From Hyphomicrobiales bacterium (GTDB lineage Bacteria > Pseudomonadota > Alphaproteobacteria > Rhizobiales > JACESI01), in NCBI GenBank assembly GCA_039989895.1, contig JBDXGY010000002.1:117922-181921 (forward strand): a stretch of DNA of 64,000 nt. Direction: 5' to 3'. A program made the position numbers and the translations under genes. Below, piece by piece: positions 1-64,000 of this stretch. Position 1 is the stretch's first letter. Every line of letters starts with the position of its first letter. The notes under the pieces are model-generated. The model had not been told where the DNA came from and searched no databases. It saw only the letters and a list, made by a program, of their open reading frames with translations.

Positions 1-105
1 TTGTTCGCTAATCAGGGTCAACTACAGGATAAATAATTGAGGGGAATTATCCAATTTTCTTAGTTTGGCGAGATGATAATTGCGTGCTGGATGTGTGAGA
101 TAGAG

Positions 106-2145
106 TTACGTCCAGTAGTACGGTTCAATTACACCCTCAATAACTTCGTTGCGTGCTTGTAGTCGTTTGCGATGGTCAGTTTCGTTGGCATCTTTTGTAA
201 TATCTACGAAGTTACTGTTCGACTTGGTAGATGCCGTTTCTTTATTGGATTCAAAAGTTTCACCACTATGGTTAAAGGAAAACATACCAGCAAACCCTCG
301 TCCTTGTTCAGTCTCGCCTTCCAAGCGCCATTGCCTAAGAGCGAAGGTAATCATAGCTTCTTCACGCAAGTCACATACAGTTTTTATCAAAGCAATGGAG
401 GCATTTGGAGCGATCGTGTTTTTATTAAATCTGTTTCTAGTGGCTCCAAATCTTTTATCATTGCGTTCTTGAAGTGTTTTTACAAAATCTTGAGCCTTAT
501 TTATAAGGCTTGGTAGTTTTTCATTTTGTCGAAGTAACGTTATGTCTGCGTTTTTTAATTTATGTGCTTTTTTGTCTAGTGTGTCTTTGCCGGAAGAAAT
601 ATTCAGGGCATGCGGTAGTAACATTAAGTTGCCAAGCCGCCGAATTTGTTGACTATCGCGATACGTTTTTACAGAGTGATCGTCCGCCTTTTGCGGCCAA
701 ATATGCTCTATTGATAAATAGTCATTGGTACGATCTGATTTTGCATATTTTGTCGATAGACGCCCAAAATCAAAGCTTTGGCGGTCAAGTAAGGATTCTT
801 CAAAACAAGCAAGGAAGTATCGACGCCATGGCCAAGTATAGAAATCATAATTCGCATCATCATCTAGGGTTAGTGACTTTACAATAGTCGACAATCCATC
901 TTTTTGTTCATTGGTGACAAGCTCCGTTAAATCCCCAATCAATTGTTGATCTGTTTGCTTAGTTCGAAAATAATCATAAGCAAGCGTATGAAGCCTGACA
1001 TTGTAACTGTCTGAGCGTGCAGCTCGGTCTGGTAGACCATAAAGACGAAAATTTGTTTTTTCTATTGCAGTCAAAACAGGTGCGTCTTTGTGGTCATCCT
1101 TCCGCCTAAACTGTCGCGCAAAAATCAGCGGAAGAACACCTGTGATACTCTCATGATGATTAAGAAGTGTAAGCGCTCTCAATATTGGGTTTTTTGGGTC
1201 CGTATTACTTGCATTCCGAAGATTTTGATAGGTCTGAAAGTTGGCTTCCAAAAACTTTACAAAGGTTTGGAATTCTTCATATTTGTTTTCCTCAGCTGGT
1301 AATTCACGGGCCACAATTGTAAAATCAGTCTCCCCTGCATTTCTACGACCCGGTTTAAATTGAGCTACAACAGTGGCACGTAAAACAGCGTCAGTATCAG
1401 CGTCAGTGAACTCTGCATCTCCTGCAATTTGCTGAATTTTACGCCAAATTTCATTCACATTTGGCGATTTCCATTTGTTGACTGCCCCGACATAGATCAA
1501 ATGGTTTTTAACCAAATCCATCTGGGTTAGAGGTTTGCCACGATTATTGATTGTTTCAAAAACCTTAGCGACTTCATTCTCATCTTGGAGGATGAAAAGG
1601 ATAAACTTAAAATGCTTTTCTAAGAGCGTGAGCAGGTCCTTAGCGTCTGAGGTGTTATTTAAGATCCATTTATCTATCTGCTTAACTGCATCATCATAGT
1701 TTTGTTGAGCAATGGTTTTAATATCACTACGCAATCCGTTATTTAATAGATCTGTGTATGTTTCTGCATCCATGGACTGGGGAGTGAACCGGACAGAACC
1801 AAGAGTGCTTAGGAACGTTTTTTTGCCGATTTTTCGACAAAGACAAGAATGCAATAATGTTAAAGTTGTCAGGCGCTGTTGGCCATCAACCACATAAAAA
1901 TCTTCCTGATTTTCATCGCGCATCGTGCAAATTATTGTTCCGCAGAAATGAGACGCGTTTGCATTTTCTTTCACGAGCAACGCAAGTTTGTCGATATCAG
2001 TTAATAGATCAGCTCTTTGGTCATTTTCCCAATTGTAGGGGCGCTGGTAATCGGGAATATGAAATTTTCGATTCTCACCGAATATTTCCGGAAAAGTCAC
2101 CAAAGTAGCATCTGGTAAATTATCATATGAGTTCATTACAGACAC
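106..2145 (-). CDS. GmrSD-family (type IV restriction-like) endonuclease: N-terminal DUF262/ParB-like NTPase domain plus C-terminal DUF1524 His-Me finger nuclease domain
   Basis: 679-aa ORF. DUF262 hallmarks: IPDYQRPYNWE, VVDGQQRLTTL, FETINNRGKPLTQMDLVKN. DUF1524-type motifs: SIEHIWPQ ... LGNLMLLPHALNISSGK. Purine-rich gaggtg lies just upstream of the ATG. Confidence 0.8.
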   Translation of the reverse strand: MSVMNSYDNLPDATLVTFPEIFGENRKFHIPDYQRPYNWENDQRADLLTDIDKLALLVKENANASHFCGTIICTMRDENQEDFYVVDGQQRLTTLTLLHSCLCRKIGKKTFLSTLGSVRFTPQSMDAETYTDLLNNGLRSDIKTIAQQNYDDAVKQIDKWILNNTSDAKDLLTLLEKHFKFILFILQDENEVAKVFETINNRGKPLTQMDLVKNHLIYVGAVNKWKSPNVNEIWRKIQQIAGDAEFTDADTDAVLRATVVAQFKPGRRNAGETDFTIVARELPAEENKYEEFQTFVKFLEANFQTYQNLRNASNTDPKNPILRALTLLNHHESITGVLPLIFARQFRRKDDHKDAPVLTAIEKTNFRLYGLPDRAARSDSYNVRLHTLAYDYFRTKQTDQQLIGDLTELVTNEQKDGLSTIVKSLTLDDDANYDFYTWPWRRYFLACFEESLLDRQSFDFGRLSTKYAKSDRTNDYLSIEHIWPQKADDHSVKTYRDSQQIRRLGNLMLLPHALNISSGKDTLDKKAHKLKNADITLLRQNEKLPSLINKAQDFVKTLQERNDKRFGATRNRFNKNTIAPNASIALIKTVCDLREEAMITFALRQWRLEGETEQGRGFAGMFSFNHSGETFESNKETASTKSNSNFVDITKDANETDHRKRLQARNEVIEGVIEPYYWT

Positions 2146-2472
2146 CTCAATTTCTTTAAGATACTAGTCTAATTTACTTTTGTTATAGGAATGCCGTTAT
2201 CGTAAGCATGAGGCAAGCGCATTTACGGTAACAATGAAATTATGTGCTCATTATTTCTACTCCCACCTATTAGTTGCAATGAATGAAATCTCAAAATCAC
2301 TAAATTGGTCACGCCTCTCGCCCTACAAAAGACAAAGCAAAACAAGCACCCGTTGCGATATTGAAATTTAATGAGCTAATAGTAAACACTTCAAGCATGG
2401 TCTTGGTATCTAGAAGAACCCCTATGAAATTGATAGGCTGAACTCCAAATCACAACCAAACACCGGAAATAC

Positions 2473-4143
2473 ATGGCACGAATTTACCCTTCCAACGCTC
2501 TAGATGGCTGGCCTGCTTCGCGCCCAGCTATGCCCCATGGTCAAATTGCTGAACTGGAGACACTGGTTTTCCTTCGAGACAGTCTGCCCGCTCATTTTGT
2601 TGTTTTTCACAGCGTGCATTGGAATTTGCGACTGGGCAAAAGTTTGCATGCTAGAGAAACTGATTTTATCGTGGTCAATTCCAACGGCCGCTGTTTATTG
2701 ATTGAACAAAAAATGGGACAATTAGTTGAGCGCGGCGGTGAGCTTTACAAAGAATATTACGGTGGCAATGTCAAAGATGTTGCAACACAGATTCACGATA
2801 GTCGCGATGGTATTCGCGGGCAATTTAAGAAACAAAATAAAGGCCATGACATACGCCTTGATTACCTGCTCTATTGCCCGAACCACCACATTCAATCGTT
2901 GAATGCATCAGCCATTGAACGTGACAATATCGTGGATGGGAGCAGACGCAGTCAGCTCGCTAAAACGATCACGGATAGATTAGGTGGCGCAGCTGATCAG
3001 TCAAACGATCTTGGCAAACAGGCTATACGTTTTTTCAAACAAACCATGACCATGTCACCCGATGTCTCATCGATGCAGGCACGACATGAAAATCGTTTTG
3101 TTGAACTTTCAGGTCAAGCGCTAGAAATTGTCGAATCTATTGAAATGACGCCGTTGCGGCTAAAGGTCAACGGAACGGCTGGGTGCGGCAAAACCCAAAT
3201 GGCTATGCGTTTTTTAGAACGCGCTCTTGAAACGGGTAAAAAGCCTTTATTTGTTTGTTACAATCATTCTTTGAAAGACCACATCGCAACGTTGATGGAT
3301 GAGCGGATTTCCATGAAGACAATGCATGGCTTAATCCATGAATTTTGCAGCCGTGATGATGTTGATATTGATTATAAGCCTGGCAACAAAACTAATGAAG
3401 AATGGCGTATGCTGATTGATGAAGTGGTTCTCAATACCAATGATGAACATGAAGAGTTTGACTTCCTAATTGTAGATGAAGGACAAGATCTTGGTATTGA
3501 CGGGTTCGAGTTCATCAATCTTTTTATAAAAGACGATGCCGATATCGTTTGGCTGGAAGATCTAGATCAAAATCTAGGGCAATCTTTTGGTAAGCCCTTT
3601 CTAAGGGATGATTTTGTGAGCATCAGCCTTACAAGAAACTATCGAAGTCCTGTTTCTGTTTTTCAACTCATTGATCGGGTTTTCCCTGAGCGCACGACCC
3701 TTGGCAATTCCTTGCCCGGCTTGGGTTATGGCTTGCACGGCTACAAAAAAGCCGAAGATCAAATCTCGATGGTTGAAGCCATCATCAAGAAACACACTGC
3801 ATCTGGCGCTAAACCGCAAGATATCGCAATCGTCAGTTTAAAGGGCATGGGCAGTAGTAGTTTCAAGGATATAGAAGAACTTGGCAAACACACCATTCGG
3901 CGCTTTAACGGACAATATGCTGAGGGTGAACAGGTCTACACACAAGGGGATATTACCTTTGAAACCATTCGAAGGTTCAAAGGCCAGCAGGCTCCGTTTG
4001 TTATCCTAGTTGATGTGGAACCTGATATTGACCGCTCATGGTCAATGAATGCCCTATTTTGCGGTATGACGCGAGCGACTATGCATCTGGATGTTGTCGG
4101 CAATGAAAAGAATGACTTTAACAAGGAAAATTTTAAGCTGTGA
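2473..4143 (+). CDS. NERD-domain nuclease fused to an SF1 (UvrD/RecD-like) helicase
   Basis: 556-aa ORF. N-terminal NERD-like block (ETDFIVVNSNGRCLLIEQK). Walker A GTAGCGKTQ, motif II LIVDEGQD, TRNYRS, and C-terminal RRFKGQQAPFVILVD and GMTRAT (motif VI-like). Confidence 0.75.
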   Translation: MARIYPSNALDGWPASRPAMPHGQIAELETLVFLRDSLPAHFVVFHSVHWNLRLGKSLHARETDFIVVNSNGRCLLIEQKMGQLVERGGELYKEYYGGNVKDVATQIHDSRDGIRGQFKKQNKGHDIRLDYLLYCPNHHIQSLNASAIERDNIVDGSRRSQLAKTITDRLGGAADQSNDLGKQAIRFFKQTMTMSPDVSSMQARHENRFVELSGQALEIVESIEMTPLRLKVNGTAGCGKTQMAMRFLERALETGKKPLFVCYNHSLKDHIATLMDERISMKTMHGLIHEFCSRDDVDIDYKPGNKTNEEWRMLIDEVVLNTNDEHEEFDFLIVDEGQDLGIDGFEFINLFIKDDADIVWLEDLDQNLGQSFGKPFLRDDFVSISLTRNYRSPVSVFQLIDRVFPERTTLGNSLPGLGYGLHGYKKAEDQISMVEAIIKKHTASGAKPQDIAIVSLKGMGSSSFKDIEELGKHTIRRFNGQYAEGEQVYTQGDITFETIRRFKGQQAPFVILVDVEPDIDRSWSMNALFCGMTRATMHLDVVGNEKNDFNKENFKL

Positions 4144-4303
4144 TGAAAATCTACCTATTTTAAATTTGGCAATGATCTATGTAGGCCGAATCCACAAAAT
4201 TTGGGTCTGGGCATTACATAAAAATTACCATAAACAATAAATGGCATGAGTAATAAAGTGGCGAATAATCAGTTAGTCCGTCCTCAGAGGGTTATGGATG
4301 GAT

Positions 4304-4350
4304 TGCAGCTTAGATTAAGCGAGAGTTTGGCTCATTTGGTTTTATGCCAT
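4304..4350. mobile_element. Solo terminal remnant resembling the orfB-proximal end of the neighbouring IS3-family element
   Basis: tgcagcttagattaagcgagagtttggctcatttggttttatgcc aligns with the IS3 end at 5927-5975 (tgcctaaactaagagagagttcggctcatcttgttggtttcattatgc). The core aagNgagagttYggctcat matches 17/19. Same orientation as the intact copy. Confidence 0.45.
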
Positions 4351-5786
4351 CAAGCTGCATTATTGGTCTGCTCAATAAATCTAAGGATGCAAACCATGGC
4401 CAGTGTATCAAGCTTGCAATATTCTAATAACGCGTTCCGTAATGCCTTGCGTTTTGTTTGATCAGTTTCGTCTAACATCTTTTTCCAAGCATCCATCGCC
4501 GAAGTGCCGTCAGCAACATCCATACCTTCATACGATAATTCAGGAACCACAATTGGAAGAACTTTTTTAATGGAGGTTGATCCGCCAAAACTACTATCGA
4601 CATAGCCCGTTTTGAAGACATCCATTAGGTCTACAGTTCGATCGATTAAGTTGAATAAAAACTCTGCCTTGTCAGGATAGAGAGCAGCCATTTTCTTATT
4701 TTGACTGTTTTCAAAACCTTTGTTCCAAACAATGACGGAACCTGTGGGTCCGATTACATTTTGCATTTTCTCGATCAGTGCTAATGGGAGTTCTGGTTGG
4801 TTTGCCAAAAACTCATGATGTTCGATTACGCCATCCTCTTGCTGAACATGAAGAGAAAATTGGAAGGGTAACTGAGCTTGGGGACTAGTACCATCAACAA
4901 TGGGAATTGCTGATGCATAGGTCTCGTAATCAAGGTGATAGAGCGGGTATGTGAGCACGCCTATGAAGTTTTCAATATCTGCTAAGTCTACATATGGTTC
5001 ACCAGCTAAATGGGACTTCAAAACGGGGCGCTGTAAGCTTGTGACTTCGTCAATAGATATATCATTCAAACTGAACCGCCCTTCAGCAACAAATGCCTCC
5101 CGCTTTTTTGCTGACAACCGGGGCAAATTGTAAATTGATGGTTTGGGGATTTGTGGATTGAAATAGTCAAAGCTGTCGCAATGATGTGACTTGCTGAGAT
5201 GCAAACAGGTACATCCAGTTTCATCGATCTTATCTAATTTTAAAAGTGATAATGCGTTGGCAATTTCATTTTCAGTTTCTGGTATTAGCGCTTTAACACG
5301 AACGGTAACGTCAGCAAACGTTAAGAACTCTGCTGGTTCGATCTTACCACGCCTTACATATTTACCGTTCAAATGGACGATGAGAATATTTCGTACATTC
5401 TTGCCTGTTTGTTTGGCTGCAATAGTTTGGAAGGCGGCGTCTTTTAGTTGATTGTGCGGATTATTATCTTTGACGCTTGTTGAAGATTTGATTTCGAATA
5501 GATCAATTGATCCATCTTCATTCTGTAAAACCATATCAGCTTTTGCATAAAGACCACCGTCAGTTTCAAATTCTTGCTGGAATGAGTAATGAGAAGTATT
5601 TGAAAAACTAGATATCAATCGCTGAACATAGGCTTCAACGAGATATCCTTCAGCAGCAAGCTTCTTGGCGTATTCAGAGAACTCACCATGCGGATATTGA
5701 TCTGATTTATTCAACATCAGCCAAAGCGATTTAGAGCAATTTAAATATTGCATAAAATGCGTTTTACTGATGGTTTCGTTGTTCAT
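4350..5786 (-). CDS. DUF2779-family protein: Cas4-like PD-(D/E)xK nuclease half plus DEDDy-type exonuclease-like half
   Basis: 478-aa ORF. The N-terminus SKTHFMQYLNCSKSLWL is typical of DUF2779 proteins. DLFEIKSS nuclease core. Four Cys (C17 ... CTC ... HHC). C-terminal motifs HLDYET, WNKGFE and YCKLD. Confidence 0.7.
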   Translation of the reverse strand: MNNETISKTHFMQYLNCSKSLWLMLNKSDQYPHGEFSEYAKKLAAEGYLVEAYVQRLISSFSNTSHYSFQQEFETDGGLYAKADMVLQNEDGSIDLFEIKSSTSVKDNNPHNQLKDAAFQTIAAKQTGKNVRNILIVHLNGKYVRRGKIEPAEFLTFADVTVRVKALIPETENEIANALSLLKLDKIDETGCTCLHLSKSHHCDSFDYFNPQIPKPSIYNLPRLSAKKREAFVAEGRFSLNDISIDEVTSLQRPVLKSHLAGEPYVDLADIENFIGVLTYPLYHLDYETYASAIPIVDGTSPQAQLPFQFSLHVQQEDGVIEHHEFLANQPELPLALIEKMQNVIGPTGSVIVWNKGFENSQNKKMAALYPDKAEFLFNLIDRTVDLMDVFKTGYVDSSFGGSTSIKKVLPIVVPELSYEGMDVADGTSAMDAWKKMLDETDQTKRKALRNALLEYCKLDTLAMVCILRFIEQTNNAA

Positions 5787-5968
5787 TCGAAATCTGAAAA
5801 CCGTGTCATCTTTTTCTAAGGGAAAATTTTTGTTAGTTAATTATAGATCATTATATTAACATTTAAAAATAACTCTAAATTTTACAAGCCTCACTGTCCG
5901 TCGTCAGGGTTTTTGGAACCAAGGTCTGCCTAAACTAAGAGAGAGTTCGGCTCATCTTGTTGGTTTCA

Positions 5969-6949
5969 TTATGCGGCATATTGTCTGTGATGCAAGCGCC
6001 GCTGTTCGATCGTTTTCCGTTTGATCCTTTCGCGTTGTTGTAGAATGTCTTTGTCCCGTCCGAAGTAGACGTCGGCGGGTGTGACGTTGTTCAGGCTCTC
6101 GTGATAACGCTGATGGTTGTAATGGTCGATGAAGGCTTCGATCTGGGCTTCGAGATCGCCGGGCAGGAAGTAATTTTCTAGCAGTATGCGGTTCTTCAAG
6201 GTTTGGTGCCACCGTTCGATTTTGCCTTGGGTTTGAGGATGATACGGCGCACCTCGAGAGTGTTTCATGCCTTTGTCCTGCAGCCATTCAGCTAATTCCC
6301 CCGAGACGTAGCTAGAACCGTTGTCACTGAGGAGGCGAGGTTTGTGAACGACGTGGACTTGATCGCATCCTGATGCATCTAAAGCCAAGTCCAATGTGTC
6401 CGTCACGTCTTGGGTTCTCATGTTTGTGCAGAGTTTCCACGAGATGATGTAGCGGCTGTAGTCATCCAAGATCGTGCTGAGATAAAACCAACCCCAGCCA
6501 AGCACTTTGAGATAGGTGAAGTCCGTCTGCCAAAGTTGATTGATAGCTGTGGTCTTGTCTTTGAACTCGCTGGCGGCTTTTATCACGATGAAGGCTGGGC
6601 TGGTGATCAGATCATGGGCCTTAAGTATCCGATACACAGAAGCTTCTGATACAAAATAGCGCTCTCAGTCTGTGAATGTCACCGCAAGCTCCCGTGGTGA
6701 TAACTCTGCTTCCTTTAATGCAAGTGTGACGACCTTCGCACGCACCTCGTCTGGGATACGGTTCCACACGTGTTTTGGTTTGGGGGATTGATCTTGCAAT
6801 CCAGCCTCACCACGTTGCAGATACCGATCATACCAACGGTAGAATGTGGTGCGGGGAATGCCCAGCTTGGCCAGTGTCTGACGCGTTGACAGATGTGACC
6901 CTTCGACCAGATCGATGATCTCCAGCTTTTCAGATGCAGCGTACCTCAT
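5969..6949 (-). pseudogene. IS3-family transposase OrfB (HTH_21-like plus rve/DDE integrase core) split by an in-frame TGA
   Basis: The two track ORFs (6665..6949 and 5969..6637) are in the same frame. The minus-strand reading is ...TFTD TGA ERYFVSEASVYRILKAHD..., with the stop at 6665-6667. DDE-core motifs: WQTDFTY, LLSDNGSSY, PYHPQTQGKIERWH. Confidence 0.8.
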
Positions 6950-7320
6950 TCGTGGTCGCCCCCATCCCCTGTCATGCTTTTTTTGAGAAGGCGCAATTCC
7001 AGCGTCTGCTCGGCCACAACTTCCTTCAGATCATGCGCTTCACGGCGCAAGTCTTTGACCTCGTCCGTCGTGGCTGCACGCACTGTATCACCGGCAAGCC
7101 GCCGTTTGCCAGCTTCCATGAAATCCTTGGACCATTTGTAGTAGATGCCCTGAGAGATGCCCTCACGTCGACAAAGCTCAGCTATGCTGTCTTCGCCACG
7201 CAACCCGTCCAAAACAAACCTGATCTTCTCTTCGGACGAATAATGCTTGCGCGTCGCACGTTTGATGTCTTTGACTATCTTTTCGCCAGGGCTTTTACGT
7301 GTTCCAGTTGTTTGTCTCAT
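6946..7320 (-). CDS. IS3-family transposase OrfA (HTH plus leucine-zipper-like region)
   Basis: MRQTTGTRKSPGEK...SIAELCRREGISQGIYYKWSKDF...LELRLLKK. The ATG at 7320 is preceded by GAGGAG. The upstream part of the track ORF (to 7368) runs into the IR and is probably not translated. Confidence 0.85.
   Translation of the reverse strand: MRQTTGTRKSPGEKIVKDIKRATRKHYSSEEKIRFVLDGLRGEDSIAELCRREGISQGIYYKWSKDFMEAGKRRLAGDTVRAATTDEVKDLRREAHDLKEVVAEQTLELRLLKKSMTGDGGDHE
6978..6984 (-). promoter_or_regulatory. A7 slippery run for programmed -1 frameshifting (or transcriptional slippage) joining OrfA to OrfB
   Basis: The minus strand reads CTC AAA AAA AGC near the orfA 3' end. The -1 frame from here is open (KKHDRGWGRPR) and runs into the orfB ATG at 6949. 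The orfA stop and orfB start overlap as ATGA. Confidence 0.7.
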
Positions 7321-7414
7321 CTTCCACTCCTCAGTGGTTACGATGAGCCAAGAACACTCTCTTAGCAATTTACCCTATTTGGACCCATAGGCGCTGACGT
7401 CAGACAATTTAAAT

Positions 7415-7422
7415 TAATTTAT
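7415..7422. repeat. Target-site duplication (left copy) of the IS1595-family element
   Basis: TAATTTAT immediately outside IRL, identical to 9550-9557. Confidence 0.8.
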
Positions 7423-7509
7423 GGGGGCTATATATTTAGCTAGCCATTAGCCTTTTATGTTGAAATTGGGCGGCATTGAGCCGCCCATGACAGGGAACAG
7501 AAGGATAGG

Positions 7510-8550
7510 TCAGCTCCTATCTATTAATGTTGGCGATAATCTTTCTATCGCGAGCTGGGCCACTGACGGTGGAATTTCTTTCTTACCTTTCAAATAGTTT
7601 TTGAACTTCCCGCCATCTAAATAAGTTTCCTGAAGCCAACGGCGATATTCACCCAATGCATCAAGTGGATAACAGTTTGCTATCTGAGGGTTGGATCTAG
7701 CTTGCGGGTGGTCTTTTGGATAGCGGTGGGGAAATTTTTCTCTATCACCGAACCTAGTGTTGAAATCATTAGCGTCCCAATGCTTCGCCCAATGTTGACC
7801 TATAGAAATATCAGGCACCATTTTTTCGCCTATATCAGCTCCCGCCATGATTAGTTCATAAAGTACAGTATGAGCCTCATTGAAAATACTAAAATAACCA
7901 TTCGGAGCGCTTTTATGGTTTAGCTCGATACGTTCGTGCCACTTACGAAGCGGCTCTTCTATAGAACCCGTCTGGTCATATCCAACTTGACTGTAAATTA
8001 ACTCTCGAAGTTTGGAACCCGCGAGAAGTCGGAAATTTTTACGAGCTTCAGGTCTTATATTGTTGCCAGCATCAAGTGCATAATATTCAAGTATTGCGAG
8101 AGAAGCTTCTGCGGGGTAACAAAAATGAGTAATCCCTTTGTGGGCCACCTCTATATGCGGGAGATCTAGTTCAACTCCGCCCTCACTCAAAATACCCTTA
8201 ATGGTTGTTATCCGAGGCTTCTGGACTTCGTCAGTCCATTGGCTACTAATTGTGCCTATGTGCGCGTTTTGAACGCCACAAAGAGCGGCAAGGCCTCGTT
8301 GATTGAGGTAGGGAGTACCATCTGAGAGCACGCCCATTCCGATGCCCTCTACATCTCTTTCTTTGTCAATACCTAAGTCTAAAACACCTTGTTCTTTGGT
8401 GATTTCCTTTTTGCCTCGAACTCTAGCTAGTCTATTGATTTTTCTATCTAAAATAGTGATTTCCTTTCCTTCTTCTTTGGGGGCGATGGACCCAACTACA
8501 TCATCAAATGTTCCGTCGATTGGCGCAATCATGCCCTTTTTCTTATCCAT
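7510..8550 (-). CDS. Hypothetical protein, passenger gene of the IS1595-family element (function unknown)
   Basis: 346-aa ORF. Its ATG overlaps the transposase stop (ATGGATAA, 8-nt overlap). A GC-rich stem-loop (gggcggc attga gccgccc, 7468-7486) follows it before IRL. No catalytic motif recognised. Confidence 0.6.
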   Translation of the reverse strand: MDKKKGMIAPIDGTFDDVVGSIAPKEEGKEITILDRKINRLARVRGKKEITKEQGVLDLGIDKERDVEGIGMGVLSDGTPYLNQRGLAALCGVQNAHIGTISSQWTDEVQKPRITTIKGILSEGGVELDLPHIEVAHKGITHFCYPAEASLAILEYYALDAGNNIRPEARKNFRLLAGSKLRELIYSQVGYDQTGSIEEPLRKWHERIELNHKSAPNGYFSIFNEAHTVLYELIMAGADIGEKMVPDISIGQHWAKHWDANDFNTRFGDREKFPHRYPKDHPQARSNPQIANCYPLDALGEYRRWLQETYLDGGKFKNYLKGKKEIPPSVAQLAIERLSPTLIDRS

Positions 8551-9466
8551 TTATTAGTTCCTTATATGTGAGGCGCTGGCCTCCCATTCGAGCAATGGTT
8601 GCGCCAATAAAATCCATTGTTCCAAAATTCGAAGTGTTGTGGCGGAATGAAAATTCATTCACGTAGCGGTGTAAGTGCTTTGCACTCATAAAGTGATAGA
8701 TGCCGATGTAACCGCGCTTAAGCAGTGACCAGAAGCTTTCGATACCGTTTGTATGCGCCATTTCTTTTACATACTCACCAACAGAATGATTGATGGTGAT
8801 GTGCTTATAGCCACGGTTTGAAAGGCCACGGTAAGCTGGAAAGTTATCAGTCACAACCGTTGCGCCCGATGGTGCGTGTTGCATCACAAAGCCCTGCAAA
8901 GCCGATGCTTTGGTATTATTGATTGGCAATGCATAGACGTTGCCAGTTTGATCGCGCATACCAACAACCGCCGTTTTACCAACAGCACCACGGCCCGCTC
9001 TCAATTTATTAGATGAATGCTTATTAGCTTCTTTCCCGCCAATGTATGTTTCATCCACTTGGACGTGACCATCCATATCGTTGTCAGAACCGCTCTTCAT
9101 CCAAGTTTCACGGATGCGCTGAGCGAGGAACCAAGCTGATTTTTGAGTAATACCAAGTTCGCGGGCCATTTGAGTGCTAGGGATACCCTTGCGAGCGCTT
9201 GTAAGCATGAAAATGGCTAGCAACCACTTTTGAAGTGGAAGGCGGCTTTCAGCCAATACAGTGCCAGTACGAACGCTAAAATGCTTGCGGCACGATTTGC
9301 AGCGATAAGCCATAGGCTTGTGGTCTTTACACTCTGATACATCTGTAGAACCGCAATGACCGCAAACAGCCTCACCACCCCAACGTTTACCTTCAAAGTA
9401 ATGACGCGCTGATTCCTCATTGGGGAATTTTTGGAAAAACTCAAACTTAGATAGGGTGTCAGTCAT
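8543..9466 (-). CDS. IS1595-family (ISXO2-like) DDE transposase with N-terminal zinc-ribbon
   Basis: 307-aa ORF with CGHCGS...CKSCRKHFSVRTGT zinc ribbon, VQVDETYIGGKE, VVTDNFPAYRGL and HTNGIESFWSLLKRG motifs. Confidence 0.9.
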   Translation of the reverse strand: MTDTLSKFEFFQKFPNEESARHYFEGKRWGGEAVCGHCGSTDVSECKDHKPMAYRCKSCRKHFSVRTGTVLAESRLPLQKWLLAIFMLTSARKGIPSTQMARELGITQKSAWFLAQRIRETWMKSGSDNDMDGHVQVDETYIGGKEANKHSSNKLRAGRGAVGKTAVVGMRDQTGNVYALPINNTKASALQGFVMQHAPSGATVVTDNFPAYRGLSNRGYKHITINHSVGEYVKEMAHTNGIESFWSLLKRGYIGIYHFMSAKHLHRYVNEFSFRHNTSNFGTMDFIGATIARMGGQRLTYKELING

Positions 9467-9549
9467 TAGTATTGCTCCTTACAACACTAATGTAAGATAA
9501 CTAGCCAAACATTTCAAGTTATTTTTGGCTAGTTAAGTATGTATCCCCC

Positions 9550-9557
9550 TAATTTAT
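9550..9557. repeat. Target-site duplication (right copy) of the IS1595-family element
   Basis: TAATTTAT immediately outside IRR, identical to 7415-7422. 8 bp is the duplication size expected for IS1595-family elements. Confidence 0.8.
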
Positions 9558-10102
9558 TATATTCCAATAATGTCACCAAGCACACAATGGAGCGTCTTTC
9601 GGTATTATGTTTCAAATAATTAGTATTTTAAACTGGTTGGTTGTGTCTGCTAATATTAGGTTTGATGGCTTAGTAACTTGTTTTCATGGTAATTTGTTGA
9701 AAACCAAATTTGTTGGTCTTTTTGTTGGTTCTTTCCAAAATCGAATTAAGAAAATTACATAAATTCAAAGCACTATGAAAAACTTTCGATTCCGGCGGGG
9801 GCCATGATTTTCGGAGAGATAGCCGAAAAATTGATCCAGTGAATCAATTTTAGAAAATCATGCCAAGCAGCAAAGCTACGCGGCAGTTGCTGCGTGTTTA
9901 ATAGTGAGATTTTATGCGAAAATGGTATTCTATGATCAATACATTTCAGCGCGGACCTCTTCGTTAATCTCCTCAGCCATCCTCAGCCATGAAATTAAAT
10001 CTTTATCCAAGAAACCTGACTCATCATATGACAGAACCCGCTTCAAATGGTTATTGAGTATTAACGCGTCCTCACTTCTGAAAAGTGATGCCGACGTCCA
10101 TT

Positions 10103-10702
10103 TTACAGGTTTTTCTGCAAGATATATTTGACCATCTTCGTGAATTTAGCAACGCAAGACATGCCGTCATCACCCCATTTCCCAAAATTTCGACGCACGT
10201 AGGAATTTGAACCTTCTGGTGTCCATGAAACTTCATGAGGGCAGTTTTCTTTTAACCAAGCCGCAAAAAGATCGATCGCTCTCTTAAAGTCTTCCTCATG
10301 TGCTTGATCATCCGCTCTTTTTGTAGATCTTTCGTTAGCACTTACCTGTAGTCGAATAAGTTCAGTATTGGCTTTCATATCCTCCGATTGAGCCTTTATC
10401 AGTTCAATCTCTTGAATGTATATTTCTTTAGTCGCACGCAATTCATCACGTTGTGCCTGAAGCTCCTTAGATTGAATAAGAACGGCACCCGCGAGCTAAA
10501 TAAAAGCTAGGGGCGCAAAAGCACCAGCAAGATAGTCACCTAATTCATTGGCGTCTAATTCAGCTAGGAAGCGATCCAAAAATGGTTCATGCCCGTTCGG
10601 CACTATCTTGAACGTGAAATAACCAAGTGCGATCAACCATCCGATGGTCAACAACACGAGAACTATAAATGTTACTGAGCTACTTCTCTTTTCTTCGTTC
10701 AA
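10103..10702 (-). pseudogene. Two-TM plus coiled-coil hypothetical protein interrupted by an in-frame TAG
   Basis: Track ORFs 10496..10702 and 10103..10441 share one frame. The read-through is ...LGDYLAGAFAPLAFI TAG LAGAVLIQSKELQAQRDELRATKE..., so the stop (10496-10498) sits inside a predicted hydrophobic helix. Confidence 0.6.
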
Positions 10703-10735
10703 TGAGTGTCCAGTTTCATAGGTAGCGAGATGGCT

Positions 10736-11341
10736 TTAATCAAAAAGCCGCTCTAATTCTATCGTTGCATGTACCCAGACGGGCTCTTGCCCTTTTTCGG
10801 CATGGCTTTTGATGTCTTCACGGAATTCTTGGACAAATTCTTGAGTATAACCATACGACCGCTTCAATAAGCGTTTCGCTTTTTTCTCATCAATCAAATC
10901 TGAGCGGGTCATTTCGTATAATCTTGTCCAGAAGTATAGAAAGACGGTGAGTGCTTCATGTTCGGTATATGCACTACTTGAATGGGTTTCATGAAAATGT
11001 GCTTTGGTCGGTTCAAGATTTAATTCAGCTGGACTCACGAATGTCTTTAAAAGCTGCGTAGGGTCTGTCTCATCGATCAGCCAGCCGCGCCTGATAGCCT
11101 TCCTGTACTCTTCGCGTTTTTTCTTGGGTAAGTAACGCCATTTCAGCGCAATTCTTGTTATCGGTAATACGACCCTTCGATAATTATCGGCTGAATAGTA
11201 TTCGTTGTATAAATCAGCAACGCGCGAATGGCGATCAATTCTTCTTCTTATGAAGGCCACCACAAAGGAATTTAATAATGAAAATATCCCGAGAATGATT
11301 GTGATAGAACCAATCAATAAAGTCGGTTGATCAAATGACAT
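10736..11341 (-). CDS. Hypothetical single-pass membrane protein
   Basis: 201-aa ORF with an N-terminal hydrophobic helix (LLIGSITIILGIFSLLNSFVVAFI) followed by RRR and a soluble helical domain. Lies 33 nt upstream of the next gene on the same strand. Confidence 0.55.
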   Translation of the reverse strand: MSFDQPTLLIGSITIILGIFSLLNSFVVAFIRRRIDRHSRVADLYNEYYSADNYRRVVLPITRIALKWRYLPKKKREEYRKAIRRGWLIDETDPTQLLKTFVSPAELNLEPTKAHFHETHSSSAYTEHEALTVFLYFWTRLYEMTRSDLIDEKKAKRLLKRSYGYTQEFVQEFREDIKSHAEKGQEPVWVHATIELERLFD

Positions 11342-11710
11342 CGCGTCCCCCTAATTAATAGTTTAATTCGTAACATTGGCTATGCGGGAGATCAATAAAG
11401 CCTATCACCACGCGATTTATTAGAGAAGAAGGGTGCAAACAGTTTTAGAAAATCCCGAAAGGCGCAGCGAAGTTCTTCCTGATTTCGCCATTGAGACTCA
11501 TTTAATAGGTGGCGAAAAAAAATCCTAAAGACGAAAAAATGAAGCTCATTTTAAACTTGCTTGTTCGACCTCAATTTTCCGAAAGCCAACATTCGATATG
11601 GAGTTGCAATACTCCTCTCGAATGACAATAACGCAGACTTAATTATACCTGAAGTCAGCAAGCCCGTTATGGCTGATGTACTATCGTCGTTTAATAGCAT
11701 GAGCAGACTA

Positions 11711-12904
11711 TTAGCACTTGCCTATTTTCTTACGATTTATACGATCGCCATATTCATCAAACTGAAAGCGAAACTTCGTTCCGCGATAGCATCCATCAGC
11801 AAAGAAGCTGACACCGCGTACGCCTCTTTTTTCAAGGCGTTTTTTAATGTCTGCAACAGGATGTGACCGACATAGTCCGCGATCAACATCATTCAAAACA
11901 TCACCGTATTGAGAAAGCGATAGTTCATGCTGACGACCATTCAGGCAAGCATCTACATTAAATTTATAACTGGCGGTTTTTCCTGCCCTCACAATGCGAA
12001 TGCGTTTAAAACCTTCTTTGTGCAGATGTTTTGTGACATCTTTTTCAGACAAGGATACAGCACAAGGGCCTAAAGGATTGCGCCCTTTCAATTCGCCAAA
12101 CCGGTTTAAAACAACCTCGAAGCGTCGATTGTTTTGGCAGGCTTCCGCGCGATACCCGGGCAGCTTCCGGTCAAAGACATAAATACCATTATATCCGCTA
12201 TTTTTGAGATGTGCTTCGATATGCGCCGGATTGAGGGGCTGTGCGCATTGACCAATCTTCCTTTGTCGCTTTATCTCGCCAAAACGAGTAAGAAGAAGTT
12301 CGACCCGCTGGCCATTCTTGCAAGCGTGCGCCGCATACCAAGGCAATTGCCGATCTTTGAATATGACCCTGTTGTAGCCTGCCTTATTCAAAAGTGGACG
12401 AATATCACTTGGTTCAAAAATGCGATCGCATTGTCCAAACCCACGCCGTCGTTCAACTTCACCAAATTGATTGACGACCAATCGAACACGTTCACCTTTC
12501 AAGCAACCAACGGCAACATAATATCCATTCTGCTCATCAAGGGAAAAACGCTCTAAACCTAATTTAGATAACCGTTGCCCAATCGCTTTGCCTGACAAAG
12601 TTGAACGACATTTACCAATCGGTCGTGCTGATTTTAAATTTCCGCGCGCACCAAGCTTAACATCAAAACGTTTGCCACTCTTACAAGCGCGCGCTTTTAT
12701 AGACTTAAAACCCTGATGATAAATCTCAATCTGATCATATCCATTAGCAACAAGACTACGTTTTGCAGCCCCTGAAGAAGCGCCAATCTGAAATTCAACT
12801 TTTTGTGCCGATACTTCTTGCGGTGAAAATGTAAAGCCTGCCAAACCAAGGGCAGTAACGACCACTGGCAGCACATGTCCTCGGATTTTTTTTGAAAAAA
12901 GCAT
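11711..12904 (-). CDS. Secreted protein composed of six tandem ~60-aa PepSY-like repeats, each with a conserved Cys pair
   Basis: Likely start is the ATG at 12904 (GAGAGGG upstream), followed by the signal peptide MLFSKKIRGHVLPVVVTALGLAGFTFSPQEVSAQ. The repeats follow the pattern GY..i......y.a.AC..G.r.e..l..fGe......iG.C, six times. Confidence 0.7.
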   Translation of the reverse strand: MLFSKKIRGHVLPVVVTALGLAGFTFSPQEVSAQKVEFQIGASSGAAKRSLVANGYDQIEIYHQGFKSIKARACKSGKRFDVKLGARGNLKSARPIGKCRSTLSGKAIGQRLSKLGLERFSLDEQNGYYVAVGCLKGERVRLVVNQFGEVERRRGFGQCDRIFEPSDIRPLLNKAGYNRVIFKDRQLPWYAAHACKNGQRVELLLTRFGEIKRQRKIGQCAQPLNPAHIEAHLKNSGYNGIYVFDRKLPGYRAEACQNNRRFEVVLNRFGELKGRNPLGPCAVSLSEKDVTKHLHKEGFKRIRIVRAGKTASYKFNVDACLNGRQHELSLSQYGDVLNDVDRGLCRSHPVADIKKRLEKRGVRGVSFFADGCYRGTKFRFQFDEYGDRINRKKIGKC

Positions 12905-13113
12905 AATACCCTCTCTGAAACATAGAATACTAAGTTCCGATGGTGTCGATAAAATGTCAACAACACTCAGATGCGTGTCAGGTGGCAATGAGGTGAAAAT
13001 TATTTCTTCATCCGATTGCAAGCTTAGAAAAAACGCTGTGTTTCGCCGAGCGCATGCATGTTACATTTATCTAAAATCGTGTTACTGTGCTATAAAAATA
13101 GAAGGATTTTTCG

Positions 13114-14124
13114 ATGTTAGGTTCATTTTTCTCACGCTTTCGCGTCCTGATTGTTCTGCTCGCAGCAACAATTTCTAGTCAAGTTTACGCAAAAGATACG
13201 CTTGAGATTGGATATATGCCGATCTTGCCGGTCTCGCAGTTATTTGTTGGCTTGGATCAAGGGTTTCTGGATGAGCTCGATGTTGAACTGAAGCTTGTCC
13301 AATTTCAAAATGGGCCAGCAATGGTTCAAGCAATACTGGGTGGTCAGCTTGATGTTGCTCATTTCGGTATTGGCCCTGCCATGGTAGCGAGAGGGAAGGG
13401 TGCGGATATCAAAGTCGTTGCGTCTTCGATTGTAGAGCAGATCAGCATCGTTACGCTTGGAAAGCTTGCTCCGTATTTTGAAAATGGCGATCATAAAACC
13501 GCTTTTGCACGGTTCAAAGCTGATACGGGTAGAAAACCGGTTATCACAACTTTCCCTGTTGGCTCTGTGCCGGAAACTGTTCTGCAATACTGGCTACGTA
13601 AGCAGTTGGGCATTGATCCAAATGAGATCGACATCATTTATCAAGGTGCCGCACAAGTTCAACAGGCTCTTTTGACTGGAGCAGTGGATGGTGCCGCTAT
13701 TCTCGAGCCAGCTGTTACAATCGTCACATCGAAAAACAGTGATGCAAAAGTTGTGGCGCGGGGGGCGGAACTCTTTCCACGTCAACCTGGTGCAATCCTT
13801 GCTGTGCGCGAAGGGCTGATCAACGACAAGCCAGATTTGGTAAAAACGCTTGTTGCTTCTCATAAAAAATCGACCCAAATGCTGAATAATGAAGATGCAT
13901 CGACTGTGAAAGCGGTACAGAAATATGTTGGCGGCGGTCGCCTATCCGAAGAATTGATCAAAAAAGCGATCGCAGGCTCAAAAGACAATTTCGTCGCTGA
14001 CCCTAATTTTATCTTGGATGGCACCCGCACGATGCACGATTTCCAAGAGGAAATTGGTACTTTGAAAGCTAAAGTCGATATAGATGCCTTGTTTGATCTG
14101 TCTTTTTATGAGGCTATTAAATAA
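13114..14124 (+). CDS. ABC transporter periplasmic substrate-binding protein (NitT/TauT family, NMT1/SsuA-like)
   Basis: 336-aa ORF with a signal peptide. Family-typical IGYMPILPVSQLFV and FQNGPAMVQAILGGQLDVAHFG. Followed by the cognate permease and ATPase. Confidence 0.8.
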   Translation: MLGSFFSRFRVLIVLLAATISSQVYAKDTLEIGYMPILPVSQLFVGLDQGFLDELDVELKLVQFQNGPAMVQAILGGQLDVAHFGIGPAMVARGKGADIKVVASSIVEQISIVTLGKLAPYFENGDHKTAFARFKADTGRKPVITTFPVGSVPETVLQYWLRKQLGIDPNEIDIIYQGAAQVQQALLTGAVDGAAILEPAVTIVTSKNSDAKVVARGAELFPRQPGAILAVREGLINDKPDLVKTLVASHKKSTQMLNNEDASTVKAVQKYVGGGRLSEELIKKAIAGSKDNFVADPNFILDGTRTMHDFQEEIGTLKAKVDIDALFDLSFYEAIK

Positions 14125-14150
14125 GACGACGTCTAATCGGGGGCATATCT

Positions 14151-14927
14151 TTGGATCGTCTAAAATCTTTCAATATTAGAAAGATTGGGCTTGGCCTTTT
14201 GGGCTTAGTGCTTTTCATTGGCCTATGGAAAGCCTCGCACTCCTTTGAATGGTTTCGGCGTGGGACTATGCCGGACCCGTTTTTAGTGCCGAGCGCCATG
14301 AGGGATGAGATCGCATCGGGCCGATTTTTCCCAGCTATCGGATCAAGCCTCATCCATTACTTCTGGGGACTAGGACTTGGTACATTTCTTGGCATTATTG
14401 TTGGCGCAGGCGCGGCAACAACGCGATTTTTGGATGAGCTTCATGTTTATTTAGCGCGTATTCTACGACCAATTCCACCGCTCGCTTGGGTCGTCTTTGC
14501 AATCGCCTGGTTTCAGGTAAGTCATGCTGGTGCCGCGTTTGTTATTGCCATTGGTGTGTTCTGGGTAAATTATTTTGCAACCTACAGTGGGGTGCGAAAC
14601 GTTGATCCGCGCTACTATGAATTGGCTAAGGCTTTTGGCCGAGATGGATATTTAAATCGTACGTTTAAGGTAACTTTTCCAGCCGCAGCGCCGGGGGTGT
14701 TAAGTGGTGCACGTACAGGGGTTGGGCAAGCTTGGATGACATTGATCGCCGCAGAACTTTTGGGTGTGCCTGGCATGGGACAAGAAATGAATTCTGCAGC
14801 AGGCGTCGGTGCTTATGAGGCCGTTGTGGTTTATATGTTGGCAATCTCGGCCGTCTATGCCGTATCCGATATGATTTTTGCTGCTATTGAGAACTGGATT
14901 TTGCGTTGGCGCCCATCATCACAATAG
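14151..14927 (+). CDS. ABC transporter permease (NitT/TauT family)
   Basis: 258-aa polytopic ORF with an EAA-like loop (YELAKAFGRDGYLNRTFKVTFPAAAPGV). Confidence 0.85.
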   Translation: MDRLKSFNIRKIGLGLLGLVLFIGLWKASHSFEWFRRGTMPDPFLVPSAMRDEIASGRFFPAIGSSLIHYFWGLGLGTFLGIIVGAGAATTRFLDELHVYLARILRPIPPLAWVVFAIAWFQVSHAGAAFVIAIGVFWVNYFATYSGVRNVDPRYYELAKAFGRDGYLNRTFKVTFPAAAPGVLSGARTGVGQAWMTLIAAELLGVPGMGQEMNSAAGVGAYEAVVVYMLAISAVYAVSDMIFAAIENWILRWRPSSQ

Positions 14928-15643
14928 AAAACCTTGGTGTACATTATCCCGGAGCGGATAATTGGACGCTGAAAGACGTGTCACTCGAAGTGCAACCAAA
15001 TGAGTTCGTCGCTTTGGTCGGTGGTTCAGGTGTCGGTAAATCGACATTGGTGCGGGTTATAGCCGGACTTTTAGAACAGACTGCAGGCAATATCTCAGTG
15101 AATGCAGAAAAAGTGCCTGGGGAGCGCCGACGCTCGCTCGTTTTTCAAGACGGTCGCCTGATGCCATGGCGCAATGTGTATAATAATATAGCCTACGGGT
15201 TGGAAGGCTTGACCATCAGCCCTGAAGAAAAGGCGTCTCGTATTGAAGAAGTCTTGACGCTTACCCAACTCAACGATTATGCGGATCGTTGGCCTCATCA
15301 GCTCTCTGGTGGGCAAGCCCAACGTGTTGGCATTGCGCGCGCTCTAGCGGTAAAACCTGCTGTTTTACTTATGGATGAACCTTTCAGCGCAGTAGATGCT
15401 CTCACACGCCATAGCTTGCAAACTGAACTGGCACTGATTTGGCGGCAAACAAAAGCTGCTGTTATATTTATCACGCATGACATTGATGAGGCGCTGTATC
15501 TGGCTGACCGTGTGATTGTGCTGGGTGGACAACCAGCCGGTATTGTTGAGGAGACAGTGGTCTCAGTGCCACGGCCGCGTGATCGGCGCGATATCATATT
15601 ACGCGACGAAGGCTATCGCTTAATCGAATTTTTAGAGTCCTAA
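14906..15643 (+). CDS. ABC transporter ATP-binding protein (SsuB/TauB-like)
   Basis: Walker A GGSGVGKST, signature LSGGQAQRV, Walker B LLMDEPFSAVD. Overlaps the permease gene by 22 nt. Confidence 0.9.
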   Translation: MAPIITIENLGVHYPGADNWTLKDVSLEVQPNEFVALVGGSGVGKSTLVRVIAGLLEQTAGNISVNAEKVPGERRRSLVFQDGRLMPWRNVYNNIAYGLEGLTISPEEKASRIEEVLTLTQLNDYADRWPHQLSGGQAQRVGIARALAVKPAVLLMDEPFSAVDALTRHSLQTELALIWRQTKAAVIFITHDIDEALYLADRVIVLGGQPAGIVEETVVSVPRPRDRRDIILRDEGYRLIEFLES

Positions 15644-15940
15644 ATGACCGGTTTAATTATCCACGCTCCAACTGAGGGCGCATTGAAACGTGCGCGATCC
15701 AACTACCGCAATTATCGTAAGTTGAATCCAGATGGTGAGATTGTCATTGTGGCCAATGGGCCAGCAGCAAGAACTGTTGTTGACGTGCCAGATCAGGAAA
15801 CGGATGGCGCTTTACTGCTTTGCGAAAATAGCTTGATCGCCCAAAATCTCAAAGCGCCGCCTTATATAAAAACAATTCCCGCAGCAATCGTTGCGCTTGA
15901 TGAAATGCAGATTGCCGGTTGGCGCTACGTGCGAGCATAG
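15644..15940 (+). CDS. DsrE/DsrF-like family small protein
   Basis: 98-aa ORF whose ATG directly abuts the ATPase stop (TAAATG). The pattern ...IVIVANGPA...LLLCENSL...AAIVALDEMQIAGWRYVRA resembles COG1416/DsrE-like proteins. Confidence 0.55.
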   Translation: MTGLIIHAPTEGALKRARSNYRNYRKLNPDGEIVIVANGPAARTVVDVPDQETDGALLLCENSLIAQNLKAPPYIKTIPAAIVALDEMQIAGWRYVRA

Positions 15941-15962
15941 AGCAGCTTCTAAGCTGCACGGA

Positions 15963-15986
15963 CGGTGTTGATTGAGGTCAACACCG
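15963..15986. terminator. Stem-loop between convergent genes (DsrE-like and acnB)
   Basis: cggtgttga ttgagg tcaacaccg: a 9-bp perfect stem. Confidence 0.5.
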
Positions 15987-16005
15987 CCTAGAAACTTTCA
16001 ACGGC

Positions 16006-18798
16006 CTAGAAGTGAACTGATTTTGTATCAATAGGCTTTATAACCGGCGGTGCAAATTGGGTCAGGTTGATGCCATCGACGGCCGTTTTATATTCATCAA
16101 TTGTCGGCGTTCTTCCAAGAATTGCTGCCAGCACAACGACGGGCGTTGAAGCAAGGAGTGATTCACCTTTTTTCTCTTTAGAATCGGCAACCACTCGACC
16201 TTGAAACAGGCGCGTTGAAGTGGCGAGTACTGTGTCCCCTTTTTCAGCTTTTTCCTGATTGCCCATGCATAGGTTGCAGCCGGGTCTTTCAAGGTAAAGG
16301 GTGTTTTCATATTCAGTTCGGGCTTCTTGTTTTGGCGCATTATCGTCGAATTCAAAGCCGGAATATTTTTGCAGAACAGACCAGTCGCCTTCTTCTTTCA
16401 ACTCGTCAATAATATTGTAGGTTGGGGCAGTAAGAACCAAGGGTGCCTTAAAATCGACCTTGCCGTTTTCGTTTTCAATGTTGCGCAACATCTGGGCGAC
16501 AATTTTCATATCACCCTTATGCACCATGCACGACCCAACAAATCCTAAATCGATTTTTTTCTCGGCATTGTAGTAAGAAATAGGTCTGATCGTATCATGA
16601 GTATAACGCTTTGAAACATCGACATTATTGACGTCGGGGTCGGCGATCATTGGTTCGTTGATCAGGCCAAGATCAATGACAACTTCGGCGAAATATTTTG
16701 CGTTGTCATCTGGAGTGAGAGCGGGTTTTTCACCAGAACGGATTTCAGAAATACGCTTATCAGCGATCTCGATCAATCCATTGAGCATACGCACGTCGTT
16801 GTCCATGCCCTTATCGATCATCACTTGAATTCGCGATTTGGCGATCTCAAGCGATTGTATAAGTGTCTCGTCTTCTGAGATGCAGATGGAGGCTTTAGCC
16901 TTCATTTCTGCGGTCCAATCTGTGAAAGTGAATGCTTGGTCAGCCAATAGTGTGCCGATATGGACTTCTATGATGCGGCCTTGGAATACATTGTCACCGA
17001 ATTGATCCAGCATTTGCGCTTGGGTTGCGTGAACCACATCACGGAAATCCATGTGATCTGCCATTTCACCTTTAAACGTGACTTTGACGGATTCTGGGAT
17101 CGGCATGGTTGCTTCACCTGTGGCCAGTGCGAGCGCCACTGTGCCGGAGTCTGCACCAAAAGCGACGCCTTTTGACATTCTTGTATGGCTGTCACCACCA
17201 ATAATAACGGCCCAATCATCGACCGTAATATCGTTCAATACTTTGTGGATCACATCTGTCATAGAGTGATAGACATTTTTGGGGTCACGAGCCGTAATCA
17301 AGCCGAATTTATGCATGAAAGCCATAAGTCGTGGCGTATTGGCCTGTGCTTTCAAATCCCACACTGAGGCAGTGTGACAGCCGGACTGATAAGCCCCATC
17401 GACGGTTGGGGAAAGAACGGTTGCAGCCATAGCTTCAAGCTCTTGTGACGTCATCAAACCGGTTGTGTCTTGTGAGCCAACAATATTGACTTTGACCCGC
17501 GTGTCGGACCCTGCATGCAGGACCTTGCCGGGTGTTGCTCCCAGTGCATTTTTATTGAAAATTTTCTCAACAGCAGTGAGGCCTTGGCCTTCATGCGATA
17601 TCTCTTTGGATGGGGCGAAAGCAGATTTCAATTCAACATCTAAAATTTCGCAGGCAAGCGTCTGAAGCTTTTTACCGAAGACGATCGCATAGGACCCACC
17701 AGCCTTCATGAATTCTATTTTTTGTGGCGTGAAAGCATTGGATAGGTCTGCGTGCTCTTGTGAGCCATCTTCATTGTAGAGTTTCTTCTTTTTGGTGTTG
17801 ATTTTTAAAACTGTACCGGTTTCCACCGCGTACTTTTGCTCCAATACGGGATGACCATCATTGTTTAATATAGTCTTGCCATCAGCATCTACTTTCTTGA
17901 CCCAATTCTTCAAATCAAGACCAATGCCGCCGGTTACGCCGACAGTGGTTAAAAAGATCGGGGAAATACCATTTGTACCAGCCACAACGGGGGCAATGTT
18001 AACGAAAGGAACGTAGGGACTAGCTGGTTTGCCAGTCCAAAGCGCGACATTGTTCACGCCGGACATACGTGAAGAACCCACACCCATTGTGCCTTTTTCA
18101 GCAATCAGCATTACCCGTTTGTTTGGGTGTTGCAGTTTGAGCGCTTCAATTTCTTTTTGTGCTTTTTCCGACATCATGCACTGGCCGTGCAATTCTCGAT
18201 CTGAACGTGAGTGCGCCTGATGGCCCGGAGAAAGAAGGTCAGTGGAAATATCACCCTCAGCGGCGATATATGTGACCACTTCAATCTCTTCCTCAATGTC
18301 AGGAAGCTTGTTGAAAAACTCGGCATTTGAATAGCTTGTCAGAATGTCTTTTGCGATCTGGTTTCCTGATTCAAAAGCTTCTTTCAAGCGATCGGTATCT
18401 GCATCATAGAGAAATACTTGGGTTTTCAGAACGTCAGCCGCAGCGTTTGCAATTGTCGCGTCATCCCCTAGAGCGAGATCAAGCAAAACTTTAACCGATG
18501 GGCCGCCTTTCATATGGGACAAAAGTTCAAAAGCAAAAGTGGTGGATATTTCTTCTACTGGAAAATCACCAAGGATAATCTTTTTGAGAAGCTCAGCTTT
18601 GACACCAGCGGCACTGGTTGTACCGGGCAGGGTGTTATAGATCAGAAAATGAAGTGCATCTTTGCGATGCTCATGATCGCTATCTTTGATAATCCCGATC
18701 AGCTCGTAGACCAAGGCGCCATCGTCAATCGGTTTTGGGCTTAGCCCTTGCTTTTTACGGTCATCTATTTCGGTGAGGTAGTCGCTGTATAAACTCAT
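16006..18798 (-). CDS. acnB: Aconitate hydratase B (bifunctional aconitase 2 / 2-methylisocitrate dehydratase)
   Basis: 930-aa ORF. The AcnB-type N-terminal HEAT-like region (YLTEIDDRKKQGLSPKPID) precedes the swivel and catalytic domains (GSCMVHKGD, PGCNLCMGNQ). Confidence 0.9.
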   Translation of the reverse strand: MSLYSDYLTEIDDRKKQGLSPKPIDDGALVYELIGIIKDSDHEHRKDALHFLIYNTLPGTTSAAGVKAELLKKIILGDFPVEEISTTFAFELLSHMKGGPSVKVLLDLALGDDATIANAAADVLKTQVFLYDADTDRLKEAFESGNQIAKDILTSYSNAEFFNKLPDIEEEIEVVTYIAAEGDISTDLLSPGHQAHSRSDRELHGQCMMSEKAQKEIEALKLQHPNKRVMLIAEKGTMGVGSSRMSGVNNVALWTGKPASPYVPFVNIAPVVAGTNGISPIFLTTVGVTGGIGLDLKNWVKKVDADGKTILNNDGHPVLEQKYAVETGTVLKINTKKKKLYNEDGSQEHADLSNAFTPQKIEFMKAGGSYAIVFGKKLQTLACEILDVELKSAFAPSKEISHEGQGLTAVEKIFNKNALGATPGKVLHAGSDTRVKVNIVGSQDTTGLMTSQELEAMAATVLSPTVDGAYQSGCHTASVWDLKAQANTPRLMAFMHKFGLITARDPKNVYHSMTDVIHKVLNDITVDDWAVIIGGDSHTRMSKGVAFGADSGTVALALATGEATMPIPESVKVTFKGEMADHMDFRDVVHATQAQMLDQFGDNVFQGRIIEVHIGTLLADQAFTFTDWTAEMKAKASICISEDETLIQSLEIAKSRIQVMIDKGMDNDVRMLNGLIEIADKRISEIRSGEKPALTPDDNAKYFAEVVIDLGLINEPMIADPDVNNVDVSKRYTHDTIRPISYYNAEKKIDLGFVGSCMVHKGDMKIVAQMLRNIENENGKVDFKAPLVLTAPTYNIIDELKEEGDWSVLQKYSGFEFDDNAPKQEARTEYENTLYLERPGCNLCMGNQEKAEKGDTVLATSTRLFQGRVVADSKEKKGESLLASTPVVVLAAILGRTPTIDEYKTAVDGINLTQFAPPVIKPIDTKSVHF

Positions 18799-18920
18799 GA
18801 TTTTTCCATTGAGATATTATTGACAAGCCTTTGGGGCATCAAAACACGCTTAGATTGATAGTTCAAATCCGCTTTAGGATATCAATATTCTAACAATAAT
18901 TGTCTGGCAAGCGGGTTATG

Positions 18921-18962
18921 AGAAAAGAAAAAGGGCTCTAAGCTGAGCGCAGAGCCCTTTCT
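18921..18962 (-). terminator. Rho-independent terminator downstream of pfp
   Basis: The minus strand reads aagggctct gcgctcagctt agagccctt followed by ttttcttttc. Confidence 0.6.
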
Positions 18963-19029
18963 TGCAAACATTGGCGCTATGTTTAGCTGAGATTAGCAGG
19001 TTTTTAAAGGGCGCGCTTGGTGAGATGCT

Positions 19030-20256
19030 TTAATGTGCGGTTTTAACTTTGTTGAGCTTGGGCTGGCCAATGTCTGCGAGCAAATCATCGAACCATGCAA
19101 CATCAATCTCGAAGGGTTTGCCGCCTGCAATGCGCGCGAATTCAATTGCACGTAGTTCGTCATTTTGGTCTTCGTCTTCACCAATCACGCCACTAATGCC
19201 CGCCATGGCGCATTCCACAGCTTTTTCGCAGCACGCTTTGATGAGTTTCAAATCAACCTCATTGGACGGCGCTGCCCGTGAATAGTAGCCTGATTTTTGT
19301 GTGAGTACTTTCTCGGCGCCAAGCATATTGGCAAATTGCTTTCCAAACCAAGCACCAGGATTAACAACATCCAATTTGACATGTCCAAATGCGTCGCGTG
19401 GCACTTCTTCACCTGCGGCTTCCATTTCTTTGACAATCGTTTCTGTACCGGCCCCCTCAGAAATGAAGATGTTGACGTTGCCCACGTCGTCCATGACCTG
19501 TTTCAAGCGCGCAGCCTCGGCGGCAATGTCTATTTCCATCTCCGGTACGAAGACAGCATGCACTGATCGGCGTTCTTTGCTTAAGCCAATTTGGGGCAAA
19601 AAGTTTAGTTTCTTTAGGTCGTCTTGATAAACCTTTGCAGCATATGCCGTCAGCCAGCCACAATGGCGGCCCATCACTTCGTGTATGATCAACATGCGTG
19701 GGTTCGCGCCATGTTCGGCCACCACATTTGTGAAATATCGTGCCCCTTCTTCGGCGGCGGTCCACGCCCCTAAACTTTGTTTGATGGGAATGACGTCATT
19801 ATCGATGGTTTTTGGCAGCCCAACCACATGAAGGGCATAATCATTTTTTGCCAAATAATCAGCAAGACTGGCAGCGGCCATGTTCGTGTCGTCGCCGCCT
19901 ATTGTGTGTAGTACCTCAACGCCGTCTTTGACGAGTTGCTTGGCCGCGACTTCCAGTGGGTTCTCTCCTGCTTTGACCAGTCCTCGTTCCTCACAGTCTT
20001 TAACATTGGTGAGTTTTACCCGACTGTTCCCTATGGGGCTTCCGCCATGTTCGAAAAGGACTTTAGCATTTGCCCGAATCTCGGCAGATACCGCAACGCT
20101 GTCTCCCAAGAGCAAGCCTTTATAGCCATCGAAATAGCAGATTATTTCCGTTTGTGGAGAAACCTCGGTGTATCGTTGGATCAGATGCCCGATTGAAGAT
20201 GAAAGACATGGCGCTAATCCGCCGGCTGTGAGAAGTGCAACTTTTTGTATGGTCAT
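19030..20256 (-). CDS. pfp: Pyrophosphate-dependent 6-phosphofructokinase
   Basis: 408-aa ORF with VALLTAGGLAPCLSS, TIGGDDT, PKTIDND and EVMGRHCGW motifs of the PFK family. The ~400-aa PPi-type length is consistent. Confidence 0.8.
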   Translation of the reverse strand: MTIQKVALLTAGGLAPCLSSSIGHLIQRYTEVSPQTEIICYFDGYKGLLLGDSVAVSAEIRANAKVLFEHGGSPIGNSRVKLTNVKDCEERGLVKAGENPLEVAAKQLVKDGVEVLHTIGGDDTNMAAASLADYLAKNDYALHVVGLPKTIDNDVIPIKQSLGAWTAAEEGARYFTNVVAEHGANPRMLIIHEVMGRHCGWLTAYAAKVYQDDLKKLNFLPQIGLSKERRSVHAVFVPEMEIDIAAEAARLKQVMDDVGNVNIFISEGAGTETIVKEMEAAGEEVPRDAFGHVKLDVVNPGAWFGKQFANMLGAEKVLTQKSGYYSRAAPSNEVDLKLIKACCEKAVECAMAGISGVIGEDEDQNDELRAIEFARIAGGKPFEIDVAWFDDLLADIGQPKLNKVKTAH

Positions 20257-20386
20257 TAGGTCACCTGATTATAGATTATAGTAGAGCAATCAATGGCTCA
20301 TTCAGCCTTTGTAGCTTTTTCATGCGCAATGATGAACCATGCACTTCTAAATAATTCATAGTATGTGGAAATGTCTGCGGTTTTAC

Positions 20387-20953
20387 CTATTCAAGGTGAG
20401 CAAGGAGCGCATCATTGACGGCTTCGACGACTTTTTCATGCGTTTCATTGCGTGATTCAACGGTTAAATCTGCCTTGGCGTAAAAGGGTTCGCGTTCTGC
20501 AAGCAGGGTGCGCATTGTTGCTTCTGGGTCGTCGGTTTTTAAAAGAGGGCGGTTATCTTTGCGGCTTACGCGTTCCATTAATGTATCAAAGTCGGCTTTC
20601 AACCAAATCGAGGTCGCTTTTTCTTTAATAAGTGTACGGGTTTCATCATTCATGAAAGCCCCGCCGCCGGTTGATAATACCGTAGAGCCTTCACTCATTA
20701 AACGTGCAATGACTTTGCGTTCGCCCTCACGGAAATAAACTTCGCCGTAAGATTCAAAAATATCAGCAACAGACATGCCTGCGGCTTCTTCAATAGCTGA
20801 ATCAGCATCAATAAAGGGTAATTCTAGATTGGATGCCAAGCGCTTGCCGATCGCTGACTTGCCAGAACCCATCATACCGACAAACACAATGTTACGCCCA
20901 TTAAGCGCGCTGCGCACACGATAAGCGTCATTTGGATCAATACACTTTTTCAT
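20387..20953 (-). CDS. aroK: Shikimate kinase
   Basis: 188-aa ORF: GMMGSGKSAIGKRLA Walker A, DADSAIE, STGGGAF. Confidence 0.9.
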   Translation of the reverse strand: MKKCIDPNDAYRVRSALNGRNIVFVGMMGSGKSAIGKRLASNLELPFIDADSAIEEAAGMSVADIFESYGEVYFREGERKVIARLMSEGSTVLSTGGGAFMNDETRTLIKEKATSIWLKADFDTLMERVSRKDNRPLLKTDDPEATMRTLLAEREPFYAKADLTVESRNETHEKVVEAVNDALLAHLE

Positions 20954-21192
20954 CGATATTTCTTGTTTCGCCCCCTGATTTCAGTCGCGACCCTAGAATA
21001 GGCGCCGCATGAGAGCAAGGCCCAACGAGAAGAGAGCGCAAACACAGAACAACATTGTTTTTTCTATCTATGGAATTTATAATATAGTGCAGACATGTTC
21101 TTGTATTTGTAATAAATATAGGATCGTGCAATGAAGTGCGCGATTGAGTGCCATTTGGCTTTGAATTCAATTTCAACCATGATCAAGAGATT

Positions 21193-21336
21193 ATGCCTAG
21201 TCTTTTTAAGTTCCTTTTTACTATTCTTTTGCTGGCTGGGATTGGCTATGCCAGCATGATTGCTCTTGCTTATTTGGTTGAGCCGAATGAACGAAATATG
21301 ACAATTTCTGTTCCTGCTAAACGGATTAATCCGTGA
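21193..21336 (+). CDS. Small hydrophobic protein upstream of xerD
   Basis: 47-aa ORF (MPSLFKFLFTILLLAGIGYASMIALAYLV...). Its stop overlaps the xerD GTG start (GTGA), which suggests coupling. Weak support otherwise. Confidence 0.4.
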   Translation: MPSLFKFLFTILLLAGIGYASMIALAYLVEPNERNMTISVPAKRINP

Positions 21337-22265
21337 CGGACAGCAGCCGAGTGGAATTATTCCTCGAAATGCTCAGCGCTGAACGAGGTGCTGCACAAAA
21401 TACTCTTGAAAGTTATGCTCGCGATTTAAGCTCCTATAGCGGCTTTTTAAAAGCGAGACGCACGATCATGGATAAAGCAGGAAGCGAGGATATTCGCGCT
21501 TATCTTGCTTCTTGTTCTGATGAAGGGTTAGCGGCTTCTTCGGTTGCGCGGCGGTTGTCTGCGATTAGACAATTGCATAAATTTCTTTTCGCAGAAGGAT
21601 TGCGAAAAGATGATCCGACCGGACCAATAGATGCCCCTAAACAAGGGCGCCCTCTGCCTAAAATTTTATCGGAAGAAGAGGTGACAGCGCTTATTGAGGG
21701 TGCACAATCTCTTGCTGCACAATCAAAGGGCAGTGACGCAGAAAAATTGCGCCAAGCGCGGCTTTATACAATGTTAGAGGTGATTTATGCGACTGGGTTG
21801 CGGGTGAGTGAACTCGTTAGCCTACCAGCGCGTGCGGTTGGGCGAGAGCATCGGTTTTTATCTGTTGTTGGCAAAGGCTCAAAAGAGCGCATGGTACCTC
21901 TAACCGATAGTGCGCGTGATGCAATGGGGCATTATTTGGAGCGCGTACAGATGTATCGTAAAGCGCCGTCAAAATGGCTGTTTCCATCATCTGGTAAAAG
22001 TGGCCATTTCACCCGTCAGGCTTTTGGTCGTGACTTGAAAGATCTTGCAATCGGCATTGGCATTGAGCCATCGAAAGTATCGCCTCATGTGATGCGTCAT
22101 GCCTTTGCAAGCCACCTTTTGCATCACGGAGCAGATTTGCGAGCGGTTCAGCAGCTGCTAGGCCACGCTGATATTTCAACAACGCAAATTTATACGCATG
22201 TTCTTGATGAGCGCCTGCGGGCTTTGGTTGAGGGCCATCACCCCTTGAGTGATTCATCCCTTTAG
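21333..22265 (+). CDS. xerD: Site-specific tyrosine recombinase XerD
   Basis: 310-aa ORF. N-terminal SAM-like domain (FLEMLSAERGAAQNTLESYARDL). Catalytic RVSELVSL, HVMRHAFASHLL and LGHADISTTQIYTHV. Confidence 0.9.
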   Translation: MTDSSRVELFLEMLSAERGAAQNTLESYARDLSSYSGFLKARRTIMDKAGSEDIRAYLASCSDEGLAASSVARRLSAIRQLHKFLFAEGLRKDDPTGPIDAPKQGRPLPKILSEEEVTALIEGAQSLAAQSKGSDAEKLRQARLYTMLEVIYATGLRVSELVSLPARAVGREHRFLSVVGKGSKERMVPLTDSARDAMGHYLERVQMYRKAPSKWLFPSSGKSGHFTRQAFGRDLKDLAIGIGIEPSKVSPHVMRHAFASHLLHHGADLRAVQQLLGHADISTTQIYTHVLDERLRALVEGHHPLSDSSL

Positions 22266-22837
22266 AGGCTGGCTATTGTTGTGTCGCGCACCACCGTTAA
22301 TTGCGCTGGCGTGGTGCCCGCTTTCGCCATCACACGCATGCCAAGATAAATCGAGAGAATATATTCAGCTATCCCGTCTCGCTTTTGCTCTTCGACGTTG
22401 TGTTCCAGTACGACAGATAAGGCCGACTTAACTTTGCCCAATGCCTCCATTACCGTTGCTTCGACTTCTTTGTCATAGGGCGCGAGATCAACGGCAGCAT
22501 TGCACAGAAAACACCCGCGACGGTCTTGTCGTTTTTGAACGGCATCAATGGCGACATTGAAAAAATCCATCAAACATGCACGCCATTGTGACGGGTCATT
22601 TTCGTATTTTTGTAAGATTAGGGCGCCAAGCGCCTCAACTTCGCGCATGATATAATTTTCAAGCGCCTTTATGTAGAGAGATTTTTTATTGCCGAAAGCG
22701 GCATAAATACTGCCTTTGCCAAGCCCTGTGGCTTTGGTCAAATCGGCATAAGAAGTTCCATCATACCCTTTTTCCCAGAAAATACCCTCAACAGCGCTTA
22801 CAGCAGCCAATGCATCAAATTCTCTCGTCCTTGCCAT
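22262..22837 (-). CDS. TetR family transcriptional regulator
   Basis: 191-aa ORF with an N-terminal HTH (FWEKGYDGTSYADLTKATGLGKGSIYAAFGNKKSLY). Confidence 0.85.
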   Translation of the reverse strand: MARTREFDALAAVSAVEGIFWEKGYDGTSYADLTKATGLGKGSIYAAFGNKKSLYIKALENYIMREVEALGALILQKYENDPSQWRACLMDFFNVAIDAVQKRQDRRGCFLCNAAVDLAPYDKEVEATVMEALGKVKSALSVVLEHNVEEQKRDGIAEYILSIYLGMRVMAKAGTTPAQLTVVRDTTIASL

Positions 22838-22981
22838 CGCTGTTTCCTCTTCACATTTATGTGATTATATAATTCTTGACCAAACGTTCCATTATTGCTC
22901 TACATGACCTGTTCTTGACCTATTGTTCAAGAATATACAATTCACATTTACGCTATCAAAAATAGCGAGTAGGAGAAAATT

Positions 22982-23395
22982 ATGTTTAAGAAACTTATCG
23001 TAGCAATCGCTTTGATCATTGGTGTCAGCGCAGTTTCAATTGGTGCATCCACCGAACCTGCCCTCGCAAAAAAGGCAACGTCAGCGGAACAGTCCGGCAC
23101 ATTTGAAGGCCGCAGCGATCATATAACAACGGGTGGCGTTTCTGTTGTGAAGCTGAATACTGGTTATGTTGTAATCTTAGAAAAAGACTTTAGTCTTGAT
23201 GGTGCACCAGCACCAACAATAGGCTTTGGTAAAGATGGCGCCTATGACAAGGCAGCAGAATTTTCTAAATTGGCATCAAAAGATGGTCTACAAGTCTATG
23301 CTGTGCCTGCAAACATTAATCCGGCCGACTTCAACGAATTTTATATTTGGTGCTCACAATTCGACGTCCCACTTGGCGTTGCAGCTCTTAAATAA
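22982..23395 (+). CDS. Secreted DM13-domain protein
   Basis: 137-aa ORF with a signal peptide. GTFEGRSDHITTGGVSVVKLNTGYVVILEKDFSLDGAPAP is DM13-like. Confidence 0.65.
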   Translation: MFKKLIVAIALIIGVSAVSIGASTEPALAKKATSAEQSGTFEGRSDHITTGGVSVVKLNTGYVVILEKDFSLDGAPAPTIGFGKDGAYDKAAEFSKLASKDGLQVYAVPANINPADFNEFYIWCSQFDVPLGVAALK

Positions 23396-23459
23396 AATAT
23401 AACTTTGATGGCAGGGCATTTCCTGCCATCAATCCATCATATTCAAAAGGATACTAAAA

Positions 23460-23858
23460 ATGACCACAGAAATTTATTGGCTTATTCTGACGACATTAAT
23501 GACAGCGATTTTCTGGCTTCCTTATGTTTTGAACCGTATCGTTGTGCGCGGTTTATTACGAGCAATGGGCAATCCATTAGCGACAGATAAGCCGCATTCG
23601 CCTTGGGCTGAAAGAGCCTTGGCTGCTCACACAAATGCTGTTGAAAATTTGGTTATATTTGCAGCCCTTATACTGGCAGGACATGCTGTCGGTGTTTCAA
23701 ATGCTGTGACAGAGGGTGCTGCAGTGATTTATTTCTTAGCGCGTCTTGCTCATTTTGTGGTCTATGTTTTTGGTATTCCTGGTGCACGCACACTCACATT
23801 TGCTGTAAGCTGGATGTGTCAGATAGCTATTGGCCTTTCTATTTTAGGCTTGCTTTAA
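23460..23858 (+). CDS. MAPEG family membrane protein
   Basis: 132-aa ORF with four hydrophobic segments and an AHTNAVENLVIFAAL motif. Confidence 0.7.
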   Translation: MTTEIYWLILTTLMTAIFWLPYVLNRIVVRGLLRAMGNPLATDKPHSPWAERALAAHTNAVENLVIFAALILAGHAVGVSNAVTEGAAVIYFLARLAHFVVYVFGIPGARTLTFAVSWMCQIAIGLSILGLL

Positions 23859-23880
23859 GCACATTAAAAACCCTTAGAAC

Positions 23881-23911
23881 AAAGAGGTGTGAGGATTACT
23901 CGCACCTCTTT
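23881..23911 (+). terminator. Stem-loop downstream of the MAPEG gene
   Basis: aaagaggtg tgaggattactcg cacctcttt: a 9-bp stem. Confidence 0.5.
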
Positions 23912-24031
23912 GCATATGGATTATGATTTTTATTTACATTCTGTATTTTCTTGACACAAAGTCTTGCTACTGAAATGACACAGCACATTACAGCGCTTGA
24001 ACGAAAAGCGTCTTTTGTTTAAGAGAATGCA

Positions 24032-24985
24032 ATGATGAAATATCTCGAATTTGAAAAACCTGTCGCAGACCTTGCTGGTAAAGTACAAGAACTGCTTGCC
24101 CTTGGTGATGATGGCGATGCTGTTGGCATCAAAGATGAGATCGCAAGACTTGAAGCAAAAGCAGATCAGGCGCTCGCTGATATCTATGGAAAGCTTACAC
24201 CGTGGCAAAAGACTCTAGTCGCGCGGCACCCTGATAGGCCACATTTCTCTCATTATGCAGCTGGCTTAATCGAAGATTTTATGCCTCTTTCTGGCGACAG
24301 GAAATTCGGTGATGATGAAGCTATTATTGCAGGGATTGGCCGTTTCCGTGGCCAGTCTGTAGCTGTTATGGGCCATGAGCGTGGCCACGATACAGAAACC
24401 CGTATTCGCCATAACTTTGGCTCCGCCCGTCCTGAAGGCTACCGCAAGGCAGTTCGGATTATGGAAATGGCTGACCGGTTTTCTTTACCTGTTATCTCTC
24501 TCGTTGATACGGCGGGTGCTTACCCTGGTGTGGGCGCAGAGGAACGTGGCCAAGCAGAAGCGATTGCTCGCTCAACAGATGCTTGCCTTTCACTTGGTGT
24601 TCCCAATATAGCCGTGATCGTTGGAGAAGGTGGATCTGGTGGTGCGATTGCTATTGCCACATGCAACTGCGTTATGATGCTTGAAAATTCCATTTATAGT
24701 GTGATTTCCCCAGAAGGAGCGGCTTCTATTTTATGGCGCGATTCTGCACGCGCAAAAGATGCCGCAAGCACAATGAAAATCACGTCGGAGGATCTTTCCT
24801 CTCTTGGTGTTATTGATTCCGTCATTTCTGAACCAATTGGGGGCGCCCACCGCGAGCCAACCCAGACGATCCATCAAGTTGGTAATGCGATTGAGGCGTC
24901 TTTAAAAGAACTCTCAGGTCTTTCCCCTGATGAGCTGCGTCAGCATCGTCGTGATCGGTTCCTTGATATAGGTAAAAACCTCTAA
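24032..24985 (+). CDS. accA: Acetyl-CoA carboxylase carboxyltransferase subunit alpha
   Basis: 317-aa ORF: LEFEKPVADL, ARHPDRPH, TAGAYPGVGAEERGQAEAIA. Confidence 0.95.
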   Translation: MMKYLEFEKPVADLAGKVQELLALGDDGDAVGIKDEIARLEAKADQALADIYGKLTPWQKTLVARHPDRPHFSHYAAGLIEDFMPLSGDRKFGDDEAIIAGIGRFRGQSVAVMGHERGHDTETRIRHNFGSARPEGYRKAVRIMEMADRFSLPVISLVDTAGAYPGVGAEERGQAEAIARSTDACLSLGVPNIAVIVGEGGSGGAIAIATCNCVMMLENSIYSVISPEGAASILWRDSARAKDAASTMKITSEDLSSLGVIDSVISEPIGGAHREPTQTIHQVGNAIEASLKELSGLSPDELRQHRRDRFLDIGKNL

Positions 24986-25050
24986 CGATTTCAGTTTCAA
25001 AATGGCTGTCGCTTGGATAGGCTGCATCCCACAAGTTGGGGAGCAGTTGA

Positions 25051-26214
25051 ATGTTTGAAAATAGCCAAGACGAACATCATGAAATTCGCATGCAAGTTGC
25101 AAAACTTTGCCAAAAATTTTCAGGTGATTACTGGAGGAAACTGGACAGTGAACGCGCTTATCCGCAGGAATTTGTACAGGCCCTGACCAGTGCTGGTTAC
25201 TTGTCGGCTTTAATACCTGAAGAATATGGCGGTGCTGGACTTCCCTTAAGTGGGGCTGCGGCAATTTTGGAAGAAATTCAGCTGCAAGGCGCTAATGGTG
25301 CAGCATGCCATGCTCAAATGTACATCATGGGCGCTCTGCTTCGTCATGGCAGTAAGGAACAAAAGCAACGGTATCTTCCAGATATTGCTAGCGGCAAAAA
25401 GCGCTTGCAGGCCTTTGGTGTCACTGAGCCAACAAGCGGCACTGATACTACGTCGATCAAAACTTTTGCGCGTAGAGAGGGTGATAATTATATCATCAGT
25501 GGTCAGAAAATATGGACCAGCCGCGCGGAATATTCTGACCTGATGTTGCTGCTTGCCCGCACCACGGCGAAAGACCAGACAGTGAAACGCTCTGATGGGC
25601 TTTCAGTCTTTATAGTCGATATGAATGAAGCCAAAAATAACGGGATGACCATTCGCCCTATCCGTACAATGATGAATCACGCCACCACCGAAGTTTTCTT
25701 TGATGAGGTGAAAGTACCGGTTGAAAATCTTGTCGGTGTCGAGGGCAAAGGTTTTAGGTATATTTTATCTGGTATGAACGCTGAACGAATTTTAATCGCG
25801 GCGGAATGCGTCGGAGATGCAAAGTGGTTTATTGAAAAAGCGACGGATTATGCAAATGAACGCAAGGTTTTTGATCGCCCTATCGGACAGAATCAAGGCA
25901 TCCAGTTTCCTATTGCAAAAGCTTATGCGGCGCTGCGGGCAGCAGAATTAATGGTTCATAAGGCCGCCAAATTGTTTGAAGCTGGTGAGGATTGCGGTGA
26001 AGAATCCAATATAGCAAAAATGCTGGCAGCAGATGCTGCCTGGGAGGCGGCGAATGTGTGCGTACAAACCCATGGCGGCTTTGGGTTTGCTGAAGAATAT
26101 GATATCGAGCGAAAATTTCGAGAAACGCGGCTTTATCAAGTAGCTCCTATTTCAACAAATTTGATTTTATCCTATCTGTCGGAACATGTTTTGGGCCTGC
26201 CAAGATCATATTAG
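25051..26214 (+). CDS. Acyl-CoA dehydrogenase family protein
   Basis: 387-aa ORF: GVTEPTSGTDT, QKIWTSRA, and a C-terminal GGFGFAEEYDIERKFRETRLYQVAP. Confidence 0.9.
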   Translation: MFENSQDEHHEIRMQVAKLCQKFSGDYWRKLDSERAYPQEFVQALTSAGYLSALIPEEYGGAGLPLSGAAAILEEIQLQGANGAACHAQMYIMGALLRHGSKEQKQRYLPDIASGKKRLQAFGVTEPTSGTDTTSIKTFARREGDNYIISGQKIWTSRAEYSDLMLLLARTTAKDQTVKRSDGLSVFIVDMNEAKNNGMTIRPIRTMMNHATTEVFFDEVKVPVENLVGVEGKGFRYILSGMNAERILIAAECVGDAKWFIEKATDYANERKVFDRPIGQNQGIQFPIAKAYAALRAAELMVHKAAKLFEAGEDCGEESNIAKMLAADAAWEAANVCVQTHGGFGFAEEYDIERKFRETRLYQVAPISTNLILSYLSEHVLGLPRSY

Positions 26215-26238
26215 GTCAAGGCTGAGAGGGAGCTGAAA

Positions 26239-27072
26239 ATGGATATTGAATATCTCAAAAGCTGGATAGGGCGCAAAGAGACAGCGCTTGATCTTATCAC
26301 TGAGGGTTTGCTCGATCGCTTCAACAAAACGCTTTTGCGGGATGAGGTAATAAGTGGTGCACCGACAGCAGGTATTCATTGGTGCTTATCCCCACCCACG
26401 GTTTCTATCAGTGACGTTGGAGAAGATGGGCACCCCAAAAGAGGGGGGTTTCTGCCGCCTGTTCCCTTGGCTTATCGCATGTGGGCATCAGGAAAAATTA
26501 ATTTTCAAAAACCGCTCCCTCTTAATCAACCCGTCAGCCGTTGTTCTGAAATTCTCGATGTTAAATTGAAAGACGGGACTGCAGGCCCGTTGATCTTTGT
26601 TGATGTTGGGCATCAATTCACCTCGGGTGAAGAGGAATATTTATACGAGACGCAAACACTCGTTTATAAGGATAGCAGTGGTGCTGGCACACCAACCATG
26701 CTCGCAGAGCCTGAGATATTGAGCGAGCGAACCCTCTATCCAGATTCGGTGTTGTTGTTTCGCTATTCAGCTCTCACGTTCAACGGACACCGTATTCATT
26801 ATGATTATCCTTATGCGACGAATGATGAGGGCTATCCTGACCTTGTTGTTCATGGCCCGATGATTGCGACTTTTTTGATGCATTTTGCAATTGAGTGTGA
26901 ACCAGGGCGCAGGCTTTTGAGCTTTCAATTTCGTGGGGCAAGTCCTGCTTTTAGTGGGCGTCCCTTGCGATTGATTGCCAGTAAAGCGGATCATGGTTTA
27001 TCGCTTGAGGCGCGAGGGGAGGAGGGGCGATTGATTATGAGGGCCACGGCGGTTTTTTCTGATGACGCATGA
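26239..27072 (+). CDS. MaoC-like/hot-dog fold hydratase (itaconyl-/mesaconyl-CoA hydratase-like)
   Basis: 277-aa ORF. FNGHRIHYDYPYATNDEGYPDLVVHGPM resembles the hydratase motif region of MaoC-like dehydratases. The specific substrate is not determinable. Confidence 0.55.
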   Translation: MDIEYLKSWIGRKETALDLITEGLLDRFNKTLLRDEVISGAPTAGIHWCLSPPTVSISDVGEDGHPKRGGFLPPVPLAYRMWASGKINFQKPLPLNQPVSRCSEILDVKLKDGTAGPLIFVDVGHQFTSGEEEYLYETQTLVYKDSSGAGTPTMLAEPEILSERTLYPDSVLLFRYSALTFNGHRIHYDYPYATNDEGYPDLVVHGPMIATFLMHFAIECEPGRRLLSFQFRGASPAFSGRPLRLIASKADHGLSLEARGEEGRLIMRATAVFSDDA

Positions 27073-28378
27073 CATATCGATAACCGAATCCATCATTCAG
27101 TTGACTAATATGAAACATATTCCCGTTGAAAGCATCGCCGTCATGCGCTTGTCTATGCTTGATTGGTTAGGTGTTGCGTTAGCGGGTAAGGATGAGCCTG
27201 TGAGCCGGAATATTAGAAAATTTGCACTTAGTGAAGCAGGTGCTTCGCAAGCAAGTTTGATAGGTACGCGCCATAAACTTCCCGCTCGCGCTGCCGCCCT
27301 TGTGAATGGCACTACTTCGCACGCGCTTGATTATGATGACACGCATTTTGCCCATATTGGACACCCGAGCGTTGCCATACTACCCGCTGCCTTCGCTATT
27401 GCAGAAATGATCGGAGCAAGTAGACAATCAACTCTTGAGGCCGCATTGGTTGGCTGTGAAGCCAGTTGCCGTATTGGGATGTGGCTTGGGCGTGATCATT
27501 ATCAACATGGGTTTCATCAAACGGCGAGTGCTGGTACTTTTGGAGCCACAATCGCGGCATCAAGGTTGCTTGGCTTATCACATGCGACAATACAACATGC
27601 GCTGGGCCTTGCTAGCACCCGCGCGTCAGGTTTGAAATCCCAATTTGGCACCATGGGCAAACCCTTCCATGCGGGCATGGCAGCATCAAACGGAGTTGAA
27701 GCTGCACTTCTGGCTAAGGGTGGATTTATATCTCAAGTTGATGGATTGGAAGGGCCGCAAGGTTTTGGTCCAACCCATGCTGGTGAAAATAAATCCTTCG
27801 ATGAGCCGCGAAATAGTTTTGTGTTCGATTCTATTCAACATAAATTTCATGCCTGCTGTCATGGCACGCACGCGACATTGGAAGCACTTGATGCGCTCGC
27901 TGCTCAACATACTATCGACTTAAACAAAATCGCGAACATCGAAATCACCGTACATTCTCGCTGGCTGACGGTCTGCGATATTAAAAAGCCGACAACAGGA
28001 CTGGAAGCTAAGTTTAGTTATTGCGTTACGGCGGCCGCGAAACTTGCTGGTTACAACACGGGTGCTTTGGACACATTTTCAGATGAGCTGTGCTCGATGC
28101 CTGAGATTTTAAAAATTGCTGAAAAAGTGATGGTTAAGACGGATGATACCCTACCGGAGACAGCGGCGGGCGTATCTATCCAACTGAATTCAGGCGAAAA
28201 CCTGCGGCGAGATCATGATCTCGATCAGCTGTTAGATTATAAAGTGCGTGAAGAAAAAATTATGAACAAGGTGGGTGCTCTCATAGGGTTTGAGAAAATG
28301 CAGCGAATTTGGGAGCTGCTTAATAGACCTGCATCATATGATCACCCGTTTAACTTGGAAATTTTACTAGGCGCGTAA
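27062..28378 (+). CDS. MmgE/PrpD family protein
   Basis: 438-aa ORF: NGTTSHALDYDDTH, GFHQTASAGTFGA, KPFHAGMAASNG. Overlaps the previous gene by 11 nt. Confidence 0.85.
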   Translation: MTHDISITESIIQLTNMKHIPVESIAVMRLSMLDWLGVALAGKDEPVSRNIRKFALSEAGASQASLIGTRHKLPARAAALVNGTTSHALDYDDTHFAHIGHPSVAILPAAFAIAEMIGASRQSTLEAALVGCEASCRIGMWLGRDHYQHGFHQTASAGTFGATIAASRLLGLSHATIQHALGLASTRASGLKSQFGTMGKPFHAGMAASNGVEAALLAKGGFISQVDGLEGPQGFGPTHAGENKSFDEPRNSFVFDSIQHKFHACCHGTHATLEALDALAAQHTIDLNKIANIEITVHSRWLTVCDIKKPTTGLEAKFSYCVTAAAKLAGYNTGALDTFSDELCSMPEILKIAEKVMVKTDDTLPETAAGVSIQLNSGENLRRDHDLDQLLDYKVREEKIMNKVGALIGFEKMQRIWELLNRPASYDHPFNLEILLGA

Positions 28379-28785
28379 CCGAGCAACGCTTTTAACCGCG
28401 TTTATCGTCAGGGCGGCACCTACGGTTATAGAATTAATAGGTGGTCGCCTATTTTGATGGATAGCCTTTGGGATTGATTCATTTGAACGGTCATTGTTTG
28501 AACGAGATTGATGCAAAAGGCGTCAAATTAATAACCTCGAAACATCAAATCGATCACAAAAAGGTCACTTAGGCCTCAAAATAGAGATTATTTTGCAACA
28601 ACTGCAAATCATTACGCATTTTTTCCTGATCTTTTAATTGTATGTAAACTAACAAATAGCTATCACATGGTTAATGAATGCTTGCACCTGAAAGTTGTAT
28701 TTTCTGATTCGGCGGCAAGAGAAGATTGAATTTGTAAGATCGAAATGATCTATTTTTAATATCAAGATCGTTGTGATCTTGGAAG

Positions 28786-29478
28786 ATGGGCTTGGGATAT
28801 ATGTCAAATACTAAGAAAATTAGCCTACTATCACGCCGTGCTTTTGCTGGTGGTAGTTTAGCATCAGTAGCCGTTTTAGCTGGCTGCCAAACGACGAATT
28901 TAACAGCTCAAGGACCGGCAGTAGTCGGTTCAAAGAGATATCATGCGCTTGCATATGCGGCAAAACCAGATGAAAAATTCCCGTTACCACTGATTGATAC
29001 GGGGAAAATAGATCCGAAGTTACTGCGTCAGCGCGTCGATTATAAGACGAAGGAAAAACCTGGAACTGTTGTTGTGGAGCCGCATAACCACTACCTTTAT
29101 CTCGTGGAAGCCAATGGAAAAGCGTTGCGTTATGGCGTTGGTGTTGGCCGCGCAGGGTTTGGATGGTCAGGACGTGCACGCATAGGTTTTAAACGTGAAT
29201 GGCCAACTTGGACACCGCCTGCTGCGATGATCCGCCGTGAGCCTCAGTTGAAAAAATGGGCTAAAGGCATGCCGCCAAGCTTAACAAATCCACTTGGTGC
29301 GCGGGCGCTCTATATCTACCAAGGTGGTCGCGACACATTGTATCGCATCCATGGTACAAACAGCCCAAGCAGCATCGGCAAATCACTTTCAAGCGGCTGT
29401 ATCCGACTATGGAATCAGGACATTGTTGACCTTTACAAGCGTGTTAATGTTGGAGCACGTCTCGTTGTGATTGGTTGA
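28786..29478 (+). CDS. L,D-transpeptidase (YkuD domain), probable lipoprotein
   Basis: Lipobox-like LAGCQ. YkuD catalytic region YRIHGTNSPSSIGKSLSSGCIRLWN. The start could alternatively be the ATG at 28801. Confidence 0.85.
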   Translation: MGLGYMSNTKKISLLSRRAFAGGSLASVAVLAGCQTTNLTAQGPAVVGSKRYHALAYAAKPDEKFPLPLIDTGKIDPKLLRQRVDYKTKEKPGTVVVEPHNHYLYLVEANGKALRYGVGVGRAGFGWSGRARIGFKREWPTWTPPAAMIRREPQLKKWAKGMPPSLTNPLGARALYIYQGGRDTLYRIHGTNSPSSIGKSLSSGCIRLWNQDIVDLYKRVNVGARLVVIG

Positions 29479-29500
29479 TCTCATACGATATTAAAATTAA

Positions 29501-29537
29501 AAACCACCGGACAGAATACTATCCGGTGGTTTTTTTA
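29501..29537. terminator. Bidirectional rho-independent terminator between convergent genes
   Basis: aaaaaccaccgga cagaatacta tccggtggttttttt: a 9-bp GC-rich stem flanked by an A-run and a T-run. Confidence 0.8.
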
Positions 29538-29560
29538 TGGGGAAACGACTCTTGTCACTC

Positions 29561-31237
29561 TTAAAAGAGTTTGAATCGTTTTCGGGTAGGTTCGGCTTCT
29601 TTGGTGCCGGGATCATCAATTGCGCCTTGAGTGATGGGGTCGTCTCCAACGTCTTTTACATTATCTGAGGCGGATTGATCATCAGCAATAACCTCGACTT
29701 TTGGAGCGTCTTCATTGGCTGATTTAGATGCCACATCCGTTTCATTCTCGTCACTTACAACTTCACTGTCGGCAGGTGAGGGGTCATCACTCTCAGCCAA
29801 ATCATCTGTTTGCTCGCTTAGAATTGTTACATTGTCTTCATTGATGGTCGTGGCAAGCGTCGCAGCACTTTCGGCAATAGTAACGACAGGCAATTCACGC
29901 GGTCCTTCCGGTATTTCTTCCAATAGTAAATCGCGATCTTCACCAAGATTTTCAACGGGCACGCGCCACTCGTAAGCATCTAGCTCGCCAGAAATAGGTG
30001 AAATTGGCGCCCATTCATCTGCTATATATCCATCGGCTGTCCATACAGCATCGCGCTGTGCGTGTACGGCACGAGACAACCATTCGCGCACACGGCCCCG
30101 ATCTCCATATTGGCCCTCTTCCACTTCGGACATCATCAGGCAAACACGTTCTGTTGGTGCAGAGTTCAATAAACTTGCAAGGGTCAGCCTTGCGCCATCC
30201 CAATCTTGCACGTCCATTTTTGCGCGGGCAACACCCATCAATCCTTCTGCATGGTTAGGTCGTAGATTGCTCAAGGTTTCGGCTCGTTTGAGACGATCTA
30301 TCCCTGAATCTCCTGAACGAACATGCGTATAAGCGTCCATTAATTCTGGATGCGGTGTTAACTTCCAACATGTTTCCACCACCTTTGTCGCTTTGCGTAA
30401 TTCGCTTAATCTGGCTAGAACCCGCGACGCGGTTGCAGCCGCTGGCACGAAGTCTGGAGCGAGACGATGCGCTTCCAAGGCTTGTGATTTGGCTTTTTGT
30501 GGATTGCTTGTTTCAAGCTGAAGTGCTGAGGCTGTAAGTAAAACCGCGCGAAGACGTTTTGCTTCTTTCTTGTCATATAATTTTGCGTCTGCATTTTGAT
30601 CGAGGGTTATCAACGCACCGTCCCAATCACCATCGGCAGCCTGCATTGATAGAAGCGCTTTACCCGACCATTCAAGACCTGGTTGTTCGGTAACGGCTTG
30701 CTCGACTAGAAGGCGAGCAGCTTCTTTCTGACCTGTTGTTTCGGCTTCCATATAAAGCCCTCGCAGACCGAGAACCTTGGTTTCAGGTTTGGCCAGCATC
30801 GTCTCAAAAGCTTGTCGTGCGACATCTTGTTTGCCATCCATTTGTGCGGTCTGAGCTGTTAATAGCCCCGCGACCGGTTCTTCTGGCAAGTATTTATTGG
30901 ATTGTTTAGCGGCGCGTCTCGCGGCAGAGATGTCACCTGCCCCAACGGCAATGACGCCATCAGCGATTGCTCGCCATCCTTTTTCTCGACGACGGTTTTT
31001 GAAGAAACTGCCAATATTGCCCGGCGTCTTCCACACCATCGTAATGATAATCCAGATGAAGATAATTGCGAGTAAAATAGCAAAGGCGATGGCGGCGATG
31101 ACGGCAAGATTTTCTTCCGCAAACTCCAATCCGCCAAATTTTAAGATAAGCAAGCTTCCAGGTTGGTCAGCAAGCCATGCAAAGCCTGCAGCCATGAGGA
31201 ATACAATGATGAGAAAAATGATTAAACCAAACATCAA
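29561..31237 (-). CDS. hemY: HemY-N domain / TPR inner-membrane protein
   Basis: 558-aa ORF with two N-terminal TM helices, TPR-like repeats and an acidic C-terminal tail. Lies in a hemC-hemD context. Confidence 0.7.
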   Translation of the reverse strand: MMFGLIIFLIIVFLMAAGFAWLADQPGSLLILKFGGLEFAEENLAVIAAIAFAILLAIIFIWIIITMVWKTPGNIGSFFKNRRREKGWRAIADGVIAVGAGDISAARRAAKQSNKYLPEEPVAGLLTAQTAQMDGKQDVARQAFETMLAKPETKVLGLRGLYMEAETTGQKEAARLLVEQAVTEQPGLEWSGKALLSMQAADGDWDGALITLDQNADAKLYDKKEAKRLRAVLLTASALQLETSNPQKAKSQALEAHRLAPDFVPAAATASRVLARLSELRKATKVVETCWKLTPHPELMDAYTHVRSGDSGIDRLKRAETLSNLRPNHAEGLMGVARAKMDVQDWDGARLTLASLLNSAPTERVCLMMSEVEEGQYGDRGRVREWLSRAVHAQRDAVWTADGYIADEWAPISPISGELDAYEWRVPVENLGEDRDLLLEEIPEGPRELPVVTIAESAATLATTINEDNVTILSEQTDDLAESDDPSPADSEVVSDENETDVASKSANEDAPKVEVIADDQSASDNVKDVGDDPITQGAIDDPGTKEAEPTRKRFKLF

Positions 31238-31245
31238 AAAATTCC

Positions 31246-32826
31246 TTATTTCGTTTTATTGTCGGAAGAAGCAGGCTCATCTGAACCTTGAGGGGGAGGA
31301 CTTTTCTCCGCCTTTTCTTGCGTTAAATGAAGTGTCTTGAGAGATAGACGTGCTTGCCAGTTGGTTACCCAATTTGAAAACAACTCTTTTTGTCCATCTT
31401 CTAGGGCATCCATGGCTTTCTTAAATGCTTCAGGATTGCTCGCGCCAAATGCTTCTTGCATGTCACTCAGTGCACCTTCAGCGGGTGTGTTGTTCGCGTC
31501 CACTTTTCTAATTTTGATGACAGACCGTGCGTTACTCAATAATTTTTCAAGAGCTGATTGAGGTGCTTCAGTGGTTTGTGCAACTGGCTCGGCTCGTGCT
31601 GTGGCCGTGCCGATCAGCTCATCAAGTTGTGTTTTCAGGGTGCCTGTATCAGGCAAGCCTTGATCAGCATAGGGTTCAATCAGCGCTATGCTTTGCGATG
31701 GGAAACCTGTCGTTTTCAATGCTTGAAGCGCTTCAGCAAATGGTGCTCCTGATTGAGCAACATGCTTTAGGTTATCAAGCGCGACGGTTTGCGCAACGTT
31801 GCGCAGTACATTGCTTGAGTCACTTTGTTTGGCGAGCGATTTTTCTGTGGTGTCTACTTTCTTCGAGAGTGCAGAAAGTTGTGAAACAAATTCAGTACTG
31901 TTGCCTTTTAAAACGTCAAATTCTGATTTTAGCGTTTCCAGCTTTGCGGATAACCCAGTAATAATACCTTTGGTCTCTTCGCTCGTCGTTTGTCCTTCGC
32001 CACTATTTTCTGTTGCAGCACTTAGGCGCGTCTCGATCGCGGCTAGACGGTCGGACAAACCAGCTGGTACCGCACTGGCGATGGCCGCCGTCACTTCTTT
32101 TGAATTCGTTGGTCTTGATGCTTCCATCTGGGAGAGGCGTGTTTCAAGTGCGGTTAATCGTGCCGCCACTTCTTCAGGGATATTTGGTGTATCAAGTGCT
32201 GTTTCAACGGAGCCAATGCGCTTTGCGAGGCCTTCGATTTGAGTTGGGTCGATACCTTCTGGCGTCGGCAAATTTTCGACAATGGCGAGGCGTTGTTCAA
32301 GAGCATCTAAAGCAGGCGCATCAGATGTGGCGGTCATAGAGGGGATCAATCCTGCAAACTGTAACAGGAGAAAGCCAAGTATCGCGATTACGCCGCCAAT
32401 GATCGCAGATATCAGAGTTTTGAAAATCCCGTTGTTATTTTTCGCGGGCGTTTTGTCCTCACTTGGTTTTGCAGATGTGGTGCGTGTCTTGGCTGTTGAC
32501 GGTTCGTTTGTGTTGGTAGACGCCTTTGATGTTGTCGTATTTTTTGGCGAGGTTGACCCAATCACTGATGGCGATGGTTTAGTTGATTGAGTGGGGCTGG
32601 TTTTTGTTTCTGCTTTTTTGCTTGTAGATGCCGCCGCTGGTTTTGTGCTCGTTGTCTTAGATTTTGTCGTCACATCTTTGGCTTCAAGATCTATGGTGAC
32701 GTTTTTCTTTGCATTGCGTGCACGCGCACGGGCGCTCTGCCTTGTTCCTCGCTTTGTCCCTGACGACTTCGAGCCTTGTGTATTTTGAGGTTTGTCATCA
32801 TTACCATTAGACGTCATTATAAGCAC
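31246..32826 (-). CDS. Mitofilin/Mic60-like membrane protein (alphaproteobacterial Mic60 homologue candidate)
   Basis: 526-aa ORF with an S/T/K/P-rich N-terminus, one TM helix (IFKTLISAIIGGVIAILGFLLLQFAGLI), a long coiled-coil region and a C-terminal conserved block. The position between hemD and hemY matches published alphaMic60 synteny. Confidence 0.55.
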   Translation of the reverse strand: MLIMTSNGNDDKPQNTQGSKSSGTKRGTRQSARARARNAKKNVTIDLEAKDVTTKSKTTSTKPAAASTSKKAETKTSPTQSTKPSPSVIGSTSPKNTTTSKASTNTNEPSTAKTRTTSAKPSEDKTPAKNNNGIFKTLISAIIGGVIAILGFLLLQFAGLIPSMTATSDAPALDALEQRLAIVENLPTPEGIDPTQIEGLAKRIGSVETALDTPNIPEEVAARLTALETRLSQMEASRPTNSKEVTAAIASAVPAGLSDRLAAIETRLSAATENSGEGQTTSEETKGIITGLSAKLETLKSEFDVLKGNSTEFVSQLSALSKKVDTTEKSLAKQSDSSNVLRNVAQTVALDNLKHVAQSGAPFAEALQALKTTGFPSQSIALIEPYADQGLPDTGTLKTQLDELIGTATARAEPVAQTTEAPQSALEKLLSNARSVIKIRKVDANNTPAEGALSDMQEAFGASNPEAFKKAMDALEDGQKELFSNWVTNWQARLSLKTLHLTQEKAEKSPPPQGSDEPASSDNKTK

Positions 32827-32871
32827 TCACTTCTTAGTAGGCTCAGCACAAAAGGCCGAACCAGTCAGCAT

Positions 32872-33594
32872 TCAATTTCGATACCTCTTTGCGGAGGCTT
32901 CAATGGCATCACACAAAGATTGCTCATTAGGACGCTCCGCAACCACAGCGTGTATCCCAATATTTCTATCCAGCACAGATGATATGGCTTTTGCAAGGCA
33001 GAAATGTGTTATTTGTTTAGTTGAATAACTAACTATTTGCTGTTTCATGAGAAGAATAAAGGCTTCTGCTGATCTTGCTGAATAATGAAGTACACCGTCT
33101 ATGGTTTGTTTTTCAAACGCGTTTATTGCTTCCTTCGTGAGGGATGTGGCAAAATCTGCGTGATAACGTTCCGCTATTTCAACGGGAATGCCTCGTGTTT
33201 GAAGTTTAGTGTCAAGCTCGCTTTTTCTGTCACGGCCACAAATATAGAGTGTGCTGGCTGGTTTTTTGTCTGCAATTAAAGAAGCAAGATCATCGACGGC
33301 ACCAGATGCTGAAATTATATTCTTAAATTTGGCTTCTTTTGCAAGTGCTGCTGTTGCATCGCCGACGGTAAATAAAGTTGCGTTTGTCCGCATTTCATCC
33401 GTGGAAAGCGTTGAAAGTGCTCTTATTCCGTTGCGGCTTGTAACCACAAGGCCCATGTCTTGATGCCATGAGAGAGGGTTGTTTGAAAAAGTCACATTTA
33501 AAACGGAGCTGACAATTACCTCGTGACCAAGCTGACGCAATCTGTCAGCAGAAATACTGGCATCTGGTTGTGGTCGTGTCATCAAAAGGCGCAT
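32872..33594 (-). CDS. hemD: Uroporphyrinogen-III synthase
   Basis: 240-aa ORF (MRLLMTRPQPDA...VVTSRNGIRAL...) immediately downstream of hemC. Confidence 0.75.
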   Translation of the reverse strand: MRLLMTRPQPDASISADRLRQLGHEVIVSSVLNVTFSNNPLSWHQDMGLVVTSRNGIRALSTLSTDEMRTNATLFTVGDATAALAKEAKFKNIISASGAVDDLASLIADKKPASTLYICGRDRKSELDTKLQTRGIPVEIAERYHADFATSLTKEAINAFEKQTIDGVLHYSARSAEAFILLMKQQIVSYSTKQITHFCLAKAISSVLDRNIGIHAVVAERPNEQSLCDAIEASAKRYRN

Positions 33595-33606
33595 GGCCGT
33601 TCTCGC

Positions 33607-34566
33607 TTATCGCTGATGCAGGCTTTCCAGAAAGTCTGCACTCAGTCGTGACTTTAACCGTAAGCCTGCCTCTTCACCAATAGCAATCGCATCATCAATG
33701 TTGCCAACGCCCTCAATGTCGAAGCTTTCGCTGCCATCGGGTCGCAGGACCTCGCCTTTGAAAATAAGCTTACCGCTGTCAATTTTAGCAATGCCAGCAA
33801 TGGGCGTGCGGCACGAGCCATCCAAGACTTTCAAAAATGCCCGCTCGGCATGGATTGCCGCTGCGGTAATGCTATCATGCAATGGCATAATGAAATCATG
33901 GGTTGTATCATCGCCGCCCCGCGTTTCAATGCCAATGGCACCTTGGGCGCAGGCAGGAAGGAAAATATCTGGGTCGAGATAGTCCGCAATAATATCCGTC
34001 ATTTTAAGCCGGCTCAAACCAGCGGCCGCCAATAAAGTCGCATCGGCTTGCCCTTCATTCAGCTTGCGCAGACGTGTTTGTACATTGCCGCGAAAAATAA
34101 TGACATTGAAGTCTGAGCGAAAGCGTTTCAGTTGCGCTTGTCTGCGCAAGGAAGCAGAACCAATCGTGGCGCCATGGGATAGCGCGCCAAGGTTTTCCGC
34201 CTCATTGGAAATAAAAGCATCGCGCACATCTTCGCGCTCTAAGAACACATCAAGCACCAATCCATCAGGCAGCACTGTCGGCATGTCTTTTGATGAATGA
34301 ACGGCAATATCAATCTCACCCTCTATTAGGGCTTGTTCTATTTCTTTCGTGAAAAGTCCTTTGCCGCCAATTTCTGAGAGAGGGCGGTCCTGCACGATAT
34401 CGCCGGTCGTTTTTATGAGCTTGATAGAGATCGCATTTGCATCCAGTCCATGAGCGCGCATTAGGAGGTTTTTCACCTCATGTGCTTGTACTAAGGCGAG
34501 ATCACTGCCGCGCGTGCCAATTTTGATTGGATTTTCATTGGAGAAGAGATGAGGTTTCATTTGCAA
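33607..34566 (-). CDS. hemC: Hydroxymethylbilane synthase (porphobilinogen deaminase)
   Basis: 319-aa ORF: IGTRGSDLALVQA, AVHSSKDMP, GNVQTRLRKL, LDGSCRTPIAG. Confidence 0.95.
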   Translation of the reverse strand: MQMKPHLFSNENPIKIGTRGSDLALVQAHEVKNLLMRAHGLDANAISIKLIKTTGDIVQDRPLSEIGGKGLFTKEIEQALIEGEIDIAVHSSKDMPTVLPDGLVLDVFLEREDVRDAFISNEAENLGALSHGATIGSASLRRQAQLKRFRSDFNVIIFRGNVQTRLRKLNEGQADATLLAAAGLSRLKMTDIIADYLDPDIFLPACAQGAIGIETRGGDDTTHDFIMPLHDSITAAAIHAERAFLKVLDGSCRTPIAGIAKIDSGKLIFKGEVLRPDGSESFDIEGVGNIDDAIAIGEEAGLRLKSRLSADFLESLHQR

Positions 34567-34641
34567 AAAGTTCTGCTCAGGTGATAGTCGAAGATAGAAT
34601 GCCGCACCTTACCCATTTATCGCTCTGGTTCAACGTCTGTC

Positions 34642-35778
34642 ATGATAGAAAATAAAAACCAAAGAACGAATGTTGCCTCAAGCGCCACGCCGAGTGAGCG
34701 CCTTGTGCTAGCGCTTGAATCAAGTTGTGATGAAACCTCGGCAAGTGTTGTGCGCTGGATTGGTGATGGTGAAGGCGAAATTTTATCCAATATTGTGTAT
34801 AGTCAAATTGATGAACATGCGGCTTATGGTGGTGTAGTGCCAGAAATTGCTGCACGCGCCCATGTTGATGCGATGGACGGCATTGTTCGCGCGGCAATGA
34901 GTGAGGCAGAATTGGAAGCCAATGATGTGGATGCTATTGCTGCTACTTGTGGCCCGGGATTAAACGGCGGACTGCTTGTTGCTACAATGACAGCTAAGGT
35001 GATGGCCAAAGCACTCGGCAAGCCTTTTTATCCTGTCAATCATTTGGAAGGTCACGCCCTTACCGCCCGCCTAACCGATGGCATTGCCTTTCCTTATTTG
35101 TTGCTTTTGGTCTCTGGTGGGCATACTCAAATTTTGATTGTCCACGGTGTAGGGCATTATCGCAGGCTGGCCACGACAATTGATGATGCATTAGGGGAGG
35201 CCTTCGATAAGACTGCAAAAATGCTGAGTCTTGATCATCCCGGCGGTCCAGCCGTTGAGAAAGCCGCATTAAGGGGGGATGCAGAACGATTTAAGTTTCC
35301 TCGTCCGATGCAAAACCATGAAACGCTTAATTTGTCTCTTTCAGGTTTAAAAACGGCTGTGCGACTGGCGGCAGAAAAAGCGGCGCCTTTAGATAACCAA
35401 GATGTTGCCGATATTTGTGCTTCGTTTCAGGCTGCTGTGGCGGATGTTTTAGAAAACCGTGTTGCGCGAGCCTTCATACATTTTAGAGATGAGTTTCCAG
35501 ATCTTAAAAGTCCCACGATGGTTGTAGCTGGAGGTGTGGCAGCAAATAAAATGATTGCTGAGCGCCTTAGACTGATATGTGAAAAAGAAAACTGGGCGCT
35601 CTCAACACCACCTCTTGCGCTTTGCACAGATAATGCCGCGATGATTGCATGGGCTGCTGCTGAGCATATTGCTATTGGCAATGAGGGTGATATGGACTTT
35701 ACACCACGCCCGCGCTGGCCCCTTGATACAATGAGTGAGGCACTGGTAGGACACGGCAAACGAGGGGCAAAAGTTTGA
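34642..35778 (+). CDS. tsaD: tRNA N6-adenosine threonylcarbamoyltransferase
   Basis: 378-aa ORF: [42 protein letters not shown]. Confidence 0.95.
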
Positions 35779-36752
35779 CTGATATTTCTGTTATTGGGGG
35801 CGGCGCATGGGGGACAGCTCTTGCCGCCAGTATCGCGCGTAAAGGTCAAAACCCCACTTTGTGGGCGCGTGACACCAGTGTTATTGAAGATATACGCCAA
35901 CAAAACCAAAATATAAAATTTTTAGAAGGCATTCCACTTCCGGCGGGTATTCAGCCGACAGCAGACCCTGCTGACATGGCTGGAGCTGATATTTTACTTG
36001 TGGTTATTCCAGCACAGGCAATTAGAAGCATCCTTGAGAAATTTCGTGAGATAATTAAACCAACTGCAACATTGGTTCTTTGTGCTAAGGGAATTGAAAG
36101 CACCACAGGCAAGCGCGTTAGCGAGATCACGCGCGAAGTTATGCCGAATAATCCTATTGCTGTGCTGTCAGGCCCAAGTTTTGCCGATGATGTTGCTCGT
36201 GGCTTACCAACGGCGGTTACATTGGCGGCCCCTAGCCTTGAGGTGGCAGCTAGGCTTGCTGAAGCTATTTCAAGCCCAGCATTACGGCTTTACGCATCAA
36301 ATGATATAATCGGTGTGGAGCTTGGTGGCGCTCTCAAGAACATTATTGCCCTTGCCATTGGTATTGCACGCGCAAAAAAGCTTGGCGCTAGTGCAGAGGC
36401 AGCCCTTACAACGCGCGGCTTTGCGGAGCTTGCGCGCATCGCACAATATTTCGGCGCACAGCCGGAGACATTAATGGGTCTGTCATGTCTCGGCGATTTG
36501 ATGCTCACATGTTCAAGCCCACAATCGCGCAATTTTGCCTATGGTATGGCTATGGGTGCGGGGGATAACTTGAGTTCTATGAAGCTCGCAGAAGGGGTGC
36601 ACACGACTGGCATTGCAGCTCAGTTATGCCGCGATGCCAATATAGATGCGCCAATTATCGACGCAGTTGACAGTGTTCTATCTCAAAAAATAGATATTAC
36701 TGAAGCAATGACGCAACTTCTTTCCCGTCCTTTGAAAGTAGAAACCATTTAA
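35775..36752 (+). CDS. gpsA: NAD(P)H-dependent glycerol-3-phosphate dehydrogenase
   Basis: 325-aa ORF: [34 protein letters not shown]. Overlaps tsaD by 4 nt. Confidence 0.95.
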
Positions 36753-36784
36753 AATAGGCTCATCAAACTGTCTTGGAGCTCAAA

Positions 36785-37426
36785 ATGACTCAGATACGCC
36801 AAATACCAGTAGCATTAATCATTTTGTTAGCGCTCACCGCTTATGCATATAGCGATAAAGTCACGTCCACCTACACCAAGTTAAATTTAGATACTGATTG
36901 TATGCTTCTTGATGGGATTACCGAAGAAGAGGCCGAACAGGGCGGGATCTTGCGATGTAAAGGTTACGGCACATATCCTATTTACATCAAATATGGCGAT
37001 CTGCGTGAAAGCGTTCATTTTGGCAATTTAAGCCAGCCGTTCATTGATAGCGCGTGGGAAAGTTTTAATGTCTGGAATTCGGCAAGCACCACATTTGAAT
37101 GGCGCCTTAAAAAGGGCAAACCGATGGCTGTAATTCACCGCGCTTTTCTTGATAACATTGACCCTGAAACGGGTGGGGCAAGTAAGAAATTACAAGGACA
37201 GGTTCTAGTTGTCAGCTCTGTTGCCACTGAAGAAAATAAAGGCATTGGCTGCGTTATTGGTCTTGTTGATGCACGCGCAAACAAAGACGCTAATACATTG
37301 GCCCGCACCATTGCAGATGAAATAGAGATACCCGCCACCTGCACAACAGACGGATCATTGTACCGCGGGACAAGAGGGCCGACGGCTGGCTCAATGAGCC
37401 GCTCATATCCTTATACAAGCCAATAG
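36785..37426 (+). CDS. Hypothetical secreted protein
   Basis: 213-aa ORF from the ATG at 36785 (GGAG upstream) with a signal peptide (IPVALIILLALTAYAYS). No recognisable domain. Confidence 0.5.
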   Translation: MTQIRQIPVALIILLALTAYAYSDKVTSTYTKLNLDTDCMLLDGITEEEAEQGGILRCKGYGTYPIYIKYGDLRESVHFGNLSQPFIDSAWESFNVWNSASTTFEWRLKKGKPMAVIHRAFLDNIDPETGGASKKLQGQVLVVSSVATEENKGIGCVIGLVDARANKDANTLARTIADEIEIPATCTTDGSLYRGTRGPTAGSMSRSYPYTSQ

Positions 37427-37809
37427 AAGAGCCAATTCTAGGAGCCTTTTAGGCCTTCATAAATGATAGAATCATGTGGCCTGTGAATTAATCAATTTTA
37501 TAATGAAAACCACTAAGTGCGCTTAAGTGTCTTGCATATGATAATTTTTTAGGCTTATCATTGGTCATATTTTAGACCATTTCGTTGTGACGGGAGTAAC
37601 GATTTCAAGACGATCTGAAATATTCAGGCCAATATAAATTATCTGAATTAATATAATTCCGATACAAAAGTCATATTATTTGTATAAATTTTATGCACGG
37701 TAGGCGGGAATGTACATTAATTCGAGGTAAAAGTATTAGACTAGTTGGCTTGATCTATTGACTATTACCATAGGCGATTGGATTGCCTTTAATTTCTAGG
37801 GAGGAAAAT

Positions 37810-39117
37810 ATGAAAATTATCCGCAAATGTGCACTGGCTATGGCCTTGTGTGCGACTACTGCTCTATCAGCAAATGCTGGTGAGATTACAATTGCGACTG
37901 TGAATAACGGTCACATGATTGAAATGCAAAAACTCACACCTGAGTTTGAGAAAGCCAATCCAGACATTAAAGTGAACTGGGTTACTTTGGATGAAGGTAC
38001 TTTGCGCAGTCGTGTAACAACAGACATCACCACAAAAGGTGGTCAGTTTGATGTTATGACAATTGGTATGTACGAGGCTCCTATCTGGGGTAAAAACAAC
38101 TGGCTTGTACCGTTGGAATTTGATGCATCTTATGATGTTGATGATATTCTTCCATCAATCCGTGCTGGTTTGAGCTATGATAGCAAATTGTTTGCTGCGC
38201 CATTCTATGGTGAAAGCTCCATGATCATGTACCGCAAGGACTTGGTTGATGCAGCTGGCTTGACCATTACAGATAACCCAACTTGGGATCATATGGAAAA
38301 AGTCGCAGCGGCTCTACACAAGCCAGACGATGGCGTTTTCGGCATCTGCTTGCGTGGTAAGCCTGGTTGGGGCGACAACATGGCGTTCATCACAACTTTG
38401 GCGAACTCATTTGGTGCTCAATGGTTTAATGAAGACTGGACACCAGCTCTTGATAGCCCAGAATGGAATGCAGCAGTTAACTTCTATGTTAACCTGTTGA
38501 CTAAATACGGACCTCCAGGTTCTGAAGGCAACTCTTTCAACGAAATTCTTGCGCTTATCAACGAAGGTAAATGCGGAATTTGGATTGATGCTACAATTGC
38601 TGCGTCTTTTGTAACTGATCCAAAACAGTCGAAAGTTGCTGACAAAATGGCATTTGCACAGTCGCCACAAAAAGCGACAACTAAAGGTGCAAACTGGCTA
38701 TGGGCTTGGTCTTTGGCAATTCCAGCAGGCACTAAGCAGGCCGGTGATGCTAAGAAGTTCATCGAATGGGCTACATCTAAGTCTTACATTGAGCTTGTTG
38801 CTAAAACAAATGGCTGGGCAAGTGTTCCAACTGGTACACGTGTTTCAACATACAGCAATCCTAAATTCCAGGAAGCTGCTACATTTGATGAAGCTGAGTT
38901 GAAGGCTATTTTGTCTGCTAACCCGGAAGATTCAACCTTGAACCCGTCTCCATATGTAGGCGTTCAGTTCGCGGCTATTCCGGAATTCCAGGCAATTGGT
39001 ACTGCTGTTGGTCAGCAAATGACTGCGGCATTGTCTGGTAGTATCTCTGTAGAGGACGCACTTGCTGCTTCTCAGAAAGCTGCTGATCGCGAAATGCGTA
39101 AGGGTGGTTACTACTAA
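37810..39117 (+). CDS. Carbohydrate/polyol ABC transporter substrate-binding protein (sorbitol/mannitol SmoE-like)
   Basis: Start is the ATG at 37810 after GGGAGG. Signal peptide ends ALSANA. Family-1 sugar SBP features. The operon contains a mannitol-dehydrogenase-family gene. Confidence 0.8.
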   Translation: MKIIRKCALAMALCATTALSANAGEITIATVNNGHMIEMQKLTPEFEKANPDIKVNWVTLDEGTLRSRVTTDITTKGGQFDVMTIGMYEAPIWGKNNWLVPLEFDASYDVDDILPSIRAGLSYDSKLFAAPFYGESSMIMYRKDLVDAAGLTITDNPTWDHMEKVAAALHKPDDGVFGICLRGKPGWGDNMAFITTLANSFGAQWFNEDWTPALDSPEWNAAVNFYVNLLTKYGPPGSEGNSFNEILALINEGKCGIWIDATIAASFVTDPKQSKVADKMAFAQSPQKATTKGANWLWAWSLAIPAGTKQAGDAKKFIEWATSKSYIELVAKTNGWASVPTGTRVSTYSNPKFQEAATFDEAELKAILSANPEDSTLNPSPYVGVQFAAIPEFQAIGTAVGQQMTAALSGSISVEDALAASQKAADREMRKGGYY

Positions 39118-39133
39118 GACCTCCCAAGAGACG

Positions 39134-39167
39134 GAGATTCGCTCCTGTTTATTCAGGAGCGAATCTC
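39134..39167 (+). promoter_or_regulatory. Intercistronic 14-bp perfect stem-loop between the SBP and permease genes
   Basis: gagattcgctcctg tttatt caggagcgaatctc. This position is typical of the attenuator/mRNA-stabiliser hairpins that raise SBP:permease expression ratios. Confidence 0.6.
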
Positions 39168-39210
39168 ACACTATTTCATATTTATTTTTATTTCAGAAAA
39201 GTGAATTGCG

Positions 39211-40071
39211 ATGAACCCGACACTCGCTAAATGGCTTCAGGCGCCCAGTGTAATATTATTGTTACTGTGGATGATAGTGCCGTTATCGATGACGATATAT
39301 TTTTCGACCATTCGATACCATCTCCTCTATCAAGATCGAACTGGCTTTATTGGATTATCTAACTACGAATTCTTTTATACGGACCCCTCATTCTGGCCCG
39401 CTATTCTCAACACACTCATTTTGGTTGGTTCAGTCTTATTGATATCGGTTGTTTTGGGGCTTGCGATCTCTCTTCTCATCAATCACGACTTTTTTGGTAG
39501 GGGTATAGTTCGGGTCTTGTTGATATCTCCATTTTTCATCATGCCGACAGTCAATGCGTTAGTATGGAAAAACATGCTGATGAACCCGATATACGGTTTG
39601 TTTGCCTTTATTTCGACTTCGTTTGGCTTAGATCCCATAGATTGGCTTTCTGATTTTCCTCTGTTTTCCATTATTATTATTGTTAGTTGGCAGTGGACAC
39701 CTTTTGCGATCCTTATTTTCATGACGTCATTGCAAAGTCAGGATAGAGAGCAAAAAGAAGCTGCCACGCTTGATGGGGCTGGATTCTGGGCTCAGTTCTT
39801 CAATTTAACCATTCCGCATTTGGCGCGGCCTATTGCTATTGTGATTATGATCCAGATGATTTTCCATCTGTCTATTTTTGCAGAGATCTTTGTTACGACA
39901 TCTGGTGGGCCAGGGGTTCAATCAACCAACTTGGCATTCTTGATCTTTACTCAGGCCCTGCAAGGCTTTGATGTTGGTGTTGCTTCTGCAGGTGGTGTGT
40001 TCGCGATCATACTTGCAAATATTGTGGCGATATTCCTTATCCGAATTGTTGGAAAGAGTTTGACGGTGTAA
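39211..40071 (+). CDS. Sugar ABC transporter permease (SmoF-like)
   Basis: 286-aa polytopic ORF with an EAA loop (EAATLDGAGFWAQFFNLTIPHL). Confidence 0.85.
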   Translation: MNPTLAKWLQAPSVILLLLWMIVPLSMTIYFSTIRYHLLYQDRTGFIGLSNYEFFYTDPSFWPAILNTLILVGSVLLISVVLGLAISLLINHDFFGRGIVRVLLISPFFIMPTVNALVWKNMLMNPIYGLFAFISTSFGLDPIDWLSDFPLFSIIIIVSWQWTPFAILIFMTSLQSQDREQKEAATLDGAGFWAQFFNLTIPHLARPIAIVIMIQMIFHLSIFAEIFVTTSGGPGVQSTNLAFLIFTQALQGFDVGVASAGGVFAIILANIVAIFLIRIVGKSLTV

Positions 40072-40073
40072 TC

Positions 40074-40904
40074 ATGACAGATAGACAAAAAAAGCAATTT
40101 TTAAACAACCTTTCAACTTTCGGTGCTTGGACTGTAGCAATACTCTTCTTCTTTCCTATATTTTGGATGTTTTTGACGAGCTTCAAGTCGGAGCTTCAAG
40201 CTATTGCTGTGCCACCTTTGTTCGTGTTTGAGCCAACAGTAGAAAATTACGTATTAGTTGAAGAACGTACTGATTACCTTAAGTTTGCATGGAATTCGGT
40301 TGTAACGAGTATTGGTGGAACTCTTCTTGCCATGCTGATTGCAATACCGTCGGCCTATGCAATGGCATTCAACACGACGCGCTGGACAAAAGACATTTTG
40401 CTATGGATGCTATCCACAAAAATGCTGCCAGCTGTTGGTGTTTTGCTGCCGATCTATTTGATTTGCCAAAAGTTTGGACTTCTCGATACAAAAACCGCGC
40501 TGGTGGTCATTTATGCTATGATTAACCTGCCTATTATAATGTTGATCCTCTTCAATTATTTCAAAGAGATTCCAAAAGAGATTTTGGAAGCAAGCCGTAT
40601 GGATGGCGCTTCAACCTATGGTGAAATCACTCAGGTTGTTATGCCTTTGGCTTGGGGTGGTATTGCTTCCACCGCTTTGTTGTCGGTTGTTCTGTTATGG
40701 AATGAAGCCTTTTGGTCCATCAATTTGACCTCATCAAATGCAGGAACGCTTGTGGCGCTTGTTGCTTCATTCTCAAGTCCTGAGGGCTTGTTCTGGGCGA
40801 AGTTGTCAGCAGTTTCGACGCTGGCTTGTGCCCCAATTGTTATCTTCGGTTGGCTGACGCAAAAGCAGTTGGTTCAAGGTTTGACATTCGGTGCGGTAAA
40901 ATGA
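40074..40904 (+). CDS. Sugar ABC transporter permease (SmoG-like)
   Basis: 276-aa polytopic ORF with an EAA loop (EASRMDGASTYGEITQVVMPL). Confidence 0.85.
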   Translation: MTDRQKKQFLNNLSTFGAWTVAILFFFPIFWMFLTSFKSELQAIAVPPLFVFEPTVENYVLVEERTDYLKFAWNSVVTSIGGTLLAMLIAIPSAYAMAFNTTRWTKDILLWMLSTKMLPAVGVLLPIYLICQKFGLLDTKTALVVIYAMINLPIIMLILFNYFKEIPKEILEASRMDGASTYGEITQVVMPLAWGGIASTALLSVVLLWNEAFWSINLTSSNAGTLVALVASFSSPEGLFWAKLSAVSTLACAPIVIFGWLTQKQLVQGLTFGAVK

Positions 40905-41107
40905 TTTCGGGTGCGGCTCCAACGGATTTGTCCGGTAAGCGCTGTTTTATCACCGGTGCCAATGGCGACGCCTGTGAAGCCGTTCCTCTAGGCTATATGG
41001 GTAAACCCGCGGAAGTCGCGCGGGTTACCGCGTTTCTCGCATACGAGCAGTCTCAATACATCACCGCTCAAATTTTGAGTGTGGATGGTGGCAATGTGTT
41101 GAGGTAG
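40901..41107 (+). pseudogene. Remnant of a short-chain dehydrogenase (sorbitol-dehydrogenase position) with a large internal in-frame deletion
   Basis: The 68-codon ORF joins an SDR N-terminus (DLSGKRCFITGA) directly to an SDR C-terminus (PLGYMGKPAEVARVTAFLAYEQSQYITAQILSVDGGNVL). About 190 aa, including the catalytic YxxxK, is missing. Its ATG overlaps the upstream stop (ATGA). Confidence 0.7.
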
Positions 41108-41110
41108 TCG

Positions 41111-42007
41111 ATGTCAATAATCCAACCCGAGTTTGAGTATGTTGACCGTGCGACCGAGACGATACGCTATCTTCAGCATGGCTGGCCGACTGATCTGTGC
41201 CGTTGGCATAGTCACGCAGAATATGAACTGCATCTTGTCGTCGAGACGCGAGGCAAGACCTTTGTCGGTGATTACATAGGCGAATTTATACCGGGATCTT
41301 TATATCTAATCGGACCTTATGTTCCTCATAATTGGACGACAGATGAAGTTGCTCATCCTGAGCCGGTCGAAATGCGCGATATGCTGGTTCAATTCAGCCA
41401 AGAAAGTCTTGATCAACTCTCAAAAGCATTTCCTGAGTTCAAAGAGATGGATGAGATGTTTGAACTGGCTAAATCGGGGGTTGAATTTACTGGCTTTAAC
41501 CCAACATTTGCTCGTGGTCATTTTGAACGTATCAGAAGCACTAAAGGCGCAGAACGCATAGCCGCTTTCCTTAGATTCCTTGTGCGTGTGAATGAGCATG
41601 CGGAAAAAAGACCTTTGTCTTTTGCTGGCATGATCCAACCTGAAGGTACATCCAAACAAGCGCGTATTGCCAATGTGATCGATTATATCACGGAGCATTA
41701 CGCAGAAGATATTTCGGTGACACTTGCTGCCGATATGGCCGGTATGAGTGCAGCGGCTTTTTCAAGAAACTTTCAAAGAGTGACGGGCAATAAATTCGTT
41801 GAATTTGTCAATCGTGTTCGTATCAGCCAAGCCTGTTCGATGCTCTATTCAACTGACGACCAAATTTCGACGATATGTTTTGCTGTTGGTTTTCAAAACC
41901 TAGCTAACTTTAACCGTCATTTCTTAAAAACAAAAAAAGTCACACCTACCCAGTACCGTGATCTGGCACTTAGTGAGTTGGCACCAAAAAATCAGGTAAG
42001 CGCATGA
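41111..42007 (+). CDS. AraC family transcriptional regulator with N-terminal cupin-like domain
   Basis: 298-aa ORF with a C-terminal double HTH (MSAAAFSRNFQRVTGNKFVEFVNRVRISQACSML...NFNRHFLK). Confidence 0.85.
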   Translation: MSIIQPEFEYVDRATETIRYLQHGWPTDLCRWHSHAEYELHLVVETRGKTFVGDYIGEFIPGSLYLIGPYVPHNWTTDEVAHPEPVEMRDMLVQFSQESLDQLSKAFPEFKEMDEMFELAKSGVEFTGFNPTFARGHFERIRSTKGAERIAAFLRFLVRVNEHAEKRPLSFAGMIQPEGTSKQARIANVIDYITEHYAEDISVTLAADMAGMSAAAFSRNFQRVTGNKFVEFVNRVRISQACSMLYSTDDQISTICFAVGFQNLANFNRHFLKTKKVTPTQYRDLALSELAPKNQVSA

Positions 42008-43437
42008 TGCTGGCATCCATCAGTCAAAACAATGAGGCGCTATACGCGACCAATTATGATCGGGCGAAGTGCGACATTGGCGTTGTGCATCTGGGTTATG
42101 GCGGATTCCATAGAGCACATCAGGCGGTTTATATTGATGACTATATGCAGTGCACTAACGATTTGCGATGGGGTATCGCTGCGGTTAATTTGAGGGCTTC
42201 TGAAGCGGGCTCTTTTGAGCAAGTACAAAAAGTTGAAAATGGATATTTACTAACGACAACAACTCCTGATGATGTGAGAGAGATGCGCCTAGTCAGGTCA
42301 CATTGTCAATTTTTGGATTGGTCAAAAAATGCCATAGAGGCAGAAAATATCGTCGCGCGATCATCCGTTAATATGATTACGATTACAGTGACCGAAAGCG
42401 GTTATTATCTCAATGATGATGCCACTTTGAATATAGATGATCCAATCATTGCCAAGGAAATTGAAGGTATTAGCCAACAATCGATTTATGCTTATCTGTC
42501 ACTTGCCTTGCGTGCGCGGTATCAAGCAAATGGTTTGCCGATTAACATCTTGTGCTGCGATAATATCCGCTCGAATGGCAAGATGCTGGAACGTAACTTC
42601 AAGAAATACCTTGAGGTTACGGGTGAACATGATCTGCTTGGCTGGATAGACGAGAATGCTTGTTTTCCCTGTTCTATGGTTGACCGGATCACACCGCGCA
42701 CCAGTGAGGCTTTATCTCAGGAAATAACTGAACTTTTCGGAGCTGTCGGCCTCAATTCAATCAACAGCGAATCTTTTAAACAATGGGTAGTTGAAGATAA
42801 CTTCAAAGCAGTAATGCCTGATTTGCCTAAGGTTGGCACTGAGTTTGTTGCTGATGTTGATCCTTATGAAGAGGCTAAAATTCGTATTCTCAATGGTGGG
42901 CATACAGGCATTTGTTATCTTGGAGCCCTTGCGGGTCACAAAACATTTGATCAGGCGATTCGTGACCCGTCGCTAAAAGCTTTTTTTGATAATTTTCAAA
43001 CAAAAGAAGTTTTGCCTGGTCTTGATCTCTCATTGCCTTTTAATAAGAGTGATTACCTTCTTGATGTTGTTGACCGCTTTTCAAATAGGGCAATAGCAGA
43101 TCAGTTGGAACGGATATGTATGGATGGGTATTCTAAAATACCCATTTATATTCGTCCAACGCTGGAATCTTGTTTGCGGCAAAATATAGTACCAAAATAT
43201 TGTTATGAATGTATTGCAAGTTGGTATGTATATGCACGTCATTTTGCTGCGGGAAAGATGCCAATTGACTACCAAGAACCCTACTGGGATCAGCTCGAGC
43301 CTCTATTGGCTATGGGAGCTGAAGAAGACTTTGCGCGCAACAAACAATTATGGGCGGATCTTCCAGAACAATACTCAAATTTTATAGATAATCTTGTTTC
43401 AGCTATTAAGGAAATGGACGACAAATGGCAGGTTTAA
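42004..43437 (+). CDS. Mannitol dehydrogenase family protein (mannitol 2-dehydrogenase / D-arabinitol 4-dehydrogenase-like)
   Basis: 477-aa ORF: VHLGYGGFHRAHQAVY, FPCSMVDRITP, ILNGGHTGICYLG. Confidence 0.85.
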   Translation: MMLASISQNNEALYATNYDRAKCDIGVVHLGYGGFHRAHQAVYIDDYMQCTNDLRWGIAAVNLRASEAGSFEQVQKVENGYLLTTTTPDDVREMRLVRSHCQFLDWSKNAIEAENIVARSSVNMITITVTESGYYLNDDATLNIDDPIIAKEIEGISQQSIYAYLSLALRARYQANGLPINILCCDNIRSNGKMLERNFKKYLEVTGEHDLLGWIDENACFPCSMVDRITPRTSEALSQEITELFGAVGLNSINSESFKQWVVEDNFKAVMPDLPKVGTEFVADVDPYEEAKIRILNGGHTGICYLGALAGHKTFDQAIRDPSLKAFFDNFQTKEVLPGLDLSLPFNKSDYLLDVVDRFSNRAIADQLERICMDGYSKIPIYIRPTLESCLRQNIVPKYCYECIASWYVYARHFAAGKMPIDYQEPYWDQLEPLLAMGAEEDFARNKQLWADLPEQYSNFIDNLVSAIKEMDDKWQV

Positions 43438-44480
43438 CAATTAAAAATGTATCCAAATCATATGGTGATACAAAAGTAATGCATGGTGTCGATATAGATA
43501 TTGAGGACGGTGAATTTGTCGTCTTTGTTGGCCCCTCAGGTTGTGGTAAATCCACATTGCTCCGCATGGTAGCAGGCCTAGAGGATATCTCAGGTGGTGA
43601 AATATCCATCGGGGACCGTGTTGTAAATGATGTGGGACCATCCAAGCGTGGTGTTGCTATGGTGTTCCAGACCTATGCGCTTTATCCGCATATGACAGTA
43701 TATAACAATATGGCTTTTGGTTTGAAACAGATCAAAACCCCGCCAGATGAAATCGAGCGTCGGGTTAATGAGGCTGCTAAAATTCTGCATATTGAAGATT
43801 ACCTGGAGCGTACACCGCGTGCTCTGTCCGGTGGTCAGCGCCAAAGGGTTGCAATTGGTCGTGCTATTGTCCGTGAACCAGAAGTTTTCCTTTTTGATGA
43901 ACCTTTATCCAACCTTGATGCCGCACTGCGCGGACAAACAAGGCTTGAAATAGCTCGTCTGCATGAGCGTCTTGACGCGACCATGATTTATGTGACCCAT
44001 GATCAGGTTGAAGCGATGACATTGGCTGATAAGATTGTTGTCCTTCGCGACGGATTGGTCGAGCAAATTGGTGCGCCGATGGATTTATACAACATGCCAG
44101 CCAATCTATTCGTTGCCAAGTTTATTGGTAGCCCTGCAATGAATATGTTTGAGGTTAAGGCATCGGCTAAGGGAATTTCATTGGGTGGAACAAAAACCCT
44201 TTCCAAACCGAAAGGTGGTTCTTCTGATGAAATGTATGTTGGCTTGCGCCCAGAACATCTGACGGCTTGCGATAAGAAAGATTCAATTATTAGCGCTAAA
44301 CTTGATTTGGTTGAAAAACTTGGCGACCATATCATCGCGCATATGGTTACAGATGATGGCGTTGATTTTATTGCTAAGGCAGAATCTTTCTCATCAACGA
44401 AACGGGGCACTCAACTTCATTTCAAGGCGGCACAAGATAGAGTGCATTTCTTTGATAAGAAAACTGAACAGCGTCTTTAA
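43425..44480 (+). CDS. Sugar ABC transporter ATP-binding protein (MalK/UgpC/SmoK-like)
   Basis: 351-aa ORF: GPSGCGKST, LSGGQRQRVAIGRA, FLFDEPLSNLD, and a C-terminal TOBE-like region. Confidence 0.9.
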   Translation: MAGLTIKNVSKSYGDTKVMHGVDIDIEDGEFVVFVGPSGCGKSTLLRMVAGLEDISGGEISIGDRVVNDVGPSKRGVAMVFQTYALYPHMTVYNNMAFGLKQIKTPPDEIERRVNEAAKILHIEDYLERTPRALSGGQRQRVAIGRAIVREPEVFLFDEPLSNLDAALRGQTRLEIARLHERLDATMIYVTHDQVEAMTLADKIVVLRDGLVEQIGAPMDLYNMPANLFVAKFIGSPAMNMFEVKASAKGISLGGTKTLSKPKGGSSDEMYVGLRPEHLTACDKKDSIISAKLDLVEKLGDHIIAHMVTDDGVDFIAKAESFSSTKRGTQLHFKAAQDRVHFFDKKTEQRL

Positions 44481-44684
44481 TAAAAGACGTCGTTCTTAAT
44501 ACTCAAAGTCTCCGGCTGACATATAGTCAGGCTATATTATGGTTCACGTCGAAACTATTTTGATTAGTTTTAACGTGGACCATGTTTGCTTTTGCGACAT
44601 ACAGTTGAAAACTGCCTAAGAAATAAGCACCTTGTGCCCAATATTTTGCATTGCACAATTTATCTGCATGGGTGAAATTGTGCC

Positions 44685-45275
44685 ATGCTATCAAAGAGCC
44701 TTACCATTCTCATTATTGATTCTGATTCTGTCCGCAGTGCTGTCATTGAAGCTGGCCTACGTGAGGCTGGCTATGAGCAGTTAGTTATTGCGAATAATAT
44801 GGCTGGCGTTGCCAAACTGATAGATACTGTGAAGCCCGATGTTATTGTGATTGATCTTGGCAATCCAAATAGGGATATGCTGGAAAACACGTTTCAACTC
44901 TCCCGCGCGGTAAAAAAACCAATTGCCATGTTCGTGGACAATACGAACGAAGCCACAACGGAAGCTGCGATTGAAGCCGGCGTCTCGGCTTATATCATTG
45001 ATGGGCTGAGGAAAGAACGCGTCACACCTATATTAGAGATGGCGATTAGTCGTTTTAATGCTTATTCTCGCATGGCTCGAGAACTGGAAGATGCGCGTTC
45101 TGCATTGGAAGAACGCAAAGTGATTGACCGTGCTAAAGGCATTGTTATGACCACTAAAGGGTTGAGCGAAGATGAGGCCTATGCCTTGATGCGCAAGACC
45201 GCGATGAACCAAAATCGCAAACTTCACGAGGTCGCTGAAGGTTTGGTTATGGCGAAAAATTTGTTGGCGCCATAG
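44685..45275 (+). CDS. nasT: ANTAR-domain response regulator (nitrate assimilation antiterminator NasT-type)
   Basis: 196-aa ORF. The receiver-like N-terminus is followed by an ANTAR region (LEERKVIDRAKGIVMTTKGLSEDEAYALMRKTAMNQNRKLHEVAE). Sits upstream of nrt/nir/nas genes. Confidence 0.85.
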   Translation: MLSKSLTILIIDSDSVRSAVIEAGLREAGYEQLVIANNMAGVAKLIDTVKPDVIVIDLGNPNRDMLENTFQLSRAVKKPIAMFVDNTNEATTEAAIEAGVSAYIIDGLRKERVTPILEMAISRFNAYSRMARELEDARSALEERKVIDRAKGIVMTTKGLSEDEAYALMRKTAMNQNRKLHEVAEGLVMAKNLLAP

Positions 45276-45563
45276 GAATATGAGTCCGTTGAACGAGCAA
45301 ATAGCCGTTGCGATTATATGTCTCTTTATATCATCTGTAAGCGCTTAAGCTTTGCTGGATAATATCACGCGGTAATTTTTTCTGGCTATTGGATGTTTAT
45401 ACAAAGTGTTTTGCCAAATAGATATTATATGCACCGCACAATAAATCAGCACAGCTATTATGCCTGCCTATAAAGCAGTCAAATTCAAAAATAAGAATAT
45501 TGAGAAATAATATTATTTCAATAATAGCTATTTATTTCAATGCCTTATCTAATTTTTTCAAAC

Positions 45564-45579
45564 TGGCACAATGATTGCA
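45564..45579 (+). promoter_or_regulatory. Sigma-54 (-24/-12) promoter upstream of nrtA
   Basis: TGGCAC aatga TTGCA is an exact match to the TGGCAC-N5-TTGCA consensus, ~170 nt upstream of the nrtA ATG. Confidence 0.7.
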
Positions 45580-45615
45580 ACATTTTATTAAGCTTTTATC
45601 GAAGCCCTTACAACT

Positions 45616-45710
45616 TTTGCCTAATGACGGGCAAATCATAAGCGCAGCCGCTTTTACGTTCCTTTGCCACCTCCCTCTCTTTGGCATCAGGGCGCAAAAG
45701 CGGCTTTTTT
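45616..45710 (+). promoter_or_regulatory. nrtA leader with ANTAR-type hairpins overlapping an intrinsic terminator
   Basis: Hairpin 1: tttgcct/gggcaaa with hexaloop AATGAC (A1, G4), at 45616-45635. Hairpin 2: aagcg cagc cgctt, at 45640-45653. Long imperfect hairpin gccgctttt ... aaaagcggc (45647-45704) followed by TTTTTT. The 5' arm of the terminator overlaps hairpin 2. Confidence 0.55.
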
Positions 45711-45747
45711 AGTGCAGTTCATGCTGCCGTAAATAGGAGTACACAGG

Positions 45748-47145
45748 ATGAAGTTTTGGAAAAGAACAAAAGAAACAATGTTAATGGCTGGGGCCGCAAT
45801 TTTATTTGCCACCACTGTGTTCACGCCAGCACATGCAGAGCCACTTGATGTAGAAAAAGATGAACTCAAATTAGGGTTCATAAAATTAACCGATATGGCG
45901 CCCCTCGCGGTGGCGGCAGAGCTTGGTTATTTTGAAGACGAAGGGCTTTTCGTCACTCTTGAACCGCAGGCAAACTGGAAAGTGCTGCTTGATCGCGTGA
46001 TCACAGGCGAGCTTGATGGCGCGCACATGTTGGCTGGTCAGCCGATTGCAGCAACGATTGGCTTCGGCACAAAGGCGCACATTGTAACGCCGTTTTCCAT
46101 GGATCTGAATGGTAATGGGATCACCGTCTCCAATGATATATGGGCGCAAATGAAGCCGCATATTCCTCATAAAGATGGCAAGCCGGTTCACCCGATCAAG
46201 GCTGATGCTTTGAAGCCTGTGGTTGAGAAATTTAAAGACGAAGGCAAGCCGTTTAATATGGGTATGGTTTTCCCAGTCTCGACCCACAACTATGAGATCC
46301 GCTATTGGTTGGCTTCCGGTAATATTCACCCTGGATATTATTCACCAACAGATGTGTCTGGCCAAATTCAGGCAGACGCGCTTCTTTCTGTAACGCCGCC
46401 ACCGCAAATGCCAGCCACCATGGAAGCTGGAACAATTCTTGGTTATTCCGTTGGTGAACCATGGAATCAAGCTGCTGTTTTTAAGGGCATCGGCGTTCCG
46501 GTTATCACTGACTATGAAATGTGGAAGAATAATCCGGAGAAGGTTTTCGGTCTGACCAAAAAATTCACGGAAGAAAATCCAAACACCACGCTTGCTTTGA
46601 CCAAAGCGTTGATACGGGCGGGTAAATGGCTTGATGAAAATGATAATGCCAATCGTTTGGAGGCCGTGAAAATTCTTGCTCGCTCTGAATATGTTGGTGC
46701 TGATGAAGAAGTGATCGCCAACTCTATGACGGGTACCTTTGAATATGAAAAAGGTGATAAGCGCTCGGTTCCAGACTTTAACGTCTTCTTCCGTTATTTC
46801 GCGACATATCCGTTTTACTCAGACGCCATTTGGTATCTGACACAAATGCGCCGCTGGGGTCAGATTTCGGAAGCCAAACCTGATAGCTGGTATGATGAAG
46901 TCGCTAAATCTGTTTATCGTCCGGATATTTACCTGAAAGCAGCCGAGCTAGTGGTTGAAGATGGTCATGCCGATAAGGCGGAGTTCCCATGGGATTCGGA
47001 TGGCTACAAAGAGCCGACGCCTGCTGGCGATATCATTGATGGCATTCCTTATGATGGTAAAAAACCAAACGCCTATATCGATAGCCTGAATATTGGCTTG
47101 AAGGGTGCTCAAAAGGTTGAAGGTAGCGAGGTCGTCGGAGGCTAA
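45748..47145 (+). CDS. nrtA: Nitrate ABC transporter substrate-binding protein
   Basis: 465-aa ORF with a signal peptide. NrtA/CmpA-like [17 protein letters not shown] and NGITVSN. Confidence 0.85.
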
Positions 47146-47163
47146 GGCTAACGGCAAACAGGG

Positions 47164-47190
47164 GTGAGGCCAGAAAGCTACTGGCCTCAC
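47164..47190 (+). promoter_or_regulatory. Intercistronic stem-loop between nrtA and nrtB
   Basis: gtgaggccag aaagcta ctggcctcac: a 10-bp perfect stem. Confidence 0.5.
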
Positions 47191-47259
47191 TCCGCTCTCT
47201 TCATATCCCATAGTTCCATTTTCATAACTTAACTACTGACGACACATAGGACCAAAATA

Positions 47260-48336
47260 ATGGCCGATACATCCAATACTCTTTCTGCTGAAAAGACGGA
47301 AAGACGAGAGAAAATTTTTACTGCAATTAATAAAGCGAGCAGCTGGTTAGAGGCGCTCGGTTTTTCATGGTTGACGCCCATGTTAAAAATGGCGGCTGGT
47401 GATAGCCCGAAAGAGCAGCTCAGCGAATTAAAGCGTGTGCTTGTGATCCCACTTGTTGGCATTATGGTGTTTTTGCTGGCTTGGGGTGTGCTTGCGCCAA
47501 AAGTTCAGACGTCGCTCGGTTCTGTGCCCGGCCCCGTGCAAGTTTGGGAGCAGGTTGGCAATTTGTGGCAAGACCATGTGCGTGAGCGCGAGAAGGCTGA
47601 GAAGTTCTTTGAGCGGCAAGAAAAGCGTAACGCAAAGCTGATTGCTGCGGGTAAAGCAGATAAGGTAAAACAGCGTAGCTATACAGGTAAGCCGACCTAT
47701 ATTGACCAGATCGTTACGTCATTGTTCACTGTGGCGCTTGGGTTCATCATTGCGACAGCCATTGCTGTGCCTTTGGGCATTGCGTCTGGTTTATCGCGCA
47801 CTTTCAATGGCGCCATCAATCCCTTGATTCAAATTTTTAAACCGGTCTCGCCACTTGCGTGGCTGCCTATTGTTACGATGATTATTTCTGCGACCTATGC
47901 AAGCCCATGGGAGTGGATGCCAAAATCATTGTTGATTTCAGCTGTGACCGTGACGCTTTGTTCGATGTGGCCAACCCTTATCAATACAGCCCTCGGTGTG
48001 GCGTCTGTTGATAAGGATTTGATGAATGTCGGGCGCGTGCTTCAACTGCCCACATGGAAGACGATTACCAAGCTTGTTCTGCCGTCTTCATTACCGCTGA
48101 TCTTTACGGGTCTGCGGCTGTCATTGGGTGTGGGCTGGATGGTGCTGATTGCGGCTGAAATGCTGGCGCAAAATCCGGGTCTTGGCAAATTTGTCTGGGA
48201 TGAATTCCAAAATGGTTCTTCAAGTTCGCTTGCCAAAATCATGGTGGCTGTTCTGACCATCGGGATCATCGGTTTTATGCTGGATCGCTTGATGTTTGCT
48301 CTGCAGCGCGCCTTTACCTTTTCTGCGAACCGTTGA
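47260..48336 (+). CDS. nrtB: Nitrate ABC transporter permease
   Basis: 358-aa ORF with an NrtB-type long N-terminal region and a conserved permease core ([28 protein letters not shown]). Confidence 0.85.
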
Positions 48337-48346
48337 GGGCTGTGAC

Positions 48347-50104
48347 ATGAGTTTATTAGAAATTACAGACCTTTCTAAACATTATGGTGAGGGCGCTGCC
48401 CGCACTGATGTTTTAAGCGACATAAATCTTAAAGTTGAGGATGGCGAGTTTATTGCCATCGTCGGATTTTCTGGTTCAGGTAAAACAACGTTAATTTCCG
48501 CGCTGGCGGGCCTCATCACACCTGATCGTGGTGGCATCATTTTCAAAGGTAAAGAAATCGACGGACCAAGTTCTGATCGTGGTGTGGTGTTCCAGTCATA
48601 TTCCTTGATGCCGTGGCTAACCGTGAGCGGCAATGTGGATTTGGCAGTGGCCGAGGTTTTTAAGAAAAAACCAAAAGCTGAGCGCAAAGAGATCGTCGAT
48701 AAATATATCGATATGGTGGGCTTAAGTCATGCGGCAGACAGGATGCCATCGGAGCTTTCCGGCGGCATGCGCCAGCGTGTGGCGGTTGCCCGTGCGCTTG
48801 CGATCCAGCCTGAGGTGTTGCTTCTTGATGAACCCCTGTCGGCATTGGATGCGCTGACCCGCGCGAAACTGCAAGATGAATTTGCGGACATTTCTCAAAA
48901 AGAGAAAAAGACGATCATTCTCATCACTAATGATGTGGATGAGGCGATCTTGCTGGCCGATCGGATCATTCCATTGACGCCAGGTCCTAAGGCGACCTTT
49001 GGACCAGAATTCAAAGTCGATCTTGCGCGGCCACGCGATCGCGGGGCGATGAATTCAGATGAAACTTTTATGAAGTTGCGTGCAGATGTGACGGCCTATT
49101 TGATGGAAGTTGGGCTGGAGCGCGGTGCTGATCTCGACAAAGATATTACGCTGCCGAATGTGACGCCGTTTTTCCGTAAAGACGATTTGCCAAAAGCCTA
49201 TAAAGACGTGGCAGAAGCGCCAACTATTGCGGAAGATAAATATCTTGAATTTTCTAAACTGACCAAGGTTTACCCAACGCCAAAAGGTCCGTTGACGGTG
49301 ATTGAAGATGTTGATTTGAAGATGAAAAAGGGTGAGTTTATCACCTTGATTGGCCATTCTGGTTGCGGTAAATCGACAGCGCTTTCCATGGTGGCGGGAT
49401 TGAATGAAATCACTAAAGGCTCGGTCATTTTGGATGGTAAACATGTCACGAAGGCGGGGCCTGACCGGGCTGTTGTGTTTCAGGCACCTAGCCTACTTCC
49501 TTGGTTGAGCGCTTATGACAATGTGGCGCTTGGCGTGGATAAAGTTTATCCGGATGCCTCAAAGGCTGAAAAGCGTGATGTGTGCGAATATTATCTGTCA
49601 AAAGTTGGCCTTGGTGACAGCATGGAAAAGGCAGCATCTGACCTTTCCAATGGTATGAAGCAACGTGTGGGTATTGCCCGTGCTTTTGCTTTGTCGCCAA
49701 AACTTCTTCTGCTTGATGAGCCTTTTGGCATGCTTGATAGCCTGACACGTTGGGAGCTGCAAGATGTGTTGATGGATGTGTGGAAGCGCACACAGGTGAC
49801 GGCTATTTGCGTCACCCACGATGTGGATGAAGCCATTTTATTGGCTGATCGTGTGGTGATGATGTCGAACGGTCCGAATGCTAAAATCGGCAATATTATG
49901 GAAGTCGATTTACCGCGTCCGCGCTCGCGCAAGGAATTGTTGAACCACCCAGATTATTACGCCTACCGCGAAGAGCTTCTTGATTTTCTTGAAGCGTATG
50001 AAGGCGGTGCTGATCCAAGCGAGGATCAACTTAAATCGATTGAAGCCAAGCGCGCAGCTCGCATCGAGCGTCAGCGTATGGCTGTTACGGAGGCTGCAGA
50101 ATAA
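48347..50104 (+). CDS. nrtC: Nitrate ABC transporter ATP-binding protein with two fused ABC ATPase domains
   Basis: Start is the ATG at 48347 (GAGGG upstream). Two full cassettes: [29 protein letters not shown] and [29 protein letters not shown]. Confidence 0.85.
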
Positions 50105-52551
50105 TGGCCCAAAAACTTGTAATAATCGGCAACGGCATGGCGCCTGGACGGATGCTTGAAGATCTCTTCGATAAAGCGCCTGAAGCCTATGATGTCACTA
50201 TCTTTAATGCTGAACCACGTGTGAATTATAACCGTCTTATGTTGTCGCCTGTGCTTTCTGGCGAAAAGACATATGAAGATATCATCACGCATGATGATGC
50301 TTGGTATGAAGAGCATAATGTGACGCTTCATAAGGCGGCGCGGATTGCAAAAATTGACCGTGAGGCAAAGACGGTGACGTCTGAGGCTGGGGTTACAGAG
50401 CTCTATGACAAACTGGTGGTGGCAACGGGCTCCAACCCCTTTATCATTCCGCTCCCCGGTCATGATCTTGATGGTGTTCTCACCTATCGCGATTTGGATG
50501 ATGTGGAGCGCATGATTACGGTTGCCAAAGGCGAGGGGACTGCTGTTGTTATCGGTGGCGGTCTTTTAGGCCTTGAGGCGGCGGCCGGTTTGAAAGCGCA
50601 AGGCATGGATGTGGTGGTGTTGCATCTGATGCCAACCTTGATGGAGCGCCAGCTTGATCCGGCGGCAGGCTATTTGCTTGAAAAGGCCTTTGATGATCTT
50701 GGAATTCGAGTGATTACTGAGGCGAACACCAAAGAGATCATCGGCAAGGGTGGCAAAGTTTCTGCGGTGCATCTTGAGGATGGTACAGAGCTATCTTGTG
50801 AAATGGTGGTGATGGCTGTTGGTATTCGCCCGAGCATGGATTTGGCGAAAGAGGCGGGTATTGAAACCAATCGCGGGGTCTTAGTGAGCGATGATATGCT
50901 CACATCTGACCCTGATATTTATGCGCTTGGGGAATGCGTCGAGCACCGTGATCAATGTTATGGGCTTGTCGCGCCGCTTTATGAAATGGCCAGCACGATT
51001 GCTGAAAATCTTATCGGTGGTGAAGCGATCTATGAAGGCTCGGTAACCGCTACGAAGCTCAAAGTAACAGGGATTGATCTTTATTCTGCGGGTGATTTTG
51101 CTGAAGGCAATGAGCGCGAAGAAATTGTTCTGCGCGATGCCTCAAGCGGGGTCTATAAGCGGCTTGTTTTGAAGGATAATAAAATTATCGGCGCTGTCCT
51201 TTATGGAGAGACCGCAGATGGACCTTGGTTCTTTGATCTTCTTAAAAAACAAACCGATGTCTCCGAAATGCGTGAGACATTAATCTTCGGTCAAGCCTAT
51301 CAGGGGAGTGCCCCCCTGGACCCTATGGCGGCCGTTGCAGCCTTGCCGGATGATGCGGAAATCTGCGGCTGTAGCGGCGTTTGTAAAGGCGCAATCGTCT
51401 CAAAGATTACAGACATGGGTCTGACCAATCTTGACGATGTGCGCGCCCACACGAAAGCATCATCTTCGTGTGGCACATGTACCGGTCTTGTTGAACAAAT
51501 TATGTCATTGACCTTGGGCGATGATTACAACCCCGCAGCGGTGCAGCCCATGTGTGGTTGTACTGATTTGGGCCATGGTGATGTGCGCCGTTTGATCAAG
51601 GCAAAGGGGCTGAAAACGATTCCGGCTGTTATGCAAGAGCTTGAGTGGTCAACATCAAACGGCTGTGCCAAATGTCGTCCCGCCCTCAACTATTATTTGG
51701 TCTGTGATTGGCCGGATGAATATGCTGATGATTATCAGTCACGCTTCATCAATGAACGGGTGCATGCGAATATTCAAAAAGACGGCACCTATTCTGTTGT
51801 CCCGCGTATGTGGGGTGGTATGACGTCTGCCCATGAACTGCGCACCATTGCTGACGTGGTTGATAAATACGAAATCCCTGCTGTGAAATGTACGGGTGGT
51901 ATGCGTATCGATATGTTGGGCATCAAGAAAGAAGACCTTCCCGGTGTTTGGGCTGACCTTGGCAAAGCGGGGTTTGTTTCTGGCCAAGCCTATGCGAAGG
52001 GGTTGCGCACAGTGAAAACATGCGTTGGCGAGAATTGGTGTCGCTTTGGGACGCAAGATTCTACGGGCCTTGGTATCAAGCTTGAAAAGTTTATGTGGGG
52101 ATCTTGGACGCCTGCAAAACTGAAGCTCGCCGTCTCTGGCTGTCCGCGCAATTGCGCGGAAGCAACCTGCAAGGACATTGGCGTTATCTGCGTGGATTCA
52201 GGTTTTGAACTTCACTTCGCGGGAGCCGCTGGTCTTGACATTAAAGGCACTGAGATTCTTGGCAATGTGACAACCGAGGATGAGGTGATGGAACATGTTG
52301 TGGCGCTTGCCCAAATGTACCGAGAGCAGGGTTTCTATCTGGAGCGGATTTACAAATGGGCCAAGCGTATTGGTCTTGATGAAATCCGGTCACAAATTAT
52401 GGACCAGCCAGAAAAACGCAAAGCTTACTATGAGCGCTTTGTCTTCAGCCAAAAATTTGCGCAGGTCGATCCGTGGAGTGAGCGCGTTTCAGGCAAGGAC
52501 AAACATGAATTTAACCCGATGGCGACTTTGCCTTTAGAAGCTGCTGAATAA
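50104..52551 (+). CDS. nirB: Assimilatory nitrite reductase [NAD(P)H] large subunit
   Basis: 815-aa ORF with an FAD/NAD Rossmann N-terminus, a BFD-like [2Fe-2S] segment (CGCSGVCKG...CGTCTG), and a sirohaem/4Fe-4S region (TCVGENWCRFG, SGCPRNCAE). Confidence 0.95.
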   Translation: MAQKLVIIGNGMAPGRMLEDLFDKAPEAYDVTIFNAEPRVNYNRLMLSPVLSGEKTYEDIITHDDAWYEEHNVTLHKAARIAKIDREAKTVTSEAGVTELYDKLVVATGSNPFIIPLPGHDLDGVLTYRDLDDVERMITVAKGEGTAVVIGGGLLGLEAAAGLKAQGMDVVVLHLMPTLMERQLDPAAGYLLEKAFDDLGIRVITEANTKEIIGKGGKVSAVHLEDGTELSCEMVVMAVGIRPSMDLAKEAGIETNRGVLVSDDMLTSDPDIYALGECVEHRDQCYGLVAPLYEMASTIAENLIGGEAIYEGSVTATKLKVTGIDLYSAGDFAEGNEREEIVLRDASSGVYKRLVLKDNKIIGAVLYGETADGPWFFDLLKKQTDVSEMRETLIFGQAYQGSAPLDPMAAVAALPDDAEICGCSGVCKGAIVSKITDMGLTNLDDVRAHTKASSSCGTCTGLVEQIMSLTLGDDYNPAAVQPMCGCTDLGHGDVRRLIKAKGLKTIPAVMQELEWSTSNGCAKCRPALNYYLVCDWPDEYADDYQSRFINERVHANIQKDGTYSVVPRMWGGMTSAHELRTIADVVDKYEIPAVKCTGGMRIDMLGIKKEDLPGVWADLGKAGFVSGQAYAKGLRTVKTCVGENWCRFGTQDSTGLGIKLEKFMWGSWTPAKLKLAVSGCPRNCAEATCKDIGVICVDSGFELHFAGAAGLDIKGTEILGNVTTEDEVMEHVVALAQMYREQGFYLERIYKWAKRIGLDEIRSQIMDQPEKRKAYYERFVFSQKFAQVDPWSERVSGKDKHEFNPMATLPLEAAE

Positions 52552-52901
52552 TGGGTGAGGTAATTGAAATGAATGCAATAACAGAAAACTGGGTGAGTGT
52601 TGGAGACATAACCGACATTCCGCGTCTTGGTGCGCGCTGTGTTAAAGCGGGTGAAATTACAATTGCGATTTTTAGGACAGCAGAAGATCAAGTCTTTGCG
52701 CTAGAAGATAAGTGTCCGCATAAAGCAGGACCGCTTAGCAATGGTATCGTGCATGATGGATGCGTTACCTGTCCGCTGCATAATTGGGTGATCTCTCTGA
52801 AAACGGGTGAAGCACAAGGTGCTGATGAAGGCGCGACGATGAGCTACCCAATCAAGATGGATGGCGACACGATCTTGCTTGATATGGGGGTCATTCGGTG
52901 A
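52551..52901 (+). CDS. nirD: Nitrite reductase small subunit (Rieske-like)
   Basis: 116-aa ORF: CPHKAGPLSNG...CPLHNW. Confidence 0.9.
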   Translation: MGEVIEMNAITENWVSVGDITDIPRLGARCVKAGEITIAIFRTAEDQVFALEDKCPHKAGPLSNGIVHDGCVTCPLHNWVISLKTGEAQGADEGATMSYPIKMDGDTILLDMGVIR

Positions 52902-55552
52902 CCACTACGAAGACCACCTGTCCTTATTGCGGCGTTGGTTGTGGAGTTCTTGCGACACGTGAAGCGGATGGTTCTGTCAGCATCAAAGGCGACCCGGATC
53001 ATCCCGCCAACTTTGGGCGTTTGTGCTCGAAAGGTTCAGCCCTTGGCGAAACGCTCGATTTGGAAGGACGTCTGCTTTATCCGGAAATAAGCGGGGAGCG
53101 AGCTTCTTGGGATCAAGCGCTTGATCTTGTGGCCGATAAGTTCTCTAAAGCGATTGCCGAGCATGGGCCTGATAGCGTTGCCTTTTATGTTTCCGGTCAA
53201 ATTCTGACCGAGGATTATTATGTCGCCAATAAGCTGATGAAAGGCTTTATTGGTTCGGCCAATATCGACACTAATTCGCGACTTTGCATGGCGTCTTCGG
53301 TTGCGGGACATCGTCGTGCCTTTGGGACAGACACGGTTCCCGGCACCTATGAAGATTTAGAGCTTGCCGATCTTATCATTCTGGTTGGTTCGAACTTGGC
53401 GTGGTGCCATCCGGTTATCTATCAGCGTATTGCTGCGACGAAAGAAGCGCGCCCTGAGATGAAGGTTGTGCTGATTGACCCACGCCGCACAATGACCGCT
53501 GATCTGGCCGACCATCATTTGGCAATTAAGCCTGATGGCGATGTTGCTTTGTTTAATGGGCTTTTGGCGCATCTGTCTAAGAGCAGCGTGCTCGATCATG
53601 ATTATATTGAGGCTCATACATCGGGTTTTGAAGATGCTTTGGTCGCTGCTTCGGGTATGTCATCAGATCAACTGTGTGAACACACTGGCCTTGAGCTGGA
53701 TGAATTGAATGCGTTTTATGACTTGGTGAGCGCCACACAAAAGACGGTGACGGTTTATTCTCAAGGCGTGAACCAGTCTTCTAGTGGCAGCGATAAGGTC
53801 AATGCGATCATCAATTGTCATTTAGCAACGGGGCGCATTGGTCGGCCTGGCATGGGGCCGTTTTCGATCACAGGTCAGCCCAATGCCATGGGTGGGCGTG
53901 AAGTGGGCGGGCTTGCGAATATGCTGGCCTCTCATATGAATATTGAAAATGCGGATCATCGCGATTTGGTTCAAGAATTTTGGCAATCGCCGACAATCGC
54001 GGATAGGCAAGGCCTGAAAGCGGTCGATATGTTTAAGGCTGTTGGGGATGGTCGCATTAAAGCGCTTTGGATTATGGCGACCAATCCGGTTGATAGCATG
54101 CCGGATGCGGACCGTGTGCAAGAAGCCATCAAAAATTGTCCTTTTGTTGTTGTCTCAGATGTAGCGGCCACCACAGATACGGTGCGTCATGGACATGTTA
54201 AATTGCCAGCGATGGGGTGGGGCGAAAAAGATGGCACTGTGACCAATTCAGAGCGGCGCATCTCGCATCAGAAATCTTTTCTGAGCGCTCCCGCAGACGC
54301 GAAAGCAGATTGGTGGCACATGGCCGAAGTCGCTAAACGGATGGGTTTTCAAGAGGCTTTTGAGTGGGAAAATAGTGCAGCAATATTCAGAGAATTTGCA
54401 GCGCTCTCCGCCTACAAGAATGAGGGTGAACGAGACTTTGATATTGGCGCTTATGCTGCAATCAATACCAAAGACTATCATGAGCTTGAACCATTTCAAT
54501 GGCCGCAAGCATTAGGGGAGGGGCTCAAGGAAACGCGCTTTTTTGCTGAGGGTGATTTTTATACGCCTGATCGCAAAGGTCGCTTTTTATCTGTTGCCGC
54601 TGAACCGAAAAATTATAGCACGCCATCGCATCCCTTTATATTGAACACAGGCCGTGTGCGCGATCATTGGCACACTATGACGCGAACTGGTAAAACGGCA
54701 CGCTTATCGTCACATATGGCTGAGCCCTATGTTGAAATTCACCCAAAGGATGCGATAAGCCTTGGCATTGGGGATGCGGACCTTGTTCGAGTTTCAAATG
54801 ATAATGGTGAGATTATCGTGCGTGCGCTGATTACGGATCGTCAACGAAGCGGTTCGGTCTTTGTGCCAATGCACTGGACGGATCAATTCTCAGGCAAGGC
54901 ACGGGTTGATACTTTGGTGCCACCTGTAACGGATGCGTTCTCAGGTCAGCCTGCATTGAAAACCAGTAGCGTTCAGCTATCGCGCTATCAAGCAGTGCAA
55001 TATGGGTTTTTGATCAGCCGTAATGAACCGTGCTTTGATAAGGTGCCCTATTGGTCGAAAGCCCGGTGTAATGCTGGTTGGCAGGCTGAAATTGGTTTTG
55101 ATGCGGTTATTGAAAGCCCAACTGATTTTGCTGCAAAGTTGTTTGATATCCCTGAAGACATCATACCACTGACCTATAATGACGAACGGCAAGGTGAGGC
55201 AAGATGTGCTTGGTTTGATGGCAACACTTTGCACTCGGCGATTTATCTTTCAGCCAGTCCTGTATCGGCCTCACGCAGTTTGCTGATTGCGCTGATGGGT
55301 GAAGAACAGGATAATCTTGCTGCTCGCGCCCATGTTTTGGCCGCCCGTCCAAGCGCAGATATGCCAGACAAAGGTGCTATTATTTGTTCTTGTTATAATG
55401 TTGGTGCCAATGAGATAGTTACTGCTGCGGCTGGGGGGTGTCATAGTGTTGGTATGATAGGCGAGCGGTTGAATGCCGGTACGAATTGCGGTTCATGCCG
55501 AAGTGAAATTGCGGGGATCATTGGTCTGAACAAATTAGAAGCTGCGGAGTAA
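52898..55552 (+). CDS. nasA: Assimilatory nitrate reductase catalytic subunit (molybdopterin), with a C-terminal BFD-like [2Fe-2S] domain
   Basis: 884-aa ORF with an N-terminal CPYCGVGCG...C 4Fe-4S motif, MopB-type domains and a C-terminal CSCYNVG...CGSC. Confidence 0.9.
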   Translation: MTTTKTTCPYCGVGCGVLATREADGSVSIKGDPDHPANFGRLCSKGSALGETLDLEGRLLYPEISGERASWDQALDLVADKFSKAIAEHGPDSVAFYVSGQILTEDYYVANKLMKGFIGSANIDTNSRLCMASSVAGHRRAFGTDTVPGTYEDLELADLIILVGSNLAWCHPVIYQRIAATKEARPEMKVVLIDPRRTMTADLADHHLAIKPDGDVALFNGLLAHLSKSSVLDHDYIEAHTSGFEDALVAASGMSSDQLCEHTGLELDELNAFYDLVSATQKTVTVYSQGVNQSSSGSDKVNAIINCHLATGRIGRPGMGPFSITGQPNAMGGREVGGLANMLASHMNIENADHRDLVQEFWQSPTIADRQGLKAVDMFKAVGDGRIKALWIMATNPVDSMPDADRVQEAIKNCPFVVVSDVAATTDTVRHGHVKLPAMGWGEKDGTVTNSERRISHQKSFLSAPADAKADWWHMAEVAKRMGFQEAFEWENSAAIFREFAALSAYKNEGERDFDIGAYAAINTKDYHELEPFQWPQALGEGLKETRFFAEGDFYTPDRKGRFLSVAAEPKNYSTPSHPFILNTGRVRDHWHTMTRTGKTARLSSHMAEPYVEIHPKDAISLGIGDADLVRVSNDNGEIIVRALITDRQRSGSVFVPMHWTDQFSGKARVDTLVPPVTDAFSGQPALKTSSVQLSRYQAVQYGFLISRNEPCFDKVPYWSKARCNAGWQAEIGFDAVIESPTDFAAKLFDIPEDIIPLTYNDERQGEARCAWFDGNTLHSAIYLSASPVSASRSLLIALMGEEQDNLAARAHVLAARPSADMPDKGAIICSCYNVGANEIVTAAAGGCHSVGMIGERLNAGTNCGSCRSEIAGIIGLNKLEAAE

Positions 55553-55569
55553 TTGAACAGGCAGCAGGA

Positions 55570-56043
55570 TTAGTTCTTGTTGTCGATCGCAGTCACCTGC
55601 TCGCACCAGCTTTTTCTTGCTTTATTGCGGCGATAGGGTCTGGCTATATCTTCTTTCAATAAAACATCGCCAACAGAGATGCCGTTGGCATTGTCGACAA
55701 AGGCGATAACGCGGCCACCGTATTTGCCTTGTGAAATATTACGCAAGGTGACGGGCATTGAGCCTTTTGATATTTTAACAAGAGAGGCAAGCCGCTGGCG
55801 GGCTTTTTGGGCAAGTCTGCGCTCCAAGGGGCAGGAAGCAGAAAGCTCGGGTGTGTCAATGCCACGCAAGCGCACAGAGATGTCTATTGTCTGACCAATC
55901 CAGATTTTAGCCCGTACTTTAAGGGTATCCCCGTCGACCACCCGAACAACAGTGGCGGGTATAGGACCGCGTAGACGTTCTGCGGAAAGTGCTGTGGGGG
56001 ATGCAAAAATGCATAGAAAAAGGAGAAGCCAACGAATCATCAT
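55570..56043 (-). CDS. Secreted thermonuclease (SNase-like) family protein
   Basis: 157-aa ORF with a signal peptide. VVDGDTLKV...VRLRGIDTPE...GKYGGRV motifs. Confidence 0.8.
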   Translation of the reverse strand: MMIRWLLLFLCIFASPTALSAERLRGPIPATVVRVVDGDTLKVRAKIWIGQTIDISVRLRGIDTPELSASCPLERRLAQKARQRLASLVKISKGSMPVTLRNISQGKYGGRVIAFVDNANGISVGDVLLKEDIARPYRRNKARKSWCEQVTAIDNKN

Positions 56044-56086
56044 GGCGTGATTTTTAGGCTAAAATTCCTAGGAATACAATCTTAAA

Positions 56087-56293
56087 TTAGAAATCGCTGA
56101 TAATGCCGTCTTTTTCCCAGTCGCCATATCTTATTGCTTCTGGGCCATCCCGCCCATTGATTTCTTTGGGACGTTGGGTGATTTGTGCATCGCGTTTGGT
56201 GCGCCGTTCAGCGGCCTCTTTGAGTGCGCGTTCGGCTGCTGGGGTTAGCTTTTTTTTTGGCGTGTCGGCTTCTTCCACGTGGAGGACATCCAT
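56087..56293 (-). CDS. DUF1674 domain protein (SDHAF4-like)
   Basis: 68-aa ORF with the C-terminal pattern EINGRDGPEAIRYGDWEKDGIISDF characteristic of DUF1674. Confidence 0.75.
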   Translation of the reverse strand: MDVLHVEEADTPKKKLTPAAERALKEAAERRTKRDAQITQRPKEINGRDGPEAIRYGDWEKDGIISDF

Positions 56294-56365
56294 TGTAGTT
56301 TTTATTTATTGATACCATATACTGAATACAGTCAGCTTTGAAAGTCTAACACGAGGTATGATGCG

Positions 56366-57286
56366 TTGAATTATGCAAAAACAGGTTTGCTTCTTGCCGT
56401 AATAACGGGGCTTTTCGTTAGTATTGGGTTTTTGCTTGGTGGCACAGGCGGCATGGTGATTGCTTTTGGCATCGCGGTTGCCATGAATGTCTTTAGTTAT
56501 TGGAACTCGGATAAAATGGTCTTGCGTATGCATAATGCGCGCGAGGTCGATGAACAATCAGCGCCTGAATATTATAATATGGTGGCGGAATTGGCTGATA
56601 ATGCGGATCTGCCGATGCCTGCGGTTTATATTATTGAGCAAGCCCAACCAAATGCCTTTGCAACCGGTCGAAATCCAGAAAATGCAGCCGTGGCAGCAAC
56701 AACAGGCCTGCTTGATATGCTTTCTTATGAAGAAATCGAAGGCGTGATGGCGCATGAGCTGGCCCATGTACAAAACCGCGATACGCTGATTATGACAATC
56801 ACGGCAACTTTTGCTGGCGCGATTTCGATGCTGGCAAATTTTGCTATGTTCTTCGGCAATAACCGAAACAATCCGCTTGGTATTGTTGGGGTTATTTTGA
56901 TGATGTTTCTAGCACCCATGGCGGCGGCTCTTGTGCAAATGGCGATCAGTCGGACACGTGAATATGCGGCTGATAAGCGCGGTGCGGAGATTTGTCGAAA
57001 CCCGCGTGGCTTAGCGCAAGCTTTGGTCAAAATTTCAAATGGTGCTGCGCAAATTACAAATGATGAGGCGGAGCGTAATCCGGCGACTGCGCATATGTTC
57101 ATTATCAATCCGCTTAATGGGCAGCGTATGGATGGCTTGTTTTCAACGCATCCCAATACACAAAACCGGATTGATGCTTTGATGGCCTTTGAACAAGAAT
57201 TTATACCGCCGGTGGGTGGGAGAAAAAGTAGAAGTTCAATACCCAATACAGGGGCTGGGCAGCGGCGAGAAGGGCCTTGGGGCTAA
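56366..57286 (+). CDS. htpX: Zinc metalloprotease HtpX homologue
   Basis: 306-aa ORF (TTG start) with TM helices, HELAHV zinc motif and [11 protein letters not shown]. Confidence 0.9.
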
Positions 57287-57353
57287 GTTCTAATCTTGGG
57301 GTATGATAGAAATCATGTGACAAGTGCGGGTAAATCGCTAAAACGGGAAATTC

Positions 57354-58754
57354 TTGAATTTGAAGGATTGTACCCTGTCTGATAAACCGCAAAAATCTAA
57401 TACGCCCTTTAAGTCTTCTAAATCAAAGGGCACTCCTGGATATGATGCACGTAAACGTGCGCTTGATGTTGTCGCTCGCGTGCTTGATGAGGGTCAGCCA
57501 CTTGAATATCTGCTTGATCGTAATAACGATGATGCGATGCCTGCAAATGATCGTGCGCTTGCCCGCGCGATAGCGGCGACAACATTAAGACGCAAGGGGC
57601 AGATTGATAGGGCCTTAGGCAGCTTGATGCAAAAGCCACTTGGTCGACGAGGCGGTGGCGCGATGCATATTTTGCGCATAGCGGCGGCACAAATTCTCTT
57701 TATGGAAGTGCCGGACCATGCGTCTGTCAGCATTGCGATGGATATCGCTAAATCAGACCATAAGGCGCGGCATTTTTCTAAACTGATCAATGGTGTTTTG
57801 CGTGCGATGACACGGCAAAAAAAAGAGCTGTTGGCTGATATGAAGGCGCGGGATATTTTGCCTGAGTGGTTGGCAAGAACATGGGATAATGCCTATGGGC
57901 GGTCGACATGTGAAGATATGGCCATTGCTCTTTCTCATGAGCCTTATCTCGATATCAGCGTAAAGCCTGAAGCGAGTGATTATGCGGATAAACTAGGTGG
58001 TGAATTATTGCCCAATGGCAGTGTGCGATTAAAATCGCGCGGCATGGTGTCTGACCTTGCAGGTTTTAAAGAAGGTGATTGGTGGGTTCAAGATATGGCG
58101 GCAAGTCTTGCGCCGGGGCTGTTGGGTGATGTGGGCGGTAAGCGTGTTGCCGATTTATGTGCAGCCCCTGGTGGAAAGAGTGCTTATCTTGCCGCGCGTG
58201 GTGCCAATGTCACGGCTGTTGATGTATCGGCTGAGCGTTTGAAAAGACTTGATGAAAATCTCACGCGTCTGCAATTGAGCGCAGATGTAATCGAAGCCGA
58301 TATTGAGAAATGGATGCCGGACGCTCTTTACGATTGCGTCTTGCTGGATGCACCGTGTTCTGCGACGGGGACCGCACGCAGACATCCGGATATTTTATGG
58401 TTGAAATCTCCTGAGCTTGTCGAGCGGTTGGTTTTGGTACAGCGCTCATTGTTAAAGCGGGCCGTAGATCTTTTAAAACCGGGTGGCACTTTTGTGTTTT
58501 GCACCTGTTCACTGCAGCCAGAAGAAGGCGAAGCAATTCTTGATTTTGTAAAGCAAGAGGCATTGCCGCTTGAGCTTGTTCCGATCATGCCGCAAGAGCT
58601 TGGTGGCTTCTCAGATATACTACGTCCAGATGGCAGCATACGTACGAGACCGGATCACCGCCCCCTTGCCCAAGGTGTCTCACCGGTTGCCAATGACCTG
58701 TTTTTTGCAGGGCTAGATGGTTTCTTCATGGCTAAATTTCAAAAAAATAATTAA
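57354..58754 (+). CDS. rsmB: 16S rRNA (cytosine-C5)-methyltransferase RsmB/Sun family
   Basis: 466-aa ORF with a NusB-like N-terminus. SAM-MTase DLCAAPGGKS, LLDAPCSATGT, FCTCSLQPEEGE. The exact start is uncertain (non-ATG). Confidence 0.85.
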   Translation: MNLKDCTLSDKPQKSNTPFKSSKSKGTPGYDARKRALDVVARVLDEGQPLEYLLDRNNDDAMPANDRALARAIAATTLRRKGQIDRALGSLMQKPLGRRGGGAMHILRIAAAQILFMEVPDHASVSIAMDIAKSDHKARHFSKLINGVLRAMTRQKKELLADMKARDILPEWLARTWDNAYGRSTCEDMAIALSHEPYLDISVKPEASDYADKLGGELLPNGSVRLKSRGMVSDLAGFKEGDWWVQDMAASLAPGLLGDVGGKRVADLCAAPGGKSAYLAARGANVTAVDVSAERLKRLDENLTRLQLSADVIEADIEKWMPDALYDCVLLDAPCSATGTARRHPDILWLKSPELVERLVLVQRSLLKRAVDLLKPGGTFVFCTCSLQPEEGEAILDFVKQEALPLELVPIMPQELGGFSDILRPDGSIRTRPDHRPLAQGVSPVANDLFFAGLDGFFMAKFQKNN

Positions 58755-58898
58755 TATTTTTTGTGGTAATAGGCGATAATTTGTTGTGTACATATTAAAT
58801 AATTACTTATTGATTGAAGAGGGCTTTCCATTCTGGGTGAAAGCTGAATTAATTAGGTCAGTGTATATTCGAAAACAGTTTCGTAAGATGGATAAACG

Positions 58899-60617
58899 TT
58901 GAACGTGACAACAACCTTTGCAGATAAGATAAAATTTGCTCGCCTTTTTAGTGCGGGTGCTTTTTTTTCGATCTTGCGAAAGTTTCATTCCAACCCTTTG
59001 ACGAGGTTGCGGCTTGTTGGACCAACGGCGTCAGAATTGCTTATCGCCCCACAAGATATTTCTACTGCAGATGCGACACGGGCAAATGATATCTATACTG
59101 GATACTTTTCATTTGGCGGTCATACGGTTAATTGTGGTGGCCGCTCTCCTTTTGAGATGGAGGACGAGCCTCTTTTCTGGTTAGATAAGCTGCATGCGTT
59201 TGGTTGGCTTAAGCATTTGCGTGTTGCTGAAAATTCTGTATCGCGTACTCAAGCTCGACTTTTCGTTGATGATTGGATCAAGCTAAATAATAATATTGGG
59301 TCGGTCGCTTGGGATATTGAGTGCACTGCAAAGCGGGTGATTGCTTGGCTTTGCCATTCACCCTTGTTGCTTGAAGACTGCGATCATGCCTTTTATCAAC
59401 GATTCATGCGCAGCTTGACGCGGCAAGTGCGGTTTTTACGTTTGACGGTGGGCAATATGCCGGCTGGCTTGCCTCGTTTGCTTGTGTCAATTGCACTTTC
59501 TTATGCGGCTATATCCATGTCGGGCCATAGTGTTTTTATTCGTAATTCCACAAAAAGGCTTGATAGAGAATTGAAAGCGCAAATCCTGCCTGATGGGGGA
59601 CATATTAGCCGTAATCCAAGCGCGGTTATTACAATCCTTGCCCTTTTGATGCCCTTGCGACAAGCCATCATTGCTCGTGATATTGTGCCGAGCGATGTTT
59701 TGATTGGTAGTATTGATCGCATGATACCGGTTTTGCGGTTTTTTAGAATGGGCGATGGAACATTTGGTCAGTTTAACGGTATGGGTGACACACCAAGTGA
59801 TCTGGTGGCAACACTCTTTGTTTATGATGACGTGGGTGGTTCTCCGGTCTTGAATGCTAGCCATTCGGGATATCAGCGCTTGCTGGGTGGAGATGCCGTC
59901 GTGCTGATGGATACAGGAAGCGTGCCAGCACAAAGTTTATCGAATGAAATTCATGCTGGCTGCCTATCCTTTGAATTAAGTGCTGAGAGGGAACGTATTG
60001 TTATCAATTGTGGCCGTTGCAATTATCATAATGATGATATGGAAGAGGACCGCTATGAAAGAATATCTCGTTCGACAGCAGCCCATTCAACCTTGTCAAT
60101 TAATGAAGAATCTTCATGTCGGTTTATCACGAATAAAGGGTTCAGTCGTTTTATTGGGACATCATTATTATCTGGCCCAACAAAGATTGATGTTCAGCGT
60201 TCACAAAGTGAGAAGGAGGTAAATGTTAGTGCAGAGCACGATGGTTACATTCGGCCCTTCGGATTAAAACATCAGCGCTCAATTAAACTGTCTTCTGATG
60301 GGGTATTTCTATCTGGCCAAGATATTTTAACCCACGGTAACGGCCAAAGCCCAAATGCAAATAACCCTAATACTTTCCAGATAAGATTTCATCTTCATCC
60401 CAACGTACAAGCTAGCCTTTCATCACCTGGAACTGTTGAGCTTAGTTTAAAGTCTGGGCGCCGCTGGCTTTTTACATGTCAAAATCTTGATATCCAACTG
60501 GATGAAAGCGTGTGTTTTTCAGATGTGTTCCGTACCAGACAAACCAAGCAAATATTATTACAAGGCAGGGTTGGGGAACATTCCGTGGTTGATTGGTCAT
60601 TTCAGCAACTTTCTTGA
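58899..60617 (+). CDS. Heparinase II/III family protein
   Basis: 572-aa ORF; ILPDGGHISRNP and HAGCLSFELS resemble the heparinase II/III-like C-terminal domain. The start codon is uncertain (TTG/GTG). Confidence 0.7.
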   Translation: MNVTTTFADKIKFARLFSAGAFFSILRKFHSNPLTRLRLVGPTASELLIAPQDISTADATRANDIYTGYFSFGGHTVNCGGRSPFEMEDEPLFWLDKLHAFGWLKHLRVAENSVSRTQARLFVDDWIKLNNNIGSVAWDIECTAKRVIAWLCHSPLLLEDCDHAFYQRFMRSLTRQVRFLRLTVGNMPAGLPRLLVSIALSYAAISMSGHSVFIRNSTKRLDRELKAQILPDGGHISRNPSAVITILALLMPLRQAIIARDIVPSDVLIGSIDRMIPVLRFFRMGDGTFGQFNGMGDTPSDLVATLFVYDDVGGSPVLNASHSGYQRLLGGDAVVLMDTGSVPAQSLSNEIHAGCLSFELSAERERIVINCGRCNYHNDDMEEDRYERISRSTAAHSTLSINEESSCRFITNKGFSRFIGTSLLSGPTKIDVQRSQSEKEVNVSAEHDGYIRPFGLKHQRSIKLSSDGVFLSGQDILTHGNGQSPNANNPNTFQIRFHLHPNVQASLSSPGTVELSLKSGRRWLFTCQNLDIQLDESVCFSDVFRTRQTKQILLQGRVGEHSVVDWSFQQLS

Positions 60618-60709
60618 TTGCACAAATTATAAGAAATGTGGTAGCCGCATAGCATTCAGAGCTTTACCCTGATACTGATCTACAAAAATCACTATATGAG
60701 GCGTTTTCC

Positions 60710-62323
60710 ATGGCTGTTTCTGCCATTTCTTTTGATATTCCTGATGTTGTTCCAGCCAAGCGGGCTTTGCTGTCTGTTTCTGATAAAAAAGGCATCATTG
60801 AGCTTGCTCGTGCATTGAATGGAGCTGGTGTCGAGCTTGTTTCGACCGGAGGTACTCGCAAGACGATTGCTGATGCTGGCATTCCAGTTATTGATGTATC
60901 TGATGTCACCAATTTTCCTGAAATAATGGATGGCCGTGTAAAAACATTGCACCCTTCGGTTCATGGCGGTTTGCTTGGTGTGCGCGATCATCCAGACCAT
61001 GCTAAAGCGATGGTTGATCATGGCATTGTGGGTATCGATATTGTGGTGGTCAATCTTTATCCTTTTGAAGAAACTGTTGCGACGGGCGCGGATTATTCAT
61101 CGGCTATTGAGAATGTTGATATAGGTGGCCCGGCGATGGTGCGTGCCTCTGCAAAAAATCATGCTTATGTGAGCATTGTGACAGACCCTGACGATTATGA
61201 TGATGTACTCAATGCTATCAGCGAGAAAGGCGGCACGTCTTATCAACAACGCCAAAAGTTGGCGGCGAAAGCATTTGCCATGACAGCGGCTTATGATGCG
61301 GCGGTGTCTAACTGGTTTGCTAATGAATTGAACGTTGAAATGCCCGTCAAGCGAGCTGTCGCTGGCACGCTTTCTTCTGTTATGCGCTACGGTGAAAACC
61401 CACATCAACAGGCGGGTTTTTATAAAACAGGCGCGCATCGCTTTGGTGTTTCCACGGCCTCACAGCTTCAGGGCAAGCAATTGTCATTTAACAATATCAA
61501 TGACACTGATGCGGCCTTTGAGCTGGTGGCTGAATTTGATCCAAAGCGTACGTCAGCCGTGGCCATCATTAAACATGCCAATCCATGTGGTGTGGCTGAA
61601 GGGGCGAGTTTGAGTGCTGCTTATGAGATGGCGCTTCGGTGCGACCCTGTCTCTGCTTTTGGGGGTATTGTGGCGCTGAACCAGACGCTGGATGCGCAGG
61701 CAGCGACCGAAATTGTTAAAGTCTTTACTGAAGTAATCATTGCGCCTGATGCGAGTGATGAGGCGAAAGCTATTGTTGCAAGCAAACAAAATCTTAGACT
61801 TTTAACCACCGGTGGTCTGCCTGATGTGCGTGAAAAAGCATTGAATGTACGCAGTGTAGCTGGTGGGCTTTTGATCCAAGACCGTGACAGTGGGATGGTC
61901 GATGATCTCGATTTGAAAGTGGTGACTAAACGTCAGCCGACAGAGCAAGAAATGGCTGATATGAAGTTTGCTTTCCGTGTTGCTAAGCATGTAAAATCAA
62001 ATGCGATTGTTTATGTCAAAGACGGTGCGACAGTGGGAATTGGTGCGGGACAGATGAGCCGTGTGGACTCTTCTCGCATTGCCGCACGCAAGGCGCAGGA
62101 TGCCGCGGAAGCTGCGGGTCTTGATGAAAATTTGGCCATTGGGTCGGTTGTGGCTTCAGATGCGTTTTTCCCTTTTGCTGATGGATTACTTGCAGCGGCC
62201 GAAGCAGGGGCAACTGCGATTATCCAACCCGGCGGATCGATGCGCGATGATGATGTGATTGCAGCGGCTGATGAAGCTGGTCTTGCTATGGTCTTTACAG
62301 GGATGCGTCACTTTAGACACTAG
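60710..62323 (+). CDS. purH: Bifunctional AICAR transformylase / IMP cyclohydrolase
   Basis: 537-aa ORF: [34 protein letters not shown], and a C-terminal QPGGSMRD...MRHFRH. Confidence 0.95.
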
Positions 62324-62332
62324 GAAACACTC

Positions 62333-62806
62333 ATGGCTGACATTAAAAAAACGGATACTTCTAGCCTCACTATGTTGGGGGGCACTGTCAGTACGCCGCA
62401 AAGCCCTGATGAGGCGACATTAGAGCGTGTGCCAAATAACAATGCGGATATGGATTATGTTGTGCGCTTTGTGCAGCCTGAGTTCACGTCGCTTTGCCCG
62501 CTAACAGGCCAGCCTGATTTTGCACACCTGATTATTGATTATATTCCAGATGCTTATCTGGTTGAATCAAAGTCTTTGAAGCTGTTTTTGACCTCTTTCA
62601 GAAACCATGGCTCCTTTCATGAAGATTGCACCTTGTCGATTGCCAAGCGCGTGATCGATGCTATTGAACCTCGATGGCTCAGAATTGGTGGTTACTGGTA
62701 TCCGCGCGGTGGTATGCCAATTGATGTCTTCTGGCAGTCGGGCGAAGCGCCTACCGGTGTTTGGTTGCCCGACCAAGGTGTGCCGGGATATCGCGGGCGC
62801 GGTTAG
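62333..62806 (+). CDS. queF: NADPH-dependent 7-cyano-7-deazaguanine reductase
   Basis: 157-aa ORF: [22 protein letters not shown], and a unimodular QueF-type length. Confidence 0.9.
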
Positions 62807-62874
62807 CTATTAATCATTTATGCTTACATAGTATTTAGAATTAACTCCAGAGTGATTCTTTCTGGAGATTTTCA

Positions 62875-64000
62875 TTGGAACATTACGATCTTATTGTTAT
62901 TGGCAGCGGTCCTGCGGGTCGGCGTGGTGCTATTCAGGCCGCTAAACTCGGCAAGAAAGTTCTGGTCGTTGAACGTGGTCGTCGGGTTGGCGGTGTATCA
63001 GTTCATACGGGCACCATTCCTTCAAAAACACTGCGCGAAACGGCGCTGAATCTTTCCGGTTGGCGTGAGCGTGGATTTTATGGTCGAGCGTATCGGGTGA
63101 AGCAAGACCTGACAGCCGAAGACCTGAGAACCAGATTGCATATGACACTGGACCATGAGGTTGAAGTGCTTGAACACCAATTCGCCCGCAATCGCGTCAC
63201 GACTGTGATGGGGAACGCAAAGTTCGTTGATAAAAAAACTATTGAAGTAACCGGTGATGAAGGCGAAGCGATTAACTTTACGGCTGAAAAATTCCTGCTT
63301 GCCGTTGGAACACAGCCCTTTCGCCCAGACTATATTCCTTTCAATGACCACTCGATTTTAGATAGCGACAGCATTTTGGAATTGCCTGAACTGCCGCGTT
63401 CGATGAGTATCATTGGCGCCGGTGTGATTGGCATCGAATATGCCACAATTTTTAATTCACTAGATGTGCAAGTGACCCTTATTGAACCAAGAGATTCGAT
63501 GCTCGATTTCATTGACCGGGAATTAGTCGATGATTTTACGTATCAGCTGAGAGACAGAGGCATGGTTCTGCGCTTTGGTAAGAAGGCTGAGCGTGTTAGT
63601 GAAACCGAAAATGGTGGCTGTGAAATTACCCTTGAAGGGGGTCGCTCGATTCGCTCTGACATTGTTCTTTTTGCCGCTGGTCGCATGGGTGCAACCACGA
63701 CACTTGGTCTTGATGAGTGTGGTTTGTCTTGTGATCACCGTGGTCGCCTTACAGTCGATCCCAATACGTTTGAGACAGAAGCCGAGGGCATTTATGCAGC
63801 CGGCGATGTGATTGGTTTTCCAAGCCTTGCCTCCACCTCGATGGAGCAGGGGCGCATTGCTATGTGTCACGCTTTTGACCAAAAAGGTCATGCGCCGCCA
63901 GAATATTTTCCTTATGGTATTTATTCGGTGCCGGAGATTTCAACTGTGGGCATGACCGAAGAAGAAGTGATTGAACGCGATATCCCTTATGAGTGCGGTA
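62875..64000 (+). CDS. sthA: Soluble pyridine nucleotide transhydrogenase (Si-specific), 5' partial, running off the window
   Basis: Not in the ORF track because there is no stop in the window. The TTG at 62875 (GGAG 7 nt upstream) opens (M)EHYDLIVIGSGPAGRRGAIQAAKLGKKVLVVE...GTIPSKTLRE...IIGAGVIGIEYA...YAAGDVIGFPSLAS. Open to position 64000. Confidence 0.8.
   Translation, partial: MEHYDLIVIGSGPAGRRGAIQAAKLGKKVLVVERGRRVGGVSVHTGTIPSKTLRETALNLSGWRERGFYGRAYRVKQDLTAEDLRTRLHMTLDHEVEVLEHQFARNRVTTVMGNAKFVDKKTIEVTGDEGEAINFTAEKFLLAVGTQPFRPDYIPFNDHSILDSDSILELPELPRSMSIIGAGVIGIEYATIFNSLDVQVTLIEPRDSMLDFIDRELVDDFTYQLRDRGMVLRFGKKAERVSETENGGCEITLEGGRSIRSDIVLFAAGRMGATTTLGLDECGLSCDHRGRLTVDPNTFETEAEGIYAAGDVIGFPSLASTSMEQGRIAMCHAFDQKGHAPPEYFPYGIYSVPEISTVGMTEEEVIERDIPYECG

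What the first reader, a model, noticed from the sequence alone, without database searches (positions are those of the whole stretch)
106..5786. Three adjacent nuclease/helicase genes next to IS elements: candidate anti-phage defence island
Seen in sequence:
- Three large ORFs are not co-oriented. There is a divergent 327-bp gap at 2146-2472 and a convergent 206-bp gap at 4144-4349.
- Together they encode a ParB-like NTPase plus His-Me finger nuclease (DUF262/DUF1524), a NERD nuclease plus SF1 helicase, and a Cas4-like nuclease plus DEDDy-like exonuclease.
- Directly to the right lie an IS3 copy, an IS1595 copy and decayed membrane-protein genes.
- The whole stretch is visibly AT-richer than the core genes.

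Established knowledge: GmrSD/BrxU/SspE-type DUF262-DUF1524 enzymes are anti-phage effectors. Co-localisation of nuclease/helicase genes with known defence genes and mobile elements is the signature used to discover new defence systems.

Inference: the NERD-helicase and DUF2779 genes are uncharacterised defence candidates. They may act alone or together with the GmrSD-like gene.
Basis: partly seen in the sequence, partly recalled or inferred. Interest (0 to 1): 0.75.

Follow-up and report, generated by a model that had tools for sequence, protein, structure and literature searches.

The report
Defence island of independent nuclease genes
The three genes are real and lie in a variable stretch of at least 13 kb that looks like an anti-phage defence island, but they appear to be separate single-gene modules rather than one system, and two of them (a NERD-helicase and a DUF2779 double nuclease) are still untested candidates.

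Summary
Observation confirmed. Three intact ORFs lie at the stated coordinates: a GmrSD-type DUF262/DUF1524 enzyme, a NERD + SF1 helicase, and a Cas4-like + DEDDy DUF2779 protein. Catalytic motifs are conserved in all three. GC is 40.6% against 46.8% for the rest of the window.

The IS3 orfB carries a premature stop.

A close relative (94% nt identity) is collinear only from position 12980 rightwards, so at least 13 kb including the block is accessory.

The GmrSD gene best matches HEC-06, an experimentally validated family.

The NERD-helicase gene recurs at 96.5% nt identity, exactly gene-for-gene, in a Hyphomicrobiales MAG. There it sits between BREX plus a different GmrSD gene and a DrmD-like helicase.

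Close DUF2779 relatives sit beside Type ISP restriction, CBASS and Type I R-M. More distant ones form operon-like pairs with GmrSD-type genes, HerA, Type III Res or SNF2 helicases. However, some CPR genomes keep DUF2779 next to rpoB-rpoC-dnaG-rpoD, and it is reported quasi-essential in JCVI-syn3.0.

The trio is not a conserved unit. I read it as a defence island of independent modules. Defence roles for the two candidates rest on gene neighbourhoods only.

The parts
106..2145 (-). GmrSD-type (DUF262 + DUF1524) Type IV restriction-like enzyme, 679 aa, closest to PADLOC HEC-06
   Evidence: Pfam GmrSD_N 8.6e-38 and GmrSD_C 8.9e-9. PADLOC HEC-06 1e-42, SspE 8e-27, mREase_IV 1.3e-11. DGQQR at residues 87-91 and E480-H481 (EHIWP); no RLFDS motif. 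PDB sequence matches to a DUF262 protein (9jfl, 1.2e-13) and SspE.
2146..2472 (.). Divergent intergenic region between the GmrSD-type gene and the NERD-helicase gene. It presumably holds both promoters.
   Evidence: Promoter-like matches here are no more frequent than in shuffled sequence. The region has no similarity to the sequence upstream of the 96.5%-identical gene in L001.
2473..4143 (+). NERD (PD-(D/E)XK) nuclease fused to an SF1 UvrD-like helicase, 556 aa. The mobile one-gene cassette spans 2470-4146.
   Evidence: Pfam. PADLOC RTasNERD-Hel 3.3e-24 full-length and C3a187 NERD+UvrD 6.8e-11. Invariant E62/D64, E78-Q-K80, G234-K240, D335-E-x-Q338 and R391. AF2 pLDDT 88.6 with Foldseek hits to SLFN11 (7.8e-17), UvrD, Upf1 and Dna2. 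96.5% nt identity to L001 9998-11674, with junctions at TAC|ATG and TGA|TGA.
4144..4349 (.). Convergent intergenic gap
   Evidence: No terminator-like site was found inside it.
4350..5786 (-). DUF2779 protein, 478 aa: N-terminal Cas4-like Fe-S PD-(D/E)XK nuclease plus C-terminal DEDDy 3'-5' exonuclease
   Evidence: Pfam DUF2779 6.4e-37. Invariant D84, E98-x-K100, C17/C192/C194/C203, D286-x-E288, D386 and Y456-x3-D460. AF2 pLDDT 92.7. Foldseek hits to Cas4 (4ic1, 7mi4, 8d3l), EXO5, AddB/AdnA, 3'hExo, ERI2 and ExoI.
5892..7411 (-). IS3-family element. orfA is 6946-7368. orfB is 5969-6949 and is interrupted by an in-frame stop at 6665-6667.
   Evidence: Pfam HTH_Tnp_1, HTH_28/32 and rve. 81-83% nt identity to IS3 copies on Rhodobacterales plasmids over 5892-7409. 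The translation shows the stop at codon 95.
7510..8550 (-). bstA: abortive-infection defence protein, 346-aa ORF, apparently intact
   Evidence: PADLOC BstA 3.1e-109, residues 51-338 against model positions 3-287 of 292. The family is described in PMC8585504.
8543..9466 (-). IS1595-family transposase, 307 aa. Its stop overlaps the annotated bstA start by 8 bp.
   Evidence: Pfam DDE_Tnp_IS1595 2e-43 and Zn_ribbon_IS1595 1.9e-9. No inverted repeats enclosing both the transposase and bstA were found.
10103..11341 (-). Two small genes of unknown family with hydrophobic N-termini. 10736-11341 is intact (201 aa). 10103-10702 is split by one in-frame stop.
   Evidence: No Pfam or PADLOC hits. Hydropathy maxima of 2.4 at the N-termini, and the two pieces share a frame. 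One stop codon in the joined translation.
11711..12979 (-). Last gene of the variable region: predicted secreted repeat protein of unknown family. The probable true start is near 12904.
   Evidence: No Pfam, PADLOC or NCBIfam hits. The signal-like hydrophobic segment is at residues 48-66 of the longest ORF.
12980..12980 (.). Right-hand synteny breakpoint of the accessory region. To the right the window is collinear with close relative L181; to the left it is not.
   Evidence: blastn: window 12980-17931 matches L181 2276-7228 at 93.9%. L181 1-2275 matches nothing in the window. L181 gene content is given.

Best explanation
Window 1-12979 is the right-hand part of an accessory genomic island in a marine alphaproteobacterium. 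The organism is inferred from best hits only. The island is a collection of independent anti-phage modules that were acquired separately.

(1) ORF1 (106-2145). A HEC-06-like GmrSD Type IV restriction enzyme. By analogy with the family, the DUF262 NTPase domain (DGQQR motif) senses or powers, and the DUF1524 His-Me nuclease (E480-H481) cuts modified or otherwise non-self DNA.

(2) ORF2 (2473-4143). A self-contained nuclease-helicase. I infer that the SF1 motor loads on phage DNA or a replication intermediate and feeds it to the N-terminal NERD PD-(D/E)XK nuclease, in the manner of single-protein defences such as Nhi and Hna.

(3) ORF3 (4350-5786). A motor-less double exonuclease: a Cas4-like Fe-S 5'-3' nuclease joined to a DEDDy 3'-5' exonuclease. 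I infer that it degrades both strands from free DNA ends, for example phage genome ends or fragments left by neighbouring restriction enzymes. It would work alone or be recruited by whichever defence motor lies nearby.

(4) bstA (7510-8550). A fourth, abortive-infection module.

Shown: gene integrity, domain and fold assignments, conserved catalytic residues, absence of the region from a close relative, single-gene mobility of ORF2, and the neighbourhoods of homologues. Inferred: every biochemical activity and any effect on phages.
For: Accessory status.
- L181 (93.9% nt identity) is collinear only from 12980 onward.
- The block's GC is 40.6%, below every equal-sized window in the rest of the window.
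- Two IS elements are present.

Known defence genes in the region.
- HEC-06-type GmrSD with both motifs that are essential in HEC-06.
- Full-length BstA.

ORF2.
- 59 nt differences against L001 give only 9 aa differences, which indicates purifying selection.
- The same gene sits in L001 between BREX (BrxA/B/C, PglX) with a 24%-identical GmrSD gene on one side and a DrmD-like SNF2 helicase (PADLOC 9.6e-207) with integrases on the other.
- All six contexts of relatives with at least 43% identity are mobile-element or defence neighbourhoods. They include BrxR/WYL regulators directly upstream in L183 and in the P0013 locus.
- A related PADLOC model covers the full length.

ORF3.
- Relatives at 62-72% identity lie next to Type ISP R-M with AAA_13 and an integrase (L084), CBASS (L085), Type I R-M (L087), and Type I R-M with CHAT (L006).
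- In Roseibium the gene stays at the same locus while the flanking defence cargo differs between species.
- Elsewhere 45 of 72 upstream neighbours are co-directional and less than 60 bp away.
- Those neighbours include GmrSD-type genes (L036, L045, L054, L056; also L170 and L171), HerA (about 1e-175), Type III Res (3e-180) and DrmD-like SNF2 helicases.

Independence of the modules.
- The three genes are not co-oriented.
- 0 of 80 DUF2779 loci have a NERD-helicase, and 1 of 83 NERD-helicase loci has a GmrSD gene.
Against: - No phenotype was tested.
- The left border of the island is outside the window, so its full content is unknown. A BREX system, as in L001, cannot be excluded.
- DUF2779 also occurs in conserved core synteny (rpoB-rpoC-dnaG-rpoD ... 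DsbA ... TypA) in 8-10 CPR genomes.
- DUF2779 dominates in reduced Patescibacteria genomes and is reported quasi-essential in JCVI-syn3.0 (PMC13621843). All of this fits a housekeeping repair role.
- More distant NERD-helicase homologues (about 30-35% identity) often sit among metabolic or regulatory genes such as DUF6701, BetR, GST, histidine kinases and LeuA.
- Neighbour counts come from crude ORF calling on the 80 best-matching loci. There was no matched background control, and PADLOC helicase models are promiscuous.
- DUF2779 and the NERD-helicase lie within 5 kb of each other in 3 other loci (L094, L111 and the P0013 locus), so full independence is not proven.
Confidence: 0.65

Rival explanations
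1. DUF2779 is primarily a housekeeping DNA-end-processing or recombination-repair nuclease, a helicase-independent substitute for RecBCD/AddAB/RecJ. On this view it sits next to defence genes only because its locus borders an integration hotspot.
For: - Core synteny with rpoB-rpoC-dnaG-rpoD in 8-10 CPR genomes.
- Abundance in reduced Patescibacteria genomes.
- Reported quasi-essential in JCVI-syn3.0 (PMC13621843).
- In Roseibium it diverges about like the neighbouring RNR gene (77.6% against 80.6% nt) and keeps its position while the flanking cargo changes.
- Fold matches include the repair nucleases EXO5, AddB and AdnA.
Against: - In the window it lies inside the segment that is missing at this site in a close relative.
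- It has tight operon-like pairing with GmrSD-type genes, HerA, Type III Res and SNF2 genes in unrelated phyla.
- Four of four contexts from the window protein's own clade carry known defence systems.
- The two roles are not mutually exclusive.
Confidence: 0.3
2. The three genes, or at least the NERD-helicase and DUF2779, form one cooperative system. It would be an AddAB-like machine in which the SF1 helicase-nuclease supplies the motor for the Cas4-like/DEDDy nuclease, possibly triggered by GmrSD cleavage.
For: - The genes are physically adjacent.
- The component set resembles AddA (SF1 helicase plus PD-(D/E)XK nuclease) together with AddB (Fe-S Cas4-like nuclease).
- DUF2779 lies within 3-5 kb of a NERD-helicase in L111, L094 and the P0013 locus.
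- DUF2779 is usually the distal gene behind a motor protein elsewhere.
- GmrSD-then-DUF2779 pairs recur.
Against: - The genes are on opposite strands with separate promoter regions.
- The NERD-helicase recurs at 96.5% nt identity without DUF2779 in L001, and its homology ends exactly at the ORF.
- 0 of 80 DUF2779 loci have a NERD-helicase.
- Only 1 of 83 NERD-helicase loci has a GmrSD gene.
Confidence: 0.1
3. The NERD-helicase is not a defence gene. It would be a repair or replication-restart helicase, or a maintenance function of the mobile element that carries it.
For: - Distant homologues (about 30-35% identity) sit in syntenic chromosomal contexts with DUF6701, BetR-type regulators, GST and histidine kinases.
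- No characterised defence protein matches it closely: PADLOC Nhi only 0.0019 and GajB partial.
- The family is small, with 163 representatives at E <= 1e-30.
Against: - All six contexts of relatives with at least 43% identity are defence or mobile-element islands.
- BrxR/WYL defence regulators lie directly upstream in two of these, and a further two WYL neighbours appear in the bulk scan.
- The full-length match is to the UG34 RT-associated NERD-helicase model (PMC9226505).
- Only 2 distant hits occur on 2.9 million viral contigs.
Confidence: 0.15

Closest known systems
HEC-06 / GmrSD / BrxU / SspE family (DUF262-DUF1524 Type IV restriction-like enzymes)
   Same: ORF1 has both domains in one polypeptide. 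It has the DGQQR NTPase motif and the E-H nuclease motif (EHIWP here, EHICP in HEC-06), both shown to be essential in HEC-06. Its best PADLOC model is HEC-06.
   Different: - The HMM match falls in two stretches and is strongest at the N-terminus.
- There is a C-terminal tail of about 100 aa that is not in the models.
- The BrxU RLFDS motif is absent.
- Whether BREX or Ssp genes lie to the left cannot be seen.
- Substrate specificity is unknown.
Single-protein nuclease-helicase defences (Nhi, Hna); UG34 RT-associated NERD-helicase; CRISPR type III-associated NERD+UvrD (C3a187)
   Same: ORF2 fuses a nuclease to a helicase in one protein and occurs in defence islands. It gives a full-length PADLOC match to RTasNERD-Hel (3.3e-24) and a partial match to C3a187 (PMC9226505).
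   Different: - There is no reverse transcriptase or CRISPR locus nearby.
- The Nhi model matches only at the Walker A region (E = 0.0019).
- Hna has a different helicase superfamily and domain order (from my own knowledge of the literature, not tested here).
- No trigger is known.
Schlafen group III proteins (SLFN11, SLFN14)
   Same: These are the best full-length structural matches to ORF2 (E = 7.8e-17; about 590 aligned columns). Both have an N-terminal nuclease followed by an SF1 helicase.
   Different: Sequence identity is 13-15% and TM-score about 0.42, with high rmsd. The nuclease folds differ (Schlafen core versus NERD PD-(D/E)XK). This is an architectural resemblance, not membership.
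Cas4 / AddB / EXO5 Fe-S PD-(D/E)XK nucleases, and DEDDh/y exonucleases (MrfB, 3'hExo, ExoI)
   Same: The N-terminal half of ORF3 has the D...ExK motif, four invariant cysteines and a Cas4-like fold. The C-terminal half has DEDDy residues and an exonuclease fold. The same fusion is described for MMSYN1_0389 (PMC13621843) and in Majorek 2014 (PMC3985635).
   Different: There is no cas1/cas2 or CRISPR array. ORF3 has no helicase partner in the same polypeptide. No DUF2779 member has been characterised and none has a solved structure.
HerA-effector defence systems (Sir2-HerA, DUF4297-HerA), as named in my own knowledge of the literature
   Same: In L055 and L078 a full-length defence-type HerA (PADLOC about 1e-175) lies immediately upstream of DUF2779. 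In L036 and L045 a HerA-like gene lies downstream. That is a nuclease effector next to a HerA motor.
   Different: There is no HerA in the window. The pairing is seen in only 4-5 of about 90 loci. Whether HerA and DUF2779 interact is untested.
BstA abortive-infection proteins
   Same: The ORF at 7510-8550 matches the BstA model over its full length.
   Different: BstA was described as prophage-encoded with an internal aba self-immunity element (PMC8585504). Here it is flanked by IS elements with no phage genes in view, and aba was not examined.

Membership tests
GmrSD-like (HEC-06 type) | DUF262 (GmrSD_N) domain with the DGQQR NTPase motif | tested here: met
   Pfam 8.6e-38. DGQQR at residues 87-91.
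GmrSD-like (HEC-06 type) | DUF1524 (GmrSD_C) His-Me/HNH nuclease with the acidic-His motif | tested here: met
   Pfam 8.9e-9, above the cut-off. E480-H481 in SIEHIWP. Motif as given in bioRxiv 10.1101/2024.01.29.577857.
GmrSD-like (HEC-06 type) | Best match to the HEC-06 models rather than BrxU, SspE or classical GmrSD | tested here: met
   PADLOC HEC-06 1e-42, against SspE 8e-27 and mREase_IV 1.3e-11. The match is in two stretches, so the fit is moderate.
GmrSD-like (HEC-06 type) | Restriction of modified or foreign DNA; phage resistance | not testable with these tools
   Needs plaque and cleavage assays.
BrxU (BREX-associated GmrSD) | RLFDS nucleotide-binding motif and adjacency to BREX | tested here: inconclusive
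   RLFDS is absent. The left flank, where BREX could lie, is outside the window. In L001 a different GmrSD gene (24% identity) is BREX-adjacent.
Nhi | Homology to the Nhi model over the nuclease and helicase domains | tested here: not met
   PADLOC Nhi E = 0.0019, with no significant stretch and only the region around Walker A.
UG34 RT-associated NERD-helicase (PADLOC RTasNERD-Hel) | Full-length homology to the model | tested here: met
   3.3e-24, residues 34-542 against model positions 25-510 of 519.
UG34 RT-associated NERD-helicase (PADLOC RTasNERD-Hel) | Adjacent UG/Abi reverse transcriptase | tested here: not met
   All ORFs of 60 aa or more in 1-13 kb are accounted for and none is an RT. 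None was seen in L001-L003 or L183 either.
Gabija (GajB) | UvrD-type GajB together with an OLD/TOPRIM GajA | tested here: not met
   Only partial GajB matches, 1.9e-8 on residues 326-491. There is no GajA-like gene.
Active NERD-SF1 helicase | PD-(D/E)XK catalytic residues and the SF1 motifs (Walker A, DExQ, arginine fingers) conserved | tested here: met
   E62, D64, E78, K80, G234-K240, D335-E336-Q338, R391 and R501 are invariant in 35 sequences and present in the window protein.
DUF2779 (PF11074) | Pfam model above the gathering score | tested here: met
   127.1 bits against a cut-off of 23.3.
Cas4 (CRISPR adaptation) | D...ExK nuclease motif and four Fe-S cysteines | tested here: met
   D84, E98 and K100, plus C17, C192, C194 and C203, are invariant. 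Foldseek matches 4ic1, 7mi4 and 8d3l.
Cas4 (CRISPR adaptation) | Association with cas1/cas2 and a CRISPR array | tested here: not met
   No cas genes among the ORFs in 1-13 kb. No repeat array.
DEDDy 3'-5' exonuclease | Four acidic residues plus Y-x3-D | tested here: met
   D286, E288, D386, Y456 and D460 are invariant. Fold matches to 3'hExo, ERI2 and ExoI.
BstA | Full-length match to the BstA model | tested here: met
   3.1e-109, model positions 3-287 of 292.
BstA | Prophage location and an internal aba anti-BstA element | not tested
   Only IS elements flank it. aba was not searched for.
Defence island (operational definition) | Variably present between close relatives | tested here: met
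   L181 is collinear only from 12980. This rests on one relative, and the left border was not seen.
Defence island (operational definition) | Statistical enrichment of homologues near known defence genes | tested here: inconclusive
   Qualitative counts only. There was no background control.

The most novel reading that the evidence does not exclude
DUF2779 is a portable 'DNA-end eraser': a motor-less double exonuclease with 5'-3' Cas4-like and 3'-5' DEDDy activities. Many different defence motors and restriction enzymes (GmrSD-type, HerA, Type III Res, DrmD-like SNF2, Type I/ISP R-M) would recruit it to finish off cleaved invader DNA. The same enzyme would double as the main end-resection nuclease in reduced genomes (CPR, Mycoplasma), which would explain its quasi-essentiality there. 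In this window it would act downstream of the adjacent GmrSD-type enzyme, and the NERD-helicase cassette would be a later insertion between the two.
Probability: 0.25. Interest if true: 0.75.

Novelty: new variant of a known kind. Interest (0 to 1): 0.55.

Why it matters
DUF2779 is a very widespread protein: more than 3,900 clusters were hit and 582 relatives in one truncated genome scan. It has no characterised member, and it is one of the unexplained quasi-essential genes of the minimal cell JCVI-syn3.0.

If it proves to be a defence-associated DNA-end exonuclease, that would do three things:
- assign a function to a large family;
- define new HerA-, Res-, SNF2- or GmrSD-linked system variants;
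- link housekeeping end-processing with immunity.

The NERD-helicase is a compact family that can be tested as a single gene. Its gene-precise exchange between two islands is a clean example of modular shuffling of defence genes. The GmrSD and BstA genes are ordinary new members of known families.

Tried and rejected
- Exact-sequence look-ups of the window's own GmrSD and DUF2779 proteins found nothing, so the left flank could not be recovered.
- Sequence-only PDB searches were uninformative. The NERD-helicase gave spurious hits to designed PPR repeat proteins, and DUF2779 gave nothing. Fold search was needed instead.
- I tested whether bstA is a passenger gene inside the IS1595 element. No terminal inverted repeats enclose both genes, and the only plasmid match covers the transposase alone. 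Rejected as unsupported.
- Promoter and terminator scans of 1-6000 found no more sites than in shuffled sequence, so I drew no regulatory conclusions.
- No tRNA gene and no repeat array or CRISPR marks the island.
- The plasmid collection matched only the IS3, so there is no evidence that the block is plasmid-borne.
- The viral contig scan gave only 2 distant NERD-helicase hits and 11 DUF2779 hits. Several of the DUF2779 hits share neighbours with cellular loci, so a phage origin is not supported.
- A GmrSD-NERD-helicase partnership was suggested by L001. I rejected it as a general rule, since only 1 of 83 loci shows it.
- A 17-locus 'neighbour' cluster turned out to be antisense shadow ORFs of the helicase gene in GC-rich DNA and was discarded.

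Full report
**1.

Pfam and PADLOC confirm the domain calls:
- ORF1: GmrSD_N 8.6e-38 and GmrSD_C 8.9e-9.
- ORF2: NERD 2.3e-5, AAA_19 and UvrD_C_2.
- ORF3: DUF2779 6.4e-37 and RNase_H_2 1.2e-6, with a Cas4 model hitting the N-terminal half.

Family alignments show every catalytic residue conserved:
- ORF3: D84, E98-x-K100, four invariant Cys (17, 192, 194, 203), D286-x-E288, D386 and Y456-x3-D460.
- ORF2: E62/D64, E78-Q-K80, Walker A G234-K240 and D335-E-x-Q338.
- ORF1: DGQQR at 87-91 and E480-H481.

AlphaFold models are confident (pLDDT 92.7 and 88.6). By Foldseek, ORF3 is Cas4/EXO5/AddB-like followed by 3'hExo/ERI/ExoI-like. ORF2 is a nuclease-helicase whose best full-length matches are SLFN11 and SLFN14, then UvrD, Upf1, IGHMBP2 and Dna2.

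The block has 40.6% GC. The rest of the window averages 46.8%, and no equal-sized window there falls below 43.2%.

**2.

- The ORF at 7510-8550, between the IS3 and the IS1595 transposase, is a full-length BstA (PADLOC 3.1e-109). BstA is a validated abortive-infection family (PMC8585504).
- The IS3 orfB has a premature in-frame stop at codon 95, so that copy is probably dead.
- Of the 'decayed membrane-protein genes', one ORF of about 199 codons is indeed split by a single stop. The neighbouring 201-aa gene is intact. Neither has any family match.

**3. The region is accessory**

The first clearly core gene to the right is an SsuA-like binding protein at 13114-14124. It has a 97%-identical homologue on contig L181. 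blastn shows window 12980-17931 matching L181 2276-7228 at 93.9%. L181 1-2275, which encodes a Response_reg-EAL protein and another gene, matches nothing in the 64-kb window.

So everything from 1 to 12979 is absent at this site in a close relative. That covers the three genes, both IS copies, bstA and the small ORFs. The left border lies beyond the window. No tRNA or integrase is visible in the part we have.

**4. ORF1**

The best PADLOC model is HEC-06 (1e-42), ahead of SspE and classical Type IV models. HEC-06 is a GmrSD-like single-gene system shown to protect against phages, and mutation of DGQQR and of the E-H nuclease motif abolishes protection (bioRxiv 10.1101/2024.01.29.577857). Both motifs are present here, while the BrxU RLFDS motif is not. 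ORF1 is therefore a new member of a known, validated kind.

**5. ORF2 is a mobile one-gene module**

A 98%-identical protein (P0001) is encoded in a Hyphomicrobiales MAG. At DNA level the only similarity between the 64-kb window and the 21.7-kb locus L001 is window 2470-4146 against L001 9998-11674, at 96.5%. Identity starts three bases before the ATG and ends three bases after the stop, and it is random outside. The 59 nt differences give only 9 aa changes, so the gene is under purifying selection.

In L001 the gene lies between a BREX operon (PglX-BrxC-BrxB-BrxA) with a different GmrSD gene (24% identical to ORF1) and a DrmD-like SNF2 helicase (PADLOC 9.6e-207) with two integrases.

Other relatives with at least 43% identity sit as follows:
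- L002: between an IS30-like gene and an integrase.
- L003: near HATPase_c_3, Bro-N, Type_ISP_C and IS1595 fragments.
- L183: directly behind a BrxR-type WYL regulator, among SbcCD-like, REase-ARP, AIPR, DUF4420 and Z1 genes.
- P0013 locus: behind a WYL-WCX regulator, with a caspase, an AAA protein, SNase, RNase_T and a DUF2779 gene.

The family is small, with 163 representatives at E <= 1e-30 among 1.84 billion, and uniform in length.

The picture is weaker further out. Homologues at 30-35% identity from soil metagenomes often sit in syntenic, non-defence neighbourhoods (DUF6701, BetR, GST, histidine kinases, LeuA). Defence-type neighbours (WYL x2, T5orf172 x2, HsdR, RmuC, DruK, MkoA, IetA) are a minority.

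The closest curated model is the UG34 RT-associated NERD-helicase (3.3e-24, full-length; PMC9226505), but no RT is present. Nhi is not matched (E = 0.0019).

**6. ORF3 (DUF2779)**

The family is large and uncharacterised. Its two-nuclease architecture has been noted computationally (PMC3985635; PMC13621843).

Contexts in the window protein's own clade all contain known defence systems:
- L084: Type ISP R-M, AAA_13 and an integrase.
- L085, Roseibium aggregatum: CBASS (SMODS, E2, SAVED).
- L087, Maritalea: Type I R-M, T5orf172 and a GIY-YIG protein (for these three).
- L006, Roseibium sp. TrichSKD4: Type I R-M and CHAT.

In Roseibium the gene keeps its place about 3 kb from ribonucleotide reductase. 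Its divergence is core-like (77.6% against 80.6% nt), while the flanking cargo is swapped.

Across 80 species-representative loci, 45 of 72 upstream neighbours are co-directional and less than 60 bp away. Recurrent partners are:
- GmrSD-type genes (L036, L045, L054, L056; also IMG/VR L170 and L171).
- Defence-type HerA (L055 and L078, about 1e-175; downstream in L036 and L045).
- Type III Res (L019, 3e-180).
- DrmD/BrxHI-like SNF2 helicases (L012, L046).

Against a purely defensive role:
- 8-10 CPR genomes keep DUF2779 in rpoB-rpoC-dnaG-rpoD ... DsbA ... TypA synteny.
- The majority of the hits are from Patescibacteria.
- The Mycoplasma member is reported quasi-essential.

Full-length structural relatives also exist in giant viruses, for example CroV at TMq 0.60.

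**7. Are the three genes one system?**

The genes are not co-oriented. None of 80 DUF2779 loci has a NERD-helicase within 10 kb. One of 83 NERD-helicase loci has a GmrSD-type gene. ORF2 travels alone.

DUF2779 does lie 3-5 kb from a NERD-helicase in three other loci (L111, L094 and the P0013 locus), and directly behind GmrSD-type genes in six. Co-residence in the same hotspots is therefore real. A DUF2779-GmrSD functional link is possible, but an obligate three-gene system is not supported.

**8. Mechanism (inferred)**

- ORF1 cuts modified or non-self DNA, like other GmrSD-type enzymes.
- ORF2 translocates on invader DNA or replication intermediates and degrades them with its NERD nuclease, possibly under its own promoter in the 327-bp divergent region.
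- ORF3 degrades both strands from free ends. It would act alone or after cleavage by neighbouring restriction enzymes.
- BstA adds abortive infection.

None of these activities was or could be tested here.

**9. Limits**

- The ORF calling in fetched loci was a simple longest-ORF method with genetic code 11, although some CPR lineages use another code.
- The loci are the 80 best matches, not a random sample.
- There is no background control for neighbour counts.
- Only one close relative supports variable presence.
- The organism is inferred only from best hits (Stappiaceae, Hyphomicrobiales, Rhodobacterales).

**10. Verdict**

This is a genuine defence-island fragment made of independent modules. 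Two are new members of validated families (HEC-06-type GmrSD and BstA). Two are untested candidates. Of these, DUF2779 is the more interesting because of its breadth, its recurrent operon partners and its unexplained quasi-essentiality in a minimal cell.

Noticed in passing
window 7510-8550 (-): An intact bstA abortive-infection gene (PADLOC 3.1e-109) lies between the IS3 and the IS1595 transposase. Its annotated start overlaps the transposase stop by 8 bp. The first 50 residues of the ORF lie outside the BstA model, so the true start, and the effect of the IS insertion on expression, are unclear.
   Followed up: partly
window 2470-4146 and L001 9998-11674: The NERD-helicase gene is shared at 96.5% nt identity, with homology ending within 3 nt of the start and stop codons. 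Inside the gene, identity is mosaic: 92-95% over 3073-3522 and 99-100% over 3523-3972. No flanking repeats or attC-like sites were looked for in depth.
   Followed up: partly
window 5969-6949 (-): IS3 orfB carries a single in-frame stop at codon 95 (6665-6667). The element is 81-83% identical to IS3 copies on Rhodobacterales plasmids. It ends about 105 bp upstream of the DUF2779 start codon.
   Followed up: yes
L055 8053-11500; L078 8089-11470; L045 7773-14721; L036 7341-13688: Defence-type HerA ATPases (PADLOC about 1e-175) lie directly beside DUF2779, sometimes together with a GmrSD-type gene and a CHAT protease (L045). This may be an undescribed HerA-effector system variant.
   Followed up: partly
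L019 7293-11446; L012 5384-10312; L046 5912-11515: A Type III restriction Res subunit (3e-180) or large DrmD/BrxHI-like SNF2 helicases end within a few bases of the DUF2779 start, which looks operon-like. A homologous DrmD-like helicase also lies in L001 near the NERD-helicase.
   Followed up: partly
L030, L041, L042, L048, L050, L061, L068, L070 (CPR genomes): DUF2779 lies in conserved core synteny. rpoB, rpoC, dnaG and rpoD are upstream. DsbA, a stand-alone RNase_H_2 protein and TypA/BipA are downstream.
   Followed up: partly
L004/L085 and L006 (Roseibium): The same DUF2779 locus, about 3 kb from ribonucleotide reductase, carries different cargo in two congeners. One has CBASS with DEAD/DUF3223 and a Tle1-like gene. 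The other has Type I R-M with a CHAT protein. This is a defence hotspot with a conserved DUF2779 resident.
   Followed up: partly
L183 8992-11641 and the P0013 locus: BrxR-type WYL or WYL-WCX regulators sit directly upstream of and co-directional with NERD-helicase homologues. Two further WYL neighbours appeared in the bulk scan. The window copy has no such regulator.
   Followed up: no
window 11711-13021 (-): A 436-aa ORF (probable start near 12904) has a signal-like hydrophobic segment and visibly repetitive sequence of roughly 45-aa units ending in Cys. It has no match in Pfam, NCBIfam or PADLOC. It is the last gene of the variable region.
   Followed up: no
window 10103-10702 (-) and 10736-11341 (-): Two adjacent small genes with hydrophobic N-termini and no known family. 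The first is split by one in-frame stop. Whether they are paralogues was not determined.
   Followed up: partly
BFVD hits E3T4R0 (Cafeteria roenbergensis virus) and A0A3G4ZWN9 (Faunusvirus): Giant-virus proteins match the whole DUF2779 model (TMq 0.60-0.65), so the two-nuclease architecture also exists in eukaryotic giant viruses.
   Followed up: no
L090 3526-4506: A NERD-helicase homologue (40% identity) in a metagenomic contig lies next to an IS3 orfB that is 75% identical at protein level to the window's IS3.
   Followed up: no
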